DNA of 30,255 nt from Candidatus Curtissbacteria bacterium RIFCSPLOWO2_01_FULL_37_9 (GTDB lineage Bacteria > Patescibacteriota > Microgenomatia > Curtissbacterales > GWA2-41-24). Below are positions 1 to 30,255 of the stretch, one piece after another. The notes below the pieces were generated by a model. It was not told the DNA's origin and did no database searches. It saw nothing but the letters and a program-made list of their open reading frames with translations. Position 1 is the first letter of the stretch. Every line of letters starts with the position of its first letter. Both the position numbers and the translations under genes were made by a program. The DNA is taken from the NCBI GenBank assembly GCA_001776425.1, contig MFBN01000014.1:11596-41850 (forward strand), in the 5' to 3' direction.

Positions 1-177
1 TTAGGAGGAGCCGGTATGGTCCATCCCAAAGTCTTAACCAATGGAGGGATCGATTCCAATATCTATAGCGGATTTGCTTTCGGCTGGGGAATCGAAAGAA
101 CAATTTCCATGAAAGTGGATCTTGGTGATATCCGCCTGCTATATCAAAACGATATTAGATTTTTAGAACAATTTTAA
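1..177 (+). CDS. pheS: Phenylalanine-tRNA ligase alpha subunit, C-terminal fragment (start lies outside window)
   Basis: Frame 1 reads [12 protein letters not shown]...[11 protein letters not shown]...[16 protein letters not shown], the typical PheS C-terminus. Lies directly upstream of pheT. Confidence 0.95.
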
Positions 178-183
178 AACAAT

Positions 184-2220
184 ATGAATCTTATTATCCC
201 GGTAAACTGGCTTAGAGAATATCTCAAAACCCAAATTAACAATAATACGATCGCCGATTACGTATCCCGCTCCGGCCCATCTATTGAAAAAGTGACAAAA
301 ATAAAAAAGGATTATATTTTCGATACTGAAATAACCAGTAACCGTCCGGATACCATGTCTATTTGGGGGTTTGCCAGAGAAACACAGGCAATCTTGACCG
401 AAAATGGAATTAAAACAGGACTGATTAATCCAACAGGCTTGAATTTAAGTTTAGAACCGGATATTTCAAAAAAACTGGTTCTTAAAGTTGTTATTAAAAA
501 TAATAATCTTTGCCCAAGATTTACGGCAATTATATTAGACAATATTGTAATAAGATCGTCTCCCGCATTCATCAAAAAAAACCTTGAGCTTTGCGGTATT
601 AGACCCATTAATAACATAGTTGATATTACAAATTACATTATGCTTGAACTGGGCCAGCCAATGCATGCATTTGATTGGGATAAGATTATTGATCATAAAA
701 TGATACTGCGTAAATCTCAAAAAGGTGAAAAAATCAAAACTTTAGACGGACAAATTAGAAAACTGCCAGTTGGTTCAATTGTTATTGAGGATAAAAATAG
801 ATTAATCGATCTTTGCGGCATTATGGGTGGGGCCAACACTCAAATTAACAAACGCACAAAAAGAGTAATTTTATTTGTTCAGGCATATAACTCAAAATCC
901 ATTCGTAGAACCACTCAAGCTTTAGCTTTTCGCACCGAAGCAGCAAGTCGTTTTGAAAAAGGGGTTGACCTTGAAGGAATTTTGCCGGCTTTATCCAGAG
1001 CAGTATATATGGCAAAAAAGACTGCTGATGCAAAAATTGCTTCAGAGGTGATTGACATTTATCCTGCAAAATATCAACCAAAACCGGTAAAACTGAAAAT
1101 TACAACATTAAACCGCTATCTTGGATTCGAAATATCCTGGACAAAAATCGTTGATATACTAAGAACTTTGGGTTTTAAAGCCGAAATTCAAAATCAGATT
1201 CTTTCGGCAATACCTCCAAGCTGGCGAATCGGAGATATTACCGATGACGTTGACTTGATAGAAGAAATTGCCAGAATTTACGGATATCAAAAATTACCCG
1301 AAAAATTACCCTACGGTCATATCCCAGTACCTAATGAGAGTAATTTAGGAAAAGCAATAGAACTTAAAAAAATCCTGAAATATTTAGGATTAACAGAGGT
1401 AATATCATATTCAATTATATCCAAAGAATTACTGCAGTTAACAGGCCGACGTACCGCAGAAACTGTTGAACTGGCAAATCCTCTGACTTCTGAATGGCAA
1501 TACATGCGGCCAACACTAATCATATCACTTGCCCAAATAATTGCCGAAAATCAAAATTTACGAGATAACATTAAGATTTTTGAAGTGGCTAATACTTATA
1601 TTAAAAATGGTAATGATTTACCGCGCCAGGATTTAATGCTGACCTTAGCATTATATAATTCCGATTTTTATCAAATTAAAGAAATTCTTGATAATTCATT
1701 AAAAACATTAAATTATCAATCAAAATGGCAATTATCAAATGCGCCAAATAAATTAATTGATAATAATCAAGCGGCAGTTATAAAAGTAAATGAAAAAACA
1801 GTTGGCCAAGCCGGAATTCTACATTCTAATATTGCTGATTTTTTTGCTATTAAGACCAAAACATGTGTAGCTGAAATTAACCTTTCAACTCTTTATAGTT
1901 TGCCTTCAAAAATTAGAAATTATAAGGCAGTTTCTAAATATCCGCCTGTAATCGAAGACATTTCCGCAATTTTTGCTGATACCATCCCGATTGGTAAAAT
2001 CGTTGCAAATATTAAAAAAGCCGCGATGCCATTGGTCAAGAAAATAGAAATTATCGACGTTTTTGTAAATGAAAAGATCGGCAAAGATAAAAAATCAGTG
2101 ACTCTCAGATTAACATATCAGAGATTTGACCGGACCCCAACCCAGAAAGAGGTAACTCTAGTGCTCGAAAAAATATCAGCGCAACTTACCAAAACCTTCC
2201 ACGCCCAAATTAGAGGATAA
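184..2220 (+). CDS. pheT: Phenylalanine-tRNA ligase beta subunit, short form lacking the B2 OB-fold
   Basis: Motifs IPVNWLREY, EITSNRPD, B3/4 (RPINNIVDITNY, GQPMHAFD, ASRFEKGVD), B5 (DLIEEIARIYGY) and C-terminal FDX-ACB (YPPVIEDIS...KSVTLRLTY). Confidence 0.95.
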   Translation: MNLIIPVNWLREYLKTQINNNTIADYVSRSGPSIEKVTKIKKDYIFDTEITSNRPDTMSIWGFARETQAILTENGIKTGLINPTGLNLSLEPDISKKLVLKVVIKNNNLCPRFTAIILDNIVIRSSPAFIKKNLELCGIRPINNIVDITNYIMLELGQPMHAFDWDKIIDHKMILRKSQKGEKIKTLDGQIRKLPVGSIVIEDKNRLIDLCGIMGGANTQINKRTKRVILFVQAYNSKSIRRTTQALAFRTEAASRFEKGVDLEGILPALSRAVYMAKKTADAKIASEVIDIYPAKYQPKPVKLKITTLNRYLGFEISWTKIVDILRTLGFKAEIQNQILSAIPPSWRIGDITDDVDLIEEIARIYGYQKLPEKLPYGHIPVPNESNLGKAIELKKILKYLGLTEVISYSIISKELLQLTGRRTAETVELANPLTSEWQYMRPTLIISLAQIIAENQNLRDNIKIFEVANTYIKNGNDLPRQDLMLTLALYNSDFYQIKEILDNSLKTLNYQSKWQLSNAPNKLIDNNQAAVIKVNEKTVGQAGILHSNIADFFAIKTKTCVAEINLSTLYSLPSKIRNYKAVSKYPPVIEDISAIFADTIPIGKIVANIKKAAMPLVKKIEIIDVFVNEKIGKDKKSVTLRLTYQRFDRTPTQKEVTLVLEKISAQLTKTFHAQIRG

Positions 2221-2246
2221 TATTCGATTTTATAACTTAAATTCAC

Positions 2247-4805
2247 TTAATCCTTCCACGGTTCGCCTACAGAAACTTCGATTTCGCGTTCAGCAGATTT
2301 TCCGGCTTCATTTGTTGCTTTAACCTTAATCTTGTGTTTGCCTTTATCCGCAAAAGTAAAGCTAAAATTATAGGGACCATTATCCGATTTGTAATCTTTG
2401 ATACTACCATCAATGAAAAACTCAACTTTGGTAACTTTTTTCCCTGTTTGTACCTCCGCTTCTACCTCAAGCTTTAAATCGACCTGGTCATGATCATTAG
2501 GCTTTTTAATATCGACTTTTATTTCGTCCGGATCTTGCGTTGGTTCGGTTTTTAACTCACCAGGTGGACGGTATTTAGAATCGCCCTGAGTTTGAGACCA
2601 GGCATCAATACCTTCCTGCCAACGGTTACGGCCGTCTGTTGAAACAGGATCAAATTCTACAAAGACAAAATACTCTTTTCCATCCAGAGTTTTTTGAACC
2701 AGACAATCCCTTGTCGGTTCGGTTCCTTTAATAAAATATTCACTTCGTTTGGGAAAATCACGGCAGGGCAATCCTCCGCCTAAAGCGTCTATTTCCACTG
2801 CATTCACGTTATCTGGTTTAGAAAAACTTTCAGGAGGTTGATCTTTTAAGGCTACTGACATAATTTTATTCCAAATCGGAGTAGCACCGGTAACACCCGA
2901 GGCAATTTGCGGATTCATTGGTGAGTTATCGTTGTTACCCACCCAAACCCCAACTGAGACTGAAGGAGTATAGCCAAAAGCCCAATTATCCCTTTTATCA
3001 TCTGTTGTACCGGTTTTGGCAGCAACTGTTCTACCGGCAACGTTTAGCAGGGAATTAGTACCAAAAACCATACTGCGTGCATTATTATCAGATAAAATAT
3101 GCGAGATTAAAAAAGAAATGTCTTTTCCTATTACCTGTTTACCTTTGGGATCTTCAGCTCCTTCCAATGTTTTCCCGTTACGGTCAGAAACTTTAATAAT
3201 AGGCACGGGTTCATGATTTATTCCTTCATTTGCTAAGGTTGCATATCCATTTGTTAAATCTAATAATTTGACTTCACCGCCACCTAAAGTTATAGCCAGC
3301 CCAAATCTTTTTAAATTCTCATCAGAAGGTTCAAGGGATTTTAATCCGGATTCAAAAGCTGTTCTTAGCATATTCTTGACACCAACCAAAGCAAGCATCT
3401 TAACAGCAGGTATATTTTCCGAATTTCCCAATGCAAATCTTATCTGCATAGGGCCCCGGTATTTACCGTCGTAATTGACTGGTTTATAGGACGACTGGCC
3501 GCTTCCACCTGGAAACTCCGTTGCAACATCCATTAATACATAAGCAGGCGTGTAACCAGCTTTAAAAGCCGTAGCATAAGTAAATGGCTTGAGTGCAGAA
3601 CCCGGTTGTCTGAGAGAAAGCGTAACATTAACCTGTCCGTCGTAATTTTTATCAAAATAATCTTTAGAGCCAACCATTGCCAAAATTTGACCGGTTTTTG
3701 GATCCATAACAACAGCTGCTCCGTTACCGACTTTATGTTCTCCAAGTTTGGCTATTTCCTCAGTTACGATTTTTTGAACCTTATCCTGTAAATCCAGATC
3801 CAGTGATGTTGTGACTTTTAATCCACCTTGTTCAACATATTTTTCACCGTACCTCTGTGCCAAAATATCCCGAACATAAAAAACAAAATGGGGAGCTCTG
3901 ATACCTTGATCATTAGGCGTAAACTGAACATTTTTTATTTCTTCATTTAGCTTTTCCTCTTCTTCATGTGATATGTACCCGTCTTCACGCATTCTGCGGG
4001 CTACATCTTCCGCGCGCGTTATATAAGCTTTCGGATTGGATCCGTAAGGAGAATAAAAAGAAGGCCTTTGCGGTAATCCCGCCAGAATCGTAGCCTCCGG
4101 CATGCTAAGATCTTTGGCGTCTTTGGCAAAATATGTTTGAGCTGCCGCTTCTATACCCCAGGCTGTACCACCGTAAGGAACTTCGTTTAAGTAGATTTGT
4201 AATATCTCGTCTTTGGTATATTTTCGCTCTACCTGAATAGCCAGAATAAATTCTTTAATTTTACGGGTTAGAGTTCTTTCAGGGGAAAGAAGTGTATTTT
4301 TAACAACCTGCTGGGTTATGGTCGACCCGCCCTGAAGTTTTTGGAAAACTAATATATTCAGAAATGCCCTACCTATACCAAAAATAGAAAACCCTTTATG
4401 TTTGTAAAAATTCTTATCTTCAATAGAAATCGTTGCATTTTTAACGTATCCGGGCAACTGGTTCCAGTTAACAAGTGCCCGGTTTTTGTCGCCGTAAATG
4501 TCATAAAGTAATTTATCGTTGCGATCGTATATTTTAGTTGAAAGAGAGGAGTCTTTGGTAGTTAATTTATGAGGTGACGGTAAATCCTTGGCAAATATTA
4601 TCAGGGAAAAAAAGGTAAATAAAATTAAAACGATTAGTGAAACAAAAATAACCGTTGATATAAGACCGAAAAACCGTATCCAAAATCTTCTCTTATTAAA
4701 ACCCGAACTATCCCCAAAAGGATGATGGGAATACGATCGTGCAGATAATTTGGCAATTCTTGAAGAAAATTTACGTGCACCCGGTCTATAAGATGAAAAT
4801 TTCAT
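2247..4805 (-). CDS. Class A penicillin-binding protein (PBP1A family: transglycosylase + transpeptidase) with C-terminal Ig-like domain
   Basis: N-terminal TM helix; transglycosylase motifs EDKNF, GGSTITQQVVKN, RKIKE; transpeptidase SxxK (SALK), SxN (SEN), KTG (KTGT); C-terminal beta-rich VTKVEFFIDG...HKIKVKATNEAG. Confidence 0.92.
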   Translation of the reverse strand: MKFSSYRPGARKFSSRIAKLSARSYSHHPFGDSSGFNKRRFWIRFFGLISTVIFVSLIVLILFTFFSLIIFAKDLPSPHKLTTKDSSLSTKIYDRNDKLLYDIYGDKNRALVNWNQLPGYVKNATISIEDKNFYKHKGFSIFGIGRAFLNILVFQKLQGGSTITQQVVKNTLLSPERTLTRKIKEFILAIQVERKYTKDEILQIYLNEVPYGGTAWGIEAAAQTYFAKDAKDLSMPEATILAGLPQRPSFYSPYGSNPKAYITRAEDVARRMREDGYISHEEEEKLNEEIKNVQFTPNDQGIRAPHFVFYVRDILAQRYGEKYVEQGGLKVTTSLDLDLQDKVQKIVTEEIAKLGEHKVGNGAAVVMDPKTGQILAMVGSKDYFDKNYDGQVNVTLSLRQPGSALKPFTYATAFKAGYTPAYVLMDVATEFPGGSGQSSYKPVNYDGKYRGPMQIRFALGNSENIPAVKMLALVGVKNMLRTAFESGLKSLEPSDENLKRFGLAITLGGGEVKLLDLTNGYATLANEGINHEPVPIIKVSDRNGKTLEGAEDPKGKQVIGKDISFLISHILSDNNARSMVFGTNSLLNVAGRTVAAKTGTTDDKRDNWAFGYTPSVSVGVWVGNNDNSPMNPQIASGVTGATPIWNKIMSVALKDQPPESFSKPDNVNAVEIDALGGGLPCRDFPKRSEYFIKGTEPTRDCLVQKTLDGKEYFVFVEFDPVSTDGRNRWQEGIDAWSQTQGDSKYRPPGELKTEPTQDPDEIKVDIKKPNDHDQVDLKLEVEAEVQTGKKVTKVEFFIDGSIKDYKSDNGPYNFSFTFADKGKHKIKVKATNEAGKSAEREIEVSVGEPWKD

Positions 4806-4824
4806 AATTTGCTTGACAGAGCTA

Positions 4825-4853
4825 ATTATATATCAGCCTTGTTCTTAGAACAA
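4825..4853 (-). promoter_or_regulatory. Putative sigma70 promoter of the PBP gene
   Basis: Minus strand TTGTTC (4853-4848), N17, perfect TATAAT (4830-4825), 19 nt before the ATG. The -35 lies within the palindrome TTGTTC-TTA-GAACAA (4839-4853). Confidence 0.5.
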
Positions 4854-4854
4854 T

Positions 4855-4997
4855 CTGATATATGTCGCTCTGCGAAAGCAGAGGAAGACATATCAGAGGA
4901 GCCACTAGGCCCGCAGTCCTGAGTTTATCGAAGGGCGAGAACCGCATTGGCACTGTATATTGGTTTGAAGACCCGCAGGTTTGCTTCCCTGTGCCAA
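4855..4997 (+). other. Unidentified structured intergenic element (stacked hairpins)
   Basis: CTGAT(AT)ATGTC/GACATATCAG stem capped by CTCTGC-GAAA-GCAGAG; GTCCTGAGTTTATCGAAGGGC hairpin (4916-4936); TTGGCAC (4947-4953)/GTGCCAA (4991-4997) stem. Confidence 0.45.
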
Positions 4998-5015
4998 CGT
5001 AATCCACCCCAAACG

Positions 5016-5056
5016 GAATCCACCCCAAGGGTGACTCAACTTGACACCTGCGGATT
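5016..5056. repeat. Left REP-like imperfect inverted repeat of the RAYT cassette
   Basis: CACCCCAAGGGTG (5021-5033) + 10 nt + ACACCTGCGGATT (5044-5056), mirrored at 5736-5776. A 12-bp direct repeat AATCCACCCCAA occurs at 5001-5012 and 5017-5028. Confidence 0.8.
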
Positions 5057-5089
5057 TATATGATTTATTAGCCTCAAATCCTAAAAACA

Positions 5090-5737
5090 GTGCCATCAAG
5101 GACTATTCCTTTCGTCAATAACCATTTTTACCATATCTTCAATAGAGGCGTGGCTCATATGCCAATATTCAACACCAAATGGGACCACAAAAGATTTACC
5201 AAAACATTTTTTTATTATCAAATTAAGGGACCCAAGCCAAAATTCTCAATTTTTAGCCCTGATAATAATAAGTTGGATACAAACAATAAAATTGTTGAAT
5301 TAATCTGCTACTGTCTAATGCCTAACCATTTCCATTTTTTGCTACAGCAAAAAGTTGACGGCGGAATCACGGAGTTTGTCAGCAAAATCAGCAACAGCTA
5401 CACCAAATACTTTAACACCAAAAATGAAAGGGCAGGACCCATACTGCAAGGGGAATTTAAATCGGTTCTCGTTGAAACTAATGAACAACTTGTTCACCTG
5501 TCAAGATACATTCATCTCAATCCGCTTGTCAGTTATTTAACAGATAATTTAGAATTATACCCACTTTCCTCTTATTTGGAGTACATTGGTATAAACAAAA
5601 CTTCAGTTTGCTCAAAAGACATAATCGTCAAACAATTTAAATCATCACAAGAGTATAAACAATTCGTCCTTGATCAAGAAAATTACGGAAAGGAACTCGA
5701 AAGAATCAAGCATCAAACACTTGATTTACCTAAATAA
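5090..5737 (+). mobile_element. REP-associated tyrosine transposase (RAYT/TnpA-REP, Y1 HUH family)
   Basis: GTG start; motifs YHIFNRG, CLMPNHFHFL (HUH), QGEFKS and YIHLNP (catalytic Tyr), typical of IS200-like/RAYT proteins; flanked by palindromic repeats. Confidence 0.85.
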
Positions 5738-5776
5738 TCCGCAGGTGTAAACCTAATTCACCCCAAGGGTGGAGTC
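5736..5776. repeat. Right REP-like imperfect inverted repeat of the RAYT cassette
   Basis: AATCCGCAGGTGT (5736-5748, exact reverse complement of 5044-5056) + 10 nt + CACCCCAAGGGTG (5759-5771, identical to 5021-5033). Confidence 0.8.
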
Positions 5777-5843
5777 GCTTGGTATATTCAGACATGTTTC
5801 TGGGCGGATTCGGATGTGGGTAAGTTATATGTAGGACAAGCCG

Positions 5844-5872
5844 TTGCTAGAAAGCTTAAAAAAAGCTAAGAT
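5844..5872 (+). promoter_or_regulatory. Putative sigma70 promoter of tyrS (predicts a leaderless transcript)
   Basis: TTGCTA (5844-5849), N17, TAAGAT (5867-5872). The A of the tyrS ATG (5879) is 7 nt after the -10. Confidence 0.5.
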
Positions 5873-5878
5873 TCAGAT

Positions 5879-7069
5879 ATGGATAAAATTGAAGAATTGT
5901 TAAGTAGGGGAGTTGACCAAATCATTCCTTCCAAGCAAGAGCTCGAAAAGGTCTTAAGAAGCGGCAAGAAGCTGCGTGTCTACCAAGGGTTTGACCCATC
6001 ATCACCACTTTTACATATAGGCCATATGATCGGCATGCGAAAGTTAAGACAATGGCAGGACCTTGGCCACGAGGTCATCTTTTTAATCGGTGATTTTACC
6101 GGAAGAATTGGCGACCCGACCGGTAGGGAAAAAACCAGACCACTTCTGTCTAAAAAGACCGTTGAAGAAAACGCAAAAACATACCAAGAACAGGCCGGAA
6201 AAATTTTAGGTTTTTCAGGTAAAAATCCAGTCAAAATTAAGTTTAACAGCCAGTGGCTGGAAAAACTTTCTGCTTTGGAAATTTTAAATTTATACTCACA
6301 GGTCACCTATCAGCAAATTATTAAAAGAGGAATGTTTAAAAAAAGGCTCGAAAAAGATGAAGATATCTCATTTAACGAAATTAGTTACCCCATTATGCAG
6401 GGTTACGATTCTGTTGCCATGGATGTTGATGTTGAGGTGGGCGGCCGCGACCAGCTATTCAACATGATGATAGGCAGAGATTTAATGCATAAGATGAAGC
6501 GCAAAAACAAATTTGTGATGACAACCCAACTTTTAGTCGACACCGAAGGAAATAAGATAGGCAAGACAGAAGGAAACGCTATTGCGCTGACATTGCCGCC
6601 AGAGGATATGTTCAGCGCCATTATGAACCTCCCTGACGACGTGATAACCAAAAGCCTCGAATACCTAACAGATGTACCGATGGCAGAAATTAAAAACATC
6701 GAAGCAGATATAAAAAAAGGCGCAAATCCGATGCAATTCAAAAAGAAACTTGCTTTCGATGTTGTCAAGCAATTAAACACAAAACAGGCTGCACAGAGAG
6801 CCCAAAAAGAGTTTGAGGGTTTGTTCCAAAAAGGCGGTATTTCAGATTCAATCCCGACTATTAAAGTCAAATCCGCAGGTATTGAACTTGTCGATTTTCT
6901 GGTAGACAATAATCTGGCCACCAGCAGATCAGATGCAAAAAGATTAATAAAAGAAGGAGCAATTGAAATTGACCGTAAAACCGTTAAAACCTCTCAAATA
7001 CAATTTGAAAATAATCAAGTTATTAGGGTCGGTAAAAAAATATTTGCGAAAATTAGAATATTAAAATAA
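5879..7069 (+). CDS. tyrS: Tyrosine-tRNA ligase
   Basis: YQGFDPSSPLLHIGH, GDFTGRIGDPTG, YPIMQGYDS, GGRDQLFN, KIGKT (KMSKS equivalent), C-terminal S4 domain (SRSDAKRLIKEGAI). Confidence 0.97.
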   Translation: MDKIEELLSRGVDQIIPSKQELEKVLRSGKKLRVYQGFDPSSPLLHIGHMIGMRKLRQWQDLGHEVIFLIGDFTGRIGDPTGREKTRPLLSKKTVEENAKTYQEQAGKILGFSGKNPVKIKFNSQWLEKLSALEILNLYSQVTYQQIIKRGMFKKRLEKDEDISFNEISYPIMQGYDSVAMDVDVEVGGRDQLFNMMIGRDLMHKMKRKNKFVMTTQLLVDTEGNKIGKTEGNAIALTLPPEDMFSAIMNLPDDVITKSLEYLTDVPMAEIKNIEADIKKGANPMQFKKKLAFDVVKQLNTKQAAQRAQKEFEGLFQKGGISDSIPTIKVKSAGIELVDFLVDNNLATSRSDAKRLIKEGAIEIDRKTVKTSQIQFENNQVIRVGKKIFAKIRILK

Positions 7070-7079
7070 ACTCTTAATA

Positions 7080-7196
7080 ATGAAGCTTTTTAAGCGTTCG
7101 TATCTTAAAAAAATCTGGATCGTGATAATTGTTATTGCCGGATTAAGTTTCATATTTGGCCAGTTTGCTCTTTATCTTCTTTACGGATTAAACTAA
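7080..7196 (+). CDS. Putative 38-aa single-pass membrane peptide (below the ORF-track cutoff)
   Basis: ATG 7080 to TAA 7196: MKLFKRSYLKKIWIVIIVIAGLSFIFGQFALYLLYGLN, basic N-terminus followed by a hydrophobic stretch; starts 10 nt after the tyrS stop. Confidence 0.5.
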   Translation: MKLFKRSYLKKIWIVIIVIAGLSFIFGQFALYLLYGLN

Positions 7197-7250
7197 GTCT
7201 AAAATCGTAAACTATATTCTTTATACTTTGATATTTAAACTTAAGGTAAA

Positions 7251-9296
7251 ATGAATCCGAATTTACCTATAGAACAAATTAGTGGAATTGGCAAGTATAC
7301 TGTTTATAAGCTAAAGAGACTTGAAATAAAAACACTGGCTGATTTAATTTACCATTTCCCTTTTCGATATGAAGATTTTTCTTACAATACTCAAACCTCT
7401 AATCTCATCAACGGCCAAAAGGTAACACTCAAGGGTAATATTTGGACAATCAAAAATATAAGAGCCAAATCAGGTAAATTTTTAACCCTGGCAACATTGG
7501 CAGATTCTTCCGGGGTTGTTAATATAGTCTGGTTCAATCAGCCATACATCATTAAAACCTTAAAACCCGGTACATATGTTTCTGTTTCAGGAAAAGTACA
7601 GATTGAGTACAAAAAGCCCAAACTTCTTTCACCAACATACGAAATTTTAAGAGAAAGAACCCAACTGCCGCAAACTTTACATACCGGAAGACTTGTTCCC
7701 ATTTATCCGGAAACCGAAGGTCTAACCTCTAAATGGCTAAGATCAAAAATAGCTTCTATATTACCTCGGTACACTGCTGAGGTTACCGATTTTTTACCAA
7801 AAGAAGTAAGCAAACGACAAAACCTGATTAATCTTAACCAAGCTCTAACAAAAATTCATTTTCCCAAAAGCATCGAGGACGTGAACGCAGCAAGAAGAAG
7901 GCTTTCATTCGATGAGCTTTTTACTCTCCAGCTTGCAGCAGCTCAAAGAAGAAAAAAGTGGCAGAAGGAAAGAAGAGCCTATAAATTCACCGTTGAAAAA
8001 ACAAAATTTGAGGAATTTTTAAAAAATCTTCCTTTTGCGCTAACCTCCGCTCAACAAAGGGCAGTCGCCGAAATTCTCAAAGACCTGCAGCGCGAAACCC
8101 CGGCAAATAGACTCCTGGAAGGAGATGTCGGCTCCGGAAAAACAGTTGTTGCGGCAACAGCAGCCTATTTTGCCCATCAAAACAACATGCTGACACTCTT
8201 GGCAGCACCGACCGAAATCCTTGCATACCAACACCAAAAAACCCTAGAAGAACTGCTTCGGCCTCATAATATAAAGATTGGTATTTGGACTGCCGCAAAA
8301 AAGGAAGACGGCGACATTGTCTGCGGCACACACGCGCTTTTAATCTCCTTTAAACCCAAAAGGGAAGTCGGCCTGGTAGTAGTTGATGAACAGCACCGTT
8401 TCGGCGTTGCCCAAAGAGGCAAACTGGCCAGTTCCGACAAACAGGGCAAAAGTCCCCATATCTTAACCATGACCGCAACTCCGATTCCCAGAACGCTGGC
8501 ATTAACTCTTTATGGAGATCTTGATCTTTCGGTCTTAGACGAAATGCCCATCGGTAGGCAAAAAATCCAGACTCACGTCGTCCCAAATTTTAAAAGATCC
8601 GCCGCCTACAAGTTTATCGAAGATCAGGTAAGGGAGAACCGTCAGGCATTTATCATCACTCCGTTTGTTGAACCTTCCGAAAGCATGGCCACGGTCAAGG
8701 CCGCAGTCGATGAGTTTGAGAAACTTAAAGAGATATTTTCAAACAGGGCAAACACAGGAAAAATAAAGCTTGGCCTTCTTCATGGAAGGTTGAAGTCAAA
8801 AGACAAACAGCAAGTAATGGCAGATTTTAAAAAGAAGAAGTTCGACATCTTGGTTGCTACACCGGTTGTGGAAGTGGGCATTGATATTCCAAACGCTACG
8901 GTAATGATGATCGAATCTGCGGATCGTTTCGGACTTGCCCAGCTTCATCAACTAAGAGGTAGAGTTGGTAGGGGAAAACATAAATCATATTGTCTGCTTT
9001 TTACAGACTCCAATTCAGTAAATTCCCTCAAACGCCTTAAAAGTATGGAAAACATTTATATCGGTTTTGAACTTGCCGAACTCGATCTCAAGACCCGCGG
9101 TCCCGGTGAAATATTCGGACTCAAACAATCAGGCTACGTAAACCTCAAAATCGCCGATATTTCTAATCAGGTTCTTGTTGCCCAAACTCAGAAAGAAGCA
9201 CAATTAATAATTGATAAAGATCCAAGTTTAAAAGAATTCAAAAATCTTAGCCAAAAGCTTAAAAGCTTAAAGCAGGATTATATACAGCCGAACTAG
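7251..9296 (+). CDS. recG: ATP-dependent DNA helicase RecG
   Basis: Wedge/OB N-terminus (HFPFRYED, VWFNQPY), RLLEGDVGSGKT, DEQHRFGV, MTATPIPRTL, QLHQLRGRVGRG, DLKTRGPGE. Confidence 0.97.
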   Translation: MNPNLPIEQISGIGKYTVYKLKRLEIKTLADLIYHFPFRYEDFSYNTQTSNLINGQKVTLKGNIWTIKNIRAKSGKFLTLATLADSSGVVNIVWFNQPYIIKTLKPGTYVSVSGKVQIEYKKPKLLSPTYEILRERTQLPQTLHTGRLVPIYPETEGLTSKWLRSKIASILPRYTAEVTDFLPKEVSKRQNLINLNQALTKIHFPKSIEDVNAARRRLSFDELFTLQLAAAQRRKKWQKERRAYKFTVEKTKFEEFLKNLPFALTSAQQRAVAEILKDLQRETPANRLLEGDVGSGKTVVAATAAYFAHQNNMLTLLAAPTEILAYQHQKTLEELLRPHNIKIGIWTAAKKEDGDIVCGTHALLISFKPKREVGLVVVDEQHRFGVAQRGKLASSDKQGKSPHILTMTATPIPRTLALTLYGDLDLSVLDEMPIGRQKIQTHVVPNFKRSAAYKFIEDQVRENRQAFIITPFVEPSESMATVKAAVDEFEKLKEIFSNRANTGKIKLGLLHGRLKSKDKQQVMADFKKKKFDILVATPVVEVGIDIPNATVMMIESADRFGLAQLHQLRGRVGRGKHKSYCLLFTDSNSVNSLKRLKSMENIYIGFELAELDLKTRGPGEIFGLKQSGYVNLKIADISNQVLVAQTQKEAQLIIDKDPSLKEFKNLSQKLKSLKQDYIQPN

Positions 9297-9328
9297 ATTT
9301 CATGTTGACGGCCAGACAATTTCTGTTA

Positions 9329-9409
9329 TACCCAAAATACTTCAATTTGCAACCATAAAAGTATTTTGGGTACACAACCGGCTAACGAGAGTTGCAAACT
9401 CGAGTTAGT
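9329..9409. other. Two hairpins with mutually complementary loops
   Basis: Perfect 14-bp IR TACCCAAAATACTT (9329-9342)/AAGTATTTTGGGTA (9359-9372). Its loop TTTGCAAC (9346-9353) is the reverse complement of GTTGCAAA (9391-9398), which lies inside the second stem GGCTAAC/GTTAGTC (9380-9409). Confidence 0.55.
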
Positions 9410-9472
9410 CGAGTTTATAATCCCACAAAACTTTTTGCAATTGACAATTATCAATTGCCGGAACTTACGCCC

Positions 9473-9502
9473 TTGACGTCTTGTTATTTTCAATTTACTA
9501 TT
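9473..9502 (+). promoter_or_regulatory. Putative promoter of the rpmF operon
   Basis: TTGACG (9473-9478), N18, TACTAT (9497-9502); a second TACTAT occurs 7 nt later because of a heptamer duplication. Confidence 0.5.
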
Positions 9503-9517
9503 TACTATTAACTTATC

Positions 9518-9712
9518 ATGACACCGTTACCGAAAAAAAAACACGCAAAATCAAGAACCAAAATTCGCCAAGCCGCATTAAAATATAAAATGCCTCATTT
9601 GGTTAAATGTTCAAATTGCTCGCAGTTAAAATTTACACATCAGGTATGCACAAAATGCGGCTATTATAAAGGAGTAAAACAACAAATAAAAATTAAGGAA
9701 TCAAAAAAATAA
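9518..9712 (+). CDS. rpmF: 50S ribosomal protein L32 (zinc-ribbon type)
   Basis: MTPLPKKKHAKSRTKIR and CSNC...HQVCTKCGYYKG. Confidence 0.95.
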   Translation: MTPLPKKKHAKSRTKIRQAALKYKMPHLVKCSNCSQLKFTHQVCTKCGYYKGVKQQIKIKESKK

Positions 9713-9720
9713 ATCAACGC

Positions 9721-10098
9721 ATGAAGAAGAAAAATGATCCCCGGCATAGAATTCGAATAAATACGATTAAAAGCCTTTTTGAAAAAAGTTTTCGGGATAA
9801 TACTGTAATTTTACACAATAATTTAGCAAAGAGAATTATTAAAAAACAAAAGGATATAGATACACTTATTGTAAAACACGCACCTGCCTGGCCAATAAAT
9901 CAAATTCCGCCTATTGATCTTGCTACGCTTAGACTGGCAATATGGGAACTTGTATATAAAAAGCCTAAAAACCCTTATAAAGTAGTAATAGACGAGGCTG
10001 TTGAAATCGCTAAAGAATTCGGATCGGAATCCTCTGCTGCTTTTGTGAACGGAGTACTCGGATCATTAGTAAAAACAACTAATAAAACAAACACCTAA
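9721..10098 (+). CDS. nusB: Transcription antitermination factor NusB
   Basis: IDLATLRLAIWEL, VVIDEAVEIAKEFG, FVNGVLG. Confidence 0.93.
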   Translation: MKKKNDPRHRIRINTIKSLFEKSFRDNTVILHNNLAKRIIKKQKDIDTLIVKHAPAWPINQIPPIDLATLRLAIWELVYKKPKNPYKVVIDEAVEIAKEFGSESSAAFVNGVLGSLVKTTNKTNT

Positions 10099-10102
10099 AT
10101 AA

Positions 10103-10348
10103 ATGACAGATATTTTGGAAGAAATTAAACAAATTATCAGTACTCAGTTTGGTATCCCGGTAGAAAAAATACAGGAAGACTCGCTACTCGATGAGGATTT
10201 AAGCATTACTGATTTGGATCTTGAAGATTTCATGGGATTTGTTCAAAAGAAGTATGAAATTAATATTGACCAGGAACAATTTCCGTCATTTAAAAAAGTT
10301 TCCGATATAGTTTCCTATCTTTATGATAATCTCGAAATCTCAAACTGA
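10103..10348 (+). CDS. Acyl carrier protein-like protein with Asp at the phosphopantetheine attachment site
   Basis: Acidic 81-aa protein aligning without gaps to the ACP pattern (IKQIISTQFG...EDL..., VSDIVSYL), located next to rnc as acpP commonly is. The GADSLD motif reads SITDLD. Confidence 0.75.
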   Translation: MTDILEEIKQIISTQFGIPVEKIQEDSLLDEDLSITDLDLEDFMGFVQKKYEINIDQEQFPSFKKVSDIVSYLYDNLEISN

Positions 10349-11027
10349 CTGGACAAAATTACAGCAAACAATCGGTATTAAATTCATAAATATTGATCTT
10401 TTAAATAATGCTTTTGTCCACAGATCATATCTTAATGAACATAAAAATTATAAAGGGAATTCCAACGAAAGGTTGGAATTTTTAGGGGATTCGGTTCTTT
10501 CATTGGTGGTTTCCATATACTTATATAAAAGGCTTCCCAAAAGCACCGAAGGCGAGTTGACCATGCTCAGAGCTTCACTTGTCAGAACAGAAACTCTTTC
10601 AAAATTAGCACTAAGCCTTAATTTAGGCACATATCTTTATCTTTCAAAAGGTGAAGAAGAATCAAACGGCCGCAATAGCCGGTCTATTCTTGCCAATACT
10701 TTTGAGGCATTAATCGGGGCAATTTATCTGGATCAGGGATTATTAAAAACCCAAAAAGTTCTTGAAAAACTCATTTTAAAAAAATGGGAAACTTTGACCA
10801 AAACCGCAGTATTTGATAATAAATCAAAACTTCAGGAAGTCTTACAGAGAAAATATCATAAATCACCAAATTATAAACTTCTTACAAGCTGGGGACCTGA
10901 TCATGCCCGCGAGTTTCGAATCGGGGTTTATTTGGATACAAAGCTATTGGGTAAGGGTATTGGCAAAAATAAACAGGAGGCTGCCCAAAATGCGGCTAAA
11001 GAAGCCTTATCTGGACTAAAAACATAA
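10323..11027 (+). CDS. rnc: Ribonuclease III
   Basis: AFVHRSY, NERLEFLGD signature, ANTFEALIGAIYLDQG, dsRBD (KSKLQE...GPDH...GKNKQEAAQNAA). Overlaps the ACP-like gene by 26 nt. Confidence 0.97.
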   Translation: MIISKSQTDWTKLQQTIGIKFINIDLLNNAFVHRSYLNEHKNYKGNSNERLEFLGDSVLSLVVSIYLYKRLPKSTEGELTMLRASLVRTETLSKLALSLNLGTYLYLSKGEEESNGRNSRSILANTFEALIGAIYLDQGLLKTQKVLEKLILKKWETLTKTAVFDNKSKLQEVLQRKYHKSPNYKLLTSWGPDHAREFRIGVYLDTKLLGKGIGKNKQEAAQNAAKEALSGLKT

Positions 11028-11108
11028 ATTCTGCGATAATTACATCCAAATTAAATCAAGGATAATTATTAATAACCTTATTTTATATATTTAATTTTAT
11101 CAATTATC

Positions 11109-11351
11109 ATGGCAGTCAGAATTAGGCTTTCAAAAGTCGGTAAAAAACACCAAATATCCTTTAGGATTGTTGCACAGGACACAAAAACAAAAAGAGACGG
11201 AAAATTTATTGAAGCTTTAGGTTTTTGGAACCCTCATAAAAAACCCCCGGAAGATTTTTCTGTTAATCCCCAAAGGTTAAATTATTGGATATCAAAAGGT
11301 GCCAAGCCAACATTAAGCGTAAATAAACTTATAAAATTATCCGGCATTTGA
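11109..11351 (+). CDS. rpsP: 30S ribosomal protein S16
   Basis: MAVRIRLSKVGKK...FRIVAQD...RDGKFIEALGFWNP, YWISKGAKPT. Confidence 0.96.
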   Translation: MAVRIRLSKVGKKHQISFRIVAQDTKTKRDGKFIEALGFWNPHKKPPEDFSVNPQRLNYWISKGAKPTLSVNKLIKLSGI

Positions 11352-11418
11352 AAAAACCACATAAAATCACAATACCCTGTATTTTATAAATGCGATTGGG
11401 TATTACGCAAATTTAAAA

Positions 11419-11652
11419 ATGGAAAAATTGTTACTTTTACTTGTTGAACCTTTAGTTAAAGACATTAAAAAAATAAAAATTGAAAAGGAGAGAGAAGAAA
11501 ATAGAATTAAATATATTCTTCAAATACCAAAGGGAGATATTGCAAAAGTCATTGGAAAATCAGGCAAAATGATTAAAGCTATTAATAGTCTGCTTAAATT
11601 AAGAGCAATAAAAGAAAATATGTACGCCTCATGCGAACTTCAGGAAGTTTAA
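11419..11652 (+). CDS. khpA: Single KH-domain RNA-binding protein (KhpA/YlqC family)
   Basis: 77 aa with KVIGKSGKMIKAI (GxxG loop); conserved position between rpsP and trmD. Confidence 0.8.
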   Translation: MEKLLLLLVEPLVKDIKKIKIEKEREENRIKYILQIPKGDIAKVIGKSGKMIKAINSLLKLRAIKENMYASCELQEV

Positions 11653-12326
11653 ACATCAACGTCATTACTCTTTTTCCTCAGATGTTTAATGGAGTAATTA
11701 CTAAATCAATAATTAATAGGGCAATTCAAAAAAAAATAGTTTCGGTGAATTTCATCAATTTAAGGAATTTTGCCAATGACAAGCACAAAACCGTTGACGA
11801 TAAACCTTATGGAGGCGGCCGTGGTATGCTGCTTAAAGTTGATGTTACGGTTAAAGCATTAGAATCTATAAAATTGCAAACTTACAAGATCCTATTATCT
11901 GCTTCCGGGCAAAAATACAACCAAAAATTAGCTACGGATCTTGCAAAGAAAAAAGACATTACAATTATATGCGGCCATTACGAAGGGATAGATTCCAGAA
12001 TTGAAAAATTTGTTGATCAGTCAATTTCTATTGGTGATTTCATATTATCCGGTGGAGAAATTGCTGCCATGGTAATTATAGATTCAATTATCAGATTAAT
12101 TCCCGGTGTTATTCATAAAGAATCATCACGCAATGAATCTTTTTCAGATACATCCGCTTTTCTTGAGTACCCGCAATATACCCGGCCTGATAATTTTAGG
12201 GGTTTAAAAGTTCCCAAAATTCTGCTTTCGGGTAATCATCAGGCAATTAAATCTTGGCAAAATATACAATCTGTAAAAAGAACCGAAAAAATACGCCCTG
12301 ATCTTATAAAAACAGGTAATAAATAA
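11631..12326 (+). CDS. trmD: tRNA (guanine37-N1)-methyltransferase
   Basis: ITLFP, VDDKPYGGGRGM, ICGHYEGIDSR, SIGDFILSGGE, LEYPQYTRP, LLSGNH. Confidence 0.97.
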   Translation: MRTSGSLNINVITLFPQMFNGVITKSIINRAIQKKIVSVNFINLRNFANDKHKTVDDKPYGGGRGMLLKVDVTVKALESIKLQTYKILLSASGQKYNQKLATDLAKKKDITIICGHYEGIDSRIEKFVDQSISIGDFILSGGEIAAMVIIDSIIRLIPGVIHKESSRNESFSDTSAFLEYPQYTRPDNFRGLKVPKILLSGNHQAIKSWQNIQSVKRTEKIRPDLIKTGNK

Positions 12327-12328
12327 CT

Positions 12329-13135
12329 TTAAAAGGGCGCAAACAAATCTGGTCTGCCAAGAGGTACTGATGGTGCAGGTGCCACCGGCGGCCCGGAAGG
12401 TATATTAGCTATTTCAGTTTTAATTTTCGCTAATAAATTTTTTTCCGATTCTGTTAATTCTGTTACCGGTGCTTCAATATTTGAAAGCTGAGTAATCATC
12501 GGTTTCCAATATGCCTCGATTTGTAAAGATACCCTGATTTGTGAGGAACCGGAAGTAGATAAGGAAGACCCTATACTTAGATCCTCAACAGCAACTATTC
12601 TGGGCATTGATCGCAATATTTTTAAAAACTGCATAAACGAATTATAATCACCGCTGATTGAAGCTTTTAGTTGAACCTTAGTATTAATTAAATCCGCACC
12701 TTTACTTTCAGGTGAAGAGGCTGTCGGAGCAGGTTGAGGTTTGTTTTCTACTGTACCGCTTAATGATCCCGGGGATACTTCCAGACGATTTAAAAGCACT
12801 CCGGAATTGGCTGCTGCCGATTCAATTTGCTCTATAAAAGTAAAAACTCCTTTATCGGATGGTAACATTTGTTCGCTGGATGCCAGTTGCTCCTCAAGCT
12901 CAATCTGGTCAAGATTTCGCAGTACATTTACTTTACTATCCATGGATTGAACACGGGTAGTCAATTCAGCAGTGGCGGTTTTTAATCTTAAAACTTCTGT
13001 AAATTTTGGCCAGACTATTAATAAAAGAATTAACATTGAAACAGCCAATGAACCCACAGGTACGGCTAAATTGGTAACTTTTTCAAAAATTAAACTGTTT
13101 TGAATTTTCAATACTGATAAGGCCGGTAATTGCAT
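12329..13135 (-). CDS. pilO: Type IV pilus alignment protein, PilO-like
   Basis: N-terminal TM helix, coiled coil, LP..K motif, ISGDYNSFMQFLKILRSMPRIVAVEDL; follows pilM and pilN. Confidence 0.7.
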   Translation of the reverse strand: MQLPALSVLKIQNSLIFEKVTNLAVPVGSLAVSMLILLLIVWPKFTEVLRLKTATAELTTRVQSMDSKVNVLRNLDQIELEEQLASSEQMLPSDKGVFTFIEQIESAAANSGVLLNRLEVSPGSLSGTVENKPQPAPTASSPESKGADLINTKVQLKASISGDYNSFMQFLKILRSMPRIVAVEDLSIGSSLSTSGSSQIRVSLQIEAYWKPMITQLSNIEAPVTELTESEKNLLAKIKTEIANIPSGPPVAPAPSVPLGRPDLFAPF

Positions 13136-13137
13136 AC

Positions 13138-13680
13138 TTATTTTTTATTAACTAACTGGGCCGTAATATTAAATGTAAACAGCCCCAGTTCATTAGAACT
13201 TAATGAATCAATAGAAACCTGGTTAAAATATTTAGCTCCTTCGGAGGATAATAGGGAAGATACAAGACCGGCTACATCTGCAGAGGACTGGGCTCTGGCG
13301 GATAATGAAACTTTACCTGATGTAAATTTAGCATCGGTAAAATAAACCCCCTGAGGTATTAACTTTGAAATATTTTCGAAAATATCAGCAAAATCTGTTC
13401 TTGAAGACACCAACTTTTCTGCTGAAGATGCTTTATCCTTAACAACAACAATTAATTCCTCCGTAGATTTTAAAGATTCAATCTGCCCTGAACTGGCTTC
13501 AACAGAAGCAACCAACTTAGACCTTTTTGAGGAAAATGAGCTAAATAAAACAAGAATTATAAAAGTAACAATACCTGTAATAACCAAGACAACTACCGAT
13601 ACAATCGAAATCCGCTTTACCAGAATTGAGAAATTCTCCTGATCTCTTGCCGCAACCGGTAATAAATTTATGTCCGCCAT
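13138..13680 (-). CDS. pilN: Type IV pilus alignment protein, PilN-like
   Basis: N-terminal INLLP (PilM-binding motif), TM helix, ISKLIPQGVYFT, SARAQSSADVA. Confidence 0.8.
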   Translation of the reverse strand: MADINLLPVAARDQENFSILVKRISIVSVVVLVITGIVTFIILVLFSSFSSKRSKLVASVEASSGQIESLKSTEELIVVVKDKASSAEKLVSSRTDFADIFENISKLIPQGVYFTDAKFTSGKVSLSARAQSSADVAGLVSSLLSSEGAKYFNQVSIDSLSSNELGLFTFNITAQLVNKK

Positions 13681-13706
13681 ATACTTTAATTTTAGCGTAG
13701 CAAATA

Positions 13707-14723
13707 TTAGCTGTTAAGAGCAAGACCGGTTGCCACGCTGAATATACCTCCCTTACCAACCATTTGTAAGATTACTCCTTCTTTAACAAAATCTGCCCAG
13801 GCATCACCAAGTGAAACTTCTAAATTGGTCCTTTGGGTTAAAAACTGGGATATTCCCGGCAAAAAAGCGCCACCACCACATATAACTAGTCTGGAGACAG
13901 GCAGATCTTTGGTATGCATATGAGAAAATTCAATTGCTTTTTGGATCTCTCCAATTAAAACATCCAATACCGGCTTTAGGACATCGGCTACTTTTCCGGA
14001 GAGTTTATCCTCTAAAATACCGTATGTTTGTTTATATTGTTCAGCCTGATTTTGGGGAAGATTAAATTCCGTCATAATTGCTTTTGTTAAATTCACTCCG
14101 CCTGTTGCTACCGATCTTGTAAACAATACATTTCCGTTATCAGCAATCACCAAATCCGTAGAAATTGCACCCATAGAAACTATTATTGTCGGTGGTTCAC
14201 CGACTTTAGTCAGGGCTCTGGCTAATGCCATTGATTCGGTTTCCATGGCAACTATCTTCAGTCCGGCATTTTTAACGATATTAATATATTTAGAAATCAT
14301 TCTTTTGGGGGCTGCTACCAAAAGAACGTCCATTTTTTCTGAAGTGGATTCAGGTCTTGAAATAATTTTATACTGCAAATTCACATCTTTTATAGGTAAT
14401 GGGATATATTGTTCAGCTTCCCAGCTGACAGCAGCAGACAATTCTTTATCTGTTAAATTGGGAAGCTGAATTAATCTTGTAACTACCTGCGATTCGATTA
14501 AAGATACAATGCAGTTTTGGAGGGTAATATTGGATTTGGCAACACAGGCCTTGACGCTTTCGGAAACTTTCATTAAATCAACCGGAGCCTCGCTCATAGG
14601 ACCGCCTAAAGGAGTTTGAAAGCTGGCAGCTGCTTCTAATATTTTTCTATTGCCACTTTTTTTAACTTTTACTGCTTTTATAAATGACCTTCCTATGTCA
14701 AGGCCGAAGAATTGGGCAGACAT
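13707..14723 (-). CDS. pilM: Type IV pilus assembly protein PilM (actin-like)
   Basis: FGLDIG...IKAV, WEAEQYIPLP, DVLLVAAPK, METESMALARA, VICGGGA, SVATGLAL. Confidence 0.92.
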   Translation of the reverse strand: MSAQFFGLDIGRSFIKAVKVKKSGNRKILEAAASFQTPLGGPMSEAPVDLMKVSESVKACVAKSNITLQNCIVSLIESQVVTRLIQLPNLTDKELSAAVSWEAEQYIPLPIKDVNLQYKIISRPESTSEKMDVLLVAAPKRMISKYINIVKNAGLKIVAMETESMALARALTKVGEPPTIIVSMGAISTDLVIADNGNVLFTRSVATGGVNLTKAIMTEFNLPQNQAEQYKQTYGILEDKLSGKVADVLKPVLDVLIGEIQKAIEFSHMHTKDLPVSRLVICGGGAFLPGISQFLTQRTNLEVSLGDAWADFVKEGVILQMVGKGGIFSVATGLALNS

Positions 14724-14728
14724 TAATA

Positions 14729-15022
14729 TTATTGGGAAGGAGAAATATCTTCTCCTGTGTTTTCCAAATTATCTGGTTCCGTAATTGGTTGAGCCGAGTC
14801 AGTAGCAGGAGAAGATATTGGTGTGGGTGTTGTAACAATAACCTGTTTTGGAACTCTGTTTCTAACCGTATTTTGGATAGCAGATTGATCAATCGTGCGC
14901 GAACCAGAATCAACTTGTGGATCTTCCTGCGTTTTAGAACCCAAAAAGATTAAAAGCAAAGCAGGAATAATTATTGCTGCTGCACCCACAAAAGTTAAAA
15001 TTAATTTAGTCTGTTTATTCAT
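14729..15022 (-). CDS. Small bitopic membrane protein with Pro/Thr/Ser-rich tail, function unknown
   Basis: N-terminal TM (LILTFVGAAAIIIPALLLIFLG), then low-complexity VTTPTPISSPATDSAQP. Its start overlaps the pilX-like stop by 1 nt (TAATG). Confidence 0.7.
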   Translation of the reverse strand: MNKQTKLILTFVGAAAIIIPALLLIFLGSKTQEDPQVDSGSRTIDQSAIQNTVRNRVPKQVIVTTPTPISSPATDSAQPITEPDNLENTGEDISPSQ

Positions 15023-15822
15023 TATTTAACAATATCTCCCTCTGAATACAAAACATAGTCAAATACAGCCGGTAGTTGAGGCAGGGCAGTTTTTCTAACT
15101 TGAACCCTTCTAGTAACCCCTATTTCGGAAGTTGCCTCGGAATTAATATCATAAGTTTGAACAGGCAATTCACAACCTGCACTAATACAAGAAACTTTTA
15201 CAGTTGCCTTATTCCATAACGGCTTGATTCTTAAAAGAACAGGATCAGGAGTAGTTATAATCCATTCTCCACATTTGTCAAAATTAGTACTAGGAGAACT
15301 ACAACTTGGAGTAGGGTTTCCAATTGGTACAAGTTCATCAGCCCTACCTAAAATACCTTGCCAGAATATTCTTGACTGTCCATAATTACCTCCACCAGAA
15401 TTATTTACAAGTGTCAGTTCGACAGACGCTATATTTGCTTTTTCTAGTGGATCACTGCTTTTCGACCAATCAATTTGTAAAGTAAAAGGACTAGTCATAT
15501 TCAAAAGATCAATTTGGCCGATTTCGCCGGGCTGAATCGTTGATTCATAAATCTGGCTTGATTTAACAGTAACATTTGCGGTAATGTCACCAACTGTAAC
15601 CGGAAATGTCTGACTGCCCGTTGCCGGAGCTACTGTAGTTAACCTTGACAATATATCCTCCACGCCGCCTTCAGCTGCTGTAAATGCCCTTTGGGATTGT
15701 TCTGTTTGAGTAGAAATACGTAAATTAGTGATATTTCGAGAAGCCACCGAAAGCCCGACAGCCAAAGCTACGACTACTATCAATAGAACGATAATTAAAA
15801 TCTGTCCTCGCCTTTTTTTCAT
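15022..15822 (-). CDS. Minor pilin, PilX-like
   Basis: Prepilin-like RRG|QILIIVLLIV lacking Glu5, plus QRAFTAAEGGVE typical of the PilX N-terminal domain. Confidence 0.75.
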   Translation of the reverse strand: MKKRRGQILIIVLLIVVVALAVGLSVASRNITNLRISTQTEQSQRAFTAAEGGVEDILSRLTTVAPATGSQTFPVTVGDITANVTVKSSQIYESTIQPGEIGQIDLLNMTSPFTLQIDWSKSSDPLEKANIASVELTLVNNSGGGNYGQSRIFWQGILGRADELVPIGNPTPSCSSPSTNFDKCGEWIITTPDPVLLRIKPLWNKATVKVSCISAGCELPVQTYDINSEATSEIGVTRRVQVRKTALPQLPAVFDYVLYSEGDIVK

Positions 15823-15833
15823 CCTTTAATTCC

Positions 15834-15863
15834 AGTTTAGGTATATTCGGATCCGGTTGTCAA
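15834..15863 (-). promoter_or_regulatory. Possible internal promoter upstream of the pilX-like gene
   Basis: Minus strand TTGACA (15863-15858), N18, TAAACT (15839-15834), in a 70-nt intergenic gap. Confidence 0.4.
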
Positions 15864-15892
15864 TTGCCTTAATTGATTTAAACCAAAAAAGT

Positions 15893-16468
15893 CTAGTATT
15901 GCCGCAAAGAAATAGTTGTATTAAATTTAACGTTTGCCAGAAAATCTTCTCTGGAAGGTGCGTCTTTACCCTGATTTAATATTAATTCGATATTAATAAA
16001 CGGGGGTGTTTCGGAACTGGATGGCTTAACCACATCAAGTTTTGAACAATCTACATCAACTCCGGTTATAGGATCCTGATTAGTTAAACTTGTATATTCC
16101 GGGGCTGAATCTGTTCTTATGGCTATATAGGCATTTAGTTCTGCAGAAGCACTAAAACAAGCAATATGCAAAGGTTCATTATCATACCGGTTTAGTACAA
16201 TATATTTTGCGTCATTTCCATCAGGTGAATCTGCATCCGTAGAATTTCTAATTTGCCGTTCCAAAGTATCAATTACCAATTGCCCGTTTTGCTTAACCTC
16301 ATTAGTAACGCTGGCTTTATTATTTCCCCTTAGAATAGATGTTAAAAAAAGCAGGGTAATACCAATTGTCAGGGATAAAAGCCCTAAAACTACCAGAAAT
16401 TCAACCAATGTAAAACCCTTCAAGTTCTTAGATTCAAATTCTGGGATTTGATTTTTAATAAAATGCAT
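15893..16468 (-). CDS. Minor pilin, PilW-like (prepilin N-methylation motif)
   Basis: KG|FTLVEFLVVLG class III signal peptide followed by an amphipathic helix. Confidence 0.8.
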   Translation of the reverse strand: MHFIKNQIPEFESKNLKGFTLVEFLVVLGLLSLTIGITLLFLTSILRGNNKASVTNEVKQNGQLVIDTLERQIRNSTDADSPDGNDAKYIVLNRYDNEPLHIACFSASAELNAYIAIRTDSAPEYTSLTNQDPITGVDVDCSKLDVVKPSSSETPPFINIELILNQGKDAPSREDFLANVKFNTTISLRQY

Positions 16469-16486
16469 TATTTTTTAAATATACTA

Positions 16487-16969
16487 TTAGATATAATCCC
16501 ACTTAGTCAAAATAGTCTGGTCTGTAACATTTTGCTTGCCTGCTGAATCTTCCCAAGTTATGGATACGGTTATTATTTTTTTATTTGCATTCGAGTTATC
16601 CGGTTCAATAATTAAATAGCGGTTGAAAAGCGTGCTATTTAAAGTAATCGCTTCTCCAACCGGGCATGGAGGTGCAACCGAATTTAAACTCCAATTCAGA
16701 GGATCCGCGTCAGTTGCATTTAATATGTAACAACTCCCCTCACTGAGCGCGTTAAAGCCTCTATGATCCCTATAAATTCTAATTTGTTCTAAAGTTTCCT
16801 GTGCAAGTTTAGTGGCTTGTGAATTGTTGCGGGCGCTTCTGGATGTTCTTTGAGTTATCAGGCTTGTCGTAACCAGAGAAATTGCCAAAAGTACCACAAC
16901 TCCCAGACCAATTACCACTTCGATCATTGACTGGCCGCGCAGTTTGTATTTAGTAATTTTAATCATCAT
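16487..16969 (-). CDS. Minor pilin, PilV-like
   Basis: RG|QSMIEVVIGLG with Glu5, QATKLAQETLEQIR, KKIITVSITW. Confidence 0.75.
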   Translation of the reverse strand: MMIKITKYKLRGQSMIEVVIGLGVVVLLAISLVTTSLITQRTSRSARNNSQATKLAQETLEQIRIYRDHRGFNALSEGSCYILNATDADPLNWSLNSVAPPCPVGEAITLNSTLFNRYLIIEPDNSNANKKIITVSITWEDSAGKQNVTDQTILTKWDYI

Positions 16970-16973
16970 TCAT

Positions 16974-17699
16974 TTATAATTTCTTTTCCGAAACTTCTCC
17001 TGTTGAAGACATGATCACTTGATACGTACTTCCGCCATGACTGCTAATTTCGATAATTAAAGCACCGGTATACCGTGGATCGATGATTAAACCACCATCA
17101 TCGAGAAAATTCGGAGGTATGGATTGTCCATCATGCAATGAAGGCACATTAGTTAATGGTCGAAATAAAATTGATGCAGAAGTTCCTAAACCTACGTTAA
17201 TACCGCTAATAATTATGCCTTTAGGTAAAGCTACAATTTTTTCGCCTATGATTATTTCAGTCCAAGGAGGTTGAGTAGCATCTATACAATCCCCGGCTAT
17301 AGTATAAGTATCACTGTCTTTTACAAAAGAAACATACCAACCGATTAAAGATGACGCTGATATAGATGTCTGACATTTACCGTCAATTTTGTCTCCGGAA
17401 AGGGCTCTATTTTGGGCAAGCCTGATTTCACTCGTTATAGTCTGGGCAGCGTTTTTAAGCCGCTGATTGCGCTCAAAACTGACATATGATGCGGTAATCA
17501 GGGAAGTAGTTAGGCCAAATATAGAAATAACAATTAAAAGCTCAATTAATGTGAAGCCTGGAAGACGAACATTAATAAGCTTTCTTCTTAGGGTGAATTC
17601 ACATTGACAAGTGACATGTAGCAAGTTACATTTGACAAATTCTTTTAATTTGTTGAATGTTAAATGTTTATAGCTAACAGTTCGCAAAACGCGGGGCAT
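16974..17699 (-). CDS. Minor pilin, FimT/GspH-like, with a long 48-aa leader
   Basis: PG|FTLIELLIVISIFG at residues 47-62; LKNAAQTITSEIRLAQNRAL helix. No closer in-frame ATG/GTG/TTG was found. Confidence 0.75.
   Translation of the reverse strand: MPRVLRTVSYKHLTFNKLKEFVKCNLLHVTCQCEFTLRRKLINVRLPGFTLIELLIVISIFGLTTSLITASYVSFERNQRLKNAAQTITSEIRLAQNRALSGDKIDGKCQTSISASSLIGWYVSFVKDSDTYTIAGDCIDATQPPWTEIIIGEKIVALPKGIIISGINVGLGTSASILFRPLTNVPSLHDGQSIPPNFLDDGGLIIDPRYTGALIIEISSHGGSTYQVIMSSTGEVSEKKL
17603..17685. repeat. Degenerate heptamer tandem repeats inside the prepilin leader
   Basis: ATTGACA AGTGACA TGTAGCA AGTTACA TTTGACA (17603-17637) and TGTTGAA TGTTAAA TGTTTAT AGCTAAC AGTTCGC (17651-17685). Confidence 0.65.
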
Positions 17700-17705
17700 T
17701 ACTTA

Positions 17706-18473
17706 TTAATATAACATTAAATACCAGTCCAAAATCGGCTTTGCCCAATAAAGACTGATTAAAAGCCCGCTTATTAAAAAAGGGGCAAAAGGAATTGTCT
17801 GACCGAATTTTTTATAGCCAAACAAAATAAGGACTAAAGAAACAAGAGCTCCGAGCAAAAAAGCCAAAAATAAAGACAATAAGGTTGCTTTAATACCTAA
17901 TACCATACCAATTAAAAAACCCAAAATAATATCGCCCTCACCCATTCCACGGCCGCGGGTTGCAACTACAATAATCAAAAAAAATAAAGCGGATAAAAAT
18001 GCGGCTGCTGTGTGTTGCGCAAATAAACTAGGGGAGAATGAAAAAAAATTATAAAACAAACTGATAAATGAGGCTATAAAGACAAATGTTGTAGGAATAA
18101 GCGAAAATTTAATATCAACTACTGCTACAACTATCACGACAGAAATCAAAAAAAGGTAATAAGCCAAAGTCGCCAAACTTAAATTATTTTCCGAAACCAG
18201 AATTAGAAAAGTTAGCAAAAATAAAATTGCGGTTACGGTTTCCACAAGAGGGTATTGCCATGATATTGGTTTTTTACAATAGCGGCATTTTGCTCCCAAC
18301 ACTGCGAAACTGACAATGGGTATCAAGTCGAAAGTTGAAAGAGTTGCCCGGCAGTGATCACAGTACGACCTGCCCAAAATTGACTCTCGCCTGGTTGTGC
18401 GGTCTATGACAACATTTAAAAAACTGCCCACCGCCGTTCCCAAAATAAATGACAACAATAGATAAAGAATCAC
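17706..18473 (-). CDS. pilD: Prepilin peptidase/N-methyltransferase (A24A)
   Basis: GSFLNVVIDR, RSYCDHC...CRYC zinc motifs, YPLVE, catalytic Asp in VDIK and GMGEGD, IPFAPFL. Confidence 0.95.
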   Translation of the reverse strand: MILYLLLSFILGTAVGSFLNVVIDRTTRRESILGRSYCDHCRATLSTFDLIPIVSFAVLGAKCRYCKKPISWQYPLVETVTAILFLLTFLILVSENNLSLATLAYYLFLISVVIVVAVVDIKFSLIPTTFVFIASFISLFYNFFSFSPSLFAQHTAAAFLSALFFLIIVVATRGRGMGEGDIILGFLIGMVLGIKATLLSLFLAFLLGALVSLVLILFGYKKFGQTIPFAPFLISGLLISLYWAKPILDWYLMLY

Positions 18474-18492
18474 AATAAAAGTCTATCAACCG

Positions 18493-18537
18493 CTAGTTAC
18501 TAGATGCTAGACCCTAAACCCTAGACCCTAATCCCTA
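18493..18537. repeat. Heptamer tandem repeats starting at the pilin stop codon
   Basis: Plus strand CTAGTTA CTAGATG CTAGACC CTAAACC CTAGACC CTAATCC CTA; on the coding strand TAG-NNNN units beginning with the pilin TAG. Confidence 0.75.
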
Positions 18538-19017
18538 TGGGGTACAACCGCCTTCGGTAATTTCTCCAACGCTTACACTTGCAGAACGCCAGCACCACAC
18601 CCAATCGCCAACTCCGGAAGTCGCATCTTCTAAAGCGGCATAAAGGGCAACCTCGGAATTGTTTCCTGTTGAGCTTATTAAATACTGATATTCGTTTCCT
18701 ACAGGATCAAAAGGAATAATTTTCAAATCGCCGGACGCTCTTAGGGAAGTCAATCCGCTGATAGAAGCGGGGCCGCTGGGGACAGGGAATAGACTATTTG
18801 CCGAAAAGTAGGAATTAAGAGCATTAGCAATTTGCCCTATATCGCTTTTTCTTGTAGCATCCCTTGCCTGTTTCTGACGCTTTGCCGGATTAATTGCCAT
18901 CATAATTACTACCGCCAAAATTGCCAAAATCCCCATCACGATCAGAAGTTCGATAAGAGTAAACCCCCTGAGGGTAATCTTTAATTTTAAATTTTTAATT
19001 TTCATTGAATTTGTCAA
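18535..19017 (-). CDS. Type IV pilin paralog (likely true start is ATG at 19005)
   Basis: RG|FTLIELLIVMGILAIL, ARDATRKSDIGQIA helix, C-terminal WCW...CTP Cys pair. Confidence 0.9.
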   Translation of the reverse strand: MTNSMKIKNLKLKITLRGFTLIELLIVMGILAILAVVIMMAINPAKRQKQARDATRKSDIGQIANALNSYFSANSLFPVPSGPASISGLTSLRASGDLKIIPFDPVGNEYQYLISSTGNNSEVALYAALEDATSGVGDWVWCWRSASVSVGEITEGGCTP

Positions 19018-19108
19018 TAAATTTTCTAAAAATATTTTCTTATCAAAATATAATTTTTAAACACTTAGATTTCATTTTAAATTTCAAATTGAAAATTGAA
19101 TATTTTTG
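18977..19108. repeat. AT-rich heptamer tracts in the pilin leader and upstream region
   Basis: ATCTTTA ATTTTAA ATTTTTA ATTTTCA (18977-19004) and ATTTTAA ATTTCAA ATTGAAA ATTGAAT ATTTTTG (19074-19108). Confidence 0.55.
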
Positions 19109-19138
19109 CGGAGGGGCATTATTTCTAATATACCATTT

Positions 19139-19167
19139 TTGTTTAATCGTTTTTACTCTGTTAGACT
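19139..19167 (+). promoter_or_regulatory. Putative promoter of the YfhO-like gene
   Basis: TTGTTT (19139-19144), N17, TAGACT (19162-19167), with extended TGn (19159-19160); ATG at 19177. Confidence 0.5.
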
Positions 19168-19176
19168 AGTTTTTAA

Positions 19177-21372
19177 ATGGTCAAAAAAATACTTACTTAT
19201 TATTGGCCGTTCCTTGTAATACTCATTGTAATCTTCGCCTTCTTCGCCAGACTTTTTATTCCTCCGTCAATATTTGTAACCCCAGATTTTGGCCGAAGCG
19301 ATGCTCTTCATTCAAATCTTACCGAAAAACTAATCCTGCAAAAGAGCCTTAAAAGCCTGAATGTTCCTCTCTGGGAAGATAGTATTGGTCAGGGTTATCC
19401 AATTTTTGCTGAGGGAATAATGGGTTTTTTTTACTTTCCTAATCTAATAATCTTTGGTCTATTACCATTTAATTTTGCCATACCTACAATGTATGCCTTT
19501 ACCTTTTTGACATCATCTTTTTCAATGTATTACCTCATAAAAAAACTAAAACTCGGCATTCTAGCTGCCACAATCTCCGGCATATCTTTTGCCTTCTCCG
19601 CCTCGATGATCCTTCACGTCCAACATTATAACTTCATCCAATCAGCATCACTTCTGCCACTTCTAATCTTATGGCTTTTAAATTTTCTTGAAAAGAAAAA
19701 CGCGACAAATGCCATAATTTGCTCGATTATCTTCTCTCAGGTAATTCTCGCAGGTTTTGTTCAGATCTTTGCATATATTACGATTATTTTTTTCGTCTTT
19801 ACAATCTTCTTAACATATCTAAGAGAAAAACAAAGTCTTCAAAAAGCCGTCACTTCATACATAGCTATAGTTTTGTTCTCCATAACACTTTCTGCAATCC
19901 AAATTCTTCCTTCATACGAACTCACCAGATTATCAACCAGAAACTCTGGCGTTGACACCAAAAGCCTACTTGAAGCTTTTCCGCTGTCTCCAAAAAACTA
20001 TTTCACTTTCTTAAATCCCTTTATCTTGGGCAAAACCTCAGATGGTTCCTATAACTCCACCCAATGGTCGAAGTACGGCGTTTATTGGGAAAACACAAGT
20101 TACATCGGTTTAATACCATTTGTCTTCTATTTTATCGGTCTATACTTTTTGTTTTTTAAACGTAAAAATCACATACTTTTGGCTGTTTTTGCAGCAACAA
20201 TAATCGCTATTTTGTTATCTCTTGGCAAATATTCACCCCTCCACATAGCCTATTCTTTCCCACCGTTAAATTACTTTAGAGTCCCTGCCAGATTTATTCT
20301 GCTTGTTCAGTTTTTAACACTAATAACAGCTGCCTATGGAATTAAATTCTTCGTGGATAAGATACCAAAACGAAAAACCCCAATCCTTAAAATCATACTT
20401 GTCCTATTCATGACAGTAAACCTTTACTTCTATTGGTGGAATTACAACCCAATAGGCAAAACTAAAAATTGGTTAATGCCTCCAGAGCTGGCAAACTCGA
20501 TAGAAAGAGGGGAAAACTGGCGTTTATTTTCTATTGACTCAAAACAATGGAATAGTGTATTTACAACCAAAGGCTGGCGAAATCAAGACGAAAACTATTA
20601 CTTCTTCAGAAATTCTCTTGATCAAAATTTGAATTTACTTTACGATATCAGCCAATTTTCTCACTTTGAAACCCTGCCAACAAGAAGATACGATCTACAA
20701 AACTTGATACTTAAAAATTCAATAACAATAAAAGACGAAAAAATAAATATAGCCCAAAAAGCCAAAAATATTCTAAAACAATCAAATGTCAGATATTTAA
20801 TTTCTCCTTACAAAATCGCATCAGAAGGATTCTCGCAAATCAAAAGTGTTAACAAAGACAACTTCATATTCTATTTATACGAACTAGAAAACCCCAACAG
20901 TCGTGCTAGTCTGTATTACGATTACAAATCGGTAAGAACCACTGGTCAATATACAAGTCTACTCGGAGAAATTGACCCCGTCAAAACCGTTCTTATAGAG
21001 AAAGTAGAAAACCTCGAACTGGAAAATGGAATGGGCTTGATATCAACAATTAGAATAGAAAATGGTTATCAATCTTTTAAAATTACCACAGACAAGCCGG
21101 CTATATTCGTAGTTTCAAACTCACCATATCCAGGATGGGAAGCAATAATTGACAGCAAAAAAACCACTATTTATCCCGCAAACATTAATTCTCAAGCAAT
21201 AATCGTACCACAAGGAGAACACCGTGTAGCATTCGAATATAAACCGAAAAGCTTTATAATTGGCCTGATAACTAGCTCCGTGTCTTATATCTTTGCCCTC
21301 GTCTGGCTAGCAAGAAGAAAGTTAAAGTTCCTCAACAGGTTTATCAATACCTTTCTTCCGACTCATCTGTGA
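19177..21372 (+). CDS. YfhO-family multi-pass membrane protein (predicted GT-C glycosyltransferase)
   Basis: Many TM segments; PLWEDSIGQGYP, FRVPARF; C-terminal VSNSPYPGWEAIID...PANIN...IVPQGEHRVAFEYKP plus a final TM helix, typical of YfhO. Confidence 0.8.
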   Translation: MVKKILTYYWPFLVILIVIFAFFARLFIPPSIFVTPDFGRSDALHSNLTEKLILQKSLKSLNVPLWEDSIGQGYPIFAEGIMGFFYFPNLIIFGLLPFNFAIPTMYAFTFLTSSFSMYYLIKKLKLGILAATISGISFAFSASMILHVQHYNFIQSASLLPLLILWLLNFLEKKNATNAIICSIIFSQVILAGFVQIFAYITIIFFVFTIFLTYLREKQSLQKAVTSYIAIVLFSITLSAIQILPSYELTRLSTRNSGVDTKSLLEAFPLSPKNYFTFLNPFILGKTSDGSYNSTQWSKYGVYWENTSYIGLIPFVFYFIGLYFLFFKRKNHILLAVFAATIIAILLSLGKYSPLHIAYSFPPLNYFRVPARFILLVQFLTLITAAYGIKFFVDKIPKRKTPILKIILVLFMTVNLYFYWWNYNPIGKTKNWLMPPELANSIERGENWRLFSIDSKQWNSVFTTKGWRNQDENYYFFRNSLDQNLNLLYDISQFSHFETLPTRRYDLQNLILKNSITIKDEKINIAQKAKNILKQSNVRYLISPYKIASEGFSQIKSVNKDNFIFYLYELENPNSRASLYYDYKSVRTTGQYTSLLGEIDPVKTVLIEKVENLELENGMGLISTIRIENGYQSFKITTDKPAIFVVSNSPYPGWEAIIDSKKTTIYPANINSQAIIVPQGEHRVAFEYKPKSFIIGLITSSVSYIFALVWLARRKLKFLNRFINTFLPTHL

Positions 21373-23382
21373 TCTTTCAAAATATTCTTTTGCTTTATCG
21401 CTGTCGTCAAAACAAACGCTATAAACTTGACCCAAGCCTTCCCACGCCTGCCAATAAGATTCATCTGCCTTAACAATTGCTAAAAATAAATCCCTCGATT
21501 TCTCACAGTCTTTCTTCTCTAAGTAATAAATCGCCAGTCCAAACATAGAAACACGATTTTCGGGTAAAATCTCTAAACTATTTTCAAAATATTCCTTGGA
21601 TTTATCAACATTACCGTGCTTTAAAAGCGCAAAAGCGTTGTCGGCAAAAACACCAGAATAAGTCGCTTTAATGTCATCCTCGAAAAAATTAAGGTATCTG
21701 TTTTTGACAACATCAAGTCTAAAATTAAGCTTGTCCAAACTCTGCAAAACTCTCCTGGAGGTTTCAGAATCGCCTGGTAAATCATCACGCCTGTAAAGCC
21801 TTTTGAGCATTCCTTGCTGAATCCATACATAATCAGCAGGAACTGAAATTGCCGAATAAGAATATATTGGAAATCTGTCATAGTTTATATCGATTAATTT
21901 GAAAACCGTATCAACATATTCTGTCCTGCCTTTTGTTAAAAAGTTCTCTGGAAAAAAAATTTCGGAATAAAACCTCTCAAGTTGTTTTCTGTAACTTTCG
22001 TGCTTCAACCTTCCGGTCAAGATAATTGGGGATTTATTGTTTATCCCATCAATGTAATATACATATTGAGTGTTAAAAGTAATTGTATCTCCTTGTAAAA
22101 AAATTATTCCAGGGGGATCGGCAGCAGTAAGAATATCCTTACCTAAAATTCCACCAACCTTATAATCCGAAAGGTCTGTTTTTGGCCAGTTTGTAATGAA
22201 TAAAAAGAAAGGGAAAATCAAAAATACAGAGGAAAAAAGCAACTTCAAAAAACTTATATTACCAAGATGCAATTTTTTCATTAAATTAAAAATAAAGTCA
22301 CGGATTCCAGCCATGCCAAAAAAAACGAATATCGCGAGGAACAAGTAGTTTATTAGCAAAAATCTTTCAGAAATACCCAAAAGAAGTGAGGTCAAAGGAG
22401 GGAAAGACGCGTACGCCAAAAAAAACGGGCCGCTAAAAAAAGCGCTAAGTAAAAAAAACCAGAACCATTCTCTTTTTTTTAAAAAAAGCCAAAAAATTCC
22501 CAACATAATCAAAATAACCCCAAAAACAGTAAAGTCAAAAAGAACCACTTTAAAGTACCAAAGAACTTGAACTAGTCGGGCAGGAGCAGAAAAACCAACA
22601 AGATCAGAAGAAGCAGTAAAAACCCCATAATCAGCCCTTGTAATCAGCTGCCAAAATCCCGAAAAATTTGAAGGGTCATCCCAATTAATGGGAGTTTTGC
22701 GTGAAGCGGCTATAAAAACGTAAAGATAAGGAACTATACCCAAAAGAAATAATCCAAACAACTTCAACAAATTTTTTAATTTTTCAAGTCTAAAGATCTT
22801 CAACCGAATAAATGCATATAAATAAGCCGGTACCAAAAGTAGAGAAGTATGATGGTGAAAAACCGCAAGACCAAAGAAAAACACACACAAATATAAGCTC
22901 TTTTTCCTATAAAAACTTGTAGAAATCCAAAAATAGTCAAACAAAAAAAACAAGGAGATAAGAAGTAAAATTATCATAAGTTGAAAAACCTCGGCAACGT
23001 GAGCATAAAACCAATACAAAGGTACAAAAGCCAAAACCAAAGAACCGGCAACCGATAAGATGAAATTCTTCAAAAGTCTAAATAGAAAAAAGCCCAAAAG
23101 CCCAACGCCAAATGCCATATAAACAGCCGAAACTAAGTTTGCCTTAAATGCAAAAGGGCCGATTGGTATTAATCTTGTTAAGATTGCACCAAGAAGGGTA
23201 TTTAGAGGATAACCTGGCGGATGAGGAACACCTGCAAAAAAATAAGAGAGGATAATGTCGCCGGAATCTCCACCATAAACGTCACTTGCTACACCTCGAA
23301 AATAAAGGATAAAAACTATAAAAGAAATAAGAACAATAGCAAACAATCCGTACTTTTCAACTGAATAGACAGATTTCCTCAC
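21322..23382 (-). CDS. DUF2723/TMEM260-like GT-C membrane glycosyltransferase with C-terminal TPRs
   Basis: GGDSGD...GVPHPPGYPLNTLLG hallmark, HHTSLLL, INWDDP, about 11 hydrophobic segments, then a soluble domain and TPR-like helices (YFENSLEILPEN, AWEGLGQVY). Overlaps the YfhO-like gene tail-to-tail by 51 nt. Confidence 0.82.
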   Translation of the reverse strand: MRKSVYSVEKYGLFAIVLISFIVFILYFRGVASDVYGGDSGDIILSYFFAGVPHPPGYPLNTLLGAILTRLIPIGPFAFKANLVSAVYMAFGVGLLGFFLFRLLKNFILSVAGSLVLAFVPLYWFYAHVAEVFQLMIILLLISLFFLFDYFWISTSFYRKKSLYLCVFFFGLAVFHHHTSLLLVPAYLYAFIRLKIFRLEKLKNLLKLFGLFLLGIVPYLYVFIAASRKTPINWDDPSNFSGFWQLITRADYGVFTASSDLVGFSAPARLVQVLWYFKVVLFDFTVFGVILIMLGIFWLFLKKREWFWFFLLSAFFSGPFFLAYASFPPLTSLLLGISERFLLINYLFLAIFVFFGMAGIRDFIFNLMKKLHLGNISFLKLLFSSVFLIFPFFLFITNWPKTDLSDYKVGGILGKDILTAADPPGIIFLQGDTITFNTQYVYYIDGINNKSPIILTGRLKHESYRKQLERFYSEIFFPENFLTKGRTEYVDTVFKLIDINYDRFPIYSYSAISVPADYVWIQQGMLKRLYRRDDLPGDSETSRRVLQSLDKLNFRLDVVKNRYLNFFEDDIKATYSGVFADNAFALLKHGNVDKSKEYFENSLEILPENRVSMFGLAIYYLEKKDCEKSRDLFLAIVKADESYWQAWEGLGQVYSVCFDDSDKAKEYFERSQMSRKKGIDKPVEEL

Positions 23383-23498
23383 TTACTTTAGAATAAGTTT
23401 TAAAAAAGGGTTTTGCCAAAAACAATTCGTTTCACCAAAAATGAGTACTACCAAACCTCAATCGTACTTAAAATTTCCCCGAATCCGCTAATCTTAGC

Positions 23499-23960
23499 TT
23501 ACGGCGTGCAACTACCTGATGTAATTTCTTGGGCTTTTCCAATTGCTGATTGCCAACACCATAGATAAGTACCTGTACTATCCGTAGTAGGATCTTCTAA
23601 TACATCGTAGATTGAAGCCTCACTTGAATCACTCTCAACCGAATATGAATATTCGCCACCTGTCGGATCAGTTGGAATTTGCTTCAGATCTTGAGTTACT
23701 GTCAAAGCTGCCAAGCCTCCAGGCGTACCGCTAGTACCAAGATAATCACCTTGCCCTGGTGTTGTGTAATATGCCTGCAGAGCCGTTGCTATCTGTCCTA
23801 TATCACTCTTGCGGGCAGCATCTCGTGCCTGTCTTTGTCTTTTTGCTGGGTTTACGGCAATCAAAACTGCGGCTGCTAAAATTCCCAAAATTGCAATAAC
23901 GATTAAAAGCTCAATTAGAGTAAAACCTTTGAAAAATTTCTTTTGGGCAGAATTAATCAC
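23499..23960 (-). CDS. pilA: Type IV pilin, probable major pilin
   Basis: GTG start, KG|FTLIELLIVIAILGILAA, ARDAARKSDIGQIA, C-terminal WCW...CTP; directly after pilC; perfect Shine-Dalgarno. Confidence 0.9.
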   Translation of the reverse strand: MINSAQKKFFKGFTLIELLIVIAILGILAAAVLIAVNPAKRQRQARDAARKSDIGQIATALQAYYTTPGQGDYLGTSGTPGGLAALTVTQDLKQIPTDPTGGEYSYSVESDSSEASIYDVLEDPTTDSTGTYLWCWQSAIGKAQEITSGSCTP

Positions 23961-23970
23961 TAAAAATTAC

Positions 23971-23980
23971 TCACCTCCTT
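23971..23980 (-). promoter_or_regulatory. Perfect Shine-Dalgarno AAGGAGGTGA of the probable major pilin
   Basis: Plus strand TCACCTCCTT, 10 nt upstream of the GTG at 23960. TTGACA (24049-24044), N17, TAATAC lies further upstream as a weak promoter candidate. Confidence 0.8.
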
Positions 23981-24060
23981 CCGATATTTACTAATTTAAT
24001 ATCAATGCTATCTAAAACCAGTATTAAGGAATATATATTTATTTGTCAAGCATTAAACAA

Positions 24061-25272
24061 CTAAAATGACGATGTCAGATTGTAAATCGGCAAAATAATC
24101 GAAAGCACTAAAATTCCTACACCCAGCCCCAAAAATACCAGAATCAAGGGCTCAAGAGCGGTTGTCAGGTTACGAATCGCAGTTTCACTTTCACCTTCAA
24201 AATAAATCGAAAGCCGCTGCAGCACTTCATCCATTTTACCGGTTTCCTCACCAACCCTGATCATTTGGGCAACAATCGGCGGAAAATCAGGATTAGCTGC
24301 TAGAGGCTGATATAAAGGAGTACCTCTTTCAACCCGGCCGATTGCAAAAAGTATTCCTTCTCTATAAGTAGGCGTTGCCAAAAGATCGGCAACAACCTTC
24401 AGGGCGGAAATAATCGGAATTCCGGTTGCAATTAAAAGTCCTAAAGTTCTGGTAAACTGGGCCAAAATTAAGGTTTTCCTGATTTTCCCCCAAATCGGCA
24501 AAATTAAAACAAGCCTTGAGATAATTTCTGCTCCTTTCTCTGTTTTGGAAAATACCCGTAAGGCATAACTTGCACCAAACCCCAAAAGAATCAAAAGCCA
24601 CCAGAAATTACGCATAAAATTAGACAAAAATATTAAAATTTTAGTCGGTAAGGGCAAATTGGCTCCGATTTCCGTATAAAGACTGGTTAATTTCGGGATC
24701 ACAAATATCATCATTACCGTAATCACAATAATCATAACCACGACCACGATAATCGGGTAAATAAAAGCGCCTTTTGTTTTTGATTTAAATTCTTTTTCCT
24801 TTTCCAGAGTATCTGCCAGCTTTATTAACACTTTATCCAAAACTCCTCCGGTCTCTCCGGCTTCGATTAGTTTTATATAGATAATATCAAACGCTCGAGG
24901 ATGCTTATGAAGAGCCTGAGACAGGGCCATTCCACCTTCGACATCGGCAACAACCTCTGCTAAGATATTAGCAAATTTCTGGTTTTTGGCCTGTTTTTCC
25001 AAAATTACCAAGGCATCTGTTAAGGGAAGACCGGCAGAGATCATGGTGGAAAGTTCCCTTGTAAAGTTAACAATCTCATTAACGGTTACTCCACCAATCT
25101 TAGGCAGGGCATTGATTAGAGGCAAACCAATCTTTTCCCGCTTTTTGATTTCTATTGGGATTAAACCTTCTTTTCTTAAAGATTCAACCAAAGTCTTTTC
25201 ATCAAAAACTTCAACTTCTCCGCTGAATTTTCTGGCGTTTTGATCCTTGGCAGTAAAACGGTAAAGGGCCAT
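24061..25272 (-). CDS. pilC: Type IV pilus platform protein PilC (T2SS F family)
   Basis: FTRELSTMISAGLPL, AGETGGVLDKVL, YPIIV, MIRVGEETGKMDEVL, ALEP, ILPIY. Confidence 0.96.
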   Translation of the reverse strand: MALYRFTAKDQNARKFSGEVEVFDEKTLVESLRKEGLIPIEIKKREKIGLPLINALPKIGGVTVNEIVNFTRELSTMISAGLPLTDALVILEKQAKNQKFANILAEVVADVEGGMALSQALHKHPRAFDIIYIKLIEAGETGGVLDKVLIKLADTLEKEKEFKSKTKGAFIYPIIVVVVMIIVITVMMIFVIPKLTSLYTEIGANLPLPTKILIFLSNFMRNFWWLLILLGFGASYALRVFSKTEKGAEIISRLVLILPIWGKIRKTLILAQFTRTLGLLIATGIPIISALKVVADLLATPTYREGILFAIGRVERGTPLYQPLAANPDFPPIVAQMIRVGEETGKMDEVLQRLSIYFEGESETAIRNLTTALEPLILVFLGLGVGILVLSIILPIYNLTSSF

Positions 25273-25288
25273 TAATGTATGCTAAATA

Positions 25289-26359
25289 CTATTTTTCAAA
25301 ATCGCTTTGTCCGGCAACCAATCGGTCCAGTTCCTCCGGTCTTAGGCTATAACTGCGGGCAACATCCAAAGATATACTTCCGGATCTAACTAAAAAGGCT
25401 AAAGAGGCATCCATTAAAATCATGCCTGCAGAACCGGAAGTTTGAATAATATTGTCAATCATATGAGTTTTACCTTCACGAATCGCAGTCTGTACAGCAC
25501 CGCTTTGCAGTAATATCTCAACAGCAGGTACACGCCCTCCGCCAATCGCCGGAACAAGTCTTTGAGAAATTATGCCGGCAATACTGGATGCCAGCTGCAT
25601 TCTAACCTGAACCTGCTGATTTTCCGGAAAAACGTCTATAATCCGGTCAATTGACTGGGCCGCAGAATTGGTATGAAGGGTTGCAAAAACCAAGTGCCCT
25701 GTTTCGGCAATAGTAATAGCAGAAGCAATTGTTTCGTAATCACGCATTTCGCCAACCAAGACCACATCCGGATCCTCACGAAGCGCGGATCTTAACGCCA
25801 CTTCCCAAGAATGGGTATCAAGGTGCATTTCTCTTTGCGAAACCAGTCCTTTACCTTTGGGATAAACATATTCTATAGGATCTTCTATCGTTAAAATATG
25901 AACCGGCTTTGTTTGATTAATCTGATTAATTATTGAAGCAATTGTAGTTGATTTTCCGTGACCGGTTGGCCCGGTAACCAAGATAAAACCCTGGCGCATT
26001 TTAACAAAGTCATGGCAAATTCTGGGTAAGTTTAAATCTTCTATAGTTTTAATAAAAGCGGGAATCAGCCGCAAAGCCGCAGAAAGATAGCCTTTCTGAA
26101 AATAAGCATTAACCCTGAATCTGGCAACATCTCCCAAGGCAAAGGAAAAATCAATTTCCTTATTCACCATTAAAGTTTCTTTCTGTTCCGTAGATAAAAG
26201 TTCGAAAACCAAACTTTCGGCATCCTCCGGAGTTAAGGGTCCGGAAGAAATAGGCATTAATTGACCGTCTATTCTGATCACAGCCGGTGAACCAACAATT
26301 AAATGCAGATCCGATGCTTCTTTTTTAACAACTATTTCTAAAAAATCCTGTATAGACAT
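25289..26359 (-). CDS. pilT: Type IV pilus retraction ATPase PilT
   Basis: ASDLHL, RFRVNAY, Walker A GPTGHGKSTT, EDPIE, ALREDPDVVLVGEMRD, TGHLVFATLHT, AIREGK. Confidence 0.95.
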   Translation of the reverse strand: MSIQDFLEIVVKKEASDLHLIVGSPAVIRIDGQLMPISSGPLTPEDAESLVFELLSTEQKETLMVNKEIDFSFALGDVARFRVNAYFQKGYLSAALRLIPAFIKTIEDLNLPRICHDFVKMRQGFILVTGPTGHGKSTTIASIINQINQTKPVHILTIEDPIEYVYPKGKGLVSQREMHLDTHSWEVALRSALREDPDVVLVGEMRDYETIASAITIAETGHLVFATLHTNSAAQSIDRIIDVFPENQQVQVRMQLASSIAGIISQRLVPAIGGGRVPAVEILLQSGAVQTAIREGKTHMIDNIIQTSGSAGMILMDASLAFLVRSGSISLDVARSYSLRPEELDRLVAGQSDFEK

Positions 26360-26389
26360 TACTTAATCTTTAGTTTAATTTAAAAAACT

Positions 26390-28138
26390 CTAATCTTCAG
26401 CCACCCTCAAGACTTCCTCAATAGAGGAAATACCCTCAATTACTTTTAAAAAACCGTCCTGCTTCATGGTAATCATCCCTTCTTCTTTTGCTTGTTCCCC
26501 GATAGCCTGACTTGTTTCTCTGGCCAGTATCATTCTGGTTATTTTTTCCGAAACAACCAAAACTTCATAAATGCCGATCCTTCCCAAATAACCGGTATTA
26601 TTACATTCTTTACAACCTTTACCGCTATAAAGCTGCGGGGGTTTTTTGGGATCAAAACTGTATAATTTTCCAAGTGTTTCTTTTATCTGGTTTAAAACTA
26701 TCTCGGAAACCTCTTTGGGCACTTTGCAGGTATTGCATATTTTCCTGACGACTCTTTGGCCGACAATACAGGTAACAGTTGATGCAATTAGGTAAGGTTC
26801 GGCATGCATGTCCAACAGTCTTGGCAGGGCACCGGTAGCATTGTTGGTATGAATCGTAGAAAATACCAAATGCCCTGTTAAGGAAGCCTGAATTGCCAAA
26901 TCAGTTGTTTCGGTATCGCGGATTTCTCCTACCATTATAATATTAGGGTCTTGCCTTAAAAATGAACGCAATCCGGAGGCGAATGTTAAACCGGCCTGTG
27001 TATTAATTTGAACTTGATTAACACCGGGAACCTGATATTCCACAGGGTCTTCCAAAGTCATAATATTAACTTTAGTTGAATTTAATTTGGAAAGAATGGA
27101 ATAAAGCGAAGTTGTTTTTCCAGAGCCTGTCGGACCGCAAATTAAGATAATTCCATGCGGTCTGAGAATATTTTGTTCAAGATTATGAAGCGCATTGCCT
27201 CTTAAACCTAATTCAGGAAGCGTTGGCACTCCTCCTGTTTTTTTAAGAAGCCTCATAACAACTTTTTCCCCGTAAGCGGTAGGCATTGTCGAAAGTCTAA
27301 GATCTATTTCCTCCTGGCCGACTTTAAAGTTAAATCTGGCATCCTGGGGAAGACGCTTTTCGTCAATTTTCATATTTCCCAATATTTTAATTCGCGAAAC
27401 AATAGCATCATGAATTCTTCTGGGTAAAATCAGCTTTTCGTGCAAAATACCGTCGATTCTATAGCGAATTCTGGTTTCGTTTTCCAATGGTTCAATATGA
27501 ATATCCGAAGCGCGTACTTTAATACCATATTCAAGTAAAGTTGAAACTATTCTGGCAACCGGAGCTTCACCAATCACCCCACTAACACTGCTTTCGGGAA
27601 TAAAAGCGGATGCTATGGACGGTGCTGCTTCTTTTAAGGCTTCGCCAACCTCAAAAGAAAGACCGCGGGTATATTGTTCGGCAATTGCTCTGGTTATTGA
27701 ATCTGCGGTAGCAATATACGGTCTAACACTAAAACCGGATTTTTTCTCGATAAACTCAAGAACCTGTAAATCCAAAGGATCTACCATTGCAACAGATAAA
27801 GTTTCGCCTTCTTTGGCAATTGGAATTACAATAAACCTTTTAGCAACTTCTTCCGGTAGAAAAGCTAATACTTCCGGTGAAATCGGCTGCTGGTCCGGAG
27901 CAACGTAAGGTACGCCGATAATGTCCGCTTTAGCCTGGGCCAGCTGTTCGTTATTAACCCAGCTCATTTGGGATAAGATTTTCTCAGCACTTTCCTGCCT
28001 TCTTTTGGCTTCGTTTTTAATGAAATTAAGCTGCTGGGGAGTCAATACTCCGCGTGAGGCTAAAATATCCTCCAGAGAAGATGCCTTTTTGTCGCTGTCT
28101 TCTGCTTTTGACTTTATTATTTGGGCAGTTATAGTCAT
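26390..28138 (-). CDS. pilB: Type IV pilus extension ATPase PilB (GspE family)
   Basis: ASDIHIEP, RYRIDG, RLPQD, GPTGSGKTT, LEDPVE, LRQDPNIIMVGEIRD, CNTC...CKEC zinc site, GYLGRIGIYE. Confidence 0.95.
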   Translation of the reverse strand: MTITAQIIKSKAEDSDKKASSLEDILASRGVLTPQQLNFIKNEAKRRQESAEKILSQMSWVNNEQLAQAKADIIGVPYVAPDQQPISPEVLAFLPEEVAKRFIVIPIAKEGETLSVAMVDPLDLQVLEFIEKKSGFSVRPYIATADSITRAIAEQYTRGLSFEVGEALKEAAPSIASAFIPESSVSGVIGEAPVARIVSTLLEYGIKVRASDIHIEPLENETRIRYRIDGILHEKLILPRRIHDAIVSRIKILGNMKIDEKRLPQDARFNFKVGQEEIDLRLSTMPTAYGEKVVMRLLKKTGGVPTLPELGLRGNALHNLEQNILRPHGIILICGPTGSGKTTSLYSILSKLNSTKVNIMTLEDPVEYQVPGVNQVQINTQAGLTFASGLRSFLRQDPNIIMVGEIRDTETTDLAIQASLTGHLVFSTIHTNNATGALPRLLDMHAEPYLIASTVTCIVGQRVVRKICNTCKVPKEVSEIVLNQIKETLGKLYSFDPKKPPQLYSGKGCKECNNTGYLGRIGIYEVLVVSEKITRMILARETSQAIGEQAKEEGMITMKQDGFLKVIEGISSIEEVLRVAED

Positions 28139-28346
28139 CTATTGAATATGGGTTTTATTAAAATTACATTTATCCGGGATAACTTTCCCAAACACCATTC
28201 TGATTGGAATTATAGAAATCCCGCTCTATTCTGATCATAACAAATCAGGATAGTAAATTGAAATTCTTAAGTACATAAAGTTAGAATGAATTAATTAAAG
28301 TTAGATAACTTATTTAAAAACTTAAGAAAAGATAATTTAAAATCCA

Positions 28347-29030
28347 ATGAATATGTCTAACATTCAAAGTTTTCTTATCTTGGGAAATCCAATAAATACC
28401 AGGTTAGAAACGCAAAAAATTGCTTCAATTTATAAAATCAACTTAAAAAAAATATCAACGGATGTTACGTTAATTTCTGTCAACGAAAAAAGGCAAGAGA
28501 TTTCTATAGATCAAATTCGTGACCTGAAAAAAAATATTTTTCAAAAACCGCAAGAGTATACAGTAAAATTTATAATTATTGACCAAGCCCAAAAATTATC
28601 TCAAGAAGCCCAAAATGCAATTTTAAAAATTCTGGAAGAACCGCCAAAACATGCAATAATTATTCTGGAAGCTTCAAATAAAGAAAACTTGCTTCCGACA
28701 ATAAGATCCAGAGTTCAAATAATAAATAAGTTTAATATCAACGACAAGATTCCATTCGATCTTTTAAATTACGAAAATTATAGTCTGGATAATGCGCTTT
28801 TAGAAATCAATAAAATCGATAATCCCTCAGACTGGCTAGACCAACAAGTTATTGGGTTATATAAAAAAATAATTGCAGACCAGAAAAAATTTACAAATGC
28901 ATCTCATATTTCCCGTATATTAAGTTTGATCGAAGAATGTATCAACATCAAAAAAATGGTAGAGGCAAATGTTAATCCCAAACAGGTAATGTCCAATTTT
29001 ATATTCAAACTTAAAATTAATTACTCTTAA
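28347..29030 (+). CDS. holB: DNA polymerase III delta-prime-like subunit (short form)
   Basis: ISIDQIR, AQNAILKILEEPP, LLPTIRSR; C-terminal domain is short. Confidence 0.8.
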   Translation: MNMSNIQSFLILGNPINTRLETQKIASIYKINLKKISTDVTLISVNEKRQEISIDQIRDLKKNIFQKPQEYTVKFIIIDQAQKLSQEAQNAILKILEEPPKHAIIILEASNKENLLPTIRSRVQIINKFNINDKIPFDLLNYENYSLDNALLEINKIDNPSDWLDQQVIGLYKKIIADQKKFTNASHISRILSLIEECINIKKMVEANVNPKQVMSNFIFKLKINYS

Positions 29031-29067
29031 CAAAACTCTTATTACTAAAATACAGCCTCAAAATCGC

Positions 29068-29097
29068 TTGTACTTAAAACTAATGATCTGATAGAAT
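29068..29097 (+). promoter_or_regulatory. Putative gyrB promoter
   Basis: TTGTAC (29068-29073), N18, TAGAAT (29092-29097), with extended TGn (29089-29090). Confidence 0.5.
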
Positions 29098-29157
29098 AGA
29101 TGGAATGGATTTGGGCAGAAAACTTTCTACAGGCTTTGTGCTATGTAATTTACCCTT

Positions 29158-30255
29158 ATGAAAGATAACTCGTATACAGCCAAAGATATCCAGGTTTTGG
29201 AAGGCCTTGAACCTGTCCGTAAAAGACCGGGTATGTATATCGGCTCAACCGATATTCATGGGTTACATGAACTGATTAAGGAAATAATCGACAATTCCGT
29301 TGATGAAGCGCTGGCTGGTTTTGCTAAAAATGTCCATATAGTTCTGGGAAACGACAATAAAATAACCGTGATTGACGATGGTCGGGGAATACCTGTCGAA
29401 CCTCACCCAAAAGTAAAAAAATCCTCGCTTGAAGTTAGCATGACCATGCTCCATGCCGGGGGAAAATTCGGTCAAGGTGCTTACAAAGTTTCCGGAGGAC
29501 TGCATGGTGTTGGGGCATCGGCTGTAAACGCCTTATCTGAATGGATGAGGGTAGAAATCAGACGCGATAATAAAATTTATGCACAGGAATATAAACGCGG
29601 CAAACCGCAAACTAAAGTCCAAATACAAACAACCACTCTTATTCCAAATTTTATAATTAAACCAAAAACAGGCACAACAACTGTTTTTATACCAGACAAA
29701 TCAATATTTTCTGTAATTAAGCCTGAATTTAAAACCATTGCCAAAAGAATCAAGGAGAGAGCATATCTTGTTGCAGGCTTGTTTTTCCATCTTTACGACT
29801 TAAGAGAAAACCTGCAGGTTCATTATTATTTTGACGGAGGGATCGAATCTTTGGTTCGACACCTGAATAAAGACAAAACTGTAGTCAACGAAAAACCTTT
29901 TTATGTAAAACGGGACTCTAACGGCATTCTGGTTGAGGCTGCATTCCAATACAATGAAGGTTATACGGAAACCCTAGAATCATTTGCCAATGTTATCAAT
30001 ACACAGGAAGGCGGAACTCATTTAACGGGCTTTAGAATGGCCTTAACACGGGCAATAAACGATTACGCGCGCAAAAATGGCTACCTTAAGGAAAAAGAGG
30101 ACAACCTGACAGGTGAAGATATGCGCGAGGGTTTAACTGCAGTTATTGCCATTAAAATGAATTCCGAAACTCTGCAGTTTGAAGGGCAGACAAAAGGCAA
30201 ACTGGGAAATGCCGAGGTACAGCCGCAAGTGGCTCAAGTTGTCAAAGAAGGCATA
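29158..30255 (+). CDS. gyrB: DNA gyrase subunit B (type IIA topoisomerase B subunit), 5' partial; runs off the window
   Basis: MKDNSYTAKDIQVLEGLEPVRKRPGMYIG, EIIDNSVDE, DDGRGIP, LHAGGKF, SGGLHGVG, EGGTH, FEGQTK. Open frame to the window end. Confidence 0.93.
   Translation, partial: MKDNSYTAKDIQVLEGLEPVRKRPGMYIGSTDIHGLHELIKEIIDNSVDEALAGFAKNVHIVLGNDNKITVIDDGRGIPVEPHPKVKKSSLEVSMTMLHAGGKFGQGAYKVSGGLHGVGASAVNALSEWMRVEIRRDNKIYAQEYKRGKPQTKVQIQTTTLIPNFIIKPKTGTTTVFIPDKSIFSVIKPEFKTIAKRIKERAYLVAGLFFHLYDLRENLQVHYYFDGGIESLVRHLNKDKTVVNEKPFYVKRDSNGILVEAAFQYNEGYTETLESFANVINTQEGGTHLTGFRMALTRAINDYARKNGYLKEKEDNLTGEDMREGLTAVIAIKMNSETLQFEGQTKGKLGNAEVQPQVAQVVKEGI

Follow-up and report, generated by a model that had tools for sequence, protein, structure and literature searches.

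Bacteria of the CPR (Patescibacteria) rely on type IV pili for finding and holding their hosts. In one of them, an ultrasmall groundwater bacterium belonging to the Curtissbacteria, the pilus genes are interrupted between PilC and PilD by two genes for GT-C glycosyltransferases, lying between two pilin genes. The question raised by this locus is what sugar transferases do inside a pilus gene cluster, and whether the pilin itself is their substrate. We analysed a window of 30,255 nucleotides (the whole stretch of DNA considered here, to which all positions in Table 1 refer), together with the rest of the genome and the corresponding loci of other genomes. The list of open reading frames and Pfam searches confirmed the gene order and coordinates proposed in the initial annotation for the block between PilC and PilD. 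The whole order is PilB-PilT-PilC-pilinA-TMEM260-like GT-C with TPR repeats-YfhO-like GT-C (convergent)-pilinB-PilD-minor pilins-PilM/N/O, with PilC and PilD flanking the block.

Table 1. Features of the type IV pilus locus and their positions in the window
Feature	Position	Strand	Evidence and remarks
PilT and PilB ATPases	25289..28138	-	ORFs; orthologues of relatives in the same position, 54-86% identical
PilC platform protein	24061..25272	-	PF00482 T2SSF 3e-61; upstream boundary of the block
PilinA, probable major prepilin; putative acceptor of the sugar	23499..23960	-	N_methyl PF07963 2e-9
Spacer from pilinA to the TMEM260-like gene, 116 bp	23383..23498	-	No terminator-like site
TMEM260-like (DUF2723) GT-C	21322..23382	-	PF11028 68.5 bits; TPR repeats
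3'-end overlap (51 nt) between the convergent TMEM260-like and YfhO-like genes	21322..21372	.	ORF coordinates
YfhO-like GT-C	19177..21372	+	PF09586 52.2 bits; convergent with the TMEM260-like gene
AT-rich spacer separating the divergent pilinB and YfhO-like genes	19018..19176	.	Candidate promoters only
PilinB, paralogous prepilin	18535..19017	-	N_methyl PF07963 2e-6
PilD prepilin peptidase/methylase	17706..18473	-	PF06750 3e-29, PF01478 7e-11; downstream boundary of the block
Remaining pilus locus: three minor pilins, PilX-like, PilM, PilN-like, PilO-like	12329..17699	-	Pfam on four ORFs; the rest from the ORF list

PilC orthologues adjoin the cassette in relatives too, and the pilus genes beyond PilD are syntenic there. 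The spacer between pilinA and the TMEM260-like gene contained no terminator-like site and appeared unstructured (fold z-score = +1.37), in agreement with the earlier statement that no strong terminator separates the major pilin from the DUF2723 gene. In the divergent spacer we found only matches to promoter-like consensus sequences, and such matches are no evidence of function. The sequence was retrieved only from DNA metagenome runs; one possible RNA run consisted of short scraps from relatives and was probably DNA.

The arrangement is more than a matter of chance, since it recurs in 46 pilus loci of other genomes. A TMEM260-like homologue was situated in a type IV pilus locus in 46 of 52 loci, comprising 18/18 in close relatives, 23/28 at the level of the class (three of the other five were on contigs too short to tell and two were unlinked) and 5/6 outside the class. 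This linkage holds throughout the family and the class, and in two families belonging to other classes, at identities from 80% down to 25%, and decisively bears out the association between transferases and pilins on which the initial annotation was built. In 29 of the 36 loci where a same-strand prepilin was found upstream of the TMEM260-like gene, the spacer between the two was at most 281 bp; within the 46 pilus loci, the usual place of the gene is 0-280 bp downstream of the pilin, on the pilin's strand. In the tree, the pilus-linked TMEM260-like genes formed essentially one clade (43/47; support 92/89), which contained no unlinked paralogue. The YfhO gene is accessory and was not seen without the TMEM260-like gene, and the second pilin varies from one relative to another; in most of the approximately 37 relatives having both GT-C genes, their 3' ends overlap. 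One locus (L108) carried the pair away from pilus genes. Many relatives have complete pilus loci devoid of the cassette genes, PilC, pilin and PilD being then directly adjacent, and one of the genomes without the cassette (G028) has a different GT-C, PMT_2 with TPR, in the same slot. Expanded loci of relatives add an ArnC/PgfS-like GT2 and a short GT2 resembling polyprenyl-phosphate sugar synthases, as well as a DegT aminotransferase, a UDP-GlcNAc 2-epimerase, PMT_2 GT-Cs and a probable GT87-like GT-C.

The first of the two enzymes was indeed found to be of the DUF2723 type in an HMM search, where it scored 68.5 bits with PF11028 (curated cut-off 24.2) and covered profile positions 1-172 of 179. 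Human TMEM260 (PDB 9rql) was matched by phmmer over residues 30-480 with E=3.4e-37, and by a profile of 17 orthologues with E=5.6e-74. D39, H54, R249, Y252, R340 and D432 of the Curtissbacteria protein align with D52, H67, R264, Y267, R355 and D441 of the human enzyme, which are essential by mutagenesis. Among the 17 orthologues, five of the six residues never vary, and the sixth, R340, is retained in at least 90%. The predicted model (pLDDT 86) has a GT-C fold with about 11 TM helices and a three-part layout, with TM helices up to residue ~403, an alpha/beta domain (404-560) and TPR helices (566-676). VIA gave Z values of 24-26 for the model against ALG12, Pmt1-Pmt2 and ArnT; the fold libraries compared (Foldseek, VIA) were without 9rql, and the likeness to human TMEM260 itself rests on sequence.

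The alignment with human TMEM260 takes in the GT-C core and the beginning of the luminal domain and ends before the TPR domain, which in the human enzyme carries an asparagine ladder; the TPR region here gave weak matches to type_IV_pilW and PilF structures. The human acceptor sequon, G-P-x-x-G/A-G-G-x-x-T/S, had no strict match in any ORF of the genome, and a relaxed form had five, none of them in pilins. Acceptor recognition is therefore not inferable by homology. The sequon is a mark of the specificity of the human enzyme and not of PF11028 membership. Judged from its sequence, the TMEM260-like protein is predicted to be a Ser/Thr sugar transferase using a lipid-phosphate donor.

The second enzyme scored 52.2 bits with PF09586 (curated cut-off 28.5), which supports its earlier assignment to the YfhO type. 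The best stretch corresponded to profile positions 83-386 of 835; a match was also obtained at the C-terminal end. Its predicted model (pLDDT 89.7) folds as a GT-C as well, so that the structure check placed both enzymes in this class; the top Foldseek matches were AftD, STT3/PglB, DPY19 and ArnT. Among the orthologues, D42 is invariant and D37 is present in at least 90%, both in the loop just after TM1, which is presumably extracytoplasmic. NCBIfam models, including those of the PgfS pathway, did not match the YfhO-like protein, and a search of PDB sequences with a profile of the YfhO alignment returned nothing.

The two pilins share 50% identity (E=2e-51). Their globular domains had been described as hydroxyl-rich, and the Ser+Thr counts given were exact (25 in the last 88 aa of pilinA and 19 in the last 89 aa of pilinB). 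Past residue 50, the Ser+Thr fraction amounts to 0.27 in pilinA and 0.22 in pilinB, the baseline for this genome being a mean of 0.119 (sd 0.032; 99th percentile 0.245). PilinA, whose gene comes next after PilC in almost all relatives, displays conserved Ser/Thr at 'YYTTPG', 'EDPT[ST]G' and 'CWQS[TS][ST]G', in addition to a C-terminal Cys pair. The description of the cassette as a sandwich between two pilins holds for the source genome but not as a conserved trait: among the close relatives fetched, pilinB orthologues were confined to G012, G018 and G001; G025 has a weaker pilin at this place. The conserved core is thus pilin / TMEM260-like / (YfhO) / PilD. No covariation was observed between the presence of the cassette and either the pilin type or the conserved Ser/Thr. 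Two relatives without the cassette (G003 and G013) have a pilin of the same type, and cassette-adjacent pilins fall in at least two subfamilies.

A GT2 synthase and a flippase had been predicted to exist elsewhere in the genome, and candidates for both were found: a PgfS/ArnC-like GT2 on contig C50 (8988-9974; 4e-82 and 2e-51, full length), a GT2-GtrA fusion on contig C9 (13905-15095) and a GtrA-family ORF on contig C19 (2969-3565). Their scores are all below equivalog cut-offs and do not fix the exact sugars. A ManC-like gene is also present. GT-C genes are commonplace in this genome, which contains about 22 of them.

The best reading of the cassette, and in our opinion a probable one, is that it serves to O-glycosylate the pilin, as a module integrated in the type IV pilus locus. 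Both enzyme families include experimentally demonstrated protein O-glycosyltransferases, i.e. TMEM260 and the YfhO-type PgtC2/PgfM1. In the mechanism that we propose, a cytoplasmic GT2 (encoded elsewhere in this genome and within the locus in some relatives) would load a sugar, possibly mannose or another hexose, onto polyprenyl phosphate, and the lipid-linked sugar would be flipped outward by a GtrA-type protein or by the GT-C enzyme itself. The TMEM260-like enzyme would work at the outer face of the membrane, on the anchored prepilin or pilin whose C-terminal domain has just been translocated. It would bind the donor through the D39/H54/R249/Y252/R340 set, use its alpha/beta and TPR domains to hold an extended stretch of the pilin, and transfer the sugar to a pilin Ser/Thr with D432 as the base. 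The YfhO-like enzyme may extend or decorate this glycan, or glycosylate further sites; its occurrence only alongside the TMEM260-like gene fits, without proving it, a division of labour in which one enzyme primes and the other extends. The benefit of the modification may lie in phage evasion or host attachment.

The same observations bear on other possible acceptors. The cassette could serve a general extracytoplasmic protein O-glycosylation reaching minor pilins, the PilX-like protein and other Ser/Thr-rich proteins, with the pilin as one client or not the main one. Such breadth is known for the streptococcal YfhO-type PgtC2/PgfM1, which modify many membrane-associated proteins (PMC12041528), and would suit the equal conservation of the pilin Ser/Thr sites in relatives without the cassette and the presence of several other pilin-like proteins in the same locus. 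We nevertheless consider it unlikely, because in most loci the gene immediately follows the major pilin and shares its strand, the subfamily is confined to pilus loci, and human TMEM260 is protein-specific, not general (PMC10214176). It appears distinctly improbable that both GT-Cs decorate an envelope polymer (teichoic-acid-like or polysaccharide) and are located in the pilus locus because passage or function of the pilus needs envelope glycosylation. The YfhO homologues of B. subtilis and Listeria do glycosylate teichoic acids (PMC12041528), the many GT-C and GT2 genes of the genome presumably serve envelope glycans, and AftD and ArnT, among the structural matches, are lipid or polysaccharide transferases. 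However, protein is the acceptor of the only TMEM260-family enzyme characterised so far, whose acceptor-side base, D441, is kept as D432; TPR domains on GT-Cs (TMEM260, TMTC, TfpW) go with protein acceptors; and there is no evident reason why polymer-modifying enzymes would have stayed between pilin and PilD over such distances.

A further explanation, which we regard as very improbable, is that the proteins contribute chiefly to the structure or assembly of the pilus machine, for instance as a TPR scaffold replacing a PilF/PilW-type protein, glycosyltransfer being lost or secondary. Proteins of this type act in pilus biogenesis, and it is to them that the TPR region is weakly similar; yet the complete pilus loci of many relatives do without these genes. 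Moreover, across orthologues at 25-80% identity there is no or almost no variation in the six catalytic or donor-binding residues, which indicates selection for enzyme activity; a non-enzymatic scaffold was rejected on this ground.

Pilin O-glycosylation, as the preferred reading, lends itself to a wider conjecture, which we find quite possible while stopping short of calling it probable. TMEM260-type O-glycosylation may be an old bacterial invention whose first client was the type IV pilin. The pili of Microgenomatia and neighbouring CPR might be routinely O-glycosylated on the outside of the membrane by a GT-C relay, in which the TMEM260-like enzyme primes and YfhO-, GT87- or PMT_2-like enzymes extend, and the variable extra genes would form a strain-specific 'pilus glycosylation island' tuning host recognition or phage resistance.

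In a study of Saccharibacteria pili, modification sites were only predicted and confirmation was called for (PMC11623550); the conserved pilus-embedded module offers concrete candidate genes and residues for CPR pilus modification. Bacterial homologues appear in the human TMEM260 papers merely as 'distant homologs in bacteria' (PMC10214176). We propose the pilin as their natural client, which, if true, would assign a function for the first time to bacterial proteins from the family of this human disease gene. A small bacterial enzyme-pilin pair could also be a tractable model in which to study how the human congenital-disease enzyme works and recognises its acceptor. To judge from the variable sugar-pathway genes beside the cassette in relatives, the pilus surface may differ from strain to strain, which would bear on host range and phage defence.

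PglL and TfpO (PilO), from Neisseria and P. aeruginosa group I, belong to the Wzy_C family and transfer preassembled Und-PP-linked glycans. They share with the proposed system the O-glycosylation of pilin at the outer face of the inner membrane, and tfpO directly follows pilA, but the Curtissbacteria enzymes are GT-Cs of the type using lipid-monophosphate sugars. An en-bloc route of the PglL/TfpO type is unlikely at this locus, as none of the three Wzy_C-domain genes of the genome lies within it.

Human TMEM260 is a protein-specific O-mannosyltransferase of PF11028 (PDB 9rql/9rqm/9rqn; PMC10214176; bioRxiv 10.64898/2026.03.17.711096), with which the Curtissbacteria enzyme shares the six essential residues and the same predicted order of TM core, alpha/beta and TPR domains. 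It differs in that the sequon of its IPT-domain acceptors is absent from this genome, where the likely client is the pilin, and in using dolichyl phosphate, whereas the carrier here must be a bacterial polyprenyl phosphate. In the streptococcal GtrB/PgtC2 and PgfS/PgfM1/PgfM2 systems, a GT2 makes the Und-P-sugar and YfhO-family GT-Cs transfer the sugar to Ser/Thr of extracytoplasmic proteins, two YfhO-type GT-Cs acting in one pathway in S. mutans (PMC12041528). A PgfS-like GT2 is also present in this genome. However, the sugars of the streptococcal systems are placed on disordered Ser/Thr-rich tails found in many proteins, the streptococcal genes are not pilus-linked, and the YfhO-like gene here pairs with a TMEM260-like gene.

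By analogy of layout and published description, rather than of sequence, the closest known analogue of the TMEM260-like enzyme is TfpW, the pilin D-arabinofuranosyltransferase of P. aeruginosa group IV strains Pa5196/PA7 (bioRxiv 10.1101/2020.04.19.049825). Because pilin-adjacent GT-C enzymes with TPR were already known from this example, the novelty of the cassette is less than the initial annotation implied. Unlike TfpW, the enzyme described here belongs to the TMEM260 family and to a monoderm-like CPR host instead of a proteobacterium, and it has a convergent YfhO-type partner, with GT87-like or PMT_2 extras in some relatives. Common to both are a gene immediately downstream of the major pilin (here on the same strand, after 116 bp); a GT-C of ~650-690 aa with a cytoplasmic N-terminus, ~11 TM helices and an acidic motif in outer loop 1; a large outer C-terminal TPR domain, with ArnT as the best structural template; and a lipid-phosphate-linked donor, the synthesis genes of which are pilin-linked in some species.

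All the locus elements listed in the initial annotation, which had proposed a pilin glycosylation cassette of two GT-C glycosyltransferases between two paralogous pilins, were found in the window. This lies on contig C14 of a 728 kb genome (58 contigs, 77% complete) and contains a complete type IV pilus locus, encoded on the minus strand with the exception of one gene. PilinA and pilinB are 50% identical, and their Ser+Thr counts, cited as a sign of hydroxyl-rich globular domains, were exact on recount. Beyond residue 50, the Ser+Thr fraction was 0.27 for pilinA and 0.22 for pilinB, the proteome mean being 0.119 and its 99th percentile 0.245. Because the globular domains of pilins are commonly rich in Ser, Thr and Gly, this richness is by itself weak evidence. 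Among the pilins of relatives that we compared, neither the sequence type of the pilin nor its Ser/Thr tracked with the presence of the cassette. As had been noted initially, terminator-like sites are lacking from the 116-bp spacer following pilinA; this spacer also showed no significant structure. Two more prepilin-like ORFs are present on contig C35, outside the main pilus locus.

Coordinates of the pilus locus and related features (window positions unless a locus is named; G000, genome of the window; other G numbers, genomes of relatives; C, contigs; L, fetched loci)
Feature	Position	Strand
Complete type IV pilus locus	12329-28138	
PilB	26390-28138	-
PilT	25289-26359	-
PilC	24061-25272	-
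pilinA	23499-23960	-
TMEM260-like protein (686 aa)	21322-23382	-
YfhO-like protein (731 aa)	19177-21372	+
pilinB	18535-19017	-
PilD	17706-18473	-
Three minor pilins, PilX-like protein, PilM, PilN/PilO-like proteins	within 12329-28138	-
Overlap of the TMEM260-like and YfhO-like 3' ends (51 nt)	21322-21372	
Examples of this overlap in relatives	L063:8926-8976; L089:9880-9986	
Second TMEM260-like+TPR gene	G000:C16:3839-5902 (L110)	
Two prepilin-like ORFs	G000:C35:3445-3969 and 4089-4700	
PMT_2 GT-C with TPR domain (570 aa) in G028	L113:14844-16556	
Two TMEM260-like and two YfhO-like genes in tandem	L108 (G114:C2), 969-10034	
Five TMEM260-like paralogues in a row	G031:C2:130630-140935 (L052, L060)	
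Split genes: PilD (G018), YfhO (G026, G062), TMEM260-like (G016)	L064:13815-14586; L077:6872-9110; L084:1788-3843; L074:8998-11155	
Polytopic membrane protein of ~435 aa	L068:10876-12183; L069:8272-9570; L070:7658-8959; L072:13086-14390; L074:12963-15603	

The genome contains about 22 GT-C genes (2 TMEM260-like, 4 YfhO-like and about 16 PMT_2), plus 3 Wzy_C genes. Since it is so rich in GT-Cs, the presence of such genes is unremarkable, and it is their conserved position that is remarkable. Together with the GT2 genes, these GT-C and Wzy_C genes, which are mostly clustered (on C8, C9, C34, C40, C46, C47, C48 and C50), take up a very large share of the 728 kb.

In a search of 40 close relatives, full-length TMEM260-like orthologues were found in 18 genomes, in all cases among pilus genes, with a convergent YfhO gene in 16 of the 18 loci. 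The order PilC, pilin, TMEM260-like, YfhO, PilD was evident wherever the contig was long enough. Of 151 genomes sampled evenly from the class, 34 gave a match (E<=1e-30); the 28 newly fetched loci comprised 23 that were pilus-linked, 2 that were unlinked and 3 on contigs too short to judge. Among 301 genomes sampled from the phylum, matches came from six that do not belong to the class, and five of these, from two families, showed the order PilC, pilin, TMEM260-like, PilD, without YfhO. Linkage of the TMEM260-like gene to pilins, for which the initial annotation had suggested a neighborhood survey, was recovered at all three levels.

The TMEM260-like gene shares the strand of the pilin. A same-strand prepilin was detected upstream of it in 36 loci, with a spacer of at most 281 bp in 29 and of 1.4-6.8 kb, filled by extra genes, in the other 7. 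Each of the pilus loci examined that had a YfhO gene also had the TMEM260-like gene, so that YfhO never stood alone. In a maximum-likelihood tree, one clade (support 92/89), which follows taxonomy, holds 43 of the 47 pilus-linked TMEM260-like sequences and no unlinked paralogue, and a single origin is possible on the basis of this tree. The second TMEM260-like gene of the genome, on contig C16 (PF11028, 5e-32), has no pilus neighbors and groups with the unlinked paralogues. Split genes were observed in the loci of several relatives; they may represent frameshifts, assembly errors or decay.

Eight genomes without a TMEM260-like orthologue keep the same pilus locus. In six of them, nothing separates PilC, the pilin(s) and PilD, and in a seventh PilC and PilD are immediate neighbors, the pilin being absent from that site. 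The eighth, G028, has between pilin and PilD a PMT_2 GT-C that carries a strong TPR domain and appears to be a non-orthologous substitute at the same site. Taken together, the linkage data indicate that the GT-C pair is a cassette gained or lost at the junction of pilin and PilD, and that this junction can be open to another GT-C+TPR family.

The assignment of the first enzyme to PF11028 (DUF2723) was borne out (68.5 bits for a Pfam curated cut-off of 24.2). The protein is 80% identical to its counterpart in the nearest named relative, a groundwater Candidatus Curtissbacteria MAG, and the organism accordingly falls within the Microgenomates, part of CPR/Patescibacteria. A profile of 17 orthologues matched human TMEM260, an O-mannosyltransferase of solved structure (PDB 9rql/9rqm/9rqn), with E=5.6e-74, and the window protein alone matched it with E=3.4e-37 over residues 30-480, the alignment ending short of the TPR domain. 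In the human enzyme, D52, H67, R264, Y267 and D441 are essential, D441 is the catalytic base, located in the luminal alpha/beta domain, and the R355A mutant keeps about 20% activity (bioRxiv 10.64898/2026.03.17.711096); the inactivity of D52A had been shown earlier (PMC10214176). Pairwise alignment placed human D52, H67, R264, Y267, R355 and D441 opposite D39, H54, R249, Y252, R340 and D432; five of the six are invariant, and R340 nearly so, in orthologues that are 28-80% identical to the window protein. The AlphaFold model (pLDDT 86, pTM 0.85) comprises a helical membrane core to residue ~403, an alpha/beta domain (404-560) and TPR helices (566-676), a predicted layout that is the one described for human TMEM260. 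It aligned with ALG12, Pmt1-Pmt2, ArnT, Pmt4, AglB and PglB with Z values of 22-26, and Foldseek likewise supported a GT-C fold. The acceptor sequon of human TMEM260 was absent from the genome. Two cysteines of the C-terminal domain, C626 and C657, are invariant and about one TPR repeat apart; a putative disulfide between them would fit an extracytoplasmic location.

The second enzyme proved to be a YfhO family member, as proposed (PF09586, 52.2 bits; curated cut-off 28.5). Its model (pLDDT 89.7) had a GT-C fold, best matched by AftD, STT3/PglB, DPY19 and ArnT, and conserved acidic residues (D37 and D42) directly after the first transmembrane helix. Wherever present in the pilus loci of relatives, the YfhO gene was convergent with its partner, and the coding 3' ends overlapped in most of the ~37 loci with both genes, in other families by up to ~140 nt. 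Such a conserved overlap allows no terminators between the two GT-C genes, and it may couple or oppose their transcription.

In relatives with expanded loci, the inserted genes are glycan-pathway genes. They encode PMT_2 GT-Cs, methyltransferases, a UDP-GlcNAc 2-epimerase and two kinds of GT2: an ArnC/PgfS-like enzyme adjoining YfhO (5e-62, full length), and a short one, similar to polyprenyl-phosphate sugar synthases, that is accompanied by a DegT aminotransferase. The expanded loci thereby resemble the variable glycosylation islands beside pilin and flagellin genes of other bacteria. A polytopic membrane protein of ~435 aa, without Pfam or NCBIfam match, recurs inside the pilus loci of relatives. 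With a feature score of 0.99 and a TM of 0.89, the ESM Atlas placed it among clusters like the GT87 mannosyltransferases, which are polyprenyl-phosphate-mannose-dependent; a GT87-like identity is a lead only.

As predicted in the initial annotation, candidates for a GT2 synthase and a flippase exist elsewhere in the genome. The genome gave 12 GT2 matches. C50 encodes a PgfS/ArnC/GtrB-like enzyme that is full-length (4e-82 and 2e-51), C9 a GT2-GtrA fusion and C19 a separate GtrA-family ORF; several short GT2s like polyprenyl-phosphate hexose synthases and a ManC-like gene (2.8e-74) are also present. All scores were below equivalog cut-offs.

The best reading of the genomic data is extracytoplasmic O-glycosylation of pilin by the cassette. 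A GT2 would attach a sugar to polyprenyl phosphate, and this lipid-linked donor would then be flipped outward and taken into the membrane core of the TMEM260-like enzyme. The alpha/beta and TPR domains would hold the membrane-anchored pilin by an extended segment, and the sugar would be moved onto Ser/Thr. Human TMEM260 acts on extended, unfolded segments (bioRxiv 10.64898/2026.03.17.711096), a property that would suit a pilin domain newly translocated and not yet folded. Candidate sites are, speculatively, the conserved Ser/Thr at 'YYTTPG' (at the end of the N-terminal helix), 'EDPT[ST]G' and 'CWQS[TS][ST]G'. That YfhO is nested within the occurrence of the TMEM260-like gene fits a downstream role of the YfhO-like enzyme, extending or decorating the glycan. 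A second priming activity is equally possible, because streptococcal YfhO-type enzymes glycosylate protein Ser/Thr directly, two of them sharing one pathway (PMC12041528).

Foremost among three rival explanations is a broader protein glycosylation system. In one relative (L108), two TMEM260-like and two YfhO-like genes form a tandem that has no pilus genes in its vicinity; pairing of the two families is therefore not confined to pilus loci, and the pair can serve other clients. In a class-level genome (G031), five TMEM260-like paralogues stand in a row, and the short flanking regions retrieved for two of the five contained no pilus genes. The next rival is that the two GT-Cs glycosylate envelope polymers, a reading to be set beside the recurrent position of their genes at pilins. 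The last, a structural role for the two proteins, is to be read beside the conservation of the residues essential in human TMEM260.

Literature searches on CPR/Patescibacteria pili and glycosylation or glycosyltransferases turned up no account of GT-C genes at the pilus loci of CPR bacteria, and within the literature searched DUF2723 was named only in the 2023 TMEM260 paper (PMC10214176). In a study of Saccharibacteria pili, O-glycosylation sites were only predicted, and confirmation was called for (PMC11623550). The closest homologue of the TMEM260-like enzyme is human TMEM260, and its closest functional analogue, by architecture and gene position, is TfpW of Pseudomonas aeruginosa group IV strains. 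TfpW is a 646-aa GT-C that crosses the membrane with 11 helices, bears an acidic motif in loop 1 and has its TPR domain in the periplasm; its gene directly follows pilA, and it is needed for pilin arabinosylation (bioRxiv 10.1101/2020.04.19.049825). PglL and TfpO differ in being Wzy_C enzymes, and the Wzy_C genes of this genome all lie outside the pilus locus. The pathway logic proposed here matches that of the streptococcal GtrB/PgtC2 and Pgf systems (PMC12041528).

Follow-up and report, generated by a model that had tools for sequence, protein, structure and literature searches.

Analysis of the gene at 21322-23382, on the reverse strand of the window (the whole 30,255-nucleotide stretch of DNA that was analysed), shows that the predicted protein is a member of the TMEM260 family with intact functional residues, encoded within a complete type IV pilus cluster (Table 1). 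Given that all functional residues are retained and that the gene, like those of its relatives, is placed after a pilin gene in a pilus operon, the product most likely glycosylates a pilus protein. It is probably a pilin O-glycosyltransferase of the TMEM260 family that uses a lipid-linked monosaccharide donor and works like TfpW of Pseudomonas aeruginosa. The family, the functional residues, the predicted architecture, the operon position and the donor genes are observed; the sugar, the site, the substrate and the catalysis are inferred.

Table 1. Positions in the window of the TMEM260-like gene, its functional elements and the surrounding pilus genes
Feature	Position	Strand	Basis
TMEM260-like (DUF2723, PF11028) GT-C glycosyltransferase, 686 aa	21322..23382	-	Pfam, homology, AF2 model, Foldseek
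First extracytoplasmic loop, sugar-recognition motif, residues 37-60; D39 = human D52, H54 = human H67	23203..23274	-	alignment to human TMEM260; roles from bioRxiv 10.64898/2026.03.17.711096
Donor-loading loop residues R249-A-D-Y252 = human R264 and Y267	22627..22638	-	alignment, AF2 model
Extracytoplasmic Rossmann-like domain, residues 409-560; D432 (nt 22087-22089) = human D441	21703..22158	-	alignment, AF2 model
C-terminal TPR domain, residues 566-679; Cys pair C626/C657	21346..21687	-	Pfam, profile, AF2 model
Type IV pilin 1, 153-aa prepilin, proposed acceptor	23499..23960	-	N_methyl, GFTLIE motif
YfhO-like second GT-C, convergent	19177..21372	+	domain search, related loci
Pilin 2, paralogue of pilin 1	18535..19017	-	51% identity
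Prepilin peptidase PilD	17706..18473	-	domain search
PilC	24061-25272	-	upstream, same direction as glycosyltransferase gene
PilT	25289-26359	-	upstream, same direction as glycosyltransferase gene
PilB	26390-28138	-	upstream, same direction as glycosyltransferase gene
Minor pilins (GspH-, PilV-, PilX-like), PilM, PilN, PilO (rest of cluster)	12329..17699	-	domain searches

Family membership and predicted structure

The reading frame is open over 686 aa and its product matches PF11028 (TMEM260-like) at residues 39-193 with an E value of 8e-19 and 68.5 bits, above the gathering cut-off of 24.2. As a single sequence it aligns to human TMEM260 (PDB 9rql_A) with an E value of 3e-37, query residues 30-480 pairing with chain residues 43-489 at an identity of about 19%, and the profile match to 9rql reaches 7e-61. 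The GGDSGDII and GVPHPPGYPL motifs described in the earlier note near the N-terminus are present, residues 37-60 (nt 23203-23274) reading GGDSGDIILSYFFAGVPHPPGYPL. The Pfam content is confined to PF11028 and TPR families, with no Pfam match to Wzy_C; the TPR families match residues 583-641 below the Pfam cut-offs, and a profile of 29 homologues matches consensus TPR proteins and the TPRs of OGT at profile positions 566-660.

The AlphaFold2 model (pLDDT 88.2, pTM 0.87) comprises approximately 11 membrane helices (residues 2-402), a five-strand alpha/beta domain (409-560) and six TPR-type helices (566-679); the low pLDDT of loop 253-263, which follows the donor-loading residues, is expected of a flexible loop. 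The three best matches of a Foldseek search of AFDB/Swiss-Prot were the TMEM260 proteins of Dictyostelium, human and mouse (E 1e-26 to 1e-28, TM 0.78-0.80 by query, residues 2-685 covered), whereas the next matches, to TMTC, reached a TM of only 0.3. The best fold matches among membrane proteins in the PDB are the solved GT-C enzymes ArnT (top), AftA, Pmt4, DPY19 and ALG9. The TMEM260 entries 9rql, 9rqm and 9rqn, present in the PDB sequence set, were absent from the Foldseek matches to solved structures and for this reason the superposition uses the AlphaFold model of Q9NX78. In this overlay of two predicted structures the GT-C core, Rossmann-like domain and TPR domain align end to end over residues 2-677 (TM 0.80/0.78). 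The full architecture of GT-C, soluble domain and TPR that the earlier note had ascribed to the protein is thus borne out by sequence, conserved residues and predicted fold.

Functional residues

Mutagenesis of human TMEM260 has identified D52, H67, R264, Y267, R355 and D441 as residues whose change abolishes or strongly lowers activity (bioRxiv 10.64898/2026.03.17.711096). All six are retained, as D39, H54, R249, Y252, R340 and D432 respectively, and in the alignment of 36 pilus-linked homologues each is kept in 35 or 36. The motif Asp, whose position the earlier note had singled out for checking, is D39 and is conserved: together with H54 it is invariant in the homologue alignment and in 35 of the 36 pilus-linked proteins, the remaining one being an alignment gap. 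R249 and Y252 of the donor-loading loop and R340, the counterpart of R355 on human TMH10, are found in all 36, as is D432, which lies within a QGDT motif and is also present in 29 of 29 sequences of the profile alignment. According to the 2026 cryo-EM preprint, the catalytic base of human TMEM260 is D441 of the Rossmann-like domain (bioRxiv 10.64898/2026.03.17.711096), and it is therefore the conserved D432, not the motif Asp D39, that corresponds to the base. Within the TPR domain, the Cys pair C626/C657 is specific to the pilus-linked clade, which suggests a specialised acceptor-binding module.

That TPR proteins such as PilF/PilW function in pilus biogenesis, together with a weak NCBIfam match to PilW (E 0.0013) and PDB matches to PilF, raises the idea of a non-catalytic assembly or scaffolding protein, with a TPR domain that binds pilins or machinery and a GT-C core that is a relic. 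This is highly improbable for two reasons: first, six functional residues invariant over 36 diverged homologues are the pattern of a working active site. Second, PilF/PilW serve outer-membrane secretins and no secretin gene was seen in the pilus cluster.

The pilus cluster and its conservation

The gene order is PilB-PilT-PilC-pilin-glycosyltransferase-(YfhO)-pilin-PilD-minor pilins-PilMNO. Pilin 1 (N_methyl E 2e-09, with a GFTLIE motif) ends 116 nt upstream of the glycosyltransferase gene on the same strand, and the gap holds no convincing intrinsic terminator, its promoter-like matches being uninformative. The earlier note placed the gene directly behind the major pilin; the adjacency holds, while the designation 'major' derives solely from the position after pilC. 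The 3' end of the YfhO-like gene overlaps the TMEM260-like gene by 51 nt, and this second GT-C is a conserved partner in most related loci.

Of the 80 loci fetched, 25 carry a pilin no more than 300 nt upstream on the same strand. The PilB-PilT-PilC-pilin-glycosyltransferase order recurs in approximately 30 pilus-embedded loci of Microgenomates (Curtiss-, Woese-, Roizman-, Levy- and Gottesmanbacteria), with identities as low as 28%, and in a second arrangement (L014, L018, L027) the glycosyltransferase also adjoins pilins, PilC and PilB. A Myxococcales MAG (L050) contains a PilA-DUF2723 pair that is independent of these. In some relatives the gap between pilin and glycosyltransferase accommodates additional sugar genes, a PMT_2 GT-C in L003 and a DegT aminotransferase with a GT2 in L005. 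In a quick IQ-TREE search, with SH-aLRT as its only support measure, the pilus-linked glycosyltransferases form one clade (SH-aLRT 99), and both the second TMEM260-like paralogue of this genome and the L033 homologue, which are without pilus linkage, fall outside it. Conservation of the gene order ties the enzyme to the pilus system and does not specify which protein is modified. A TMEM260-like match was found in only 11 of 301 sampled Patescibacteria genomes, and the enzyme is therefore not required for the pili of CPR bacteria in general.

Candidate acceptors

From the approximately 30 Microgenomates loci, the separate glycosyltransferase clade and the Myxococcales pair, we infer that the adjacent pilin is a candidate substrate, as the earlier note had proposed, and the comparative backing for this is strong. 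Ser/Thr makes up 28% of the globular part of pilin 1, against a genome mean of 12% and a 95th percentile of 17.6%. Prepilin residues 66-67 are Thr-Thr (YY-T66-T67; nt 23760-23765), and Ser/Thr occupies this YY-x-x pair in 26 of 26 glycosyltransferase-adjacent pilins despite a shared identity of only about 30%. The pair ends helix alpha1 and is a plausible glycosylation site, although the conserved Thr-Thr could be purely structural; with a pLDDT of 58 the AlphaFold2 model of the pilin is too poor to judge site exposure, and nothing was taken from it except that helix alpha1 ends at residue 66. It is tentatively suggested, at somewhat less than even confidence, that the pilus-linked clade is pilin-specific and acts on this pair.

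Neither the human TMEM260 sequon, P-x5-P-x3-G-P-x2-[GA]-G-G-x2-[ST], nor an IPT/TIG domain (PF01833) was matched in the ORFs of this genome, which is 77% complete. Given that the pilin lacks the human sequon, acceptor recognition is not transferable from TMEM260; the missing domain and sequon bear on the specificity of the animal enzyme, not on family membership. The pilin segment GTPGGLAALT was considered as a human-type G-P-x-x-G-G-G-x-x-T site and does not fit the sequon; it is probably structural, since it is part of the conserved GL..L...G.LK..P element of GspG/PilA-type pilins. The Ig-like domain of the penicillin-binding protein, advanced in the earlier note as an alternative acceptor, found no support: this Big_7 domain (protein at 2247-4805) lies 17 kb away among housekeeping genes, without synteny, PF01833 or the human sequon.

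The cluster contains at least six pilin-like genes, and two GT-C enzymes are encoded between two paralogous pilins. Moreover, no fewer than five GT-C enzymes are encoded in this small genome, of which two are TMEM260-like, one is a PMT and at least two are YfhO-like, suggesting extensive surface glycosylation, and TPR domains are able to take varied extended peptides. These observations would suit a protein O-glycosyltransferase of broader range, whose clients would be minor pilins, further pilus components or a large set of membrane and secreted proteins, and for which the neighbouring pilin would be one client of several or no client. This is unlikely, as the conserved position of the gene is right after the first pilin gene and not beside the minor pilins, a separate non-pilus paralogue and the PMT enzyme are available for other clients, and the clade-specific Cys pair suggests that the TPR domain is specialised for acceptor binding.

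The YfhO proteins characterised so far glycosylate teichoic acids. The YfhO-like partner gene could accordingly point to a non-protein acceptor, such as a lipid or a polymer of cell-wall or lipoteichoic-acid-like type, with the place in the pilus operon serving co-expression only; many GT-C enzymes, ArnT among them, use lipids or glycans, and the second TMEM260-like paralogue (on contig C16) adjoins a Wzx-type polysaccharide flippase. Such an acceptor is very unlikely: the enzyme keeps both the Rossmann-like catalytic base and the peptide-binding TPR module found in TMEM260, which is specific for proteins, and linkage to pilins is seen in each of the two operon arrangements and in the Myxococcales genome.

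Donor pathway and proposed mechanism

The genome encodes a GtrB/PgfS-like GT2 (C50:8988-9974; E 1e-94 to GtrB 5ekp), a DPMS-like GT2-GtrA fusion (C9:13905-15095; E 5e-25 to 5mlz), a GtrA on contig C19 (72 bits) and a ManC-like protein. The GT2 and GtrA genes are on other contigs, away from the pilus cluster, and do not show the clustering of three-component systems.

For the preferred reading, that of a pilin O-glycosyltransferase, the following mechanism is proposed, in which an active TMEM260-family GT-C enzyme would be a dedicated part of the Microgenomates type IV pilus system. A cytoplasmic GT2, for which the two GT2 proteins above are candidates, would load a hexose onto polyprenyl phosphate, and a GtrA-type protein would flip the lipid-linked sugar. 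On the outer side of the membrane the GT-C core may bind it through D39, H54, R249, Y252 and R340, while the TPR and Rossmann-like domains would clamp a segment of the membrane-anchored pilin in extended form. D432 would then deprotonate a Ser/Thr hydroxyl for attack on the anomeric carbon, before the pilin enters the fibre. The convergent YfhO-like GT-C (PMT_2-like in Levybacteria-type loci) may add a second sugar, or act on another site or pilin.

Significance

To our knowledge, a substrate has yet to be assigned to any bacterial DUF2723/TMEM260-like protein. The locus offers a concrete, testable enzyme-substrate pair which, if the proposal is correct, would give the bacterial members of the TMEM260 family their first substrate. 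Type IV pili play a central part in how cultivated Patescibacteria live as episymbionts, and the proposal would imply that the pili with which ultra-small CPR bacteria contact their hosts bear a sugar coat particular to the lineage. Pilin glycans of Pseudomonas affect phage defence, and by extension host recognition and resistance to phages in CPR bacteria could be influenced by sugars that coat the pilus. The proposal would further imply that the peptide-clamping Rossmann/TPR module of the animal enzyme already served surface-protein glycosylation in bacteria. Being compact and retaining all functional residues, the bacterial homologue could also offer an accessible model of TMEM260, the human disease enzyme. 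A literature search returned no paper on the pairing of a pilin with a TMEM260-like glycosyltransferase and, among the papers it covered, found DUF2723 named in the 2023 TMEM260 paper alone, where bacteria figure solely through the phrase 'distant homologs in bacteria'. In a pilus study of Saccharibacteria, pilin glycosylation was predicted only and its confirmation called for (PMC11623550).

Comparison with known systems

Human TMEM260 (PF11028; PDB 9rql/9rqm/9rqn) is an ER protein O-mannosyltransferase for the IPT domains of plexins, cMET and RON. The bacterial protein shares with it a homologous membrane core and start of the luminal domain, the same three-part predicted architecture and the six functional residues, and a lipid-phosphate-sugar donor and extended-peptide acceptor are expected. 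It differs in its location in a bacterial cytoplasmic membrane, in an expected polyprenyl rather than dolichyl carrier, in the Cys pair of its TPR domain and in its proposed acceptor, a type IV pilin in a genome where no IPT domain or human sequon was matched.

In P. aeruginosa group IV strains (pilA-tfpW), the GT-C TfpW decorates pilin with D-arabinofuranose oligomers (bioRxiv 10.1101/2020.04.19.049825). Both proteins are multi-pass GT-C enzymes whose loop 1 and large C-terminal domain are extracytoplasmic, and both genes lie directly 3' of a pilin gene. TfpW draws on a lipid-linked sugar from genes elsewhere with a GtrA-like component, and the bacterial TMEM260-like enzyme would do the same. 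The GT-C families differ, as judged from Pfam content alone, and in contrast to the arabinofuranose oligomers the simpler expectation here is transfer of a monosaccharide, possibly extended by the second GT-C.

All three components of the three-component systems (a GtrB/CsbB/PgfS GT2, a GtrA and a GT-C such as GtrC/YfhO/PgfM/ArnT) are encoded, and a YfhO-like gene is next door; however, the components are scattered rather than in a single operon, and a pilin is proposed as acceptor in place of O-antigen, teichoic acid or adhesin. Finally, PilO/TfpO and PglL (Wzy_C) modify pilin Ser/Thr periplasmically and are often encoded beside pilA, but they are of an unrelated fold and family and transfer preassembled oligosaccharides en bloc from undecaprenyl diphosphate.

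Family membership and predicted structure of the enzyme

The GT-C glycosyltransferase encoded behind pilin 1 (hereafter the GT) is a member of the TMEM260-like/DUF2723 family, and every defining feature that was tested was found. Residues 37-60 read GGDSGDIILSYFFAGVPHPPGYPL and contain both motifs quoted in the earlier note, residues 39-193 match the Pfam model PF11028, 'TMEM260-like' (E 8e-19, 68.5 bits, cut-off 24.2), and residues 583-641 give Pfam matches to TPRs that lie below threshold; NCBIfam holds no model specific to a TMEM260-like GT. Full-length homologues number in the hundreds in the protein collection searched; those given by name belong to Candidatus Curtissbacteria or further Patescibacteria and are labelled only 'DUF2723 domain-containing protein' or hypothetical. 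The closest solved structure by sequence is human TMEM260 (9rql, 9rqm and 9rqn), with E 3e-37 in a single-sequence search and E 7e-61 with a profile of 29 sequences, in which query residues 30-480 align with chain residues 43-489.

A 2026 cryo-EM preprint (bioRxiv 10.64898/2026.03.17.711096) describes how human TMEM260 binds Dol-P-Man through D52 and H67 of the sugar-recognition motif, R264 and Y267 of the donor-loading loop and R355 of TMH10, with D441 of the Rossmann-like domain as catalytic base; mutation of any of the six causes a loss or a strong drop of activity. Their counterparts in the GT, according to the HMMER alignment, are D39, H54, R249, Y252, R340 and D432, and each of the six is retained by 35 or 36 of the 36 pilus-linked homologues and by almost every other DUF2723 protein fetched. 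With this set intact, a non-catalytic role for the GT is hardly to be expected.

The AlphaFold2 model, for which the alignment of 29 sequences was the input, has high confidence (pLDDT 88.2, pTM 0.87). It comprises about 11 membrane helices, then an alpha/beta domain of five strands (409-560) and, at the C-terminus, six helices of TPR type (566-679). Its sole long low-confidence loop, 253-263, directly follows R249 and Y252, at the place where human TMEM260 has its flexible donor-loading loop. In a fold search of AFDB/Swiss-Prot the top three matches were TMEM260 of Dictyostelium, human and mouse (TM 0.78-0.80 by query, over residues 2-685), with TMTC and ArnT far below, and among solved structures the top membrane-protein matches were the GT-Cs ArnT, AftA, Pmt4, DPY19 and ALG9. 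The earlier note had described a TMEM260-type protein with a GT-C core, a soluble domain and TPRs, and had proposed comparing a predicted structure with TMEM260 and locating the motif Asp, which is D39, aligned with human D52. Given the likeness in sequence, functional residues and fold, that observation is fully confirmed.

The pilus cluster and its conservation

The GT gene sits inside a complete type IV pilus cluster (see table), in which every gene but the YfhO-like one lies on the minus strand. The stop of pilin 1 is 116 nt from the start of the GT gene, and no convincing terminator was found in this gap. Window G+C is about 37%, and an 81-aa ORF at 10103-10348 (+), between nusB and rnc, has no Pfam match at E <= 0.001.

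Features of the pilus cluster, the rest of the genome (contigs C9 to C50) and homologue loci (L numbers)
Feature	Location	Strand	Remark
PilB	26390-28138	-	
PilT	25289-26359	-	
PilC	24061-25272	-	
Pilin 1	23499-23960	-	
TMEM260-like GT-C (GT)	21322-23382	-	open for 686 codons
YfhO-like GT-C	19177-21372	+	convergent to GT
Pilin 2	18535-19017	-	
Prepilin peptidase	17706-18473	-	
Minor pilin-like genes (four)	between prepilin peptidase and PilMNO in listed order	-	
PilM, PilN, PilO	12329-14723	-	
Second TMEM260-like paralogue	C16:3839-5902 (locus L093)		687 aa, TPR tail; not pilus-linked
Second glycosylation cluster	C50:8988-14923 (locus L094)		
GtrB/PgfS-like polyprenyl-phosphate glycosyltransferase	C50:8988-9974		E 1e-94 to Synechocystis GtrB 5ekp
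GT2 fused to GtrA-type membrane domain	C9		archaeal Dol-P-Man synthase-like; E 5e-25 to 5mlz
Free-standing GtrA	C19		
ManC-like nucleotidyltransferase	own genome		
PMT_2 GT-C	L003:4860-6368		in pilin-GT gap
DegT sugar aminotransferase and GT2	L005:3660-5563		in pilin-GT gap
Short PMT_2-like GT-C	L023:11967-13142		

One genome per prokaryotic species was scanned, which gave 80 loci with 10-kb flanks, and the ORFs called in these were searched with the window pilus proteins and a prepilin-motif pattern. About 30 loci, belonging to Curtiss-, Woese-, Roizman-, Levy- and Gottesmanbacteria and to unnamed Patescibacteria, keep the order PilB-PilT-PilC-pilin-GT, in most cases with PilD, minor pilins and PilMNO behind it, and GT identity among the pilus-embedded loci falls as low as 28%. 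In 25 of the 80 loci the strand of the GT also carries a pilin that ends 300 nt or less before it; L014, L018 and L027 show an alternative arrangement in which the GT adjoins divergent pilins, PilC and PilB. Beside this conserved adjacency, it is considered unlikely that the GT serves a broader protein clientele.

Wide gaps between pilin and GT contain additional sugar genes. In most lineages a convergent YfhO-like gene comes after the GT, and in Levybacteria-type loci a PMT_2-like GT-C of 380-390 aa replaces it. The slot between pilin and GT, or just past the GT, behaves like a variable glycosylation island. The 3' ends of the GT and the YfhO-like gene overlap by 51 nt (21322-21372), and in relatives (loci L005-L036) this overlap measures between 0 and about 128 nt, with 68-128 nt in Woese-, Roizman- and Gottesmanbacteria-type loci. 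Such a conserved tail-to-tail overlap in an otherwise one-directional operon might point to antisense effects or transcriptional interference.

The distant DUF2723 genes (L035 onwards, from Rokubacteria, Chloroflexota, Verrucomicrobiota and most Myxococcota) have no pilus genes nearby, with one exception. In the Myxococcales MAG JAHFDZ010000001.1 (L050:4586-6959) a DUF2723 gene comes immediately after a genuine, Ser/Thr-rich pilin of the PilA type; given that this pair lies outside the Patescibacteria clade, the pairing there looks independent. In a Chitinispirillaceae locus (L057) a pilin lies about 2 kb downstream of the DUF2723 gene.

Matches were found in only 11 of 301 genomes sampled evenly across the Patescibacteria phylum, which makes the GT an addition to the pilus system confined to certain lineages. 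In a quick maximum-likelihood tree the pilus-linked GTs form one clade (SH-aLRT 99), made up of 34 linked rows and L041, whose contig lacks upstream context; L036 is pilus-linked, yet falls on a long branch outside. Many TPA MAG records titled 'uncultured Gammaproteobacteria bacterium' (L001, L007, L011, L012, L014 and others) carry Patescibacteria-type pilus operons, and since the GT tree places them with Curtiss-, Woese- and Levybacteria, these titles look mislabelled. The second TMEM260-like paralogue of the own genome also lies outside the clade, next to a Wzx-type flippase, a sulfatase-family protein and an IS200-like Y1 transposase. The genome has two such transposase-like genes, at window 5090-5737 (+) and at C16:1536-2180, beside this paralogue.

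Of 36 pilus-linked homologues, 35 carry a Cys pair on adjacent TPR helices, C626/C657 (window 21412-21507), which all 29 other DUF2723 proteins lack. This distribution fits an extracytoplasmic, specialised acceptor-binding module, and the pair is probably a clade-specific disulfide.

The pilin as candidate acceptor

Mature pilin 1 has 141 residues. Ser and Thr make up 28% of its globular part; the genome averages 12%, with 17.6% at the 95th percentile. It was aligned with pilin 2 and 24 GT-adjacent pilins of related loci, the 26 sharing about 30% identity. Beyond the N-terminal helix and Cys, the sole conserved hydroxyl positions that include the window pilin directly follow a Tyr-Tyr/Phe pair. 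In the prepilin they are T66-T67 (mature 54-55, nt 23760-23765), and all 26 pilins have Ser/Thr at one or both. The end of helix alpha1 coincides with T66-T67 in a pilin model of low confidence. Ser63 of Neisseria PilE and the sites of the Pa5196 pilin belong to the corresponding part of the alpha-beta loop. Because T66-T67 could be structural, the pair is a lead for a glycosylation site and not a finding.

The proposal that the adjacent pilin is the substrate gains from the conserved pilin-GT adjacency, although the acceptor role itself is one that we infer. The alternative offered alongside it, the Ig-like domain of the PBP (Big_7, 2247-4805), has nothing in its favour; neither the human TMEM260 sequon nor IPT/TIG domains were found in the genome, which is 77% complete. 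A non-protein acceptor for the GT is regarded as distinctly improbable.

Donor supply and proposed mechanism

The assembled genome (0.73 Mb) encodes the donor genes listed in the table, and a lipid-linked monosaccharide donor, bearing mannose, glucose or another sugar, is therefore predicted from sequence to be available. On C50 the GtrB/PgfS-like synthase adjoins a 446-aa PMT-family protein O-mannosyltransferase, and the cluster continues with a 402-aa ORF of unknown function and another YfhO-like GT-C, of 785 aa; with this cluster included, the genome has at least five GT-C enzymes.

The data show that the GT belongs to the TMEM260-like family, with its functional residues intact and the expected architecture predicted, that its operon is conserved and that donor genes are present; its activity, acceptor, sugar and site we infer. 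It is rather likely that the GT is a pilin glycosyltransferase. It is suggested that a GT2 would put a hexose on polyprenyl phosphate at the cytoplasmic side, that a GtrA-type protein would flip the lipid-linked sugar, and that the membrane core of the GT would hold it via D39, H54, R249, Y252 and R340. The TPR and Rossmann-like domains may clamp the membrane-anchored pilin along an extended stretch, and D432 would serve as the base when the sugar passes to a pilin Ser/Thr, prior to extraction of the pilin into the fibre. The second GT-C, the YfhO-like protein, could extend the glycan or act on another site or pilin.

Relation to known systems

In the searched literature, which takes in few subscription journals, a single paper naming DUF2723 was found, a 2023 study of TMEM260 stating that it has 'distant homologs in bacteria'; in the same literature nothing on CPR, pili and glycosyltransferases describes a TMEM260-like/pilin pairing. 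A study of Saccharibacteria pili predicts pilin glycosylation and names no enzyme (PMC11623550). The IPT acceptor specificity of animal TMEM260 is not carried over to the GT, and the Wzy_C-type pilin oligosaccharyltransferases PilO/TfpO and PglL are unrelated to it. The GT also resembles the three-component GtrB/GtrA/GT-C systems. In group IV P. aeruginosa a GT-C encoded after pilA, TfpW, glycosylates the pilin from a lipid-linked sugar, for which it depends on a GtrA-like component (bioRxiv 10.1101/2020.04.19.049825), and it is this pilA-tfpW pair that the pilin-GT pair resembles by predicted function. Dedicated pilin glycosylation by a GT-C is thus already known, and here it would rather likely be carried out by an enzyme of the TMEM260 type.
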